Source: Nemertoderma westbladi (Eukaryota; Animalia; Xenacoelomorpha). Taken from it: DNA of 64,000 nt. The stretch covers positions 62,001-126,000 of the forward strand of contig JAUCBJ010009100.1 of the NCBI GenBank assembly GCA_032718475.1, in the 5' to 3' direction. Below are positions 1-64,000 of the stretch, one piece after another. The notes under the pieces were generated by a model. The model was not told where the DNA came from. It saw only the letters and a program-made list of their open reading frames with translations, and ran no database searches. Positions within the stretch are counted from its first letter, which is position 1. Every line of letters begins with the position of its first letter. The position numbers were made by a program, and so were the translations under genes.

Positions 1-2
1 CT

Positions 3-104
3 CTTCGTGACATAACGCCTCAAAAACAGGTACAGTTCGCTGATGATCTTCCCAGGCGCAGTTCGAGAACTCACAAGCAACCAGCAAGATTCGGAGTTCA
101 ATGA
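3..104 (+). pseudogene. C-terminal tail of a Gypsy-type pol/integrase ORF, running in from the left edge
   Basis: Frame 3 reads LRDITPQKQVQFADDLPRRSSRTHKQPARFGVQ*. An RRS-R--K-P-RF tail is typical of LTR-retrotransposon integrase ends. It is followed by a polypurine tract GGGGGAGA (165-172) and TGT. Confidence 0.55.
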
Positions 105-172
105 ACTGACCTATTGGTGGTGGTTGGATTTTTTTTCAGTACAAATGTCTCCTACATTGTTCTTGGGGGAGA

Positions 173-473
173 TGTTAGATTATGTATTGTTAGGGCTCTA
201 GTAGACCCTGGCTTGGTGGTGGTTAGATCCAACCTACTGGTCTTTTACCTACCGGTCCTCTTCTGGTATTCCGGTATTCAGTCTTTCCTATCTTCTAGGT
301 CTGTAGGTACAGTAACCGTTACCGGTACCTACTGTACTGCTGTACTGATGTGCTGTAAGGTGGTGGGTGTGTTCGTTGGCCTGTTGGTTCATATTATTGT
401 TTGATATGCTGTTCTGTATGTCGACCATTAATAAACTGATGCAGCTGGTATTCATTTATTTCCGATCCCAATA
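173..473 (+). mobile_element. Probable 3' LTR of that Gypsy element; right end uncertain
   Basis: Begins TGTTAG directly after the PPT and has AATAAA near 430. No clean terminal ACA seen. Confidence 0.4.
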
Positions 474-2467
474 AGATATAAATTTTGTGCTTTGTAGTTA
501 TTTTTAGTTTTGAGTTATTTCGCTATACCACTGAAGTCCACTTACTCCACTGAAGTCCAGTGCGAGTCCATCTTCCCTGACTATGGGATGCTACCTCGCG
601 TCGTATCCCAGGGAGCGGTGTTAAACTGGGATGGTAATAATGGGCCTCGCCCTGATTACTTTGTTTATTATCTGATAATAATTGACTGCCAATCTCTGTA
701 GATAGTAGCTCCCACATTTCCTACTTTCTATTGGTACAGTACAAGGTGCTAATAGTTATGATCAGCTGTTCTGGCCCTACCATTGAATGCCTTGTAACGG
801 TAGTTAAGGAATTATTGCGGTCAGGTGGTACCTCAGCTTTCATGTAATAGTGTTGCTTTCATGTAGTCAGGTGGTACCTCTACATTGATAATACCGTACT
901 AAACATATTTGAACTTATTTATATTTAGATATATTTCATATTTATATTCAGTCAGTGGCTACCGAGAGAAAGCCGCCCCAATATTAGATTATTACAACAA
1001 CATATCCATTGGGTAAGAAAGTGGAGGAGAGCCAGCCCAGCCCGTCTCTTAATTTTTTACTTTATATTACGCGATCAATTTTCACTCATCTCGTCATGAA
1101 CCCAACATGTATGTAACCTTTTGTTAAATTTGTTGGCTATGCGTTTGCGGTTGTTTGGGCGGAGTGTGGTAGGCCTACACTTTTCACACTTAAATATTTT
1201 GGTTGTGAAATGTTACAGGGCATAGCTATCTGAGATATTTCATTTATATTTTATTATGAGAGGAAGAAGAACATACAACGTTATTTACTATATATGTAAC
1301 AAAATAATTGTTTTCGGGTTTAACTTGGAAGCCTCCCCAAATAGTTTATATACAATTATATTTAAAATTATTTCCATGGTCATGGTCATTCACCCGTCTT
1401 TAGTTAGAAATTTGTTTGAATGAAAGACAGTTTAGTTTAGTTTTTACTGATTTATTATCTCTTATCTGACTGGGGTAATAATAAAGGATAGGATAAATGG
1501 AAGCAAAGTGTGACAGTAACAATTATTTCCCTGACAACCTAGCATGTCTTAAGTATACGATATCTAAAAGGGGGAAGTTTGGATTCACTGCATAAATGCA
1601 GTTCACCAAACTTCCCCCGAATGCACACTGTAACTTCCCCCTTCCCCCAAATATCCACTGTTGAATTAATTTGAAGCGATATAATAAGTACAAAATTGTG
1701 CGAGTTTTTAATTGTGTAGTCCATTTGTTATTTGATCTCTATTTATTGTTTAAAGTGCATTTAATATCACACTGGTTTTTTAGAATATTACAATCTTATG
1801 TTTTATTTATTAACCCAATCGAAGCCTTAATAAGGGCCGCTTATTTGTACGCATATCCCTAATGCGCTCAGTATGAGCCAAACAACATATTAATATGAAA
1901 ATAAAGTATCTGCAAAGAAAATAACCCAATACTATATAATTTGACCTTATTAAAAAATTTGCACTTTTGCACACTTATTTGTACAAGTGCACTTCAGCAG
2001 ATCGTAATGGTGGTTCTTATTTAACAAACTTATGTTTATCCTCTACCGATCTACGATGGTGTATGATCAAGTGTCAGTCACTAAAAGTGTAAAAAATCTA
2101 ATTTAATAAATCGCGACATTTGCGATTTTGGACCATATTCATGGGCATTTGAAGTCACTTTATATACATAAAAAGTTAAACAAATGTTACGATTATAGTT
2201 AGAAATCACTCCAAACTACATTTTAATCCAAAAAATAACATTCTACGATGAATGGAACTGGAAATAATAGTGTTTGAAATATCGAAAAAATGTGTACTTT
2301 TTAAGTGCATTATGCACTAAGTGCACATGCGTTTTCCCAAGTTTTATCCTATTTCACACACTACAATCTATCCTCTATCCAATGAAAAACGTTTCAGATC
2401 AAACGGCCCAGTAGAACAGAAGTTATTGATGTTTAAAAATAATCACTCGAAAATTTCAAATTCTCTT

Positions 2468-2540
2468 GGTCACGTAGTCTAGTGGTAATCAATCACGTTA
2501 ACGATACTTAAGTTCGTGGGTTCGAAACCCAATATGACCA
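2468..2540 (+). pseudogene. tRNA-derived relic (tRNA pseudogene or SINE head)
   Basis: 73 nt long. A-box TAGTCTAGTGG, B-box GGTTCGAAACCC, acceptor-like ends GGTCA...TGACC-A. The anticodon arm does not pair. Confidence 0.55.
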
Positions 2541-5500
2541 TTCTTAATTTTTTGCAAAAAAAAATATTTTTAATTTTTGACTAAATTTCGGTTCTGGTGC
2601 TCCAAATTCAATAAAATTGGTATATTCTTTGCCGTAATTTTTTTTTCTATTTTTTGAGAGGGGGTATTTTGGGCCCAAAAAAAATGAAAAAAAAGGGCCA
2701 AAATTACGCGATATTTTTCGACCCTTAAAACTCGTTATTTTAATTATAAATGTTAAGAAAAAAGATAGTGGAGTTAATTTGCTACATTTTACAGAAACTT
2801 TTGGCGCAAAAAGTTAAATTATAATGTAATGGCGATTTATTAAAAAAAAAATTTTTCGTCCCTTTTTTATAAGTAGTATATTTCACACGATCGTCTGCCG
2901 CTTCAGTTATATAATAGCTATGGCGCTGTAACTACCGTTGAAAGATAGATAATTTGACGCTCTATAAGACTGTTTAAATAAGTCTCCCAGACCTTATGTA
3001 TTTTTCGAGCTAGACGAGTTCCCGCGAAGCGAGTTTGAAGCGTGAAATTATAATTTGGGCCCTAATTTTTTTAATATCGTTTGCGCGGCAAAACCAATCG
3101 AATATTTGGATTCCCCGTATCGATATTAACCGTATAAAATGTACTTTAACCTTCAAGAGTCAAAAATAAAAAAAGTTGTTAGTTATAAACTATTTATTAT
3201 TTTCTGGCCCTTTTTGGACCCCTTTGCCTACATATTTTTTGTACCCCCATTCGATAGGAATGTAGCCCCTGTGGTCTTCTACGCTTTCCGAAAAAGAATT
3301 GGCAGATTCCTACTAGCGTTGTCGAATTAAAAATTTTGGAAATAATAATTATGTAAAAAAGATGGAAAAAACGGACAGAGTTACGGCCCCTTTTTCCACC
3401 CGAAATATTAATAAATATCTTACCCCCATTCGATACGAAGGTAGTACCACTCTTCCCCTTTCCAACCGCGTTACTTTCGTCCCCGTACGATTAATATTAG
3501 CCGAGTTATAGCGGATCCCGCAAAGTCATTTTGTCCGTTTTTTCAACTTTGACGGACAATTTCGGGAAAAAGGCGTGGTAATCTTTTTTGAAAAAAAAAA
3601 CGAATTCACTAATTAATCCCTTCTATCCTATCCCGGCGTCGGTTAAGCAATAACCTAGGGTTTTTTCGAGCCACTGTAGAGCGCCTTTCAAAAAATTTTT
3701 TAAATTGTCAAAAAAATGACGGTTTTTTGTCCGCCGTGTCCGTCGAGGGGATAGATTTGCTAATGTTAGAGTGGCTAATATCTTAGAATTCCGAGTCGCT
3801 CCCCTGGTGCGAAAATAAAAAAAATTGGTCTGTTCCTTCATCGAAAAGTCCCCCAGAATCCCAAGTTAACCTATATAGTTAGCGATGGCCTGCGGCTTTA
3901 GGAGCGGCCGCGGTATTCACCTCCCTCATAGCGGCCGCGGCGGTGTTGCGTCAAATGGAGAAATATTTATCCCACCTAGTACTCGCTGTGCTGTACGAGG
4001 CGACCCAGTCTTGCCTGGTGCTTTTCCTCAACCGAGCAGTTTACCGTCCGCGTGAGTTATCCGGTCGCGGTCACGGTCGGTGCGTCTGGATGGTTGGTGG
4101 CCCCCCTTGGCCCCAACGGCAACCACCGATAGCTCAACAAACTCTATTTCATTCGGCCTTGCCTATTCGCCTGACATAACGGCATAGGGAGCCATACTTT
4201 CCTTTAACGTGTTATCTTTCACGATACAGATAACCCACCTATTGGGTTTCTGGGATCATTATATTATGATATAAAGTACACCCTCAATCGTACTGATTGT
4301 CGGGCCTGTTTGTGTTGGTTATTATTGTGAACGGTGCTACACAGCGGAGGCCAGTTAAACAAACAAAGTGAGTTTCAAACCACATTAATAGGTTTACCCT
4401 GCTTGGTGTCTTGTAGCTCTACCGTAAAGCCATAAGCTGCCCCCTTATGACCCTTTTGTGTAAGATAGTTTAAAATAAGTGTGCGAATGTCCCCTATCCA
4501 CCCCGGAATTCGACCTGTCAGTCACGTCGTACCGAGAAAGTCGGGTGTCAGGTTCTTTATTAACTGTCTAACAGTCACCGACTTTGACAATATGGTAAAT
4601 CTATGAGTTAGATATAGTAAATCTAAGAGTTAGATATAGTAAATCTATGAGTTAGATATAGTAAATCTATGAGTTAGATATAGTAAATCTATTAGTTACA
4701 TATAGTAAATCTATGAGTTAGATATAGCAAATCTATGAGTTAGATATAGTAAATCTATTAGTTAGATATAGTAAATCTATGAGTTAGATATAGTAAATCT
4801 ATGAGTTAGATATAGTAAATCTATGAGTTAGATATAGTAAATCTATGAGTTAGATATAGTAAATCTATGAGTTAGATATAGTAAATCTATTAGTTAGATA
4901 TAGTAAATCTATGAGTTAGATATAGTAAATCTATGAGTTAGATATAGTAAATCTATTAGTTAGATATAGTAAATCTATTAGTTAGATATGGTAAATCTAT
5001 GAGTTAGATATAGTAAATCTAAGAGTTAGATATAGTAAATCTATGAGTTAGATATAGTAAATCTATGAGTTAGATATAGTAAATCTATGAGTTAGATATA
5101 GTAAATCTATGAGTTAGATATAGTAAATCTATGAGTTAGATATAGTAAATCTATTAGTTAGATATAGTAAATCTATGAGTTAGATATAGTAAATCTATTA
5201 GTTAGATATAGTAAATCTATGAGTTAGATATAGTAAATCTATGAGTTAGATATAGTAAATCTATTAGTTAGATATAGTAAATCTATTAGTTAGATATGGT
5301 AAATCTATGAGTTAGATATAGTAAATCTAAGAGTTAGATATAGTAAATCTATGAGTTAGATATAGTAAATCTAAGAGTTAGATATAGTAAATCTATGAGT
5401 TAGATATAGTAAATCTATGAGTTAGATATAGTAAATCTATGAGTTAGATATAGTAAATCTCTTAGTTAGATATAGTAAATCTATGAGTTAGATATAGTAA

Positions 5501-8500
5501 ATCTAAGAGTTAGATATAGTAAATATATTAGTTAGATATAGTAAATCTATTAGTTAGATATGGTAAATCTATGAGTTAGATATAGTAAATCTATTAGTTA
5601 GATATAGTAAATCTAAGAGTTAGATATAGCAAATCTATGAGTTAGATATAGTAAATCTATTAGTTAGATATAGTAAATGTATGAGTTAGATATAGTAAAT
5701 CTATGAGTTAGATATAGTAAATCTATGAGTTAGATATAGTAAATCTATGAGTTAGATATAGTAAATCTATGAGTTAGATATAGTAAATCTATGAGTTAGA
5801 TATAGTAAATCTATTAGTTAGATATAGTAAATCTATGAGTTAGATATAGTAAATCTAAGAGTTAGATATAGTAAATCTATGAGTTAGATATAGTAAATCT
5901 ATGAGTTAGATATAGTAAATCTATTAGTTAGATATAGTAAATCTATGAGTTAGATATAGTAAATCTATGAGTTAGATATAGTAAATCTATGAGTTAGATA
6001 TAGTAAATCTATGAGTTAGATATAGTAAATCTATGAGTTAGATATAGTAAATCTATGAGTTAGATATAGTAAATCTAAGAGTTAGATATAGTAAATCTAT
6101 GAGTTAGATATAGTAAATCGATGAGTTAGATATAGTAAATCTATGAGTTAGATATAGTAAATCTATTAGTTAGATATAGTAAATCTATGAGGTAGATATA
6201 GTAAATCTATTAGTTAGATATAGTAAATCTATGAGTTAGATATAGTAAATCTATGAGTTAGATATAGTAAATCTATTAGTTAGATATAGTAAATCTATTA
6301 GTTAGATATGGTAAATCTATGAGTTAGATATAGTAAATCTAAGAGTTAGATATAGTAAATCTATGAGTTAGATATAGTAAATCTAAGAGTTAGATATAGT
6401 AAATCTATGAGTTAGATATAGTAAATCTATGAGTTAGATATAGTAAATCTATGAGTTAGATATAGTAAATCTATTAGTTAGATATAGTAAATCTATGAGT
6501 TAGATATAGTAAATCTATTAGTTAGATATAGTAAATATATTAGTTAGATATAGTAAATCTATTAGTTAGATATGGTAAATCTATGAGTTAGATATAGTAA
6601 ATCTATTAGTTAGATATAGTAAATCTAAGAGTTAGATATAGCAAATCTATGAGTTAGATATAGTAAATCTATTAGTTAGATATAGTAAATCTATGAGTTA
6701 GATATAGTAAATCTATGAGTTAGATATAGTAAATCTATGAGTTAGATATAGTAAATCTATGAGTTAGATATAGTAAATCTATTAGTTAGATATAGTAAAT
6801 CTATGAGTTAGATATAGTAAATCTATGAGTTAGATATAGTAAATCTATGAGTTAGATATAGTAAATCTATGAGTTAGATATAGTAAATCTATTAGTTAGA
6901 TATAGTAAATCTATGAGTTAGATATAGTAAATCTATGAGTTAGATATAGTAAATCTATGAGTTAGATATAGTAAATCTATGAGTTAGATATAGTAAATCT
7001 ATGAGTTAGATATAGTAAATCTATGAGTTAGATATAGTAAATCTATGAGTTAGATATAGTAAATCTATGAGTTAGATATAGTAAATCTATTAGTTAGATA
7101 TAGTAAATCTATTAGTTAGATATGGTAAATCTATGAGTTAGATATAGTAAATCTAAGAGTTAGATATAGTAAATATATGAGTTAGATATAGTAAATCTAT
7201 GAGTTAGATATAGTAAATCTATTAGTTAGATATAGTAAATCTAAGAGTTAGATATAGCAAATCTATGAGTTAGATATAGTAAATCTATTAGTTAGATATA
7301 GTAAATATATTAGTTAGATATGGTAAATCTATGAGTTAGATATAGTAAATCTAAGAGTTAGATATAGTAAATCTATGAGTTAGATATAGTAAATCTAAGA
7401 GTTAGATATAGTTAATCTATGAGTTAGATATAGTAAATCTATGAGTTAGATATAGTAAATCTATGAGTTAGATATAGTAAATCTATGAGTTAGATATAGT
7501 AAATCTATTAGTTAGATATAGTAAATCTATGAGTTAGATATAGTAAATCTAAGAGTTAGATATAGTAAATATATTAGTTAGATATAGTAAATCTATTAGT
7601 TAGATATGGTAAATCTATGAGTTAGATATAGTAAATCTAAGAGTTAGATATAGTAAATATATGAGTTAGATATAGTAAATCTATGAGTTAGATATAGTAA
7701 ATCTATTAGTTAGATATAGTAAATCTAAGAGTTAGATATAGCAAATCTATGAGTTAGATATAGTAAATCTATTAGTTAGATATAGTAAATCTATTAGTTA
7801 GATATGGTAAATCTATGAGTTAGATATAGTAAATCTAAGAGTTAGATATAGTAAATCTATGAGTTAGATATAGTAAATCTAAGAGTTAGATATAGTTAAT
7901 CTATGAGTTAGATATAGTAAATCTATGAGTTAGATATAGTAAATCTATGAGTTAGATATAGTAAATCTATTAGTTAGATATAGTAAATCTATGAGTTAGA
8001 TATAGTAAATCTAAGAGTTAGATATAGTAAATATATTAGTTAGATATAGTAAATCTATTAGTTAGATATGGTAAATCTATGAGTTAGATATAGTAAATCT
8101 AAGAGTTAGATATAGTAAATCTATGAGTTAGATATAGTAAATCTATGAGTTAGATATAGTAAATCTATTAGTTAGATAGAGTAAATCTATTAGTTACATA
8201 TAGTAAATCTAAGAGTTAGATATAGTAAATCTATTAGTTAGATATAGTAAATCTATTAGTTAGATATGGTAAATCTATGAGTTAGATATAGTAAATCTAA
8301 GAGTTAGATATAGTAAATCTATGAGTTAGATATAGTAAATCTATGAGTTAGATATAGTAAATCTATTAGTTACATATAGTAAATCGAAGAGTTAGATATA
8401 GTAAATCTATTAGTTAGATATAGTAAATCTATTAGTTAGATATGGTAAATCTATGAGTTAGATATAGTAAATCTAAGAGTTAGATATAGTAAATCTATGA

Positions 8501-8646
8501 GTTAGATATAGTAAATCTATGAGTTAGATATAGTAAATCTATTAGTTAGATATAGTAAATCTATTAGTTAGATATAGTAAATCTATGAGTTAGATATAGT
8601 AAATCTATTAGTTAGATATAGTAAATCTATTAGTTAGATATGGTAA

Positions 8647-10348
8647 CCCAGTTAAACATGAGTATGTGTTTCATATATGGTTGCCATAAATAATTCGACA
8701 TGTGATACATATATGTAAATGTTACAGTGTTGTCAAATGTGATCCATATGTGGAATGTTCACATGTGATACACATATGTTTTTTATGTGACAAGTGCGAC
8801 AAAAAGAGTAAAAATTTAAACTGAGACCGACCAATCACTGGTGTGGGTCTGCATTTCCTATAGAGAGGTGGGGCGGGGGGGGGGGGGGGGTAGCCTACCT
8901 CAGTACCTTATCCTATCCAATCCCTACACCCTATCCTACGGCCCTACACCTACCCTATACATTTAGAGAAGGAAGCATCGGAGTATATATGAAAATATTT
9001 AATCCATAGTGATATGAGAGTATCCTTAATAGATTTTGGTGATGATCCGTAAATTCGTATTCTATTAGTTAGATTTAATTAAGTTATCTAATTTCCAGCT
9101 ATAATAGATTATTCATTTTGATAAATCTTCGAAAATTAATTAATTCTAAGATCATATAATTGCTTATATGATATTTTATATCTAATTTTAAGACATCTTT
9201 TCCATACAACATATATATACCACATATGAAACATATGTTCAATTTTTTAACGGGATAAGAACTGCAATAGGCCTGCTTACCTTACGGATGGTATAGTGCA
9301 TGTATGTTATCTGTCTGTCTGTCCCTGACTGATACCTAGCAGCGCAGATGACAATGCACAACCACGCAACCTGACAAGTGAAAACCACCATACAGCCATA
9401 CATATGTTTGTCTAATTCTGATTAATACAGCACTGTACAAGTGTACAATGCACATGCACAGCACAATGTGCATAGTGCAAGGCAGAAAGCAGGCAAGTCA
9501 CACACTGCATCACTGAACAATTGAGTGGACTATGATAAGCGGTAGGCTTATGCAACGCATTATGCTGTTATGGGTAAAATATAAAATAATTTGCGATTCA
9601 CTAGCTAAACTGCAAGCGACACGACGTGGTTAAGAAGAAAGATTGCAGGATCAGACTATGAAATGCCTATCATTTTAAGAATGTGTCCCACCACCAGCCC
9701 TCAAATGCAATAAACAAAACAATTGGACGATCGACTATGGTTACTTCAATTTAGTGTCCATACAGCCTTCACAGATCATTTAAACCTATAGCAGGCCTAT
9801 GTATTGATTATACATTATATGGTAAATAGCCGGTACTTTGAAAATACAGTATAACAAAAAATATAGATTCAACGTATTATACTGCTGATTAAAACGATAT
9901 TTGTTCTTAATGCAAAAAGCTGGAGTAGTGACATCAACAAATTCCGCATCCCCCCTCGCTATTCTTTTCTGTACATGTATTACTGTAAGGCCTGTATTAC
10001 CATAAGGCAAACATGTGTGCAACATATAAAATCCATGAACTGGATTACACAATTACGAATTGAATAGTTTATGGATTTAAATTTAACTCGGAGTCTTGGC
10101 TATGGCTATTTCACATATGCTCGACATATATTATTCACATGCGCATTCTCACACATTTATTTATGATAAATTCATATGTGCAACATATAAATACCATAAA
10201 TGGCGATACACACATTCTAAGTGTATGTATCACCGAATGCGTGACATGTATTATTCATACATGAGCATAAAAACCCAATTTCCTGACACACCTATTCCAT
10301 ACAACATATATATACCACATATGAAACATAAGTTCATGTTTAACTGGG
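8647..10348. mobile_element. Non-autonomous TIR DNA transposon, CMC/CACTA-like (CCC...GGG ends)
   Basis: TIRs CCCAGTTAAACATGA / TCATGTTTAACTGGG extend imperfectly to ~35 bp. A 2-bp AA target duplication is seen in the satellite (GGTAA|...|AAATCT). No transposase ORF. Confidence 0.85.
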
Positions 10349-13300
10349 AAATCTATTAGTTAGATATGGTAAATCTATGAGTTAGATATAGTAAATCTAT
10401 GAGTTAGATATAGTAAATCTAAGAGTTAGATATAGTAAATCTATGAGTTAGATATAGTAAATCTATGAGTTAGATATAGTAAATCTATGAGTTAGATATA
10501 GTAAATCTATGAGTTAGATATAGTAAATCTATTAGTTAGATATAGTAAATCTATGAGTTAGATATAGTAAATCTATGAGTTAGATATAGTAAATCTATGA
10601 GTTAGATATAGTAAATCTATTAGTTAGATATAGTAAATCTATTAGTTAGATATGGTAAATCTATGAGTTAGATATAGTAAATCTAAGAGTTAGATATAGT
10701 AAATCTATGAGTTAGATATAGTAAATCTAAGAGTTAGATATAGTAAATCTATGAGTTAGATATAGTAAATCTATGAGTTAGATATAGTAAATCTATGAGT
10801 TAGATATAGTAAATCTATTAGTTAGATATAGTAAATCTATGAGTTAGATATAGTAAATCTATTAGTTAGATATAGTAAATATATTAGTTAGATATAGTAA
10901 ATCTATTAGTTAGATATGGTAAATCTATGAGTTAGATATAGTGAATCTATTAGTTAGATATAGTAAATCTAAGAGTTAGATATAGCAAATCTATGAGTTA
11001 GATATAGTAAATCTATTAGTTAGATATAGTAAATCTATGAGTTAGATATAGTAAATCTATGAGTTAGATATAGTAAATCTATGAGTTAGATATAGTAAAT
11101 CTATGAGTTAGATATAGTAAATCTATGAGTTAGATATAGTAAATCTATTAGTTAGATATAGTAAATCTATGAGTTAGATATAGTAAATCTATGAGTTAGA
11201 TATAGTAAATCTATGAGTTAGATAGAGTAAATCTATGAGTTAGATATAGTAAATCTATTAGTTAGATATAGTAAATCTATGAGTTAGATATAGTAAATCT
11301 ATGAGTTAGATATAGTAAATCTATGAGTTAGATATAGTAAATCTATGAGTTAGATATAGTAAATCTATGAGTTAGATATAGTAAATCTATGAGTTAGATA
11401 TAGTAAATCTATGAGTTAGATATAGTAAATCTATGAGTTAGATATAGTAAATCTATTAGTTAGATATAGTAAATCTATTAGTTAGATATGGTAAATCTAT
11501 GAGTTAGATATAGTAAATCTAAGAGTTAGATATAGTAAATATATGAGTTAGATATAGTAAATCTATGAGTTAGATATAGTAAATCTATTAGTTAGATATA
11601 GTAAATCTAAGAGTTAGATATAGCAAATCTATGAGTTAGATATAGTAAATCTATTAGTTAGATATAGTAAATATATTAGTTAGATATGGTAAATCTATGA
11701 GTTAGATATAGTAAATCTAAGAGTTAGATATAGTAAATCTATGAGTTAGATATAGTAAATCTAAGAGTTAGATATAGTTAATCTATGAGTTAGATATAGT
11801 AAATCTATGAGTTAGATATAGTAAATCTAAGAGTTAGATATAGTAAATCTATGAGTTAGATATAGTAAATCTAAGAGTTAGATATAGTTAATCTATGAGT
11901 TAGATATAGTAAATCTATGAGTTAGATATAGTAAATCTATGAGTTAGATATAGTAAATCTATGAGTTAGATATAGTAAATCTATTAGTTAGATATAGTAA
12001 ATCTATGAGTTAGATATAGTAAATCTAAGAGTTAGATATAGTAAATATATTAGTTAGATATAGTAAATCTATTAGTTAGATATGGTAAATCTATGAGTTA
12101 GATATAGTAAATCTATGAGTTAGATATAGTAAATCTATGAGTTAGATATAGTAAATCTATTAGTTAGATATAGTAAATCTATGAGTTAGATATAGTAAAT
12201 CTATGAGTTAGATATAGTAAATCTATGAGTTAGATATAGTAAATCTATGAGTTAGATATAGTAAATCTATTAGTTAGATATAGTAAATCTATGAGTTAGA
12301 TATAGTAAATCTATGAGTTAGATATAGTAAATCTATGAGTTAGATATAGTAAATCTATGAGTTAGATATAGTAAATCTATGAGTTAGATATAGTAAATCT
12401 ATGAGTTAGATATAGTAAATCTATGAGTTAGATATAGTAAATCTATGAGTTAGATATAGTAAATCTATTAGTTAGATATAGTAAATCTATTAGTTAGATA
12501 TGGTAAATCTATGAGTTAGATATAGTAAATCTAAGAGTTAGATATAGTAAATATATGAGTTAGATATAGTAAATCTATGAGTTAGATATAGTAAATCTAT
12601 TAGTTAGATATAGTAAATCTAAGAGTTAGATATAGCAAATCTATGAGTTAGATATAGTAAATCTATTAGTTAGATATAGTAAATATATTAGTTAGATATG
12701 GTAAATCTATGAGTTAGATATAGTAAATCTAAGAGTTAGATATAGTTAATCTATGAGTTAGATATAGTAAATCTATGAGTTAGATATAGTAAATCTATGA
12801 GTTAGATATAGTAAATCTATGAGTTAGATATAGTAAATCTATTAGTTAGATATAGTAAATCTATGAGTTAGATATAGTAAATCTAAGAGTTAGATATAGT
12901 AAATATATTAGTTAGATATAGTAAATCTATTAGTTAGATATGGTAAATCTATGAGTTAGATATAGTAAATCTAAGAGTTAGATATAGTAAATCTATGAGT
13001 TAGATATAGTAAATCTATGAGTTAGATATAGTAAATCTATTAGTTAGATATAGTAAATCTAAGAGTTAGATATAGCAAATCTATGAGTTAGATATAGTAA
13101 ATCTATTAGTTAGATATAGTAAATCTATTAGTTAGATATGGTAAATCTATGAGTTAGATATAGTAAATCTAAGAGTTAGATATAGTAAATCTATGAGTTA
13201 GATATAGTAAATCTAAGAGTTAGATATAGTTAATCTATGAGTTAGATATAGTAAATCTATGAGTTAGATATAGTAAATCTATGAGTTAGATATAGTAAAC

Positions 13301-14211
13301 CTATTAGTTAGATATAGTAAATCTATGAGTTAGATATAGTAAATCTAAGAGTTAGATATAGTAAATATATTAGTTAGATATAGTAAATCTATTAGTTAGA
13401 TATGGTAAATCTATGAGTTAGATATAGTAAATCTAAGAGTTAGATATAGTAAATCTATGAGTTAGATATAGTAAATCTATGAGTTAGATATAGTAAATCT
13501 ATTAGTTAGATAGAGTAAATCTATTAGTTACATATAGTAAATCTAAGAGTTAGATATAGTAAATCTATTAGTTAGATATAGTAAATCTATTAGTTAGATA
13601 TGGTAAATCTATGAGTTAGATATAGTAAATCTAAGAGTTAGATATAGTAAATCTATGAGTTAGATATAGTAAATCTATGAGTTAGATATAGTAAATCTAT
13701 TAGTTACATATAGTAAATCGAAGAGTTAGATATAGTAAATCTATTAGTTAGATATAGTAAATCTATTAGTTAGATATGGTAAATCTATGAGTTAGATATA
13801 GTAAATCTAAGAGTTAGATATAGTAAATCTATGAGTTAGATATAGTAAATCTATGAGTTAGATATAGTAAATCTATGAGTTAGATATAGTAAATCTATTA
13901 GTTAGATATAGTAAATCTATTAGTTAGATATAGTAAATCTATGAGTTAGATATAGTAAATCTATTAGTTAGATATAGTAAATCTATTAGTTAGATATGGT
14001 AAATCTATTAGTTAGATATGGTAAATCTATGAGTTAGATATAGTAAATCTATGAGTTAGATATAGTAAATCTAAGAGTTAGATATAGTAAATCTATGAGT
14101 TAGATATAGTAAATCTATGAGTTAGATATAGTAAATCTATGAGTTAGATATAGTAAATCTATGAGTTAGATATAGTAAATCTATTAGTTAGATATAGTAA
14201 ATCTATGAGTT

Positions 14212-14430
14212 CAGTACATGATGATCAGTACATACTGTTTAAATAGCAATCTGGTTGCTAGGCAGCCGTCAAATACAGCTGGTGGTGGTTGTACAATTGT
14301 TTTTTAAATTTCCCGCGTTTCTGTAATTACTGTTTTTAATTGTTTGTTATAGTGCCTATAATTGTGTTTGTATTTCTGAAGGTTTTTATTATTTTGTGAA
14401 TAAATGAGGCTTGTAAAGTTAAAAAAAAAA
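14212..14430 (+). mobile_element. Short 5'-truncated poly(A) retroposon insertion
   Basis: AATAAA followed by an A tail. Flanked by a duplication of (AA)ATCTATGAGTT satellite sequence, consistent with target-primed insertion. Confidence 0.75.
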
Positions 14431-15168
14431 ATCTATGAGTTAGATATAGTAAATCTATGAGTTAGATATAGTAAATCTATGAGTTAGATATAGTAAATCT
14501 ATTAGTTAGATATAGTAAATCTATTAGTTAGATATGGTAAATCTATGAGTTAGATATAGTAAATCTAAGAGTTAGATATAGTAAATCTATGAGTTAGATA
14601 TAGTAAATCTAAGAGTTAGATATAGTAAATCTATGAGTTTGATATAGTAAATCTATGAGTTAGATATAGTAAATCTATGAGTTAGATATAGTAAATCTCT
14701 TAGTTAGATATAGTAAATCTATGAGTTAGATATAGTAAATCTAAGAGTTAGATATAGTAAATATATTAGTTAGATATAGTAAATCTATTAGTTAGATATG
14801 GTAAATCTATTAGTTAGATATGGTAAATCTATGAGTTAGATATAGTAAATCTATTAGTTAGATATAGCAAATCTATGAGTTAGATATAGTAAATCTATTA
14901 GTTAGATATGGTAAATCTATGAGTTAGATATAGTAAATCTACGAGTTAGATATAGTAAATCTATGAGTTAGATATAGTAAATCTATTAGTTAGATAGAGT
15001 AAATCTATTAGTTACATATAGTAAATCTAAGAGTTAGATATAGTAAATCTATTAGTTAGATATAGTAAATCTATTAGTTAGATATGGTAAATCTATGAGT
15101 TAGATATAGTAAATCTAAGAGTTAGATATAGTAAATCTATGAGTTAGATATAGTAAATCTATGAGTTA

Positions 15169-16993
15169 TGTTCGCGGTATTTCAACTTTCCATAACGCGA
15201 GTTGAATATTTTTGTATTTTATTTAAAATTGATTATTCCGATATTACTACTGGGTGCGGGACCATGGGTTTTGGGCACACTCAATAAACTGGGGGCGATT
15301 TATGGGCGAACTTTGGGGCGAATTACAGGGTACGGGAATAATTTCATAGTTATAAGGGCCAGGGGGGGATGGAAAATGCAAGCAGTATTCAGGTTAGCCT
15401 GAGTACTATTAGGCCCTGGCCAACTTCCTGCTGCCTGTAGGGGTGGATTTGGTAATGCGCCAGGCCTAAAGGACAAGGACTGCCCTTAGCGGTCCCTGGC
15501 CAACAGCAGTTATTACGAGACTGAAAGGAACTCGGAACGCTGACTGCTTGTGTCAGGGATTTGCGACGGGAAACGACGGCCCCTTAGTAGCCAAGCCGTT
15601 CTGGTTCTCGATGATCGAACCCTTCGGGGTTCGTGAGGGGTGGAGCGGACACGCGAACGGGTGGCCAACTAACGACTGCCCCCTGAGCTAAGCCGTACTG
15701 GTTCTCGATGACCGATCCCTTCGGGGTTCGCGAGGGGTGGGACGGACATGCGAAAGGGCTGGCCACAGGACGGGTTTGACGAGGACTGCCCTTAGCGGTC
15801 TCTGGTCAACGGCAGCTACTATGAGACTGAAAAGAACTCGGAACGCTGACTGCTTGTACCGGGATCTGCGACGGGAACCGACGACAGACCCCTTAGCCAA
15901 GCCGTACTGGTTCTCGATGATCGTTCCCTTCGGGGTTCGTGAGGGGTGGAACGGACACGCGATGGGGTCGAAAGACAAAGGACTAGACTCGACTAGACTC
16001 TACTGGCCTACCGACTGTTCGGAGCAGTTTCTCGGCTGCCGAAGCGACTACGAGCCTGAAAGGGACTCGGAAAGCCTAGGTGGTTGGGTTTCTGTGATGA
16101 ACCGACGGACCCCTAGCCAAGCCGTTCTGGTTCTCGATGATCGAACCCTTCGGGGTTCGTGAGGGGTGGAACGGACACGTGAACGGGTCCACCGACACGA
16201 CAGACTCCTAGCCAAGCCGTACTGGTTCTCGATGACCGATCCCTTCGGGGTTCGAGAGGGGTGGTACGGATACGCGACAGAGTCTACCGACTGGACCGAC
16301 CCTTAGCCAAGCCGTGCTGGTTCTCGATGATCGTTCCCTTCGGGGTTCGTGAGGGGTGGAACGGACACGCGACAGGGTCGACCGACACCGACACTACGGC
16401 ACTAAGACTAGGACCGAGGGAAAATCTGGGGAACATTAGGTAGGCTAAAATCTGAGCGAACAGTGGGTAATTAAATAATATACTGTAGGGATTTATATTA
16501 TCGTGTATAATTATTGTGAATATTTGGTGTATATTGATTTGGGGAAGCCCAAAATTATTCTTAATCAAGGTTCAACAGAGTTCAGTTACATTAAAGAGTA
16601 TATCCAACTAATGCAGCTTTTTCTCAACCGCAACCCTGCATCTCAGAAATCATTCCTTCTCCAAAATCAATATCCGGTGACTGGCCGGGGCTCAGTGGTC
16701 TGTAAAGTCACGTCTCCAGCATCGGCGTTTTTCCCCCCTGGTGTTGGGATAACGGCAACAAAATTAAGAATAATTCACGTGGTTAATTTTGACAGGGTGT
16801 CAAAATTAAGAATAATTAATGCGGTTAATTTTGACAGGGTGTCAAAATTAAGGATAATTACGGTCAACTTCAACTGGTGGAAGTTGAGAATCCTTCAATA
16901 CTCTTCAAAAACTCTCTACGTGCTTGCCAGCACCCACTACGAGGAAACTCTGGTATTTGAGTTGAGACGAAGTCATGGTTTAATTAATCAACA
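15169..16993 (+). repeat. 5' LTR of copy 1 (type A); right end either 16760 or 16993 (both end ...AACA)
   Basis: Homologous to 28214-29778 up to ~16660. TGTT...AACA termini. A PBS-like site at 17012 favours 16993. Confidence 0.75.
15482..16377 (+). ncRNA. Array of structured RNA modules in LTR-A: 6 k-turn/UUCG hairpins (A) and 3 loop-E/GAAA hairpins (B/C), order B A A B A C A A A
   Basis: Repeated AAGCCGTACTGGTTCTCGATGA(T/C)CG..CCCTTCGGGGTTCG(T/C)GAGGGGTGG separated by variable CGAC-rich linkers and TACGAG.CTGAAA.G.ACTCGGAA hairpins. RNA function is inferred from folding by eye. Confidence 0.6.
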
Positions 16994-17011
16994 AACTCGA
17001 TTTAACCAACT

Positions 17012-17023
17012 CGTAGTCGGCAG
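17012..17023 (+). promoter_or_regulatory. Primer-binding-site-like motif (tRNA-Ser)
   Basis: CGTAGTCGGCAG is complementary to the 3' end of metazoan tRNA-Ser(AGA) (...CTGCCGACTACG) as recalled, but lacks the TGG. Conserved in copy 2 at 60432-60443. Confidence 0.5.
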
Positions 17024-17053
17024 ATCACATATTTGGAGAGTTGTTAACAGGGA

Positions 17054-17245
17054 ATGGAAGTATCGATCACACCCATTGATATAATCCAAGTTGAGCCAGG
17101 AATCTGGCACGTCGAAGTTGAAGTACAAGGAACGAACGTCGGACGATTCAGGATTACCGTTCGGGTGGTCCAAGCTGAGTACAATACCTACGAGGAACTG
17201 TTTTATGACATCGCGTATCTAGCTATCGACGAGGCGTTACAATGA
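17054..17245 (+). CDS. 63-aa upstream ORF of unknown function, overlapping the gag start (ATGA)
   Basis: Open in both copies with one amino-acid difference. Its TGA overlaps the gag ATG. Confidence 0.5.
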   Translation: MEVSITPIDIIQVEPGIWHVEVEVQGTNVGRFRITVRVVQAEYNTYEELFYDIAYLAIDEALQ

Positions 17246-20200
17246 CGACAAATAACGTATCCGATACCGACGAGATGGATCACCACACAGACTCGGAAGC
17301 CGACGAGATACCAAACGTCAAGAACATGACCCGTCGGCTAGGGGCTCTCAAAGGCGGAGTAACCCGAGCGTATCAACGGATGGAGAAACAACTCAAGGGA
17401 GTCAAAACCCCCCTCAATGAGGTACAAACTCAGCTTCAAAATATCCGAAATATCCTACAGCGGTACGAAAGAATGATACAGGCGTACCAAGAGCTCGTTC
17501 CCTCCACCGATCAGGAAAACTACCCCAAGTTAGAAGAACATGTTGTACACCTAGAGGGGTTCCGCAAACAACACCGGAGGACCCTCAGCCTTGTGAGAGG
17601 CTATGAGGAACAGTACTACAAGAGGGCTGAAAGAACAGACGCGGAATCAGTACGATCCTCCAGCATCAGGACAGCAGTACATTGAAAGAGAACGGGGTCC
17701 GCTAGAAATCAGCACTCCAGCGCTAGGAGCGAGAGATCCGGCTCAGCGCATAGCTCTCAAGGGGGTCAGCCACTCCGAGACCAACTGCGAGAACGGAAGG
17801 CATTAGCCCTCAAAGCTCGGATGGAAGATGAGTATATTCAACTGCAAGCCGAGCAAGATGTATTAGCCGCCGAAACACAAAAGCGAGAGGCCGAACAAGA
17901 GGTCGAACGACGGGTCGAACAACGCAGACAGGAGGTCAGACAGGAGATCGAACAACGTGAACAAGAGGCCAAACGAGAGATCGAACAACGTGAACAAGAG
18001 GCCAAACGAGAGATCGAACAACGTGAACAAGAGGCCAAACAAGAGATCGAACAACGTGAACGAGAGGCCAAACAAGAGATCGAACAACGTAAATGGGAAG
18101 CAGAAATGCGTAAACAACACGCCGAGGCCCAAGCGATTCTCACTCACAAAAAGAATGCAGATATTGCGAAACTTTCGGAATACGAAGCCGCGCTTATAGA
18201 ACGAGATATTCAACTATACGAGGACTGGGAAAGGGATATAGATCAGGAATATGAACCAATCCCGGTACCGGAATTAGAAAAGTCATTCATACCGACAGCG
18301 GCGAAACTTCCGAAACCCGAGATCCCGCCTACCAAACAGTCTACGCTATCGGCACAAGCACCGGTGTTCCATCCCCCACCGGCTACGCTAAAGAATGAGG
18401 AACCTTATATCCCATCCAACACCACGACAGCGAGTGTACCCAAGTACGAGCCTGAAAGGGACTCGGAACGGGACGCCACTCCCCAATCTAACAACCCATT
18501 TACATCCACACCACAAACTCGTAGCCGCGTCATTATTAAAACTCCACCTATTATTGATCCATCAAGTATGGGAGTGAGTGCCAATAACTATAACCCTCAG
18601 AGTCACTCTAGTTCAGACGACGTCAGCATCATCCGGGCGTTGGAGAACCGCCTTGCCATGCCTAAGATGGAGATTCGCACCTTCGAAGGAGATCCCGTCG
18701 ATTACCTCAGATTCAAGAAACGGTTCTTTGCGCAGATCGGATCAACGGACATAGCCGACGCACAGAAATTGGTATATTTATCGCAATACCTGGGTGACAA
18801 ACCACGCAGAATTATTGCATGTTTTGAAGGAGGTTCTCATGAGGCATACTATGACGCATGGAAAACTCTAGATAAAAGATACGGAAATACCGGAACTATA
18901 ATTAATAAAACTCTAGAGAGACTGATACAGGACGTGGGATCACTAGGGGACCCACAGAACATACAGGAATTCTCCGACTCTATGAAGGATGCCTACTATA
19001 CTCTGAAACCCTTAAATAAGGAGGACCAGGTGAACAACATTCTAAACCTCCGACAGATCGCCCGGAAGTTCCCCGGATGGCTACAAAGTAAGTGGGCTTA
19101 TAAATGTGTAGATCTCCGGCGCAGACATCCAGATCGAGATCCTAGCTTCCTTGAAATGTCGGCATTCCTGGACGATATCTCCGAAGCCATGAATGACTCG
19201 ATGTTTTCAAAACAAAGTCTCGCAAAGTTGGACGGAATAGAAAGCAACTCCAGGAGTAAGATAACCCCTCCGAAACCGAGATTCCGCCCCCCACCGGTGA
19301 GTACGATGGCCATCACCATGGCTGAGGATTCCGACGACGAAGACTACGAGGAACCGACATCCGCCGAGGAATGGGCATGTTATCTCGCGAGTTGGGCACC
19401 CGAAAGGGAAGGCATCACAAATTCCCTGCTCTGTCTCTTCTGTGGGGAGAAACATAAAGTGGAATTCTGCAGAAAGTTTCAGTTCGCCGAACTCGTCCCA
19501 CGCTTCGAGGCGATAATGAAACACCGACGATGCTTCCGGTGTCTTGGAACAGGTCACTATGTTCGGGAGTGCGACCAAAGATCATGCTGTGCTGTCTGTA
19601 ACGACCAACGCCATCACACGCTCCTCCACATCCCCGCGAACTTCGATTTTACTACCCTCCCCTTTCGGATCGAAGCCAGGCGAAGAGGAGAAACAAACCA
19701 CGTCTTCAAAGGAACCCGGACAACCCAACGGAGAGAAACCAACCCGTTTAAAATCTCCACCGATACACCACAAGTAACAAATATTTTGGCCACGATTAAT
19801 CTTATAAATCGCCGCTACATGGTCTTCGCAAAGGTAATCCCAGTAAGGATCCAAGGAGTCGGCAAATCTTTGACGACACTCGCGTTCCTCGATAACGGGT
19901 CCGACGGAACCATCATCGACCGGGATTTCCTCGAGCAACTCGGCCTAGAATATGAACCTTGTAAACGGCCCATACAAACCATCACCGATAACCGAGAGGT
20001 AGAATCTGGGGAGGTGCAACTCCAAATGGAAGGAGTAATGAAGGGCTACGAGACGGACAAGCTAACCATCAAGAACGCCTTGGTACACACAGACCTCCGA
20101 GTGCGGTTCCGACAATCAGCCGAGTACGCCCCCCTCATACAATTGGACCGAGACGATGTAGATCTGAGGTGTCGCAGTTGGACGTAAACCGCATCACCCT

Positions 20201-23200
20201 ACTGATTGGACTTGATACACCGGAATTACACAAACCTACCGGAGATGTCGCCCGATCCATAAAGAAAGATGACGGCTTTTACGCTGAACGAACCATAATG
20301 GGATGGACCCTCTGCGGCATCAAGGAAGAAACTACTGACACCTATACATATCTTCCTAAATGTCAGATTAAAGAAAATGTAACATCCGTGGGATATTGCT
20401 CAGCTACAGACCTCGATGAGGATTTATTTCTCGAGACCGAAAAAACCCAGCGAGAGATGACTAAATACTTTAATCTAGAGACCCAAGAGTTCGCTGAAAA
20501 GGACGAAAACCCGTCCGAGGAAGATCGATATTGTATGGATGTTCTGGACCAGGCCACGTTCAACGACGGACACTGGTGTTCACCCATGTTATGGAAGGAC
20601 CCGAATAAACCAATGGCAAACAACGCTAACATGGCCCTTAGGCGACTTAAGGGCATTCTCCGCCGGCTGAATGACCAACCCGAGATAAAGGAGAAATATA
20701 ATACCGTAATCCAAGGATATCTCGACGATGGATTAGCAGAAATGGTACCCCGGAACGAACTGCAAGGAGGCAAAAGAACATATTATCTTCCAACCCACTA
20801 CGTGGTAGAAGCACGGAAGGGCGGGAAAATCCGAGTAGTTAATGATGCCGCTGCTATGTATCAAGGCGAATCCCTGAATAGTCAGCTTTATACGGGACCC
20901 AACATATATAGTACACTTATTGGCGTATTGATCAGGTTCAGAGAAAACCGGATAGCATTCACCTGCGACATCAAAGCCATGTTTCATCAGGTTTGTACGC
21001 TACCAAGAGACTCAGATTGTCTACGAATCCTATGGACGGATGAAACACTAACTCAACATGAGATTAGTCAACTTACAATAAAGGACGTAGACGTAATGCG
21101 TATGGTCGTCAGGATTTTCGGCGCTAAGGACTCGCCAGTAGCATGTAGTGACATGCTGAAAAGAATGGCAACTATGTGTGAAAACGAGTTCCCCCCAACC
21201 GTCATAGAAACCATCCGACGATGCTTCTACGTGGACGACGGATGCGCCGGTGCGGATAATGTGGATGAGGCATATCGGCTAGCAATGGGGATGGTAGAAT
21301 GTTTAAAGAAAGGAGGCTTCCCGCTCATGAAGTTCAGGTCCCACGACAAGAAACTTATGGAAAAGTTTCCGGAGGACATTCGACTGGACAACAACAAAAT
21401 GTACTCGTAGGATGTGGAACACCGTGTACTCGGGATTGAATGGGACATAGAATCAGACGAATTTATTTTCAAATATAAACCCCTACCCAAGCCCATGACG
21501 AAAAGGGGATGTTTGTCGATAAAAAGCGCCATCTTCGACCCACTAAATTTCATATCTCCAGTAACCTTGGCCAGGATGAATCTGATTAAGGAAATGTGGT
21601 TAGAAGGACTGGGATGGGACGAAGAACTCCCCCCACACCTCAGCGTCAAATGGAGAAAATGGACGGAGCAGCTCGAACACCTACATCTCATGCGGATCCC
21701 TCGACCGTTCTTCCTCGATAAACTACCCACCGATATCTTCCAGCTCCATACCTTTTCGGATGCTTCGAATACCGGAATCGACATAGTCACCTTCTTACGG
21801 AGACTAAGTAACGATGGAAACGGCGACACAAGCTTCTTATTCTCCAAAGCCAAGACAGTATCTGGGGAATTCGTAGCAACGATTCCGAGACTCGAGCTAC
21901 AAGCTGCAGTCTGGGCAGTAAGACAGAATCGCATGGTCATGCGGAACCTACGGATCCCCATCGAATCTCAACACTTCTGGGTCAATTCGAGTATAGTTCT
22001 CTATTATCTCCACTCTCCATCACGGCGTCACACCACGTTTGTTGCAAACCGAGCCACAGAGATTAAACAGTGCACCGGCCGAGAACAGTGGCACCACGTG
22101 AACGGGAAGGAAAACCCAGCGGACTTATCAAGCCGAGGCGCCACCCCAAAACAACTCGGTAAAAGCAAACTCTGGCTTACAGGTCCGGAATTCCTACAGC
22201 AGCCACAATTAACATGGAGTACCCGATTCGACCCCGAACTCGATAGCGGAAAATACTCCGAGGACGATAAAGAGATCCGTAAAGTCCATCGAAGCAACGC
22301 GGTGGAAATTTATAGTTGTCTGACTGAGCCTGCAAAGGACTCGGGCAGGCACTATAATGTCGCGACGATCACTCAACCAGCGGCGTCTTTACATCGGTTG
22401 ATCGAGCGAACTTCATCGATGAGACGGCTCGTCCACCACGTTATAACCCTTCATAACTTCCTACAGTGGAAAAACAACAAACCGATAGTTCAACGGAATA
22501 TACAAGAACTCATTATCGCGGAGAAGTGTATCGTTAGATATGTCCAGAGAGAAAGTTTCCCCGATGAGTGGGAACAACTTAGCGCGGGCAAAACATTGAA
22601 ACCGGACAGCCCAGTCTACCAACTGAGACCAATGATGGGAGAGGACGGACTGATCCGACTGAATACCCGGATGGCAAACGCCCCGGTCGAATACGAGGTT
22701 AAATACCCGGCGCTTCTGCCCGGAACGTCGACACTAGCTAAGCTATTAATTTTACAATGTCACGAGGACAACCATCACGCAGGACAGAATTGGATTATAG
22801 CTAATATAAGACAAAGATACTGGATCACCCACATCCAGCCACTGATCCGGAAAGTGTTGAAACGTTGCTTTACCTGCAGACGTTATCTAGCGCCACCAAT
22901 CACCCAAAAGATGGCCGACTTACCAGCCACCCGTCTACAAGCAGATTCCCCACCGTTCTACGTCACCGGAGTGGACTGTTTCGGACCGTTTATGGTCATC
23001 GAACGACGATCCAACATCAAATGCTGGGGAGCCATCTTCACCTGCCTAAGGTCTAGGGCAATCTACCTAGATATCGTGGTAAATCTGACGCAACACGCAT
23101 TCATCAACGCTCTGCGTCGGTTCGTGGCGAACAACGGGACATGTCGTCACATGTACTACGATAACGGTACAAACTTTGTGGGAGGAGAAAGAGAACTTAG

Positions 23201-24185
23201 GGAGGCGATCGAGGGATGGTTTACCGACAACACCGCATCCCAAGTCTGGAAGGAACACCAGATACAGTGGCACTTCCAGACCCCCTTAGCACCCCATACG
23301 AGCGGGGTATGGGAGAAACTGATCGACCTAGTGAAACGATCCATGCGCATCGCTCTAGGAGACACCCGGGTAACCCATGACACCCTCCGCACAACATTCT
23401 GCAAGATCACGGCTACCCTTAACAACCGGCCCATTGTCCCTATCCGCGACGACCCCACAGACCTGGAGCCCCTCACTCCTAACCACCTACTGGGGAGACC
23501 CAAAACCCACGTTCTCCCAGAGACCATGTTCCCGGATCCCAACGAGATCGCGAGACATACAAATTGGAAGAAGGTCCAAGCGTTGGCAGCGCATTGGTGG
23601 AGAATCTGGGCCCAGGAGTACCTCATAACCCTCCGGACCAGGAGGAAATGGAACAACACCTACCGGAACGTCGCAGTTGGCGACATGGTACTAGTAAAAG
23701 AAGATCTCAAAGACCGTTTTCACTGGCCTGTGGCGCGGGTCGTGACCATACACCCAAGCAAAGACGGACTTGCGAGGACTGTGACGATACGAACGGCAAA
23801 GGGCCACTACCAACGCCCTATCCAGAAGCTGTGCCTTCTCGAAGGCAATGACAGTGGTGACTCTACGAGAGGTGATAAGTTCCCTACTCAAGATCCTGCT
23901 GCGGACATTGGTGACAATTATAAAAAGGGCCACTACCAACGCCCTATCCAGAGGCTGTGCCTTCTCGAAGGCAATGACAGTGGTGACTCTACGAGAGGTG
24001 ATAAGTTCCCTACTCAAGATCCTGCTGCGGACATTGGTGACAATTATAAAAAGGGCCACTACCAACGCCCTATCCAGAGGCTGTGCCTTCTTGAAGGCAA
24101 TGATAGCGGTGACTCTACGAGAGGTGATAAGTTCCCTACTCAGGATCCTGCTGCGGACATTGGTGACAATGACAAATGCGTTTAA
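17242..24185 (+). pseudogene. gag-pol: BEL/Pao Gag-Pol polyprotein, disrupted by a stop at 17683-5, a 1-bp deletion near 20172 and a stop at 21408-10
   Basis: DUF1759-like gag (MPKMEIRTFEGDP), three Zn knuckles (CLFCGEKH..C, CFRCLGTGH..C, CAVC..HHTLLH), protease LDNGS, RT DIKAMFHQV/YVDD, RNase H FSDAS/TIPRLEL, integrase HHCC, VDCFGP and DNGTNF. Lesions located by comparison with copy 2. Confidence 0.95.
23799..24170 (+). repeat. In-frame 126-bp tandem triplication at the integrase C-terminus
   Basis: KGHYQRPIQ.LCLLEGNDSGDSTRGDKFPTQDPAADIGDN occurs three times; single in copy 2. Confidence 0.95.
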
Positions 24186-24457
24186 ACCCTTCTCATCCTG
24201 TTGACAAACTCTTAAACTGTGATTTATCGACAATGAAAATGGACCCCCCTTAAACCAACTGTAACCACGCAATGGTATTTGTGTTTCCTCGTGTGTTATG
24301 TGGAGTCCAGCGTCACCCTGCAGATGTTTCGACTGACGCAGGGTCGTTTATGTATTGTTTACCCTGATTTTGGTCATCGGGACCAATGATATTGGATTAT
24401 TGGAAATGGTAAAGATTTGAAGTGGAATTCATTGTATCCATTGTAGTATGTTATGTT

Positions 24458-24880
24458 GTCCGTTGCGTGCGCAGTTTGGGGCGTAGGCGGTGTAATGAGT
24501 CCAGCTGTAGATCCCGGATTGCCGCGCAACACCCCCTCTATCCCGTTATTCTGGTGGGTCCATGGTGCATCCACATGACTTCGACGATAGAGGGTTTTAT
24601 GTTTCTCAGTCGCGTTATTCTGGTGGGACCGTTACGTGGATTTTGGGGCGTAGGCGGTGTAATGAGTCCAGCTGTAGATCCCAGAATGTTGCGTAACCCC
24701 ATCCCACATGACTTCGTCGACTGAGCTTTATGTTGTTGGGAGTGTTATTCTGGTGGGTCCCTGGTGCATTCCACGTGACTTCACTCCCAGCATCTTCATT
24801 GTCCGTTACGTGTGCAGTTTGGGGCGTAGGCGGTGTAACGAGTCCAGCTATAGATCCCAGATTGCCGCGTAACACCCCTT
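24458..24880. repeat. Three ~170-bp imperfect repeats between pol and the extra ORF
   Basis: Core TTTGGGGCGTAGGCGGTGTAA(T/C)GAGTCCAGCT(G/A)TAGATCCC x3, interleaved with GTTATTCTGGTGGG motifs. Also in copy 2 at ~52690-53110. Confidence 0.9.
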
Positions 24881-25433
24881 CCACAACAAAGATTTCCCAA
24901 AGAAGATGATTGAATGTAGTTGGAAATGATGAAAAGACTCAGACAACTCTACTATAAACCGAATGATGACGCGTATGCTGATGAAAATGTAATGATGCGC
25001 ACCCTGGTGCTGCGCTTATAACAATGATGATAGCCGGGGGGCTATAACCCCAATGATGGTGTGGAAATAAACAAAATTGAGAATAAATGGTGGAACTAAA
25101 TGTGTTGAAATGTGTTGAAATAAATGAAATGAGATGAAATAATAAAGAGAAATGAAAAAAGACAAAAAAAAGTCTAAGTATAAAAAGTCTAAAGAAAAGA
25201 ATTGGAAAAAAGAAAAGGACAAAAAAGTCATAAAAAACTGGTTGGATATTAATGTATAGCTATAGTAACTGTAAATGCTGAATGTATTAGCAATAAGATG
25301 ATAGATGTCTATATAGCAATGTTATTAATAAACTGAACTAAAAATAAACTGAATTATTCTGCAATCGCTATAGTTTCAGACTTTCTGGACTTATAATTAA
25401 CTGATCTAATTTGTAACGGATATAATCGTAAAT

Positions 25434-28033
25434 ATGGACCCAAATCGCCAAATTATCGGCGAATTACGTAACACGATAGATCTACTGGAATATTCGCAAC
25501 CCGGATCCCCTGACTTTGATACCAATTGGAGCACCCTGCTAAATGAGAACGTGCGAGTCGTTAAATTCACCGGGCGAGAGGGACTGGATTCCAAGAATCT
25601 ACAAGCCCTCCGGTTAGCCGATGCTAGTACGAGACTGAAAAGAACTCGGAACGCAAAGGCAACCGGAGGGGACGAGTCGTCGTTTTGGGAAACATTCCGA
25701 CAAAGCGTCTACAAATCCCAATGTTTGATCTACGACAACGAGGGAAACGCGACACCCACCTCGAAAGCGATTATGTTGGCGAGATGTCAAAGTTTCGTCG
25801 ACGACAAGAGTACATACCTCGCCCACTGGGGAAACCTGTCGGAGTGTACGGCGACGCTTCGAGAGGAACGCATATCGATTATCCAGAACCGCGACGACTA
25901 CCAGGATAAGTACGGGGCGAAAGAATATGGTCGATCCTTAGTCGTCGTCCTCGGAACCCTGGACGGTTTGGTACTGGTGTGCCGAATATTCCCGACACCC
26001 AGACAGGAAGTGCAGGCAGCCGGAGCGATCTGGTTGCTACCTCCAGAAATCCAAAAGATCCTCTTCGACTTCGACGTCATTAAAATCGGGTCGGATATCA
26101 AGGCGGACGTCCGGAACGACTACGCGAACGCTCCTCTAGGAAGAAACCGACGAGACGACCTCAACGCCCTTAGCCATTGCGTCGACACCCAAACGCTATT
26201 AGCCTGGTTACGATTCGCCGAGTTCATGCGAGGTTTCCGAGAGGTGAGACCGACGAAATCTGGTATCGGCTACCTCGCTGTGCTGAACGGTGGCATCGAC
26301 TTCAAACCCCAGAAATTTCGGGATTATAATAAATTATATGGTGGATACCCGGAATTAGAAATAAAGAGCGAGAGAGAGGGTAGATGGAAAGACGTTGACC
26401 GGAAGTGGACGATACACCAAAGGTGGGAGAATCCCGATCGACGGAACTATATCTACGTCGTTATGGAGTGCTACACCGTCGCTAAGTTTATCTGTAAGAC
26501 TCTCGATAACATCATCACGGCGGTTCCCCTTTCCTTCATCGACTACAACTGGAACGAGGTTATAAACCACACGTTCAAAGCGGTCGAGAACATTACACCG
26601 GGAGAATCGAAAACGCCCGCCGTTATCGATTCCTGGGACGAGAGCGGACCTTACGACATCCCTACGATTACCGATCTTCTCGGTGTGGAGGAGCCTCTGA
26701 TTTCCTCGGAAGGGGAAGAAATATGGCTACAGGAGGGCTTTCTATTACACACCCCGAAGCGACAACTCGAGCCGGGAGCCGCGTACGGACCGGCCGCCAA
26801 ATGGGTTGCCTCGGCCGAACCGATGACGAGAGCAGGTGCTTACACCCCACTCGGCTCCGGTAGCCCTGCGAGGGAGGTAGCCACTACCTCCGCGTTGAGC
26901 GACTTCGGCGACATATGCCAACGGTTATCCCCGTATCCTTTCCCGTGGGCAAAGACTGGTCGTCGGAGATTCCGAGTACCAGCAACCAACGGACCCGCTC
27001 AGCGATACTGGTCGAGAAGGGTCCCAGCGATGCGCCGACCCCCGACGATCTCCTCGGTATCCCTCCGTCGAAAACCCCGGCACCTCTTCGCCGACCAGCG
27101 GTGGCTACTACACCCTCCGTTCCTCAGGACCCTATGCGACTAACCCGTTGGTACGCCGAGCAAACTGAATGGATCCACCGCCAGAAACGGTCGTCTGAGT
27201 TGAGACCAGCGGGACACAAAGAAGGTTATCGTAGCGAGGACCTACTACGCAAAAGCCTAGCATTCCACGGGCTACCGGCCACCGCGAATATTCAGAAGAG
27301 CGACCGACGACTCGAATATTACGTCGGCATCCCGATTCCGATATTCCCCGGTCGAGAGATGCAATTGGAGGTTTGCGGCAACTGCGGTTCGGAGCAGTGC
27401 CCACGCGGTAAAAGGAATCGGGTTACCGATTCGTGCCTCCAGCTCATCGGGATACTCTATTGCCCACACTGTGCGACATCGGGCCACGACGTTTCCGTCT
27501 GTCCGATCCTATACAACCTCTGCACCACGTGCGGTTTCCGTGGGCATTCCTCTAGCCCCCGCTGCTATATCAAATGTCCCACTAAAGACGTTACCGCTAT
27601 GGGAAATTTGGTTATGTTCGAAACCTATGCGAACAACCACGTGAAGACTAAAGTGAGGAGAAACGCTCGGAATATTGCGCAGGAGATGGCGTGCGGGTAT
27701 TTCTCCTTCCCGGAATGCCTCCCCACGTCGGCCACGCTACCTTTCCATTACGTGGATCTGCTACTGAGTGCCGGATTATTCGGACCTTTCGAAGTCATTA
27801 GACGATTATACTCGTATAAAGAGGAGTTCAGTGACGGAGAGTGGTTCCTAGAGGCACGCAAGTCCGAGTTGGAAAGACGAACCGACATGATCCCGATGCC
27901 ATCGAAAGGAAGAGCCCCCAGGAGACAAGCCGAAGCGTTGCTCACGATGGATGTTGACGCTCCTCTACCAGCCATAGCGATCGATGAGAGTCGACGGGCG
28001 AAGAGACGAAAGGCGTATCAGAGAAAGAAATAG
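25434..28033 (+). pseudogene. Extra ORF3 of copy 1: DEDDy 3'-5' exonuclease-like domain plus CCHC zinc knuckles, frameshifted near 26945
   Basis: Track ORFs 25434-27143 and 26915-28033 join into the protein that is continuous in copy 2. Motifs IYDNE, LPPEIQKILFDFDVIKIGSDIKAD, W..P....Y.Y...E, CPHC...GH....C and CTTC...GH.....C. Confidence 0.8.
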
Positions 28034-28213
28034 TGGACCGGGATATTCCAGGAACATTAAAATGAACATTTATTTTTATACACATATATATCTATAAACT
28101 CTAGGCCAAATTAATTATGACTATGCAATATTAAATTTGGGTTTTTTATATTGGGAATGACCTACGCAAACTCAATCTACCGATAGACCTCACGAAGGTC
28201 ATTGGGGGGGGAC

Positions 28214-29778
28214 TGTTCGCGGTATTTCAACTTTTCATAATGCGAGTTGAATATTTTTTGTATTTATTTAAAATTGTTTATTCCGATATTATTACTGGGT
28301 GCGGGACCATGGGTTTTGGGCACATTCAATAAACTGGGGGCGATTTATGGGCGAACTTTGGGGCAACTTACAGGGTACGGGAATAATTTCATAGTTATAA
28401 GGGCCAGGGGTGGGAGGCAAAGTTAAGCAGTATTCAGGTTAGGATTTGGTAATGCGCCAGGACTAAAGGACAAGGACTGCCCTTAGCGGTCCCTGGCCAA
28501 CAGCAGTTATTACGAGACTGAAAAGAACTCGGAACGCTGACTGCTTGTGTCAGGGATTCGCGATGGGAAACGACAGCCCCCTTAGCTAAGCCGTACTGGT
28601 TCTCGATGACCGATCCCTTCGGGGTTCGCGAGGGGTGGGACGGACATGCGAAAGGGTGGCTGACTAACGACTGCCCCCTGAGCTAAGCCGTACTGGTTCT
28701 CGATGACCGATCCCTTCGGGGTTCGCGAGGGGTGGGACGGACATGCGAAAGGGCTGGCCAAGACGGGTTTGACGAGGACTGCCCTTAGCGGTCTCTGGTC
28801 AACGGCAGCTATTACGAGACTGAAAAGAACTCGGAACGCTGACTGCTTGTGTCAGGGATTCGCGACGGGCAATGACAGCCCCCTTACCTAAGCCGTACTG
28901 GTTCTCGATGACCGATCCCTTCGGGGTTCGCGAGGGGTGGGACGGACATGCGAAAGGGCGGCCGACTTACAGAGGAAGGGTTTGACGAGGACTGCCCTTA
29001 GCAGTCTCTGGTCAACAGCAGTTATTACGAGCCTGAAAAGGACATCGGAACGCCGGCTGCTTGTACCAGGGATTTGCGACAGGAACCGACGACAGACCCC
29101 TGAGCTAAGCCGTACTGGTTCTCGATGATCGTTCCCTTTGGGGTTCGTGAGGGGTGGGACGGACATGCGACGGGGTCGAAAGACAAAGGACTGGACGCTA
29201 CTGGCCTACCGACTGTTCGGAGCAGTTTCTCGGCTGCCGAAGCGACTACGAGCCTGAATAAGGACTCGGAAAGCCTAGGTGGTCGGGTCTCTGCGATGAA
29301 CTGACGGACCCTTAGCTAAGCCGTACTGGTTCTCGATGATCGAACCCTTCGGGGTTCGGGAGGGGTGGGACGGATGCGCGAACGGGTCCACCAACACGAC
29401 AGACTCCTAGCCAAGCCGTGCTGGTTCTCGATGATCGATCCCTTCGGGGTTCGGGAGGGGTGGAACGGACACGCGACAGGGTCGACCGACACCGACACTA
29501 CGGCACTAAGACCAGGACTGGGGAACATTAGGTAGGCTAAAATCTGGGGAACATTGGGTAGGCTAAAATCTGAGCGAACAGTGGGTAATTAAATAATATA
29601 CTGTAGGGACTTATATTGTCGTGTATAATTATTGTGAATATTTGGTGTATATTGATTTGGGGAAGCCCAAAATTATTCTCAATCAGGTTTCAACTGTAGG
29701 AAGTTACATTAAAGAGTATATCCAACCAATGCGACTTTTCCTCAACCGCAATCCTGCATTTAAGAAATTCCTCCTTCT
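28214..29778 (+). repeat. 3' LTR of copy 1 (type B), truncated; array at 28479-29482, order B A A B A B A C A A
   Basis: Follows the PPT. Near-identical to the reverse complement of the 5' LTR of copy 2. Breaks at TTCCTCCTTCT|AATTAG. Confidence 0.95.
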
Positions 29779-29948
29779 AATTAGACTCCTAATTGTACAT
29801 GTACCCAATGTGACCGGTACTACTGTACTATGGTACAGCTGTAGGCCGAAATACTGCAAGCTGTCGCAAACTATCTGACTGTACCGATCCGGTTTAGCCT
29901 TACATAACTATAGACCTTTTCTGGTGAATTACACAAACTGTGATAATA

Positions 29949-30989
29949 ATGGCGCCGACAAAGATAGATACAAATTCACTTAATGCGCGCATGGACCGGC
30001 TCGAAAACCTACTAACTAAAGTATCTAATAACCTAGAGAGAATTGACAACCAACTAAACCCGTCTGACGGATCTCCTTCCTTAATACAGTCAATTACTCA
30101 ACTGAAGCAAGACAATTCAACACTTCGAAAAGATAATGGTAATTTGATATCCGAAATTAACATTTTATCTGCGAGAATCGATAAATCTGAACTTGCCAAC
30201 GATTCCCTTGCCCAGTACGTACGACGTAACAACGTGCTATTCCACGGAATCGAGGAGGGAAATAACAAATCCGATAGGTTAGCTATTGAAAGGATCGTAG
30301 AGTTTTGCGGGGTCGATATTAATGATATCGACGTATCTCACCGATTAGGTCAACCGAAAGCGGGTAAGCGTCGTCCAATAGTTGTACGGTTCCTACATCA
30401 TGCTACTCGTTACGCAATCTTCTCCAGGAAATCCGATTTCAAGGACGGGTTCTATTCGACGGACCACCTGACACCATTTCGCGCGGAACTCCTTCGAGAA
30501 GCAACGAAATTAAAGAAGGAGGGTAGAATATACGCCAAGTACTCGTCCAACGGAAACGTACAGATTCGCATTGAACGCGATTCTCTACCGAGAAACATCA
30601 ACTCATTGCACGATATCAAAGATATTACTGCAAATACATCCACTCATAGTGTTACTCAACGACCGAATAAGAAGTCTCTTCAAGGAGGTCCTAGTCGAGA
30701 CAAACGAGTTACCAGGAGTTCATCTCTAGGGGGTGGCGGGCATTCCAACCGGGATGGTAAGAAGGTGAATAAGAACGCGCTCCCAGGTTCGTACCCGGCG
30801 GTTGATCCGACCCATCCATCTGTGGACGTCAAGCTCTCCTCCAATTCGCCATCGATTAATAACCTGGAAAGTGAAGACATCATTGTCGACGAAATCGACG
30901 CCGTTACCACCTTCCAACAACGCCAGAATAGTTCGCCAATTACTCCCTCTTTAAATCCTTATAACTCTCTGGACTGTGATGGAAATTAA
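29949..30989 (+). CDS. ORF1: LINE ORF1p (coiled coil plus RRM-type domain)
   Basis: QYVRRNNVLFHGIEE, IDVSHRLG, RPIVVRF and DHLT motifs typical of CR1/L2-type ORF1. First ATG at 29949. Confidence 0.85.
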   Translation: MAPTKIDTNSLNARMDRLENLLTKVSNNLERIDNQLNPSDGSPSLIQSITQLKQDNSTLRKDNGNLISEINILSARIDKSELANDSLAQYVRRNNVLFHGIEEGNNKSDRLAIERIVEFCGVDINDIDVSHRLGQPKAGKRRPIVVRFLHHATRYAIFSRKSDFKDGFYSTDHLTPFRAELLREATKLKKEGRIYAKYSSNGNVQIRIERDSLPRNINSLHDIKDITANTSTHSVTQRPNKKSLQGGPSRDKRVTRSSSLGGGGHSNRDGKKVNKNALPGSYPAVDPTHPSVDVKLSSNSPSINNLESEDIIVDEIDAVTTFQQRQNSSPITPSLNPYNSLDCDGN

Positions 30990-31334
30990 TACGCATAGGA
31001 TCCTAGGAAACCCCTAATCTGGTCATCCAGAAAGGCAATTCAAATTATTATTAACTCTTGGAATAATTTACAGAATTAATTTAACTGACTTACAATATCA
31101 CTAGTGGCCCATATATGGTCAGGGCTTAACGGGATGTACTGATTTATTAATATTATATATTATAACATAGTGTATAATATATATCCATTGTATTAAGCGA
31201 CAGTATGCAGTGTGCAGGCTGTCAGCTGAGGCATTATTGCAGGTGGGAAGATTGATACGAACTCTAATTGTAGCAATTCATGTGCTCTCTGTTTTTCAGG
31301 ATTCAAAAATAACGATAATACCATTTTATGCGCG

Positions 31335-34300
31335 GTGTGTAGAAACAGTTATCACCAGCAGTGTGGAACTTGCCTGACATATGGAGAAACCGCAGAGCTT
31401 GAACAGTCTCAGTTTTTTACGAGTCACTACTGCATTTTTTGTTTACAAGGGATTTTTCCTTTTAGCGATATTCCGTCTAACGACTATGATATTTTTGGAA
31501 TTTCCGACGATTTATACTTGCTCAACGAAAATGCTGATAATCCTAGTTTTGCTACTATTGATCCGGATAATAACATTCAAAATTTAGCGCGAAATAGCGA
31601 ATACTATAATGATACTAAATTTAACAGTGAAATCGAGCGTATAGGTTCTCATCATAACTCTTTTTCTGTATATCACCTAAATTGTAGAAGCCTAAACAAT
31701 AATCTTTCTTACACTGCTGAATTTTTAAGTACATTAGACGAAGATTTTGATGTTATCACTTTTACTGAAACATTAGTAGGTGCTAAAGACAATCACTGTA
31801 AATTAAAACTTGACAACTATGTAGGACCGCTACTATCAGACAGACCAGAGGGACGTTCCTCAGGTTCCGGTTGGGGTGTGGGAATTTACATTAAGGATAC
31901 GCTAACCTTTACGGAACGAGACGACTTGACTGTGTCGGGAATTCATAATAAATGGATCCAAATTAAAAAATCCAACAATAAGTCCTTAGTGTTAGGTGTA
32001 ATATACAGACCACCGTCTGTCAATTACAATAATTTTATTAATATTCTAGAACCCGCATTGGCGAAAGTATCTGATAAAAATATAGATATCGTCCTCACTG
32101 GTGACTTCAATGTTAACTTAAACAAAATGACATCAGAAAGTGCACGATACTTACAGATACTTTCATCATACGGATTTTCCCAATTAATAAAACAACCCAC
32201 TCGAATTGCACACGGTGCTAATTCAACGCTTGACCATATTATTACTAATATTACGAATGATTTTACTACTGCCGGCGTTTTTTTATCAGAAATTGGCACA
32301 ACAGACCACCTTGGAACATTTGCGTTATTTCATAATTATTCTGCTTTTTTCAAACAACCCAATACTAAAATGTGCTATGATTATAGCAAATTTAACTTAA
32401 ATAGTTTTTTGCTCGACCTTTCATTACCACCTCTCGCAGCTTACCGATCCCATAATATACCGACAGATAAAAAATTCGACACTTTTTACAATTCTTTTGA
32501 TCAATTATGCCAAAAACACTTACCTAAAAAAATAATTACAAAAAGAAAAATTGCACGCAAACCATGGCTAACTCCTTTGCTAATTAAATCAATTTCTAAA
32601 AAAAATAAATTATATGAAAAATATATTAAATCACCGTGTTCTGAAACCCAAAAAGCCTATAAAACATATCGTAATAATTTAACGACTGTAATCAGAGCCG
32701 CTGAAAAATCATTCTATAATCAAGAATTTTTAAAAAACAAAGGAAATATGCGCAAGACGTGGTCTGTAATTAACTCTGTATTACACAAAAATAAGAAATC
32801 CCTAAGCCCTACCAAAATTGCTTTCAGAACAGAAGTAGGGGCAAAAATAACGTCTGATCCCCATAAAATAGCATCTATTTTCAACGAACATTTTTCAACT
32901 ATTGGACCAAAACTTGCCAGTACAATACCCCGATCTAACCGATGCCCTACCCGCCACATTAACCATCGACACTCGAATTCATTTACTCTTATTGAAACTT
33001 CTGTAGCTGAAATTCACTACCTACTTTTACAAATAAATGAAAACAGCGCTACTAATGACAACTTTCCCAGTAAATTATTAAAAATTGCTGCTGAACACAT
33101 TGCACCTCATCTAGCATATTTATTTAACCTATGTATCACAACAGGTCATTATCCAGTTTCTCTTAAACAATCTAAAATAATCCCATGTTTTAAGGGGGGT
33201 GATCCACTAGATTCTAATAACTATAGGCCAATATCATTATTGCCAGTTTTTACAAAAATTCTAGAACAGGTTATATACTCACAGCTTCAATCTTATTTAG
33301 ATCGTTTCTGTATTTTGACTGCATCACAATTCGGTTTTCGAAAGAGGATTTCTACGGCTTCGGCTATTCTAACGGTTACAGAAAAAATTAGATTTCACCT
33401 TGACTCAAAAGAATCTATCTGCGCAATTTATCTAGATTTAAAAAAAGCGTTTGATACGCTGAACCACTCTACCTTATTTAAAAAATTAGAATCTTACGGA
33501 ATTCGAGGCACCCCCCAGACTTTACTTAGGAGTTTTCTAACAGACCGTACACAATCAGTATCCTTAAATGGCGTAATCTCACCCACTCTTCCGGTAACCT
33601 GCGGAACGCCCCAGGGTTCAGTCCTTTCACCATTGCTGTTTCTTTTATATGTGAACGACTTACCGGACGCATCCAAATTTTTGACAACTTTATTTGCCGA
33701 CGATACGACGTTACTGGGCTTCAATTCAGACTTAAATTTATTGATTAACAACACAAACACTGAACTGGAAAAAATTTCGGACTGGCTTATAGACAACTCA
33801 TTATCACTTAATCTTAGTAAAACAGAATACTCTATTTTTAGTAACAAAAACTGTCTTGGACTACCGAAAGTTAAAATTAAAGCCAATGAAATTACTAAGG
33901 TAAATAGCACTAAGTACTTAGGTATCTTTATCGATGACAATTTGAGCTGGAAAACGCATATAAATTACATCCTTAAAAAAATATCTAGATCCTCCGGACT
34001 TTTTTATAAATTAAGACACTTTTTCCCAAGCCAAATTTTACGTACGCTGTATTATACATTAATTAATCCTTACATCACTTATGGAATTCTTGCTTGGGGT
34101 ACTGCCTGCAAATCAATAACACGTCCACTAAGAATTAAAGTTAATAAAATCTTGCGTTGCATAACATTTAGTGACTACCGGGCTCACTCTGTGCCACTTT
34201 ACAAATCACTAAATGTTTTGCCAATCGAATCTATATTTGAATTACAATTAGGCCAGTTAATGTACGATATATCAAAATCTTCTAATAATCACCCTCTTTC

Positions 34301-34523
34301 AAATTTTTTTACTAAATTGTCTGATATTCATTTATATAACACCCGTTCATCTACTTTAGGCAAATTCGTAGTACCGTTAACCCGTCTCAATGTAGCACAC
34401 CAAGGATTATCAGTCACTGGGCCAGTATTGTGGAACAGTCTCCCCTCTAGTCTAATTATTAGCAAATCTAAATTTTCATTTAAACGTCAATTTAAAACAT
34501 ACCTATTTGAACACATGACGTAA
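31335..34523 (+). CDS. ORF2: LINE ORF2p: PHD finger, APE endonuclease, reverse transcriptase
   Basis: HLNCRSL, FTET, GDFN, LDHI, TDH (endonuclease). NYRPISLL, QFGFR, DLKKAFD, GTPQGSVLSP, FADD (RT). The frame is open from ~31231 with CALC..CAVC..H..C..CIFC (PHD) and has no ATG before the endonuclease. Confidence 0.95.
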   Translation: MCRNSYHQQCGTCLTYGETAELEQSQFFTSHYCIFCLQGIFPFSDIPSNDYDIFGISDDLYLLNENADNPSFATIDPDNNIQNLARNSEYYNDTKFNSEIERIGSHHNSFSVYHLNCRSLNNNLSYTAEFLSTLDEDFDVITFTETLVGAKDNHCKLKLDNYVGPLLSDRPEGRSSGSGWGVGIYIKDTLTFTERDDLTVSGIHNKWIQIKKSNNKSLVLGVIYRPPSVNYNNFINILEPALAKVSDKNIDIVLTGDFNVNLNKMTSESARYLQILSSYGFSQLIKQPTRIAHGANSTLDHIITNITNDFTTAGVFLSEIGTTDHLGTFALFHNYSAFFKQPNTKMCYDYSKFNLNSFLLDLSLPPLAAYRSHNIPTDKKFDTFYNSFDQLCQKHLPKKIITKRKIARKPWLTPLLIKSISKKNKLYEKYIKSPCSETQKAYKTYRNNLTTVIRAAEKSFYNQEFLKNKGNMRKTWSVINSVLHKNKKSLSPTKIAFRTEVGAKITSDPHKIASIFNEHFSTIGPKLASTIPRSNRCPTRHINHRHSNSFTLIETSVAEIHYLLLQINENSATNDNFPSKLLKIAAEHIAPHLAYLFNLCITTGHYPVSLKQSKIIPCFKGGDPLDSNNYRPISLLPVFTKILEQVIYSQLQSYLDRFCILTASQFGFRKRISTASAILTVTEKIRFHLDSKESICAIYLDLKKAFDTLNHSTLFKKLESYGIRGTPQTLLRSFLTDRTQSVSLNGVISPTLPVTCGTPQGSVLSPLLFLLYVNDLPDASKFLTTLFADDTTLLGFNSDLNLLINNTNTELEKISDWLIDNSLSLNLSKTEYSIFSNKNCLGLPKVKIKANEITKVNSTKYLGIFIDDNLSWKTHINYILKKISRSSGLFYKLRHFFPSQILRTLYYTLINPYITYGILAWGTACKSITRPLRIKVNKILRCITFSDYRAHSVPLYKSLNVLPIESIFELQLGQLMYDISKSSNNHPLSNFFTKLSDIHLYNTRSSTLGKFVVPLTRLNVAHQGLSVTGPVLWNSLPSSLIISKSKFSFKRQFKTYLFEHMT

Positions 34524-34932
34524 CGTCATAATAATACATTACACAATATCTCCCTATATGTCTGGCTCTATCTTATTATATTTCCTTCTCACATACACTG
34601 CGACTGGACTGTTTCTTCACTACAGTGTATTGTAAAATGGTTAATTAAATTATTATATTTCCTTGTGATCCTGATCAACAATTATTAAAGGTTTATAACA
34701 GTTCTTATTTTATCTTTTTTCAAATATATAATACTTAGTTACATATACAGTACATTTACCCTTGGTCGGTTGGCAGCCTCGACTAGCCTGGCTATTGCTG
34801 CAACCCTTACCAACCCACCGCCTCGCACACTGCATACACATTTTCTTTTTATTCCATTACAACTAAACTGTGCTTTGGTGATGGTTCTAATTATAACATT
34901 TTCCTATAAATAACAATAAACTTAAACTTAAA

Positions 34933-35181
34933 CTAAGTCGGACTTTTCGAACAGTAGTACCTTGGCCGCGAAAATTTCCTCTCTGGTGTAAATCTCGTTA
35001 GAACGATACGAACTACCCGATCCATTGTGCTCGAAGACATTCCTTGCATAATCAGAGTTAGACATGCATTTACAATTACTATATTCCCATTACTACTACT
35101 ATTTCCAGTCTGATTGGCAGTACCAGCGCCGGTACCGGTAGTACCAGTATCAGCTACACTTCCTTCAGTCATGTCAGTCAT
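34933..35181 (-). pseudogene. N-terminal fragment of another LINE ORF1
   Basis: VIVNACLTLI...IVLTRFTP followed, after a frameshift, by EEIFAAKVLLFEK. This resembles the 'VNELL..F...EEI..AK..L' N-terminus of CR1/L2-group ORF1. Confidence 0.55.
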
Positions 35182-37073
35182 AGATTTGCTATATCTAACT
35201 CTTAGATTTACTATATCTAACTAATAGATTTACTATATCTAACTCATAGATTTGCTATATCTAACTCTTAGATTTACTATATCTAACTAATAGATTTACT
35301 ATATCTAACTCATAGATTTACTATATCTAACTCATAGATTTACTATATCTAACTCATAGATTTACTATATCTAACTCATAGATTTACTATATCTAACTCA
35401 TAGATTTACTATATCTAACTCTTAGATTTACTATATCTAACTCATAGATTTACTATATCTAACTCATAGATTTACTACATCTAACTCATAGATTTACTAT
35501 ATCTAACTCGTAGATTTACTATATCTAACTCATAGATTTACCATATCTAACTAATAGATTTACTATATCTAACTAATAGATTTACTATATCTAACTCATA
35601 GATTTACTATATCTAACTCATAGATTTACTATATCTAACTAATATATTTACTATATCTAACTAATATATTTACTATATCTAACTCTTAGATTTACTATAT
35701 CTAACTCATAGATTTACTATATCTAACTAATAGATTTACTATATCTAACTCATAGATTTACTATATCTAACTCATAGATTTACTATATCTAACTCATAGA
35801 TTTACTATATCTAACTAATAGATTTACTATATCTAACTCATAGATTTGCTATATCTAACTCTTAGATTTACTATATGTAACTAATAGATTTACTATATCT
35901 AACTCATAGATTTGCTATATCTAACTCTTAGATTTACTATATCTAACTAATAGATTTACTATATCTAACTCATAGATTTACTATATCTAACTAATAGATT
36001 TACTATATCTAACTCATAGATTTGCTATATCTAACTATTAGATTTACTATATCGAACTAATAGATTTACTATATCTAACTCATAGATTTACTATATCTAA
36101 CTCATAGATTTACTATATCTAACTCATAGATTTACTATATCTAACTCATAGATTTACTATATCTAACTCTTAGATTTACTATATCTAACTAAAAGATTTA
36201 CTATATCTAACTCATAGATTTGCTATATCTAACTCTTAGATTTACTATATCTAACTAATAGATTTACTATATCTAACTCATAGATTTACTATATCTAACT
36301 CATAGATTTACTATATCTAACTCTTAGATTTACTATATCTAACTCATAGATTTACCATATCTAACTAATAGATTTACTATATCTAACTAATAGATTTACT
36401 ATATCTAACTAATAGATTTACTATATCTAACTCATAGATTTACTATATCTAACTCATAGATTTACTATATCTAACTCATAGATTTACTATAACTAACTCT
36501 TAGATTTACTATATCTAACTCATAGATTTACTATATCTAACTCTTAGATTTACTATATCTAACTCTTAGATTTACTATATCTAACTCTTAGATTTACTAT
36601 ATCTAACTAATAGATTTACTATATCTAACTAACAGATTTACTATATTTAACTCATAGATTTACTATATCTAACTCTTAGATTTACTATATCTAACTCATA
36701 GATTTACTATATCTAACTAATAGATTTACTATATCTAACTCATAGATTTACTATATCTAACTCATAGATTTACTATATCTAACTCATAGATTTACTATAT
36801 CTAACTCTTAGATTTACTATATCTAACTCATAGATTTACTATATCTAACTCTTAGATTTACTATATCTAACTCATAGATTTACCATATCTAACTAATAGA
36901 TTTACTATATCTAACTAATAGATTTACTATATCTAACTCATAGATTTACTATATCTAACTCATAGATTTACTATATCTAACTAATAGATTTACTATATTT
37001 AACTCATAGATTTACTATATGTAACTAATAGATTTACTATATCTAACTAATAGATTTACTATATCTAACTCAT

Positions 37074-37168
37074 TATTTTATATTATTTAATTCCCTTGTA
37101 TGGTTTAAATTTCCCGCCCTTTGCTCATTTGATAATATAAATCGACCTACGGCTGTAAAAAAAAAAAA
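37074..37168 (+). mobile_element. ~95-bp poly(A) retro-insert in the satellite, copy a
   Basis: Ends in A12, flanked by duplicated ATATCTAACTCAT. Confidence 0.65.
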
Positions 37169-39290
37169 TATCTAACTCATAGATTTACTATATCTAACTC
37201 TTAGATTTACTATATCTAACTCAGATTTACTATATCTAACTCTTAGATTTACTATATCTAACTCATAGATTTACTATATCTAACACTTAGATTTACTATA
37301 TCTAACTCATAGATTTACTATATCTAACTCGTAGATTTACTATATCCAACTCTTAGATTTGCTATATCTAACTAATAGATTTACTATATCTAACTAATAG
37401 ATTTACTAAATCTAACTAATAGATTTACTATATCTAACTCATAGATTTACTATATCTAACTCATAGATTTACTATATCTAACTCTTAGATTTACTATATC
37501 TAACTCATAGATTTACCATATCTAACTAATAGATTTACTATATCTAACTAATAGATTTACTATATCTAACTCTTAGATTTACTATATGTAACTAATAGAT
37601 TTATTATATCTAACTAATAGATTTACTATATCTAACTCATAGATTTACTATATCTAACTCATAGATTTACTATATCTAACTCTTAGATTTACTATATCTA
37701 ACTCATAGATTTACCATATCTAACTAATAGATTTACTATATCTAACTAATATATTTACTATATCTAACTCTTAGATTTACTATATCTAACTCATAGATTT
37801 ACTATATCTAACTAATAGATTTACTATATCTAACTCATAGATTTACTATATCTAACTCATAGATTTACTATATCTAACTCATAGATTAACTATATCTAAC
37901 TCTTAGATTTACTATATCTAACTCATAGATTTACTATATCTAACTCTTAGATTTACTATATCTAACTCATAGATTTACCATATCTAACTAATAGATTTAC
38001 TATATCTAACTAATAGATTTACTATATCTAACTCATAGATTTGCTATATCTAACTCTTAGATTTACTATATCTAACTAATAGATTTACTATATCTAACTC
38101 ATAGATTTACTATATCTAACTAATAGATTTACTATATTTAACTCATAGATTTACTATATGTAACTAATAGATTTACTATATCTAACTAATATATTTACTA
38201 TATCTAACTCTTAGATTTACTATATCTAACTCATAGATTTACTATATCTAACTAATAGATTTACTATATCTAACTCATAGATTTACTATATCTAACTCAT
38301 AGATTTACTATATCTAACTCATAGATTAACTATATCTAACTCTTAGATTTACTATATCTAACTCATAGATTTACTATATCTAACTCTTAGATTTACTATA
38401 TCTAACTCATAGATTTACCATATCTAACTAATAGATTTACTATATCTAACTAATAGATTTACTATATCTAACTCATAGATTTGCTATATCTAACTCTTAG
38501 ATTTACTATATCTAACTAATAGATTTACTATATCTAACTCATAGATTTACTATATCTAACTAATAGATTTACTATATCTAACTCATAGATTTACTATATC
38601 TAACTAATAGATTTACTATATCTAACTAATAGATTTACTATATCTAACTCATAGATTTACTATATCTAACTCATAGATTTACTATATCTAACTCTTAGAT
38701 TTACTATATCTAACTCATAGATTTACCATATCTAACTAATAGATTTACTATATCTAACTAATATATTTACTATATCTAACTCTTAGATTTACTATATCTA
38801 ACTCTTAGATTTACTATATCTAACTAATAGATTTACTATATCTAACTCATAGATTTACTATATCTAACTCTTAGATTTACTATATCTAACTAATAGATTT
38901 ACTATATCTAACTCATAGATTTACTATATCTAACTCATAGATTTACTATATCTAACTCATAGATTAACTATATCTAACTCTTAGATTTACTATATCTAAC
39001 TCATAGATTTACTATATCTAACTCTTAGATTTACTATATCTAACTCATAGATTTACCATATCTAACTAATAGATTTACTATATCTAACTAATAGATTTAC
39101 TATATCTAACTCATAGATTTGCTATATCTAACTCTTAGATTTACTATATCTAACTAATAGATTTACTATATCTAACTCATAGATTTACTATATCTAACTA
39201 ATAGATTTACTATATTTAACTCATAGATTTACTATATGTAACTAATAGATTTACTATATCTAACTAATAGATTTACTATATCTAACTCAT

Positions 39291-39385
39291 TATTTTATAT
39301 TATTTAATTCCCTTGTATGGTTTAAATTTCCCGCCCTTTGCTCATTTGATAATATAAATCGACCTACGGCTGTAAAAAAAAAAAA
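39291..39385 (+). mobile_element. Identical poly(A) insert, copy b
   Basis: Same sequence and same flanking satellite variants 2217 bp downstream of copy a. Confidence 0.65.
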
Positions 39386-40619
39386 TATCTAACTCATAGA
39401 TTTACTATATCTAACTCTTAGATTTACTATATCTAACTCAGATTTACTATATCTAACTCTTAGATTTACTATATCTAACTCATAGATTTACTATATCTAA
39501 CACTTAGATTTACTATATCTAACTCATAGATTTACTATATCTAACTCGTAGATTTACTATATCCAACTCTTAGATTTGCTATATCTAACTAATAGATTTA
39601 CTATATCTAACTAATAGATTTACTAAATCTAACTAATAGATTTACTATATCTAACTCATAGATTTACTATATCTAACTCATAGATTTACTATATCTAACT
39701 CTTAGATTTACTATATCTAACTCATAGATTTACCATATCTAACTAATAGATTTACTATATCTAACTAATAGATTTACTATATCTAACTCTTAGATTTACT
39801 ATATGTAACTAATAGATTTACTATATCTAACTAATAGATTTACTATATCTAACTCATAGATTTACTATATCTAACTCATAGATTTACTATATCTAACTCT
39901 TAGATTTACTATATCTAACTCATAGATTTACCATATCTAACTAATAGATTTACTATATCTAACTAATATATTTACTATATCTAACTCTTAGATTTACTAT
40001 ATCTAACTCATAGATTTACTATATCTAACTCTTAGATTTACTATATCTAACTCATAGATTTACCATATCTAACTAATAGATTTACTATATCTAACTAATA
40101 GATTTACTATATCTAACTCATAGATTTGCTATATCTAACTCTTAGATTTACTATATCTAACTAATAGATTTACTATATCTAACTCATAGATTTACTATAT
40201 CTAACTCATAGATTTACTATATCTAACTCTTAGATTTACTATATCTAACTCATAGATTTACCATATCTAACTAATAGATTTACTATATCTAACTAATATA
40301 TTTACTATATCTAACTCTTAGATTTACTATACCTAACTCATAGATTTACTATATCTAACTAATAGATTTACTATATCTAACTCATAGATTTACTATATCT
40401 AACTCATAGATTTACTATATCTAACTCATAGATTTACTATATCTAACTCTTAGATTTACTATATCTAACTCATAGATTTACTATATCTAACTCTTAGATT
40501 TACTATATCTAACTCATAGATTTACCATATCTAACTAATAGATTTACTATATCTAACTAATAGATTTACTATATCTAACTCTAACCAAATCTAACTCTAA
40601 CTCTATATCTAACTCTAAC

Positions 40620-43196
40620 TCTAACTTTCAACCAATGTAGTTAAACTACCCAGTGGTGCCGATTTTAGGTACAGAAATCCCCACGATTTAACAGTGAACA
40701 GTAATGGCAAGCGTTTTTGCCAACTACTTACTGATTGTGATCTATTGAACATTAGTTATGGGTGTTTCGGTAATATTATGTTTGGTGGTGCCTTAACATA
40801 CCATAGGAAAGGAAAACATATTTCTGAGCTTGACCGTGCTGCGGTCAGCACTAACTTTATTAGTAACATCACTGCTTTTGGTGTAGTTGATCAGAGGTTG
40901 CCCTCTGACCATAATGCCATTTATTTGAATGTGAAACTTGATAATGTACCTACCGCAGCACATTTACTGGCTCGCTCACTTTGGCTTGGTAGTTATTCTG
41001 AATTTTGTGAAAAAGCCCCTAAGCCTTCATGTAGGAAACCCATAAAACCACGCCAATTGGTACCGACTATATTTCGTTCGTCGCTCAGTGTCATGGAACC
41101 AAACATGCAGCACACAATTGCCCAAGATTTACTATTGCATCTGAAGCCTTTGTAGCTGCAATTTATTCCGCTGCTAGTTCTGCATGTGTTTCCACCAGTA
41201 AAGGTATTCCTGTCCATTTCTCAGGTAATGCTTTCAGTCAACCCAACCAGGTATGGAATGAACTAGCCTATAGCTGCAATGAGCGCACTATTTGGAACCG
41301 AATAAACTGGAAGGGTGGTCTCGAACCTAGTACATCGTCCTCCCACAGCGATAATAAACCGACTGATATAGAATTTGCAGAACATTTTGAAAAACTGTTG
41401 TGCACTGACCCGGCATCTACATTGGATGATCCTGTCCTCACTCATGACTGTCCATTTATCCCATTGCTTGATTCGCCAATAAACATCAATGAAGTTTTAG
41501 TCGGAATTAATTCATTGAAGCCTAACAAAGCTGCAGGGCCGGATGGTGTTTCCCCAGGAATCCTCAAATTCCTACCTTATAGATGGTTATTGTTTCTTCT
41601 ATCTTTGTTTAATTCAATATTTCTTGGCTCCACTTTCCCCACATCTTGGTGTCAGTCCCGCCTGGTGGCTGTTTTCAAACGTGGGTCACGTATAATTTGC
41701 ACTAATTATCGTGGTATTTCCATCCTGAATGCGATCGCAAAATTATATGACTGGATTCTCTGTCAGCGCCTTTCTCAATGGTGCGCACCAGATATTGAGC
41801 AAGCTGGTGCCCAATAAAACGCCGATGCGAGGAACATATTTTAACTCTCCACTTATTGATTAACTATGCCACTTTCAAGAGGTGTAAACTGTTCATAATC
41901 TTTGTAGATTTTGCCACTGCCTATGATCGAGTCTCCCGCCATAAATTATTTCAGTTACTTAAATCCATGGGTTGTGGCGGTGTTATGCTAAGGGCGCTTA
42001 TGGCATTATATTATAGATCTACAGTAAGTGTGATAGGATCCTCACTTATACAAAGTATTTGCGGTGTTCTGCAGGGTGCACCTGGTAGTTGTAGATTGTT
42101 TGCGTTCTATATAAATCCTCTGATCACACGACTGAAGCAATGTACTGATGACGGATTCCTGAAGGCTCTTCATTGTCTTCTTCTAATGGATGATTCGGCC
42201 TTGTTAGCAACTTCTCGTGTACGAGCTTTTGAGAAACTGAATATTCTTCTTAAATTTTGTGAGGACTTTAACATGTCTATAAATCTTTCGAAGACTAAGT
42301 TCATGGTCATCAATGGCAGTATACACGATAAAGTCGATCTCGTTGTTTCATCCAATATCTCTAACATTATTGTAAAGAATACAAAGTCCTACATATACTT
42401 AGGCGCATCAATCAGTGAAGCCGGGGGTATCAACCAATCTGTTGTACTACATGCAAAGGAAAAAACCAAACATGTATCTAAATACCACGCCTTCCTTAAT
42501 AAACATTCCATTAGCCCTCTATGGGTTAAACTTTTAGTTTTTGATGCAGCTGTGACTTCAGCAATCTTTTATAGCTGTGAGACTTGGCTAGGCGCAAACA
42601 TTACCCCAACTTCCTCGCAATACTTCAGTATGCTCAAGTCTGCGATTGGTGTCCGCAGCCAGACCTGTCATGATATATTGTTAATTGAGACAGGTCGCCC
42701 TTCACCAAAGACTCTGATTGAAACACGGCAACGCAAGTTTCTGAAGGCAATGTTAGCTCACCCCGACCTACACGGCCCATTATTCTTTGCACTAGACCTT
42801 GTGAGAGGAACACGAAGTGGGGACTTCGCGCAGCACGAAGTTGGCAGAGCCTTAGCGAATTGACACTGTTAGGGGGTAGGTCAATTTATGCAAATAGTCA
42901 CGTTGGCCCTCTAGCGGCAGACTGGAGAACTGCAGATGGATTCGCCTCCTTTGAAAGTCACAGCTAATGGTCTAATACATATCTGCCAAGTTTCAGCTTA
43001 AACGGATTAAATGCAAAGAAATGGGAGGGCATTTAATGTTTAGACATGTGGCCCTCTAGCGGGAGACCATTGCACTGATGGTGTCTGAAAGTCTCTCAAA
43101 AATCTCAACTTTTGCTCATATTGATACCTACAAATTTTCAACTTGGCAGCTTTAAATCCGACAAAGTTATTAGCATGTCAAAATCGTAACGACGAC

Positions 43197-43238
<42 letters not shown>

Positions 43239-44390
43239 AACGACGACGACGACGACGACGACAACTATTTGCATAAATTGACCCACCCCCTAACAGTGTC
43301 AATTCGCTAAGGCTCCGCCAACTTCGTGGCTCGCCCCACAAACAGCGGAATGGGTAAAGCTATTACCATGCAGTTGGACTCATTAGACCGGAATTGTGTT
43401 TTGATAGACCGTGAGGCCATCGTAAATCACATTAATTGTAGTACCACTACCCGCCGCAGCGTGTACCGTTCTTTGAACCCAACACTAACTTCTCACGCAT
43501 TGTATAATTCTAGAATTTTAGGACTTTCGGAGGCTGCGAGACTGTCTTGGTCTAGATTTAGGCTAATGTCTACGCACCTAGCAGTGGAAACTGGTCGTTG
43601 GTCGCGTCTGCCAGATGAATTAAGGATGTGTAAGTGCGGTTCGATACAAACCGAAATACATATTATATGTGAGTGCCAGTTACTAGCCACCCTGCGTGGC
43701 ACACATAGCAATCTATCGTTTACTTCAATAGAGGGTTTCTTCTCGGATAAACATCTGCATGATTGCTGCAACTTCTTGCATGCTGCTCTTATCATTTTAG
43801 AGTAGTCCACCCCCCCCCCCCCCCCCCCCCCCCCCCAATAAGCTACAAAGTATGCCATCAAGTTGTTTGTTCTTTTTCTATTTACATTATTTATTTATTT
43901 ATTCAATTTATTTTACATTACGAACATACTTACTATATATATATTTTCTTTATTTTTTTGATACCGCCCTGACTGGCTTCTTTTTGGACAAATTAAGTGT
44001 TAATCAATTAGTTATTGGGTATGACTGTTGATAACAATTATAATTAATTACATCGCATTTTCTACCGTGTCCGTTTGAATCTGTATTATTGTGTCTTGTC
44101 ATTGATCCCGCTTGCAATTCATTAGTTTATCATTATTGTTAATCGATTAATTATTATTACTGAGGAATCATACACATATTGTTCTCGTTCCCTAGTGGTC
44201 TGCTGCATGCTATAGTTTGTCACATTGTTCTTGTTATTGTTTTTATGACTGCTTACAAATGTACTGTATTTGTTTGTATCAATGTTGTGTCTTCCTTACA
44301 TATATTGTTATGTTACCTGTTTGTATTTTTCTGTTACTTTCTTTCATCAGTCGCTTGTGGAACTTAATTATGTCAATAAACTAATCTAAT
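40620..44390 (+). mobile_element. 5'-truncated, degenerate LINE (RTEX/L2-like ORF2 fragments 40694-41155, 41398-41817, 41856-~42810, ~43341-43805)
   Basis: LD..LPSDH (end of endonuclease), KAAGPDG, NYRGISI, FVDFATAYD, GVLQG, LMDD, C-terminal ETGRW..R.CKC..TEIH..C. Ends AATAAA(CTAAT)n. Confidence 0.9.
42810..43341. mobile_element. Non-autonomous DNA element, Helentron/DINE-like or MITE, nested in the LINE
   Basis: 65-bp subterminal inverted arms (42834-42898 and 43264-43328) and an internal (ACG)n microsatellite. It interrupts the LINE frame at DLVRGT|NSGMG. Confidence 0.7.
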
Positions 44391-45764
44391 CTAACTCATA
44401 TATTTACTATATCTAACTCATAGATTTACTATATCTAACTCATAGATTTACTATATCTAACTCATAGATTTACTATATCTAACTAATAGATTTACTATAT
44501 CTAACTAATAGATTTACTATATCTAACTCATAGATTTACTATATCTAACTCATAGATTTACTATATCTAACTCTTAGATTTACTATATCTAACTCATAGA
44601 TTTACTATATCTAACTCATAGATTTACTATATCTAACTAATAGATTTACTATATCTAACTCATAGATTTACTATATCTAACTCATAGATTTACTATATCT
44701 AACTCTTAGATTTACTATATCTAACTCATAGATTTACTATATCTAACTCATAGATTTACTATATCTAACTCATAGATTTACTATATCTAACTAATAGATT
44801 TACTATATCTAACTCATAGATTTACTATATCTAACTCATAGATTTACTATATCTAACTCTTAGATTTACTATATCTAACTCATAGATTTACTATATCTAA
44901 CTCATAGATTTACTATATCTAACTCTTAGATTTACTATATCTAACTCTTAGATTTACTATATCTAACTCTTAGATTTACTATATCTAACTCATAGATTTA
45001 CTATATCTAACTCATAGATTTACTATATCTAACTAATAGATTTACTATATCTAACTCATAGATTTACTATATCTAACTCATAGATTTACTATATCTAACT
45101 CATAGATTTACTATATCTAACTCATAGATTTACTATATCTAACTCATAGATTTACTATATCTAACTCTTAGATTTACTATATCTAACTCTTAGATTTACT
45201 ATATCTAACTCTTAGATTTACTATATCTAACTCATAGATTTACTATATCTAACTCATAGATTTACTATATCTAACTAATAGATTTACTATATCTAACTCA
45301 TAGATTTACTATATCTAACTCATAGATTTACTATATCTAACTCATAGATTTACTATATCTAACTCATAGATTTACTATATCTAACTCATAGATTTACTAT
45401 ATCTAACTCATAGATTTACTATATCTAACTCATAGATTTACTATATCTAACTAATAGATTTACTATATCTAACTCATAGATTTACTATATCTAACTCATA
45501 GATTTACTATATCTAACTCATAGATTTACTATATCTAACTCATAGATTTACTATATCTAACTAATAGATTTACTATATCTAACTCATAGATTTACTATAT
45601 CTAACTCATAGATTTACTATATCTAACTCATAGATTTACTATATCTAACTCATAGATTTACTATATCTAACTCATAGATTTACTACATCTAACTCATAGA
45701 TTTACTATATCTAACTAATAGATTTACTATATCTAACTCATAGATTTGCTATATCTAACTCTTA
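44389..45764 (-). repeat. 22-bp satellite, block 3, inverted
   Basis: Same unit as block 2. Confidence 0.99.
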
Positions 45765-45813
45765 AATCATCAAATGTTATCGTCAAAAATAAATCGTCAA
45801 ATCTCAAATCTTA

Positions 45814-46976
45814 GATCATCGAGAACCAGCACGGCTTGGCTAAGGGTCGGTCCAGTCGGTAGACTCTGTCGCGTATCCGTACCACCCCTCTCGAACCCCG
45901 AAGGGATCGGTCATCGAGAACCAGTACGGCTTGGCTAGGAGTCTGTCGTGTCGGTGGACCCGTTCACGTGTCTGTTCCACCCCTCACGAACCCCGAAGGG
46001 TTCGATCATCGAGAACCAGAACGGCTTGGCTAGGGGTCCGTCGGTTCATCACAGAAACCCAACCACCTAGGCTTTCCGAGTCCCTTTCAGGCTCGTAGTC
46101 ACTTCGGCAGCCGAGAAACTGCTCCGAACAGTCGGTAGGCCAGTAGAGTCTAGTCGAGTCTAGTCCTTTGTCTTTCGACCCCATCGCGTGTCCGTTCCAC
46201 CCCTCACGAACCCCGAAGGGAACGATCATCGAGAACCAGTACGGCTTGGCTAAGGGGTCTGTCGTCGGTTCCCGTCACAGATCCCGGTACAAGCAGTCAG
46301 CGTTCCGAGTTCTTTTCAGTCTCGTAGTAGCTGCCGTTGACCAGAGACCGCTAAGGGCAGTCCTCGTCAAACCCGTCCTGTGGCCAGCCCTTTCGCATGT
46401 CCGTCCCACCCCTCGCGAACCCCGAAGGGATCGGTCATCGAGAACCAGTACGGCTTAGCTCAGGGGGCAGTCGTTAGTTGGCCACCCGTTCGCGTGTCCG
46501 CTCCACCCCTCACGAACCCCGAAGGGTTCGATCATCGAGAACCAGAACGGCTTGGCTACTAAGGGGCCGTCGTTTCCCGTCGCAAATCCCTGACACAAGC
46601 AGTCAGCGTTCCGAGTTCTTTTCAGTCTCGTAATAACTGCTGTTGGCCAGGGACCGCTAAGGGCAGTCCTTGTCCTTTAGGCCTGGCGCATTACCAAATC
46701 CACCCCTACAGGCAGCAGGAAGTTGGCCAGGGCCTAATAGTACTCAGGCTAACCTGAATACTGCTTGCATTTTCCATCCCCCCTGGCCCTTATAACTATG
46801 AAATTATTCCCGTACCCTGTAAGTCGCCCCAAAGTTCGCCCATAAATCGCCCCCAGTTTATTGAGTGTGCCCAAAACCCATGGTCCCGCACCCAGTAGTA
46901 ATATCGGAATAATCAATTTTAAATAAAATACAAAAATATTCAACTCGCGTTATGGAAAGTTGAAATACCGCGAACA
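45814..46976 (-). repeat. 3' LTR of copy 2 (type A), truncated within the last hairpin module
   Basis: Near-identical to the reverse complement of 15169-16332. Confidence 0.95.
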
Positions 46977-47141
46977 GTCCCCCCCAATGACCTTCGTGAA
47001 GTCTGTCGGTCGATTGAGTTTGCGTAGGTCATTCCCAATATAAAAAACCCAAATTTAATATTGCATAGTTTTTAATTAATTTGGCCTAGAGTTTGTATAA
47101 AAATAAATGTTCGATAAATGTTCCTGGAATATCCCGATCCA

Positions 47142-49703
47142 CTATTTCTTTCTCTGATACGCCTTTCGTCTCTTCGCCCGTCGACTCTCATCGATCGCTA
47201 TGGCTGGTAGAGGAGCGTCAACATCCATCGTGAGTAACGCTTCGGCTTGTCTCCTGGCGGCTCTTCCTTTCGAAGGCATAGGGATCATGTCGGTTCGTCT
47301 TTCCAACTCAGATTTGCGTGCCTCTAGGAACCACTCTCCGTCACAGAACTCCTCTTTATACGAGTATAATCGTCTAATGACTTCAAATGGACCGAATAAT
47401 CCGGCGCTCAGTAGCAGATCCACGTAATGGAAAGGTAGCGTGGCCGACGTGTGGAGGCGTTCCGGGAAGGAGAAATACCCGCACGCCATCTCCTGCGCGA
47501 TATTCCGAGCGTTTCTCCGAACCTTGGTCTTTAAGTGGCTGTTTGCGTATGTTTCAAACATGACCATATTTCCCATAGCGGTAACGTCTTTGGTTGGACA
47601 TTTGATATAGCAGCGGGGGCTAGAGGAATGTCCACGGAAACCGCACGTGGTGCAGAGGTTATATAGGATCGGACAGACGGAAACGTTGTGGCCCGAAGTC
47701 GCGCAGTATGGGCAATAGAGTATCCCGAGGAGCTGGAGGCATGAATCGGTAACCCGATTCCTTCTGCCGCGTGGGCACTGCTCCGAGCCGCAGTTGCCGC
47801 AATCTTCCAATTGCATCTCTCGACCGGGGAATATCGGAATCGGGCAGCCGACGTAGTATTCGAGTCGTCGGTCGCTCTTCGGAATATTCTCGGTGGTCGG
47901 TAGCCCGCGGAATGCTAGGCTTTTGCGTAGTAGGTTCTCGCTCCGATAACCTTCTTTGTGTCCCGCTGGTCTCAACTCGGATGACCGTTTCTGGCGGTGG
48001 ATCCATTCAGTTTGCTCGGCGTACCAACGGGTTAGTCGCATAGGGTCCTGAGGAACGGCGGGTGTAGTAGCCACCGCTGGTCGGCGAAGAGGTGCCGGGG
48101 TTTTAGACGGAGGGATACCGAGGAGATCGTCGGGGGTCGGCGCATCGCTGGGGCCCTCCTCGACCAGTATCGCTGAGCGGGTCCGTTGGTGGCTGGTACT
48201 CGGAATCTCCGACGACCAATCTTCGCCACCCGGGAAAGGATACGGGGATAACCGTTGGCATATGTTGCCGAAGTCGCTCAATGCAGCTGTAGTGGCTACC
48301 TCCCTCGCGGGGCTACCGGAGCCGCGTGGGGTGTAAACGCCTGCTCTCTTCATCGGTTCGGCCGAGGCAACCCGTTTGGCGGCCGGTCCATACGCGGCCT
48401 CCGGCTCGAGTTGTCGCTTCGGGGTGGAGAGTAGAACACCCTCGTTTAGCCATATCTCTTCCCCTTCCGAAGAGATCAGAGGCTCCTCCGCACCGAGAAG
48501 TTCGGTAATCGTAGGGATGTCATAAGGTCCGCTCTCGTCCCAGGAATCGATAACGGCGAGCGTTTTAGTCTCTCCCGGTGCGATGTTCTCGACCGCTTTG
48601 AACGCGTGGTGTATGACCTCGTTCCAGTCGTAGTCGACGAAGGAAAGGGGGACCGCCGTAATAAGGTTATCGAGAGTTCTACAGATAAACTTAGCGACGG
48701 TGTAGCATTCCATAACGACGTAAACGTAGTTCCGTCGATCGGGATTCTCCCATCTTTGGTGTATCGTCCACTTCCGATCAACGTCCTTCCATCGACCCTC
48801 TCGCTCGCTCTTTATTTCTAATCCCGGGTATCCACCGTATATTTTATTATAGTCCCGGAATTTCTGGGGTTTGAAGTCGATACCGCCGTTTAGCACAGCG
48901 AGGTAGCCGATCCCGGATTTCGTCGGTCTCACCTCTTGGAATCCTCGCATGAACTCGGCGAATCGTAACCAGGCTAGTAGCGTTTGAGTGTCGATGCAAT
49001 GGCTAAGGGCGTTGAGGTCGTCTCGTCGGTTTCTTCCTGCAGGGGCGTTCGGGTAGTCGTTCCGGACGTCAGCCTTGATATCCGACCCGATTTTAATGAC
49101 GTCGAAGTCGAAGAGGATCTTTTGGATTTCCGGAGGCAGCAACCAGATCGCTCCGGCTGCCTGCACTTCCTGTCTGGGTGTCGGGAATATTCGGCACACC
49201 AGTACCAAACCGTCCAGGGTTCCGAGGACGACGACTAAGGATCGACCGTATTCTTTCGCCCCGTACTTTTCCTGGTAGTCGTCTCGGTTCTGGATAATCG
49301 ATACGCGTTCCTCTCGAAGCGTCGCCGTACACTCCGACAGGTTTCCCCAGTGGGCGAGGTACGTACTCTTGTTGTCGACGAAACTTTGACATCTCGCCAA
49401 CGTAATCGCTTTCGAGGTGGGCGTCGCGTTTCCCTCGTTGTCGTAGATCAAACATCGGGATCTGTAGACGCTCTGCCAGAACGTTTCCCAAAACGACGAA
49501 TCGTCCCCTCCGGTTGCCTTTGCGTTCCGAGTTCTTTTCAGTCTCGTACTAGCATCGGCTAACTGGAGGGCTCGTAGATTCTTAGAATCCGGTCCCTCTC
49601 GCCCGGTGAATTTAATGACTCGCACGTTCTCATTTAGCAGGGTGCTCCAATTTGTATCAAAGTCAGGGGATCCGGGTTGCGAATATTCCAGTAGATCTAT
49701 CAT
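47142..49703 (-). CDS. ORF3, downstream duplicate (853 aa, lacks the first 13 aa): DEDDy exonuclease-like domain plus zinc knuckles
   Basis: Uninterrupted ORF. IYDNE, KIGSDIKAD and YVVME motifs, CxxC..GH..C knuckles, basic C-terminus RRAKRRKAYQRKK. Confidence 0.85.
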   Translation of the reverse strand: MIDLLEYSQPGSPDFDTNWSTLLNENVRVIKFTGREGPDSKNLRALQLADASTRLKRTRNAKATGGDDSSFWETFWQSVYRSRCLIYDNEGNATPTSKAITLARCQSFVDNKSTYLAHWGNLSECTATLREERVSIIQNRDDYQEKYGAKEYGRSLVVVLGTLDGLVLVCRIFPTPRQEVQAAGAIWLLPPEIQKILFDFDVIKIGSDIKADVRNDYPNAPAGRNRRDDLNALSHCIDTQTLLAWLRFAEFMRGFQEVRPTKSGIGYLAVLNGGIDFKPQKFRDYNKIYGGYPGLEIKSEREGRWKDVDRKWTIHQRWENPDRRNYVYVVMECYTVAKFICRTLDNLITAVPLSFVDYDWNEVIHHAFKAVENIAPGETKTLAVIDSWDESGPYDIPTITELLGAEEPLISSEGEEIWLNEGVLLSTPKRQLEPEAAYGPAAKRVASAEPMKRAGVYTPRGSGSPAREVATTAALSDFGNICQRLSPYPFPGGEDWSSEIPSTSHQRTRSAILVEEGPSDAPTPDDLLGIPPSKTPAPLRRPAVATTPAVPQDPMRLTRWYAEQTEWIHRQKRSSELRPAGHKEGYRSENLLRKSLAFRGLPTTENIPKSDRRLEYYVGCPIPIFPGREMQLEDCGNCGSEQCPRGRRNRVTDSCLQLLGILYCPYCATSGHNVSVCPILYNLCTTCGFRGHSSSPRCYIKCPTKDVTAMGNMVMFETYANSHLKTKVRRNARNIAQEMACGYFSFPERLHTSATLPFHYVDLLLSAGLFGPFEVIRRLYSYKEEFCDGEWFLEARKSELERRTDMIPMPSKGRAARRQAEALLTMDVDAPLPAIAIDESRRAKRRKAYQRKK

Positions 49704-49704
49704 G

Positions 49705-52143
49705 TTACGTAATTCGCCGTGCCTCTAGGAACCACTCTCCATCACAGAACTCCTCTTTATACGAGTATAATCGTCTAATGACTTCAAATGGACCGAATAA
49801 TCCGGCGCTCAGTAGCAGATCCACGTAATGGAAAGGTAGCGTGGCCGACGTGTGGAGGCGTTCCGGGAAGGAGAAATACCCGCACGCCATCTCCTGCGCG
49901 ATATTCCGAGCGTTTCTCCGAACCTTGGTCTTTAAGTGGCTGTTTGCGTATGTTTCAAACATGACCATATTTCCCATAGCGGTAACGTCTTTGGTTGGAC
50001 ATTTGATATAGCAGCGGGGGCTAGAGGAATGTCCACGGAAACCGCACGTGGTGCAGAGGTTATATAGGATCGGACAGACGGAAACGTTGTGGCCCGAAGT
50101 CGCGCAGTATGGGCAATAGAGTATCCCGAGGAGCTGGAGGCATGAATCGGTAACCCGATTCCTTCTGCCGCGTGGGCACTGCTCCGAGCCGCAGTTGCCG
50201 CAATCTTCCAATTGCATCTCTCGACCGGGGAATATCGGAATCGGGCAGCCGACGTAGTATTCGAGTCGTCGGTCGCTCTTCGGAATATTCTCGGTGGTCG
50301 GTAGCCCGCGGAATGCTAGGCTTTTGCGTAGTAGGTTCTCGCTCCGATAACCTTCTTTGTGTCCCGCTGGTCTCAACTCGGATGACCGTTTCTGGCGGTG
50401 GATCCATTCAGTTTGCTCGGCGTACCAACGGGTTAGTCGCATAGGGTCCTGAGGAACGGCGGGTGTAGTAGCCACCGCTGGTCGGCGAAGAGGTGCCGGG
50501 GTTTTAGACGGAGGGATACCGAGGAGATCGTCGGGGGTCAGCGCATCGCTGGGGCCCTCCTCGACCAGTATCGCTGAGCGGGTCCGTTGGTGGCTGGTAC
50601 TCGGAATCTCCGACGACCAATCTTCGCCACCCGGGAAAGGATACGGGGATAACCGTTGGCATATGTTGCCGAAGTCGCTCAATGCAGCTGTAGTGGCTAC
50701 CTCCCTCGCGGGGCTACCGGAGCCGCGTGGGGTGTAAACGCCTGCTCTCTTCATCGGTTCGGCCGAGGCAACCCGTTTGGCGGCCGGTCCATACGCGGCC
50801 TCCGGCTCGAGTTGTCGCTTCGGGGTGGAGAGTAGAACACCCTCGTTTAGCCATATCTCTTCCCCTTCCGAAGAGATCAGAGGCTCCTCCGCACCGAGAA
50901 GTTCGGTAATCGTAGGGATGTCATAAGGTCCGCTCTCGTCCCAGGAATCGATAACGGCGAGCGTTTTAGTCTCTCCCGGTGCGATGTTCTCGACCGCTTT
51001 GAACGCGTGGTGTATGACCTCGTTCCAGTCGTAGTCGACGAAGGAAAGGGGGACCGCCGTAATAAGGTTATCGAGAGTTCTACAGATAAACTTAGCGACG
51101 GTGTAGCATTCCATAACGACGTAAACGTAGTTCCGTCGATCGGGATTCTCCCATCTTTGGTGTATCGTCCACTTCCGATCAACGTCCTTCCATCGACCCT
51201 CTCGCTCGCTCTTTATTTCTAATCCCGGGTATCCACCGTATATTTTATTATAGTCCCGGAATTTCTGGGGTTTGAAGTCGATACCGCCGTTTAGCACAGC
51301 GAGGTAGCCGATCCCGGATTTCGTCGGTCTCACCTCTTGGAATCCTCGCATGAACTCGGCGAATCGTAACCAGGCTAGTAGCGTTTGAGTGTCGATGCAA
51401 TGGCTAAGGGCGTTGAGGTCGTCTCGTCGGTTTCTTCCTGCAGGGGCGTTCGGGTAGTCGTTCCGGACGTCAGCCTTGATATCCGACCCGATTTTAATGA
51501 CGTCGAAGTCGAAGAGGATCTTTTGGATTTCCGGAGGCAGCAACCAGATCGCTCCGGCTGCCTGCACTTCCTGTCTGGGTGTCGGGAATATTCGGCACAC
51601 CAGTACCAAACCGTCCAGGGTTCCGAGGACGACGACTAAGGATCGACCGTATTCTTTCGCCCCGTACTTTTCCTGGTAGTCGTCTCGGTTCTGGATAATC
51701 GATACGCGTTCCTCTCGAAGCGTCGCCGTACACTCCGACAGGTTTCCCCAGTGGGCGAGGTACGTACTCTTGTTGTCGACGAAACTTTGACATCTCGCCA
51801 ACGTAATCGCTTTCGAGGTGGGCGTCGCGTTTCCCTCGTTGTCGTAGATCAAACATCGGGATCTGTAGACGCTCTGCCAGAACGTTTCCCAAAACGACGA
51901 ATCGTCCCCTCCGGTTGCCTTTGCGTTCCGAGTTCTTTTCAGTCTCGTACTAGCATCGGCTAACCGGAGGGCTCGTAGATTCTTAGAATCCGGTCCCTCT
52001 CGCCCGGTGAATTTAATGACTCGCACGTTCTCATTTAGCAGGGTGCTCCAATTTGTATCAAAGTCAGGGGATCCGGGTTGCGAATATTCCAGTAGATCTA
52101 TCATGTTACGTAATTCGCCGATAATTTGGCGATTTGGGTCCAT
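49705..52143 (-). CDS. ORF3, upstream duplicate (812 aa, C-terminally truncated by the duplication junction)
   Basis: Native start MDPNRQ. Nearly identical to 47142-49703 with a 2401-bp period. Confidence 0.85.
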   Translation of the reverse strand: MDPNRQIIGELRNMIDLLEYSQPGSPDFDTNWSTLLNENVRVIKFTGREGPDSKNLRALRLADASTRLKRTRNAKATGGDDSSFWETFWQSVYRSRCLIYDNEGNATPTSKAITLARCQSFVDNKSTYLAHWGNLSECTATLREERVSIIQNRDDYQEKYGAKEYGRSLVVVLGTLDGLVLVCRIFPTPRQEVQAAGAIWLLPPEIQKILFDFDVIKIGSDIKADVRNDYPNAPAGRNRRDDLNALSHCIDTQTLLAWLRFAEFMRGFQEVRPTKSGIGYLAVLNGGIDFKPQKFRDYNKIYGGYPGLEIKSEREGRWKDVDRKWTIHQRWENPDRRNYVYVVMECYTVAKFICRTLDNLITAVPLSFVDYDWNEVIHHAFKAVENIAPGETKTLAVIDSWDESGPYDIPTITELLGAEEPLISSEGEEIWLNEGVLLSTPKRQLEPEAAYGPAAKRVASAEPMKRAGVYTPRGSGSPAREVATTAALSDFGNICQRLSPYPFPGGEDWSSEIPSTSHQRTRSAILVEEGPSDALTPDDLLGIPPSKTPAPLRRPAVATTPAVPQDPMRLTRWYAEQTEWIHRQKRSSELRPAGHKEGYRSENLLRKSLAFRGLPTTENIPKSDRRLEYYVGCPIPIFPGREMQLEDCGNCGSEQCPRGRRNRVTDSCLQLLGILYCPYCATSGHNVSVCPILYNLCTTCGFRGHSSSPRCYIKCPTKDVTAMGNMVMFETYANSHLKTKVRRNARNIAQEMACGYFSFPERLHTSATLPFHYVDLLLSAGLFGPFEVIRRLYSYKEEFCDGEWFLEARRIT

Positions 52144-52689
52144 ATTTACGATTATATCCGTTACAAATTAGATCAGTTAATTATAAGTCCAGAAAGTCTG
52201 AAACTATAGCGATAGCAGAATAATTCAGTTTTTTATTTAATTCAGTTTATTAATAACATTGCTATATAGGCATCTATCATCTTATTGCTAATACATTCAG
52301 CATTTACAGTTACTATAACTATATATTAATATCCAACCAGTTTTTTATGTCTTTTTTGTCCTTTCTTTTTTCCAATTCTTTTCTTTAGACCTTTTTTTAC
52401 CTTTTTTTTTGTCTTTTTTCATTTCATTATTATTTCATCTCATTTCATTTATTTCCACATATTTCAACATTTAGTTCCACCATTTATTTCACATTTATTT
52501 ATTTCCACATCATCATTGGGTTTATAGCCCCCTGGCTATCATCATTTGTTATAAGCGCAGCACCACGGTGCGCATCATTTCATTTTCATCATCATACGCG
52601 TCATCATTCAGGTTTATAGTAGAGTTGTCTGATCCTTTTCATCGTTTCCAACTATATTCAATCATTTTCTTTGGTTAATCTTTGTCGTG

Positions 52690-53112
52690 GAAGGGGTGTT
52701 ACGCGGCAATCTGGGATCTACAGCTGGACTCGTTACACCGCCTACGCCCCAAACTGCGCACGTAACAGACAATGAAGACGCTAGGAGTGAAGTCACGTGG
52801 ATGCACCAGGGACCCACCAGAATAACACTCCAAACAACATAAAGCTCAGTCGACGAAGTCATGTGGGATGGGGTTACGCAACATTCTGGGATCTACAGCT
52901 GGACTCGTTACACCGCCTACGCCCCAAAATCCACGTAACGGTCCCACCAGAATAACGCGACTGAGAAACATAAAACCCTCTATCGTCGAAGTCATGTGGA
53001 TGCACCATGGACCCATCAGAATAACGGGATAGAGGGGGTGTTGCGCGGCAATCCGGGATCTACAGCTGGACTCGTTACACCGCCTACGCCCCGAACTGCG
53101 CACGCAACGGAC
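52690..53112. repeat. Three ~170-bp repeats between pol and ORF3, copy 2
   Basis: GGGATCTACAGCTGGACTCGTTACACCGCCTACGCCCC x3. Confidence 0.9.
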
Positions 53113-53388
53113 AACATAACATACTGCAATGAATACAATGAATTCCACTTCAAATCTTTTCCATTTCCAATAATCCAATATCGTTGGTCCCAATGACCAA
53201 AATCAGGGTAAACAATACATAAACGACCCTGCGTCAGTCGAAACATCTGCAGGGTGATGCTGGACTCCACATAACACACGAGGAAACACAAATACCATTG
53301 TGTGGTTACAGTTGGTTTAAGGGGGGTCCATAACTCATTGTCGATAAATCACAGTTTTATAAGAGTTTGTCAACATGATGAGAAGGGT

Positions 53389-56300
53389 TTACACGGATTT
53401 GTCATTGTCACCGATGTCCACAGCAGGATCTTGAGTAGGGATCTTATCACCTCTCGTAGAATCACCGCTATCATTGCCTTCAAGAAGGCACAGCCTCTGG
53501 ATAGGGCGTTGGTAGTGGCCTGAATTCGTTCGTATTGTCACAGTCCTCGCAAGTCCGTCTTTGCTTGGGTGTATGGTCACGACCCGCGCCACAGGCCAGT
53601 GAACGCGGTCTTTGAGATCTTCTTTAACTAGTACCATGTCGCCAACTGCGACGTTCCGGTAGGTGTTGTTCCATTTCCTCCTGGTCCAGAGGGTTATGAG
53701 GTACTCCTGGGCCCAAATTCTCCACCAATGCGCTGCCAACGCTTGGGCCTTTTTCCAGTTTGTATGTTTCGCGATCTCGTTGGGATCCGGGAACATGGTT
53801 TCCGGGAGGACGTGGGTTTTGGGTCTCCCCAGTAAGTGGTTAGGAGTGAGGGGCTCCAGGTCTGTGGGGTCGTCGCGGATAGGAACAATGGGTCGGTTGT
53901 TCAGGGTAGCCGTGATCTCGCAGAATGTTGTGCGGAGGGTGTCATGGGTTACCCGGGTATCGCCTAGAGCGACGCGCATGGATCGTTTCACTAGGTCGAT
54001 CAGTTTCTCCCATACCCCGCTCATATGGGGTGCTAAGGGGGTCTGGAAGTGCCACTGTATCTGGTGTTCCTTCCAGACTTGGGATGCGGTGTTATCGGTA
54101 AACCATCCCTCGATCGCCTCTCTAAGTTCTCTTTCTCCTCCCACAAAGTTTGTACCATTATCGGAATACATGTGGCAGCATGTCCCGTTGTTCGCCACGA
54201 ACCGACGCAGAGCGTTGATGAATGCGTGTTGTGTCAGATTTACCACAATATCTAGGTAAATTGCCCTAGACCTTAGGCAGGTGAAGATGGCTCCCCAGCA
54301 TTTGATGTTGGATCGTCGTTCAATAACCGTGAACGGTCCGAAACAGTCCACTCCGGTGACGTAGAATGGTGGGGAATCCGCTTGTAGACGGGTGGCTGGT
54401 AAGTCGGCCATCTTTTGGGTGATTGGTGGCGCTAGGTAACGTCTGCAGGTGAAGCAACGTTTCAACACTTTCCGGATCAGTGGCTGGATGTGGGTGATCC
54501 AATATCTTTGTCTTATATTAGCTATAATCCAATTCTGTCCTGCGTGGTGGTTGTCCTCGTGACATTGTAGAATTAATAGCTTAGCTAGTGTCGACGTTCC
54601 GGGCAGAAGCGCCGGGTATTTAACCTCATATTCGACCGGGGCGTTTGCCATCCGGGTATTCAGTCGGATCAGTCCGTCCTCTCCCATCATTGGTCTCAGT
54701 TGGTAGACTGGGCTGTCCGGTTTCAACGTTTTGCCCGCACTAAGTTGTTCCCATTCATCGGGGAAACTTTCTTTCTGGACATATCTAACAATACACTTCT
54801 CCGCGATAATGAGTTCTTGTATATTCCGTTGAACTATCGGTTTGTTGTTTTTCCACCGTAGGAAGTTGCGAAGGGTTATAACGTGGTGGACGAGCCGTCT
54901 CATGGATGAAGTTCGCTCGATCAACCGATGTAAAGACGCCGCTAGTTGAGTGATCGTCGCGACGTTATAGTGCCTGCCCGAGTCCTTTGCAGGCTCAGTC
55001 AGACAACTATAAATTTCCACCGCGTTGCTTCGATGGATTTTACGGATCTCTTTATCGTCCTCGGAGTATTTTCCGCTATCGAGCTCGGGGTCGAATCGGG
55101 TACTCCATGTTAATTGTAGCTGCCGTAGGAATTCCGGGCCTGTAAGCCAGAGTTTACTTTTACCGAGTTGTTTTGGGGTGGCGCCTCGGCTTGATAAGTC
55201 CGCTGGGTTTTCCTTCCCGTTCACGTGATGCCACTGTTCTCGGCCGGTACACTGTTTAATCTCCGTGGCTCGGTTTGCAACAAACGTGGTGTGACGCCGT
55301 GATGGAGAGTGGAGATAATAGAGAACTATACTCGAATCTACCCAGAAGTGTTGAGATTCTATGGGGATCCGTAGATTCCGCATGACCATGCGATTCTGTC
55401 TTACTGCCCAAACTGCAGCTTGTAGCTCGAGTCTCGGAATCGTTGCTACGAATTCCCCGGATACTGTCTTTGCTTTGGAGAATAAGAAGCTTGTATCGCC
55501 GTTTCCATCGTTACTTAGTCTCCGTAAGAAGGTGACTACACCGATTCCGGTATTCGAAGCATCCGAAAAGGTGTGGAGCTGGAAGATATCGGTGGGCAGT
55601 TTATCGAGGAAGAACGGTCTAGGTATCCGCATAAGATGTAGGTGTTCGAGCTGCTCCGTCCATTTTCTCCATTTGACGCTGAGGTATGGGGGGAGCTCTT
55701 CGTCCCATCCCAGTCCTTCTATCCACATTTCCTTAATCAGGTTCATTCCGGCCAAGGTTACTGGAGATATGAAATTTAGTGGGTCGAAGATGGTGCTTTT
55801 TATCGACAAACATCACCTTTTTGTCATAGGCTTGGGTAGGGGTTTATATTTGAAGATGAATTCATCTGATTCTATGTCCCATTCAATCCCGAGTACACGA
55901 TGTTCCACATCCTCCGAATACATCTTGTTATTTTCCAGCCGGATGTCCTCCGGAAACTTTTCCATAAGTGTTTTGTCGTGGGATCTGAACTTCACGAGCG
56001 GAAACCCTCCTTTCTTTAGACATTCTACCATCCCCATTGCTAGCCGATATGCCTCATCCACATTATCCGCGCCGGCGCATCCGTCGTCCACGTAGAAGCA
56101 TCGTCGAATGGTTTCTATGACGGTTGGAGGGAACTCGTTTTCGCACATAGTTGCCATCCTCTTTAGCATGTCACTGCATGCTACCGGCGAGTCCTTAGCG
56201 CCGAAGATCCTGACGACCATACGCATTACGTCTACGTCCTTTATCGTGAGTTGGCTAATCTCCTGTTGAGTAAGCGTTTTATCCGTCCATAGGATACGTA

Positions 56301-59300
56301 GACAGTCCGAGTCTCTTGGTAACGTACGAACTTGATGAAACATGGCCTTGATGTCACAGGTGAATGCTACCCGGTTTTCCCTGAACCTGATCAATATGCC
56401 GATGAGTGTACTATATATGTTGGGTCCCGTGTAAAGCTGACTGTTTAGGGATTCGCCCTGGTACATAGCGGCAGCATCATTTACCACTCGGATTTTCCCA
56501 CCTTTGCGGGCTTCTACTACATAGTGGGTTGGGAGATAATATGTTCTTTTACCACCTTGCAGTTCATTCCGTGGTACCATTTCTGCTAATCCGTCATCGA
56601 GATATCCTTGGATTACGGTATTATATTTCTCCTTTATCTCGGGTTGGTCATTCAGTCGGCGTAGAATCCCTTTAAGTCGCCTAAGTGCCATGCTGGCGTT
56701 GTTTGCCATTGGTTTGTTTGGGTCCTTCCATAACATAGGTGAACACCAGTGTCCGTCTTTAAACGTGGCCTGGTCGAGAACGTCCATACAATATTGGTCC
56801 TCTTTGGATGGGTTTTCGTCCTTTTCCGCGAACTCCTGGGTCTCCAAATTAAAATATTTCGTCATCTCTCGTTGGGTTTTCTCGGTTTCCAGAAACAAAT
56901 CTTCGTCAAGATCCGAAGCTGAGCAATAACCCACAGAGGTTACGTTCTCTTTAATCTGACATTTAGGAAGGTAGGTATAGGTGTCCGTAGTTTCCTCCTT
57001 AATGCCGCAGAGTGTCCATCCCATTATTGTTCGTTCAGCATAAAATCCGTCATCCTGGTTTATAGATCGGGCGATATCTCCAGTGGGGATGTGTAGTTCC
57101 GGTGTATCAAGTCCGATCAGTAGGGTGATACGGTTTACGTCCAACTGCGGACACCTCAGGTCTACATCGTCTCGGTCCAATTGTATGAGGGGGGCGTACT
57201 CGGCTGATTGTCGGAACCGCACCCGGAGGTCTGTGTGTACCAAGGCGTTCTTGATGGTTAACTTAGCCGTTTCGTAGCCCTTCATCACTCCTTCCATCTG
57301 GAGTTGAACCTCCCCGGACTCTACCTCTCTGTTATCGGTGATGGTTTGTATGGGCCGTTTACAAGGTTCATATTCTAGGCCGAGTTGCTCGAGGAAATCC
57401 CGGTCGATGATGGTTCCGTCAGACCCGTTATCAAGGAACGCGAGCGTCGTCAGGGATTTGCCGACTCCCTGGATCCTTACCGGGATTACCTTTGCGAAGA
57501 CCATGTAGCGGCGATTTATAAGATTAATTGTGGCTGAAATGTTGGTTACTTGTGGTTTATCGGTGGAGATTTTAAACGGATTGGTTTCTCTCCGTTGGGT
57601 AATCCGGGTTCCTTTCGAAACGTGGTTCGTTTCTCCTCTTCGCTTTGTTTCAATCCGAAAGGGGAGGGTATTGCAGTCAAAGTTCGCGGGGATGTGGAGG
57701 AGCGTGTGATGACGTAGGTCGTTACAAACCGCACAACACGACCTTTGGTCGCAGTCCCGAACATATTGACCTGTTCCAAGACACCGGAAGCATCCTCGGT
57801 GTTTCATAATCGCTTCGAAGCGTGGGACGAGTTCGGCAAACTGGAACTTCCTGCAGAATTCAACTTTATGTTTCTCTCCACAGTAGAGACAGAGAAGGGA
57901 GTTTGTGATGCCTTCCCTCTCGGGTGCCCAATTCGCGAGATAACATGCCCATTCCTCGGCTAATGTCGGTTCCTTGTGGTCTTCGTCGTCGGAATCCTCT
58001 GCCATGGTGATGGCCATCGTACTCACTGGAGGAGGGCGGAATCTCGGTTTCTGAGTGGGTGTCTTACTCCTGGGGTTGCTCTCTATTCCGTCCAACTTGG
58101 CGAGACTCTGTTTCGAGAATATCGAATCATTCATGGCTTCGGAGATATCGTCCAGGAATGCCGACATTTCAAGGAAGCTGGGATCTCGATCCGGATGTCT
58201 GCGCCGGAGATCTACGCATTTATAGGCCCACTTACTTTGTAGCCATCCGGGGAACTTCCGGGCGATCTGTCGGAGATTTAGAATGTTGTTCACCTGGTCC
58301 TCCTTATTTAAGGGTTTCAGAGTGTAGTAGGCATCCTTCATAGAGTCGGAGAATTCCTGGATGTTCTGTGGGTCCCCTAGTGATCCTGCGTCCTGTATCA
58401 GTCTCTCCAGAGTTTTATTAATTATAGTTCCGGTATTTCCGTATCTTTTATCTAGAGTTTTCCATGCGTCGTAGTATGCCTCATGAGAACCTCCCTCAAA
58501 ACATGCGATGATTCGGCGTGGTTTGTCGCCCAGGTATTGCGATAAATATACCAGTTTCTGTGCGTCGGCTATGTCCGTTGATCCAATCTGCGCAAAGAAC
58601 CGTTTCTTGAATCTGAGGTAATCGACGGGATCTCCTTCGAAGGTGCGGATCTCCATCTTAGGCATGGAGAGGCGGTTTTCCAACGTCCGGATAATGCCGA
58701 CGTCATCTGAACTGGAATGACTCGGAGGGTTATAGTTATTGGCACTCTCTCCCATACTTGATGGATCAATGATAGGTGGAGTTTTAATGATGACACGACT
58801 ACGGGTTTGTGGTGTGGATGTAAATGGGTTGTTGGATCGGGGAGTGGCGTCCCGTTCCGAGTCCCTTTCAGGCTCGTACTTGGGTACACTCGTTGCCGTG
58901 GGGTTGGATGGGAAATACGGTTCCTCATTCTTTAGCGTAGCCAGTGGGGGATGGAACACCGGTGCTTGTGCCGATAACGTAGACTGTTTGGTAGGCGGGA
59001 TCTCGGGTTTCGGAAGTTTCGCCGCTGTTGGTATAAATGACTTTTCTAATTCCGGTACCAGGATTGGTTCATATTCCTGATCTATATCCCTTACCCAGTC
59101 CTCGTAGAGTTGAATATCTCGTTCTATAAGTGCGGCTTCGTATTCCGCGAGTTTTGCAATATCCGCATTCTTTTTGTGGATGAGAATCGCTTGGGCCTCG
59201 GCGTGTTGTTTACGCATTTCTGCTTCCCATTTACGTTGTTCGATCTCTCGTTCGGCCTCTCGTCCACATTGTTCAGCCTCCTGTTTGCGTTGTTCAGCCT

Positions 59301-60213
59301 GCCGCTCGGCCTCTCGTCTATGTTGTTCCGCCTCCTGTTCGCGTTGTTCGGCCTCCTGCTTGCGTTGTTCAGCCTGCCGTTCAGCCTCTCGTTCACGTTG
59401 TTCGGCCTCCTGCTTGCGTTGTTCAGCCTGCCGTTCGGCCTCTCGTTCACGTTGTTTAACCTCCTGTTTGCGGTGTTCGGCCTCCTGTTTGCGTTGTTCA
59501 GCCTGCTGTTCGGCCTCTCGTCTATGTTGTTCCGCCTCCTGTTCGCGTTGTTCAGCCTGCCGTTCGGCTGCTTGTTCGGCCTCTCGCTTTTGTGTTTCGG
59601 CGGCTAATACATCTTGCTCGGCTTGCAGTTGAATATCTTCCATCCGAGCTTTTAGGGCTAATGCCTTCCATTCTCGCAGTTGGTCTCGGAGTGGCGGCCC
59701 CCTTGAGAACTGCGCGCTGAGCCGGATATCTCGCTCCTAGCGCTGGAGTGCTGATTTCTAGCGGACCCCATTCTCTTTCGATGTACTGCTGTCCTGATGC
59801 TGGAGGATCGCACTGATTCCGCGTCTGTTCTTTCAGCTCTCTTGTAGTACTGTTCTTCATAGCCTCTCACAAGGCTGAGGGTCCTCCAGTGTTGTTTGCG
59901 GAACCCATCTAGATGTACAACGTGTTCTTCTAACTTGGGGTAGTTTTCTTGATCAGTGGAGGGAATTAGCTCTTGGTACGCCTGTATCATTCTTTCGTAC
60001 CGCTGTAGGATATTTCGGATACTTTGAAGCTGAGTTTGTATCTCGTTGAGGGGGGTTTTGATTCCCTTGAGTTGTTTCTCTATCCGTTGATACTACTCCG
60101 CCTTTGAGAGCCCCTAGCCGACGGGTCATGTTTTTGACGTTTGGTACCTCGTCGGCTTCCGAGTCTGTGTGGTGATCCATTTCGTCGGTATCGGATACGT
60201 TATTGGTCGTCAT
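53389..60213 (-). pseudogene. gag-pol: BEL/Pao Gag-Pol polyprotein, copy 2, with frameshifts near 60093 and 59698 and a stop at 55813-5
   Basis: Same motifs as copy 1 (LDNGS, YVDD, FSDAS, FWVDS, SDNGTNF). Track ORFs 55813-59643 and 53389-55809 are in frame across one TGA. Confidence 0.95.
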
Positions 60214-60401
60214 TGTAGCGCCTCGTCGATAGCTAGATGCGCGATGTCATAAAACAGTTCCTCGTAGGTATTGTACTCAGCTTGGACCACCCGAACGGTA
60301 ATCCTGAATCGTCCGACGTTCGTTCCTTGTACTTCAACTTCGACGTGCCAGATTCCTGGCTCAACTTGGATTATATCAATGGGTGTGATCGATACTTCCA
60401 T
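60210..60401 (-). CDS. 63-aa upstream ORF, copy 2
   Basis: Homologue of 17054-17245 with the same ATGA overlap. Confidence 0.5.
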   Translation of the reverse strand: MEVSITPIDIIQVEPGIWHVEVEVQGTNVGRFRITVRVVQAEYNTYEELFYDIAHLAIDEALQ

Positions 60402-60461
60402 TCCCTGTTAACAACTCTCCAAATATGTGATCTGCCGACTACGAGTTGGTTAGATCGAGTT

Positions 60462-62362
60462 TGTTGATTAATAAAACCACGACTTCGTCTTAACTCAAAT
60501 ACCAGAGTTTCCTCGTAGTGGGTGCTGGCAAGCACGTAGAGAGTTTTGAAAAGTATTGAAGGACTCTCAACTTCCACCAGTTGAAGTTGGCCGCGTTTTA
60601 CTCTCAATTTTGACACCCTGTCAAAATTGACCGTAATTATTCTCAATTTTGTTGCCGTTATCCCTACACCAGGGAGGAAAAACGCCGATGCTGGATACGT
60701 AACTTTACAGACCACAGAGTCCCGGCCAGTCACTGGATATTGAATTTGGAGAAGGAGGAATTTCTTAAATGCAGGATTGCGGTTGAGGAAAAGTCGCATT
60801 GGTTGGATATACTCTTTAATGTAACTTCCTACAGTTGAAACCTGATTGAGAATAATTTTGGGCTTCCCAAAATCAATATACACCAAATATTCACAATAAT
60901 TATACACGACAATATAAGTCCCTACAGTATATTATTTAATTACCCACTGTTCGCTCAGATTTTAGTCTACCCAATGTTCCCCAGATTTTAGCCTACCTAA
61001 TGTTCCCCAGTCCTGGTCTTAGTGCCGTAGTGTCGGTGTCGGTCGACCCTGTCGCGTGTCCATTCCACCCCTCCCGAACCCCGAAGGGATCGATCATCGA
61101 GAACCAGCACGGCTTGGCTAGGAGTCTGTCGTGTCGGTGGACCCGTTCGCGCATCCGTCCCACCCCTCCCGAACCCCGAAGGGTTCGATCATCGAGAACC
61201 AGTACGGCTTAGCTAAGGGTCCGTCAGTTCATCGCAGAGACCCGACCACCTAGGCTTTCCGAGTCCTTATTCAGGCTCGTAGTCGCTTCGGCAGCCGAGA
61301 AACTGCTCCGAACAGTCGGTAGGCCAGTAGCATCCAGTCCTTTGTCTTTCGACCCCGTCGCATGTCCGTCCCACCCCTCACAAACCCCAAAGGGAACAAT
61401 CATCGAGAACCAGTACGGCTTAGCTCAGGGGTCTGTCGTCGGTTCCCGTCGCAAATCCCTGGTACAAGCAGCCGGCGTTCCGATGTCCTTTTCAGGCTCG
61501 TAATAACTGCTGTTGACCAGAGACCGCTAAGGGCAGTCCTCGTCAAACCCTTCCTCTGTAAGTCGGCCGCCGTTTCGCATGTCCATCCCACCCCTCGCGA
61601 ACCCCGAAGGGATCGGTCATCAAGAACCAGTACGGCTTAGGTAAGGGGGCTGTCGTTGCCCGTCGCGAATCCCTGACACAAGCAGTCAGCATTCCGAGTT
61701 CTTTTCAGTCTCGTAATAGCTGCCGTTGACCAGAGACCGCTAAGGGCAGTCCTCGTCAAACCCGTCTTGGCCAGCCCTTTCGCATGTCCGTCCCACCCCT
61801 CACAAACCCCGAAGGGATCGGTCATCGAGAACCAGTACGGCTTAGCTCAGGGGGCAGTCGTTAGTCGGCCACCCTTTCGCATGTCCGTCCCACCCCTCGC
61901 GAACCCCGAAGGGATCGGTCATCAAGAACCAGTACGGCTTAGCTAAGGGGGCTGTCGTTTCCCGTCGCGAATCCCTGACACAAGCAGTCAGCGTTCCGAG
62001 TTCTTTTCAGTCTCGTAATAACTGCTGTTGGCCAGGGACCACTAAGGGCAGTCCTTGTCCTTTAGGCCTGGCGCATTACCAAATCCACCCCTACAGGCAG
62101 CAGGAAGTTGGCCAGGGCCTAATAGTACTCAGGCTAACCTGAATACTGCTTAACTTTGCCTCCCACCCCTGGCCCTTATAACTATGAAATTATTCCCGTA
62201 CCCTGTAAGTTGCCCCAAAGTTCGCCCATAAATCGCCCCCAGTTTATTGAATGTGCCCAAAACCCATGGTCCCGCACCCAGTAATAATATCGGAATAATC
62301 AATTTTAAATAAATACAAAAAATATTCAACTCGCATTATGAAAAGTTGAAATACCGCGAACA
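60462..62362 (-). repeat. 5' LTR of copy 2 (type B) with hairpin array at ~61040-62050; inner end 60462 or 60650
   Basis: Matches 28214-29778 in reverse complement. Confidence 0.8.
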
Positions 62363-63591
62363 TCGACTATTGATCATTTTGTTGTCAGTGAATCACTATT
62401 TAATTGCAATTTCAATGCAGATGTTTTGCATTTAGGTAATAATTTGTCCAACCATAGCCCAATATATTTTAAAGTTGAAGTAGATGATTTAGACTACACA
62501 GTACAAGATGAAGTCAGACCTAATAGGTCTAACTATAACTATAGTAAAGCATCAGATGACCAGAAACATAAATTTCAGCGTAGACTTGATGACAGGTTAA
62601 ATGGTTTAACAGTGCCAGCTTGTGTCGTTGGTTGTAGTAATGCTTTTTGTTCATCTGTTGAGCATATAATGTTAATTGAGCAATATATGTTAAATGTGCT
62701 TGATTCTATCGAGATAGTGGCCGAGTGTTTACCTCAGAGCGGAGGATTGGTCAATAGCGATGCTACACAGGGAGAAATTATGCCTGGGTGGAATATTCAT
62801 GTAAAATAATATAAAACAGATGCAACTTTTTATCATGGACTCTGGGTCTCGGCGGGGAGGCCAAATGCCTCACAGGGCAATTTGTTTCATCTACGCCAAC
62901 GCTCACGTGCTCAATATAAATATGCGGTGCGCAGGTTGAAGAAAATGACGGATAAAATAAAAAGGGAGAAACTTTTAGAGGCTGCTATCTCTGGTAATTC
63001 TAGAATTGTTGACGAGATTCGTAATTTATGTGGGTGCAGTAATGTACAAAGTAGTGCTGTAGACGGTGAAACCGAGGCTCAGCATATAGCCGATAATTTT
63101 TCTCGGATTTACAAAGAATTGTATAATCAAAGTAGTGAGGTTGAATATGACAGTTTGCTTAATGATCTGTATAATATTATTCGTGATAATGATTTGATAA
63201 CTAGTATGGCAGTAACTGTTGACGATGTTAAGGATGCAATGCAAAGGCTAAAAAGTTCAAAAAGTGACGTATTTTATAGTTTCGATTCGGATTCATTAAT
63301 TAATGGTGGCGATGTGTTCTTCGAACATATAGCAAAGTTATTTAATATATTTTTAACTCATGGTGTGATACCTAAATGTTTATTGTCTATTGCGTTAATT
63401 CCAATTATAAAGAATAAGTTGGGAAATATTGCGTCTTCCAGTAATTATCGTGCAATTGCTGTAGCGTCACTGGTTTTAAAGATATTCGAGTTAGTTATAT
63501 TAACTACACAGGGTAGTAAGTTAGATTTGCATGACTTGCAATTTGGGTATCAGCCGCTGTCCAGCACTGTATTATGCTCTTGGACAGCGAC
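62363..63591 (+). pseudogene. Degenerate CR1/L2-group LINE ORF2 (end of endonuclease to start of RT), interrupted by BEL copy 2
   Basis: IDHFVVS..LSNHSPI, PGWN, W..AGRP, YKYAVR, NYRAIAV, QFGY. In-frame stop at 62807-9. Confidence 0.85.
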
Positions 63592-64000
63592 TTTGGGTAT
63601 CAGCCGCTGTCCAGCACTGTATTATGCTTTTGGACAGCGACTTTGGGTATCAGCCGCTGTCCAGCACTGTATTATGCTTTTGGACAGCGACTTTGGGTAT
63701 CAGCCGCTGTCCAGCACTGTATTATGCTCTTGGACAGCGACTTTGGGTATCAGCCGCTGTCCAGCACTGTATTATGCTCTTGGACAGCGACTTTGGGTAT
63801 CAGCCGCTGTCCAGCACTGTATTATGCTCTTGGACAGCGACTTTGGGTATCAGCCGCTGTCCAGCACTGTATTATGCTCTTGGACAGCGACTTTGGGTAT
63901 CAGCCGCTGTCCAGCACTGTATTATGCTCTTGGACAGCGACTTTGGGTATCAGCCGCTGTCCAGCACTGTATTATGCTCTTGGACAGCGACTTTGGGTAT
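63542..64000 (+). repeat. 50-bp minisatellite, at least 9 copies, running off the window
   Basis: (TTTGGGTATCAGCCGCTGTCCAGCACTGTATTATGCTCTTGGACAGCGAC)n. Confidence 0.98.

Follow-up and report, generated by a model that had tools for sequence, protein, structure and literature searches.

A selected motif, predicted to form a hairpin, shared by the LTRs and three genes of a Bel/Pao retrotransposon family, with ORF3 as a candidate reader

A short nucleotide motif recurs throughout a Bel/Pao retrotransposon family, with one copy per gene (gag, pol and ORF3) and three or four per LTR, in a 64,000-nucleotide stretch of the Nemertoderma westbladi genome (contig JAUCBJ010009100.1; hereafter the window). 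Comparison of the copies indicates that the motif is a real, selected feature, and it is predicted to fold into a small hairpin. Probably this hairpin serves on the sense RNA as a docking site for some protein. The reading that we prefer, with a probability of roughly 0.4, is that the multi-copy, selected hairpin would be recognized in a Rev/Rex-like manner by the product of ORF3, a third, extra open reading frame located 3' of pol, whose candidacy is based solely on its domains.

Two copies of one family of Bel/Pao LTR retrotransposons lie in the window in opposite orientation (Table 1), in and near a 22-bp satellite. The order of the Pfam domains, DUF1759, aspartic protease, Peptidase_A17, Integrase_H2C2 and DUF5641, is that of Pao-type elements, and the reverse transcriptase stretch, which has no Pfam match, was recognized by its YVDD motif. 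Gag carries a triple Cys-His box at residues 583, 616 and 635 of the open frame, a feature that passages of PMC554778 give for Pao-like elements. The gag-pol region is interrupted in both copies. All four LTRs start with TG, and both 3' LTRs are cut short, ahead of any terminal CA or target-site duplication. The pol relatives listed are 34-38% identical over most of their length, with one at 42% over half, and for this reason no close family appears to be on record. A locus search for pol relatives in viral contigs returned none, and a tRNA search found no tRNA.

Table 1. Positions, within the window, of the two Bel/Pao copies, their parts and the predicted hairpins
Feature	Position	Strand	Remarks
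Bel/Pao copy 1	15169-29778	+	
5' LTR, copy 1	15169..16660	+	starts TG; 3' end approximate
5' LTR array, copy 1	15470..16400	+	3 motif-tipped hairpins (tips 15514, 15820, 16049) and 6 k-turn-pattern, UUCG-capped hairpins
LTR tip identical to gag motif	16049..16072	+	
gag-pol, copy 1	17209..24185	+	Bel/Pao; interrupted, several open stretches
gag hairpin, copy 1	18432..18481	+	24-nt motif 18445-18468; codons YEPERDSE; AGUA/GAA loop
pol hairpin, copy 1	22310..22357	+	degenerate; core 22325-22343; GCAA loop; bulged A kept; without AGUA/GAA
ORF3, copy 1	25434..28033	+	two frames; DEDDy-fold domain, Cys/His knuckles, Arg/Lys tail
ORF3 hairpin, copy 1	25606..25670	+	motif 25628-25651 from codon 65; other frame; AGUA/GAA; long basal stem
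3' LTR, copy 1	28214..29778	+	
3' LTR array, copy 1	28470..29500	+	4 motif-tipped and 6 k-turn-pattern hairpins
Bel/Pao copy 2	62362 to 45814	-	minus is the sense strand of copy 2
5' LTR array, copy 2	61030..62060	-	4 motif-tipped and 6 k-turn-pattern hairpins
gag-pol, copy 2	53389..60214	-	interrupted
gag hairpin, copy 2	58841..58892	-	
pol hairpin core, copy 2	54978..54997	-	
ORF3, copy 2	47142..52143	-	contains 2.4-kb tandem duplication
ORF3 hairpin, copy 2, duplication unit 1	51912..51963	-	
ORF3 hairpin, copy 2, duplication unit 2	49511..49562	-	
3' LTR array, copy 2	45814..46680	-	cut at 45814; 3 motif-tipped and 5 whole k-turn-pattern hairpins; tip 46074-46097 identical to gag

The original prediction was that a 24-nt word of the LTR is repeated exactly in gag and again in copy 2. 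The identity is exact at those three sites, 16049-16072 (+), 18445-18468 (+) and 58855-58878 (-), as well as at a fourth that had not been listed, 46074-46097 (-), and it lies far beyond chance. When up to three mismatches are allowed, the 24-mer has 14 matches in the window and none in each of 100 shuffles. LTR1 has words of up to 24 nt in common with the internal region; in 200 three-base-block shuffles the maximum was 16. A covariance model built from 12 copies matched 21 places in the window, namely 14 in the LTRs (3, 4, 4 and 3), two in gag, three in ORF3 and, weakly (E 0.026), two in pol, the pol site being outside the training set. A core pattern with up to two mismatches had precisely three matches within the internal region of copy 1, one for each gene, while none of 300 shuffles gave any match. 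The degenerate pol copy, absent from the original prediction, differs from the gag core at two of 18 letters, both compatible with the fold (one within a GNRA loop, the other turning U.G into U-A). Motif patterns run against viral, metagenome and prokaryote contigs gave no match.

The motif is translated as YEPERDSE in gag, as TEPAKDS in pol (the same frame) and as STRLKRTRN in ORF3 (another frame). A protein-level explanation, suggested by the E-P-x-x-D-S that gag has in common with pol in one frame, was rejected because ORF3 is read in a different one; thus, it is the nucleotide sequence that is shared and constrained. Two LTR variants equal coding copies letter for letter, one that of gag (24 nt) and another that of ORF3 (27 nt). 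The exact LTR copy of the gag word holds for two of the four LTRs (two of the 14 LTR copies) but not for the others, where the matching unit has a one-base insertion that produces a five-base loop. Since the variable core positions take few states, exact LTR-gag matches need no pairing function. The term "spacer-like", previously applied to the LTR word, is misleading, as a single motif, in several variants, makes up all 14 LTR tips.

In the predicted core common to the copies, a GNRA-type loop caps two or three pairs, and a bulged A in the 3' arm separates these from four lower pairs. Below the core lies a 5x4 internal loop, which reads AGUA/GAA in gag and ORF3. The fold drawn earlier for gag turned out to be the minimum-energy fold. 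The bulged-G loop (AGUA/GAA) noted with it was recovered between two stems in all five copies of gag and ORF3 taken together, but it occurs in none of the 14 LTR copies, all of which have AUUA or ACUA, and in neither of the two pol copies. Judged from the aligned letters and the predicted fold, what the copies have in common is the upper stem, with its GNRA cap and bulged A, and not the bulged-G loop. The letters of this upper stem are fixed, not merely their pairing, and the GNRA form is kept through a loop change (GAAA, GCAA). The lower, closing stem differs in sequence from one context to another and still pairs, with two of its three pairs changing on both sides among the 12 copies. Its cells are paired in 90.8%, a level reached by none of 500 shuffles and compared with 17-41% in slid controls, a figure that is not to be taken as a probability, as the copies are related and the structure was derived from them.

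Taken as 52 nt, the gag hairpin has a minimum free energy with a z of -2.3 (4 of 200 shuffles as good), and in its 116-nt context a z of -0.8; the values for the pol and ORF3 hairpins are -3.2 and -5.6, respectively. When 287 internal windows were scanned for folding, the pol site took third place, and the gag and ORF3 sites fell outside the top 20. Folded on the opposite strand, the gag and ORF3 hairpins are about equally good, and the pol hairpin and two LTR units clearly favor the sense strand. Searches against Rfam yielded only two chance-level matches in 15100-30000 (E 1.4 and 3.3), and none at the gathering level in 45800-62400.

Variation in gag was examined in public contigs of four runs from three studies, aligned to 18385-18545; runs X1 and X2 represent one sample, possibly the window's own source. 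At a threshold of at least 1%, there are 20 variable places in 18420-18507 and none in 18443-18470. None of the 8 third codon positions in the 24-mer varies, as opposed to 15 of 22 flanking ones (p=0.001), in contigs whose summed depth is higher over the motif and raises the 1% bar there. With a depth-matched bar on the flanks, the figures are 0 of 8 versus 8 of 22 for third positions (p=0.055) and 0 of 24 versus 13 of 64 for all positions (p=0.011); counting the poorly covered edges, the third-position test gives p=0.20. A common flank variant at 18435 converts a basal-stem U.G into C-G, and another common one falls at a bulge, 18438. Between copy 1 and copy 2, none of the 55 third positions of the three coding hairpins differs, where 6.4 would be expected (joint p about 0.001; 0.06-0.24 for each single hairpin), in a test that is not blind, as the hairpin limits were fixed after the identical runs had been seen, and with copies that may be mosaics. 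The identical runs containing the sites rank 4 of 139, 2 of 244 and 3 of 155, and their ends lie near those of the hairpins. Synonymous change at the gag codons, whose reduction had been proposed as a check, was thus lower within the family, both among contigs and between copies. Together with the ORF3 copy in another frame, this bears out the earlier view that the match is better explained by a same-sense, shared RNA site acting in cis than by a guide. Suppressed synonymous change coincides here with compensatory pairs and a predicted fold, as would be expected of the conserved structured RNA in a genomic transcript on which Rev/Rex-type systems act.

Some side observations were made on the same variants. 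Positions 18440 and 18471 of gag may form a compensatory pair, in separate variant records rather than one contig. Among the 40 variants listed out of 128, none lies in 18410-18484, and since other gaps are equally long, this was not counted as evidence. Run X6 covers only 18664-18891, outside the motif.

In the LTRs, the motif hairpins alternate with a second module (module I), which occurs in 23 copies and is capped by UUCG or UUUG. Reading module I as a SECIS element, from its AUGA..GA, was dropped, as it has a short stem, a UUCG cap and no AA loop, contrary to the usual definition of such an element. In all 23 capped hairpins, a 3-nt bulge is followed by tandem G.A/A.G and flanked by paired helices, a sequence pattern that corresponds to a predicted k-turn as defined in the relevant part of PMC8191799. 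The -1 pair is C:G in 21 copies and U:G in two; the 3b:3n position is UU in nine, CC in seven, UG in four, CA in two and CU in one; and 4b:4n is C:G in 22. Two positions of a 4x4 internal loop in these hairpins change together, being U/U or C/C in most copies. Among 16 distinct copies of module I, 85.6% of the cells are paired, far above the slid controls, and covariation shows no excess over shuffles (246 of 500), most pairs never varying.

ORF3 has few relatives in databases. A full HMMER search of 1.84 billion proteins found eight distant ones, all unnamed or "hypothetical", whereas word-based protein searches found none, and no Pfam family matched at E 0.001. A locus search for a pair of ORF3 homologs in viral and metagenome contigs also gave no relative, a result that says little for the metagenomes, where the peptide patterns were poorly chosen. 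The predicted fold of ORF3 is that of a DEDDy domain. In a comparison by VIA-align, its predicted model, which is of low confidence (mean pLDDT 42), resembles Nibbler (Z 9.9, rmsd 3.7, 169 aligned), Egalitarian (8.6) and Exd1 (8.0), and the six chains with Z of at least 8 all belong to the DEDDy superfamily. Foldseek named the same families, weakly (best E 0.03), and an Atlas lead pointed to PF01612 at 0.92. The first acidic motif, D-x-E, is present in four of nine homologous rows and falls in a gap for the window's ORF3 in a loose alignment, for which reason the exonuclease-like domain may be a pseudo-nuclease. According to passages of PMC5408684, inactive DEDD domains such as EXD1 retain RNA binding. 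The best solved match of the Cys/His region is the zinc-knuckle pair of Lin28 (E 1e-4), and a run of Arg and Lys closes the protein at its full length.

ORF3 is favored as the reader because it combines three parts of RNA-binding type and has one site at its own codon 65, and also because known export elements lie in LTRs or coding sequence (sections of PMC4588558 place the HTLV-1 RxRE in the 3' LTR and the MLV PTE across pro-pol) and Cer1 of C. elegans offers a precedent, an LTR retrotransposon that encodes its own export protein, CERV (in sections of PMC10309623). The ORF3 protein would coat the element RNA and steer its export, stability or translation, as happens with Rev/Rex response elements; the LTR array would act as a multivalent loading platform, and the k-turn hairpins might bend the RNA or bind a host protein of the L7Ae family. 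The hairpin at codon 65 could exert feedback on the message of ORF3 itself. The exact LTR-gag identity might then come from the few states that the motif tolerates, aided by copying during reverse transcription. In its fullest form, this proposal has a captured pseudo-exonuclease with Lin28-like knuckles reading one hairpin per gene, and an LTR scaffold of hairpins and about six k-turns recruiting a host L7Ae-family protein, to yield a Rev-like export or anti-silencing coat; we regard this combination as tentative, and would sooner bet against it than for it. Points that count against the preferred explanation are the weaker gag result under the depth-matched bar, the hairpin limits that were not set blind, and a gag hairpin that alone is a modest fold (z -0.8 to -2.3), not strand-biased in energy. 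Gag, with its three Cys-His boxes, is moreover an equally able reader.

Indeed, the main rival, close behind the ORF3 reading and in our judgment rather unlikely, is a dispersed packaging or nucleation signal, in which the zinc knuckles of Gag would read the hairpins, and many copies would promote assembly and RNA selection. The same evidence of sequence and conservation applies to it, the copies are spread along the whole RNA and the triple Cys-His box is at hand, but the ORF3 copy and the LTR array would presumably mark any shorter ORF3 message as well, which suits packaging poorly. Less probable again is an RNA-RNA architecture with tips that have no protein reader, in which GNRA loops would dock into the 4x4 loops of the k-turn hairpins, compacting or dimerizing the RNA. 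Survival of the GNRA form through a loop change agrees with such docking, as do the co-changing positions of the 4x4 loop (a loop that may resemble known tetraloop receptors) and the alternation, in the LTR, of loop-bearing and internal-loop-bearing hairpins with k-turn bends. On the other hand, two LTR copies have a five-base loop, and an upper stem whose letters are fixed, and not just their pairing, fits sequence read-out.

The remaining explanations are all improbable. A DNA-level site, bound by a transcription factor, an insulator or an element protein, repeated as an enhancer in the LTR and kept in the genes, would account for the dyad symmetry and fixed letters of the core, for tandem repeats, which are common in LTRs, and for gag and ORF3 hairpins that fold about equally on both strands; we nevertheless consider it quite improbable, because the closing stems differ in sequence yet pair, the U.G wobble exchanges and the GNRA and UUCG loops favor sense RNA, and the pol and two LTR units have a marked preference for the sense strand. 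Neutral copying, with template switching or gene conversion moving a functionless fragment between LTR and genes, is slightly less credible, and was already disfavored. The letter-for-letter equality of two LTR variants with two coding copies (24 and 27 nt) and the weakness of each single copy-to-copy test (p 0.06-0.24) speak for it, but it hardly explains three separate sites, one per gene and in two frames, each with its own closing stem and none with a synonymous change. A guide-target system, in which LTR repeats and spacers would guide silencing, cleavage or strand transfer at sites in the genes, ranks lower still. One site per gene, one LTR variant matching gag and another ORF3, and matches of small-RNA length (24-27 nt) are consistent with it; however, the matches are same-sense, two hairpins (-26.0 kcal/mol) have the advantage in stability over an arm-swapped duplex (-22.4), all 14 tips are one motif where a CRISPR-like array would have diverse spacers, two of the four LTRs have no exact gag match, and pol has no exact LTR match. 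We give least credence to a processing site, with the GU of AGUA as a splice donor in gag and ORF3 or with the modules as self-cleaving RNA. Both AGUA copies do carry a GU that is absent from the LTR copies, and the modules show motifs typical of folded RNAs, but the pol copy has no such GU, conservation spans the whole hairpin and no Rfam family matches.

RNA selection, export and protection have been little studied in Bel/Pao elements, and one element here contains both a candidate signal and a candidate reader, small enough for testing in the tube. If ORF3 is the reader, the extra exonuclease-like ORFs found in retroelements would gain their first concrete role, a matter left open in passages of PMC5408684 on the DEDDy ORF3s of bdelloid LTR elements. 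A tandem k-turn array in the LTR would link a transposon with the proteins of the snoRNP family. An RNA coat serving Rev-like export or anti-silencing would, if true, have no described counterpart among LTR retrotransposons. Should the reader be Gag instead, the family would be a clear example of packaging signals dispersed along the RNA and embedded in coding sequence. Among the features that are already known are RNA elements that act in cis in retroelements, tandem repeats in the Pao LTR, and DEDDy ORF3s. In the open-access literature, we found neither a hairpin per gene combined with an LTR array mixed with k-turn-pattern hairpins, nor an RNA signal or packaging signal with RNA structure in Bel-Pao, GNRA hairpins linked to gag in LTR retrotransposons, or a tandem k-turn array in an LTR; the matches pairing kink-turns with retrotransposons look unrelated from how they are listed.

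Several known systems resemble parts of this arrangement. Pao is also a Bel/Pao element whose LTR has internal tandem repeats. The gag and ORF3 copies resemble, in the AGUA/GAA that separates their stems, the sarcin-ricin or bulged-G (loop E) motif, as parts of PMC1865062 describe it, from which the present hairpins differ by a longer capping stem, by U or C at the bulged position in the 14 LTR copies and by the lack of the loop in pol. As to kink-turns, one variant of module I shares the key positions C:G, C:C and C:G with the Actinomyces-1 k-turn in the relevant sections of PMC8191799, and differs by its tandem arrangement, as a predicted k-turn, in a retrotransposon LTR. The bdelloid elements Juno, Vesta and Athena/Terminons likewise carry an additional ORF downstream of pol that encodes a DEDDy exonuclease domain (passages of PMC5408684). 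Catalytic residues are intact there, whereas here, in a Bel/Pao element, the first acidic motif is unaligned and a knuckle domain follows; the passages on those ORF3s describe no RNA hairpin system. CERV of Cer1 is similarly a Cys-rich accessory protein of an LTR retrotransposon that acts on genomic RNA, but Cer1 is related to Gypsy/Ty3, CERV has G-like and M domains rather than a DEDDy fold, and the sections of PMC10309623 name no RNA element for it. Finally, the HIV RRE, HTLV-1 RxRE, MLV PTE and MusD MTE (sections of PMC4588558) and the SPRE (PMC8579622) are also structured cis-elements that lie in an LTR or overlap coding sequence and are read by an element or host protein. Each of these is a single large element in one place, whereas the present family has a small predicted hairpin in every gene and an LTR array in which such hairpins are mixed with others of the k-turn pattern.

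The LTRs of copies 1 and 2, two Bel/Pao LTR retrotransposons of one family lying in opposite orientation, are related crosswise between the copies. With gaps left out, the 5' LTR of copy 1 is 99.5% identical to the 3' LTR of copy 2, and the 3' LTR of copy 1 is 98.6% identical to the 5' LTR of copy 2, while the 5' and 3' LTRs of copy 1 share only 88.7% identity with each other. The strand of the satellite, directly within which the Bel/Pao element is inserted, flips as well. Two accounts fit this crosswise pairing: the two inverted elements recombined with each other and so produced an inversion, or the assembly is in error.

Repeats and other features of the elements and of the surrounding DNA
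Feature	Position	Strand	Description
LTR starts	15169, 28214	+
LTR starts	62362, 46976	-
Leader repeat	16759-16860		42-nt unit, each itself palindromic
Gag coiled-coil repeats	17893-18090		Glu/Gln/Arg-rich
Gag coiled-coil repeats	59249-59583	-	Glu/Gln/Arg-rich
Triple repeat at pol end	23798-24170		126-nt, in-frame; copy 1 only
Third repeat, between pol and ORF3	24456-24885	+	about 170 nt, three copies
Third repeat, between pol and ORF3	52687-53114	-	about 170 nt, three copies
ORF3 tandem duplication, copy 2	47317-52120	-	2.4-kb, units 99.9% identical
AT-rich satellite	4590-15168, 35178-40581, 44389-45761		22-bp unit, 66-bp higher order
LINE-type element	29928-34523		endonuclease + RT
LINE-type RT fragment	41799-42863
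50-bp tandem repeat	63542-64000		9 copies, 99% alike, up to window end

The units of the gag coiled-coil repeats are not alike between the two copies. Contigs matching the gag region 18100-19100 numbered 1056 in X1, 574 in X3 and one in X4 (all public sequencing runs), a hint that variant copies are numerous in certain samples but scarce in another.

The ORF3-related proteins P0121-P0129, recovered by HMMER protein search and encoded on contigs of 2-19 kb, matched no Pfam family at E 0.001; they form an unnamed family that combines an exonuclease-like domain with a Cys/His-rich domain, the latter having about 20 invariant columns.

Two units of the third repeat, between pol and ORF3, have predicted folds with z (folding energy scored against shuffled sequence) of -2.8 and -3.4. 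The corresponding value for the leader repeat is -5.0, and its palindromic units may possibly act as a dimerisation signal.

Follow-up and report, generated by a model that had tools for sequence, protein, structure and literature searches.

A candidate DEDDy 3'-5' exonuclease gene with zinc knuckles, under purifying selection at the env position of BEL/Pao retrotransposons in Nemertoderma westbladi

INTRODUCTION

The Juno and Vesta clades of LTR retrotransposons are Ty3/Gypsy-like. In these bdelloid rotifer elements, and in Terminons, ORF3s of the DEDDy type have been reported, although without evidence for selection or activity (Rodriguez, Kenefick, Arkhipova 2017, PMC5408684). In the described profile of the Belpaoviridae, elements of 4.2–10 kb carry gag and pol and, in some cases, an env-like gene (PMC8742986).

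Here we analyze ORF3 of a BEL/Pao family in a 64,000-nt stretch of the Nemertoderma westbladi genome (contig JAUCBJ010009100.1, positions 62,001 to 126,000; hereafter the window). As in Juno and Vesta, it is a separate ORF3 after pol that was initially read as env; it is likewise DEDDy-like, with the candidate catalytic residues kept apart from one Asp-to-Glu change, and an exonuclease is predicted in both. It differs in its carrier, which is BEL/Pao, in its motif (D-E-D-E, versus DEED in the rotifer ORF3s), and in its ∼870 codons, long insertion after ExoI, Pro/Ser linker and C-terminal CCHC knuckles; in the portion of the rotifer report available to us, a Cys-His-Cys motif is described only for Vesta2/5 ORF3 (PMC5408684). 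Moreover, purifying selection is demonstrated for the BEL/Pao ORF3. We found no DEDDy ORF3 in BEL/Pao elements in the literature searched.

RESULTS

ORF3 lies between integrase and the 3' LTR in two BEL/Pao elements

The window holds two elements, A and B, with the following features.

15169..29500, plus strand: element A, a second copy in the opposite orientation to B; LTRs from 15169 and 28214; gag-pol broken
25434..28033, plus strand: ORF3 of element A, whose linker contains a 1-nt indel near 26948
61031..62362, minus strand: 5' LTR of element B; it begins TG, a CA is taken as its inner end, and it contains ∼95/205-nt repeats
55813..59736, minus strand: element B gag (DUF1759, three Cys/His clusters), aspartyl protease and RT (YVDD)
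53389..55812, minus strand: element B Peptidase_A17 region, integrase zinc domain and core, and DUF5641
52144..53388, minus strand: non-coding spacer from pol to ORF3 of element B, with ∼176-nt repeats and an A-rich tract
49705..52143, minus strand: ORF3 copy B1 (812 aa), which has the ATG, the exonuclease-like domain, the linker and the knuckles but lacks the basic tail
47142..49718, minus strand: ORF3 copy B2, a 99.9% identical tandem duplicate in which the natural end is present
45814..46986, minus strand: G-run polypurine tract and 3' LTR of element B, the LTR truncated at its outer end near a 22-nt satellite

Both are BEL/Pao elements, with LTRs, a polypurine tract, gag followed by PR-RT-RH-IN, and Pao-specific Pfam families (DUF1759, E 2e-14; Peptidase_A17, E 8e-37; DUF5641, E 1e-27; Integrase_H2C2); the protease score is slightly below its Pfam cut-off. 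The Peptidase_A17 region is presumably the RT end and RNase H. The LTRs of both elements begin TGTTCGCGG, and a G-run lies upstream of each 3' LTR; inspection by eye found no clear TGG start of a primer-binding site past the inferred LTR end. In element B, the gag start lies further 5' of 59736 and is interrupted by frameshifts and a stop, and an in-frame stop divides 53389..55812 from the preceding gag-PR-RT frame. Like the Belpaoviridae, these elements have a third ORF at the env position but, unlike that profile, the element measures ∼14 kb and the third gene is exonuclease-like and not of the membrane type.

Elements A and B have diverged, and each carries an ORF3 of ∼870 codons between integrase and the 3' LTR. 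The preliminary description was thus right to place ORF3 in the env position, past integrase and ahead of the polypurine tract and 3' LTR. It assigned ORF3 to 47142..52143, a span that we find to be a near-identical tandem duplication of 2403 nt with an offset of 2401 and 3 differences; both copies are incomplete, and the informative differences are those relative to element A. The minus-strand frames that contain ORF3 run from 47142-49724 (B2) and 49705-52167 (B1); B1 terminates at the duplication junction, ∼57 codons short, while B2 is without the first 8 codons. No joint at 49718 was among the 15 joints listed, of 38, in the host sequencing runs, and the duplication may be genuine or an assembly artefact. 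A whole, unbroken ORF3 is found in none of the three window copies, and gag-pol of the same copies is equally broken. Because no window copy is whole, 'functional' fits the family and not these copies. The family has many variants among the sequencing runs of the host, with a small share in run X5, which may be an RNA run. These observations support the conclusion that ORF3 is a stable component of the element family.

ORF3 is under purifying selection

Between the two elements, ORF3 evolves under purifying selection, as the preliminary description had proposed from differences between copies. Based on one independent pair of copies (element A versus B), the dN/dS of ORF3 is 0.23 (bootstrap 0.17–0.32) over 857 codons, with 0.14 (0.07–0.25) in the exonuclease region and 0.19 in the knuckle region, while off-frame and antisense controls gave 1.08–1.62. 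In the same pair, dN/dS is 0.15 for gag and 0.06 for pol. The claimed synonymous excess is also borne out, with 90 of the 159 nucleotide differences between A and B2 at third codon positions. These differences cause 64 amino-acid changes, compared to a mean of 108 and a minimum of 91 in 2000 neutral simulations. For residues 76-345 there are 14 changes against a neutral mean of 29.9, and none of the 2000 runs was this low; in the segment after ExoI, where 8 differences give 4 changes, there is no sign of selection (P 0.22).

ORF3 encodes DEDDy-like motifs and zinc knuckles and is not an envelope gene

All of the segments named in the preliminary description (LIYDNE, ExoII, DTQ, SGIGY and W..P....YVYVVME) were located in the minus-strand frames of B1 and B2. 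In B2 numbering, LIYDNE occupies residues 92-97, the ExoII segment LPPEIQ...IKAD extends up to D219, DTQ lies at D245, SGIGY at 270-274, and the ExoIII-like W..P....YVYVVME terminates at E339. The domains lie as follows.

51091..51900, minus strand: DEDDy-like domain of B1; candidate ligands D 51841-3, E 51835-7, D 51469-71, Y 51121-3 and E 51109-11
about 51646-51834, minus strand: segment of B1 after ExoI that holds the insertion
48690..49499, minus strand: DEDDy-like domain of B2; candidate ligands D95 49440-2, E97 49434-6, D219 49068-70, Y335 48720-2 and E339 48708-10
47610..47801 (B2) and 50011-50202 (B1), minus strand: Cys cluster and two CCHC knuckles
47145..47183, minus strand: basic C-terminal tail of B2, RRAKRRKAYQRKK

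The candidate metal ligands D95, E97, D219, Y335 and E339 are unchanged in all three window copies, and in element A the knuckle residues are also the same as in the B copies. The Cys cluster (C642/C645) and two knuckles are present as described, although only knuckle 1 (C671-x2-C-x4-H-x4-C, C671-C684) has the exact CCHC pattern; knuckle 2 (C691-x2-C-x4-H-x5-C) has a spacing of x5, not x4. The knuckles match retroviral NC, with a best E of 0.002 (HIV NC) for ORF3 and 1e-4 for P0001, a relative described below. We take the basic tail of B2 to be NLS-like.

ORF3 is not an envelope gene. It has no hydrophobic N-terminus and a basic C-terminus, which agrees with the earlier claim that a signal peptide and TM helix are missing. 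That claim needs one qualification, since residues 162-180, the sole hydrophobic window, could pass for a TM helix (Kyte-Doolittle 2.08); they correspond in the alignment to beta2-beta3 of the relatives, and the model folds them into two strands.

The ORF3 family is related to PF01612 exonucleases at the profile level

A protein search identified three relatives (P0001, P0002 and P0003) at E≤0.001 among 1.84 billion representatives, encoded on ENA contigs of 9449, 2676 and 2199 nt, respectively. They are ∼32% identical to ORF3 and all three have the motifs in common. P0001 has the same exonuclease-linker-zinc-knuckle layout (pairwise E 5e-17 for the N-terminal domain and 4e-11 for the knuckle domain). 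Word-index protein searches added no relatives: none of 5473 candidates was confirmed in one, and two others, with 7987 and 1484 candidates, yielded P0001 alone. Locus scans of metagenome and viral contigs confirmed none of the pattern matches they gave (145, 145 and 34); tblastn against plasmids and phages gave nothing relevant; and the family profile had weak matches in 12 of 301 bacterial genomes, mostly on the low-complexity linker.

Homology of the ORF3 family to the PF01612 DEDDy exonucleases is supported at the profile level. The family profile aligns with a profile of 14 bacterial PF01612 proteins, a group that we take from its motifs to be 'WRN-like', with an hhalign E of 8.7e-6 and a score of 43.8, compared to 18.4±3.1 (maximum 27.6) for 100 block-shuffled profiles and 10.1 for the reversed profile. 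The three relatives alone reach an E of 1.2e-5 against the bacterial profile, ORF3 alone an E of 0.09. Short stand-alone bacterial PF01612 proteins match better (E 9e-6 and 3e-5) than full RNase D does (E 0.015); in the alignment with Escherichia coli RNase D, all three motifs are collinear (E 0.004, probability 9%). In the ESM Atlas, PF01612 clusters make up 24 of the 30 matches listed for the ORF3 domain (0.92) and all 30 named matches listed for P0001 (0.93–0.94); for ORF3, the top three rows are unnamed clusters, and the PF01612 row has 163 of 256 features in common, below the usual 170. The DEDDy assignment of the preliminary description thus holds by profile, RNase D alignment and Atlas, but not by direct scan: Pfam and NCBIfam gave nothing above threshold for ORF3, with the best exonuclease signal in Pfam (E 0.2) for P0001. 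A PDB sequence search gave no significant match for the exonuclease-like domain, and single-profile HMMs from bacterial PF01612 groups left ORF3 at E 0.07–0.1 or unscored, like controls. Matches to DJ-1 (PDB sequence, E 0.19) and Melibiase (Pfam, E 0.2) were dismissed as chance.

The order and character of the motifs are those of WRN, EXD2, Nibbler and Egalitarian, namely ExoI D-x-E, ExoII K-I-G...D and ExoIII W..P...Y-x3-acid; the corresponding residues used by EXD2 are D108, E110, D171, Y242 and D246 (PMC6648332). ORF3 differs from these proteins in scoring below the Pfam threshold, in ∼55 extra residues after ExoI, in the Glu of ExoIII and in its fusion to knuckles. The assignment of ExoI to LIYDNE stands on a block test, in which the best of 839 windows for the relatives' 21-residue D-x-E block was SFWETF...LIYDNE (z 5.9, and 4.5 at the same site minus the D/E columns), but it depends on the aligner, with this register obtained in 8 of 48 and 34 of 120 settings; in the default alignment, the relatives' ExoI Asp falls on D149, where the +2 position is not Glu. 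This register also requires an insertion of ∼55 residues after ExoI, close to the ∼60 extra residues claimed. At ExoII, D219 lies opposite D in P0001, P0003 and the bacterial profile and E in P0002. The candidate ExoIII reads Y335-x3-E339, with Glu for Asp; P0001 and P0002 have Y-x3-E and P0003 has Y-x3-D, and the ORF3 register is offset by two residues relative to the relatives.

Structure prediction gave low-confidence models. A single-sequence model of the domain had a pLDDT of 33, and a three-row model a pLDDT of 46 and pTM of 0.49. The alignment trims of the latter were picked to put ExoI at LIYDNE, and its strand-insert-strand topology is therefore not independent evidence. Foldseek against PDB gave no match at E≤0.001; Egalitarian or EXD2 account for 11 of the 41 rows listed, every one at E>1. 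Further structural comparisons reached a best Z of 2.9 in VIA (Egl 2.2, Nibbler 2.1), a best Z of 3.9 with unrelated chains in a wide search, and a best E of 0.03 in BFVD.

We conclude that the N-terminal domain very probably has an exonuclease fold and that it probably has an intact D95-E97-D219-Y335-E339 active site with a helical insertion after ExoI. If the exonuclease likeness were spurious, or ORF3 a passenger in decay that does nothing for the element, we would expect the missing Pfam and PDB sequence matches and the broken or incomplete state of all three window copies, and rotifer env and GDSL ORF3s do vary neutrally within a genome (PMC5408684). We consider this highly improbable, given a dN/dS of 0.14–0.23 against neutral controls, a PF01612 profile score well beyond the shuffles, the same two-domain layout in P0001, and a gag-pol that is just as broken.

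The LTRs, gag and ORF3 share a repeated RNA hairpin

A hairpin core with bulged-G/GAAA features is repeated on the sense strand of element B.

49522..49553 and 51923-51954, minus strand: hairpin core in ORF3
58855-58877, minus strand: hairpin core in gag
LTR repeats, minus strand: further hairpin cores

Its reading frames differ among the LTRs, gag and ORF3, and its outer stem covaries; Rfam had no matches in 45700-53400. The hairpin is a candidate target of the ORF3 protein.

This repeated core with its covarying stem, along with the knuckles and basic tail of the protein, is what an RNA adaptor like Egalitarian would lead us to expect, that is, an exonuclease fold without catalysis that, functionally Rev/Rex-like, binds hairpins to move, export or package RNA. 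The exonuclease-homology domain of Egl is reported to bind stem-loops including the I-factor signal with its catalytic residues unused (PMC13186709), and the long insertion and Asp-to-Glu change in ORF3 could inactivate the site. However, none of the five candidate ligands has changed in the three copies, with acidic residues at those positions even in relatives of ∼32% identity, Pfam finds no Egl LOTUS-like domain in ORF3, and the partner of the hairpin could equally be gag; we regard an adaptor as unlikely. More doubtful still is the view of this family as a 'complex' retrotransposon that has its own Rev/RRE-like pair, in which the ORF3 protein would recognize the hairpin in the LTRs, gag and ORF3 and process or route element RNA. 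If that were true, P0001 would show the cassette to be an ancient and still unnamed family of accessory proteins in retroelements.

DISCUSSION

Our preferred, still tentative, reading is that ORF3 is a conserved BEL/Pao accessory gene whose product, a putative two-metal DEDDy 3'-5' exonuclease with zinc knuckles, is predicted to bind RNA of its own element and to trim it. RNA is the presumed substrate because the knuckles resemble retroviral NC. The protein might act mainly on the transcript of its own source element, in 3'-end trimming or in RNA clearance during particle assembly, with the hairpin in the LTRs, gag and ORF3 perhaps marking where it lands or stops. That selection keeps ORF3 in a family spreading inside a genome would be best explained if the protein acted on its own RNA.

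This last point bears on a different target, host silencing, for which an active exonuclease would degrade or mis-trim the small RNAs, or the double-stranded RNA triggers, that target the element. Related folds in mut-7, EXD1 and Maelstrom act in small-RNA pathways (PMC5408684), an arenavirus exonuclease is reported to suppress innate signalling (PMC7968707), and the many family variants in the host are consistent with such a conflict. Within a genome, selection for a suppressor that serves all copies alike should be weak, yet the constraint on the domain is about as strong as that on gag (0.14 versus 0.15), and we view this role as rather unlikely. We infer that a nuclease on DNA, which proofreads or trims reverse-transcription products before integration, is very unlikely: ORF3 is an ORF of its own, located 1.2 kb behind pol, and not a domain of pol, and its NC-like knuckles suggest RNA. 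Nonetheless, DEDDy enzymes such as WRN and polymerase proofreading domains also act on single-stranded DNA, and the basic tail suggests nuclear entry. EXD2 cleaves DNA as well as RNA (PMC6648332).

The preliminary description took ORF3 for a captured gene; by analogy, the rotifer case favours transfer between retroelements over a recent acquisition from the host. ORF3 would extend the cargo type of the rotifer elements to another retrotransposon family, and a selected, knuckle-fused ORF3 in BEL/Pao suggests that different retroelement families repeatedly retain a 3'-5' exonuclease, to their benefit. Position alone is no ground to annotate a BEL/Pao third ORF as env and, since the exonuclease domain is invisible to Pfam, similar ORFs may hide in many genomes. 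With an intact N-terminal domain in B1 and a defined candidate hairpin, the question left from 2017, whether such proteins are active and on what substrate, is now open to in vitro test.

Two copies of a BEL/Pao element with an accessory gene

Elements A and B are diverged copies of one LTR retrotransposon, with 92-94% identity across gag-pol and ORF3. The Pfam matches fall in PR-RT-RH-IN order (DUF1759, aspartyl protease just below the Pfam cut-off, Peptidase_A17, Integrase_H2C2, DUF5641), each 3' LTR is preceded by a G-run, and the element is BEL/Pao. The ICTV profile of the Belpaoviridae describes metazoan elements of 4.2-10 kb with gag, pol and, in some, an env-like gene (PMC8742986). Gag-pol is interrupted by stops or frameshifts in both elements, and ORF3 lies about 1.2 kb downstream of the integrase in each.

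Features of the window
15169 to about 29500, + strand, element A, LTR element
62362 to 45814, - strand, element B, same LTR element in opposite orientation
15169-16396 and 28214-29493, LTRs of A as compared
45814-46976 and 61031-62362, LTRs of B as compared
16611-17242 (+) and 60212-60800 (-), conserved stretch upstream of gag
29928-34523, + strand, two-ORF non-LTR element, both ORF1 and ORF2 long and open
41035-42863 and 62810-64000, other non-LTR RT fragments
4590-15168, 35178-40581 and 44389-45761, 22-nt satellite arrays

The LTR pair within each element differs by ~6%, while A-5' differs from B-3' by 0.5% and A-3' from B-5' by 1.6%; this cross-element likeness suggests recombination or conversion involving tandem or neighbouring copies. 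The 3' LTR of A continues (29500-29778) into sequence normally found after the 5' LTR, as if a head-to-tail tandem had later been cut off. dS is uneven along pol (0.13-0.42), both gags carry variable coiled-coil repeats (17893-18090; 59249-59568), and the integrase end of A has a 126-nt triplication (23798-24176). Upstream of gag, a conserved stretch that looks coding (MxLFLNRNP..., later ...VEVEVQGTNVGRFRITVRVV...) has its frames split in both copies; it is possibly another small accessory ORF. Targeted insertion may explain why element A adjoins a satellite array and B ends ~50 nt from a second one. The two-ORF non-LTR element encodes a PHD/RING-like finger, an endonuclease and an RT.

The preliminary description had placed ORF3 at 47142-52143. 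All the motifs it named are present, but the span is a tandem duplication inside element B, in which the units 47317-49719 and 49718-52120 show 3 mismatches over 2403 positions; whether the duplication is of biological origin is undecided. There is no whole ORF3 in the window because the first unit (B1) has an ATG and stops early, the second (B2) lacks the first 8 codons, and the copy in A has a 1-nt indel near 26948. In public sequencing runs of the host, 15,909 (X1) and 7,080 (X3) DNA contigs match element B and cover 30/30 bins, a depth not taken as copy number. Variants reach down to about 79% identity, and one contig from run X4 spans the spacer into ORF3; ORF3 is thus a standard component of a family with many copies. 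Contigs from X4 and X2, compared with 45800-62400 and 47140-49719, carry more distant variants of ORF3, with 136 differences over 652 nt and 92 over 536 nt, and the gene is therefore also present in older subfamilies.

ORF3 is under purifying selection and is not env

The proposed purifying selection is borne out by a codon-by-codon comparison of A with B2, one independent pair with gapped codons left out, which gives a dN/dS of 0.23 (0.17-0.32). The ratio is 0.14 in the exonuclease-like domain (residues ~76-345 of B2), 0.38 in the linker, 0.19 in the knuckles and about 1, from 8 changes, in the N-terminal 73 codons; in the same elements it is 0.15 for gag and 0.06 for pol. Shifted and antisense frames gave 1.08, 1.62 and 1.16; in the spacer the ratio was 0.70. 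When the 159 substitutions were placed at random, a mean of 108 amino-acid changes was obtained versus 64 observed (0/2000 as low); by the same procedure the segment after ExoI (98-160) gave no selection signal (P 0.22). This selection is older than the breaks in these copies.

The product is not env, as had been argued: it has no signal-like N-terminus and its C-terminus is basic. The sole hydrophobic window (residues 162-180, 2.08) includes Asp and Arg residues, and in three remote relatives, P0001-P0003, the aligned segment is a strand-turn-strand. ORF3 is a real, selected, non-env accessory gene.

A divergent DEDDy-like domain

The suggestion of a DEDDy-like domain held in profile comparison with PF01612 but not in a Pfam scan of the domain, which had no match in Pfam, NCBIfam or PDB sequence searches. 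When 1.84 billion representatives were scanned in full, three proteins reached E<=0.001: P0001-P0003, unnamed singleton ENA sequences each about 32% identical to ORF3, in which D-x-E, K-x-G...D/E, GLG, W..P and Y-x3-D/E are plain. P0001 is also laid out like ORF3, with an N-terminal domain joined by a low-complexity linker to a Cys cluster and two knuckles, beyond which lies a conserved segment. Bacterial PF01612 matches (66) formed three groups. When the family profile, built from four sequences, was compared with each group, E was 8.7e-6 for the one of 14 members (score 43.8, versus 18.4+/-3.1 and at most 27.6 for 100 block shuffles of the profile), 3.2e-5 for that of 26 short RNase-D-like proteins and 0.015 for that of 26 RNase D proteins. 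The three relatives without ORF3 gave E 1.2e-5 and ORF3 alone 0.09. Alignment with E. coli RNase D spanned 165 columns and kept the three motifs in register (E 0.004, probability 9%), and PolA aligned in the ExoII region only. In the ESM Atlas, 24/30 matches of the ORF3 domain were PF01612 (0.92, 163 features), with unnamed clusters on top, a moderate agreement; P0001 did better (30/30 under the 'named' filter). We consider an exonuclease fold very probable, and a divergent DEDDy exonuclease carrying zinc knuckles is the likeliest product.

The residues used by EXD2 include D108, E110, D171, Y242 and D246 (available text of PMC6648332). The candidate ORF3 ligands D95, E97, D219, Y335 and E339 are the same in 3/3 copies, with a synonymous change in the E339 codon of A. 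Placement of ExoI at LIYDNE (92-97) passed an ungapped block test (z 4.5, the D and E themselves not needed) but failed under most aligner settings (recovered in 8/48 and 34/120), and a degenerate ExoI may instead lie near D149. The LIYDNE placement calls for about 50-57 more residues ahead of the second strand than the relatives have. On balance we favour an intact active site.

A repeated hairpin

The 5' coding region of ORF3 contains 27-32 nt that match LTR repeats, and the core also occurs in gag in a reading frame different from that of ORF3. The sense-strand core, A-N-U-A / CGAG..GAAA..CUCG / GAA, occurs ~3 times per LTR, and gag and ORF3 have one copy each. The positions listed are 17 of 28 scan matches.

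Hairpin cores
+ strand: 15512, 15818, 16047, 18443, 25626, 28509, 28811, 29245
minus strand: 46099, 46328, 46634, 49550, 51951, 58880, 61283, 61717, 62019

Within the elements, 21 matches are sense versus 1 antisense (shuffles, mean 2.0, maximum 5). The predicted fold has a GAAA cap, an AGUA/GAA-type internal loop and an outer stem that covaries (A-U/U-A/C-G and G-C/C-G; 97% of 99 cells paired), in related copies from which the structure itself was derived. The ORF3 copies (z -3.7, -6.1) fold better than 200/200 shuffles; the gag copies are not distinct from shuffles (z about -1), and there was no Rfam match. The internal loop is AGUA/GAA in the gag and ORF3 copies, the sarcin-ricin motif sequence in PMC1865062 as far as available, and AUUA or ACUA in the LTR copies, both absent from that paper's table.

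Proposed role and significance

The knuckles resemble retroviral nucleocapsid fingers, and this likeness suggests RNA as the substrate. The constraint on ORF3, equal to that on gag, suggests a benefit returning to the encoding lineage. An RNA-directed exonuclease would serve the element by acting on the element's own transcript, a reading that we hold tentatively, at a little under even chances. Its rivals are a non-catalytic, Egl-like adaptor (precedent in the part of PMC13186709 available), an anti-silencing nuclease, a DNA-trimming nuclease and a passenger gene. The hairpin is a candidate target of the protein.

DEDDy ORF3s were described in the rotifer LTR elements Juno and Vesta and in Terminons (Rodriguez et al. 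2017, PMC5408684); in the available text their motif is DEED, their activity putative and exchange among retroelements probable, and the finding is restated in accessible portions of reviews PMC6431247, PMC5718144 and PMC6338049. The word 'exonuclease' is absent from the main text, as available, of a BEL/Pao survey (PMC3118150), and we found no exonuclease ORF described for BEL/Pao in literature mostly outside subscription papers and without Repbase. An exonuclease-like accessory gene in BEL/Pao may be new; that its protein and the hairpin form a regulatory pair, the boldest reading of ORF3, is unlikely.
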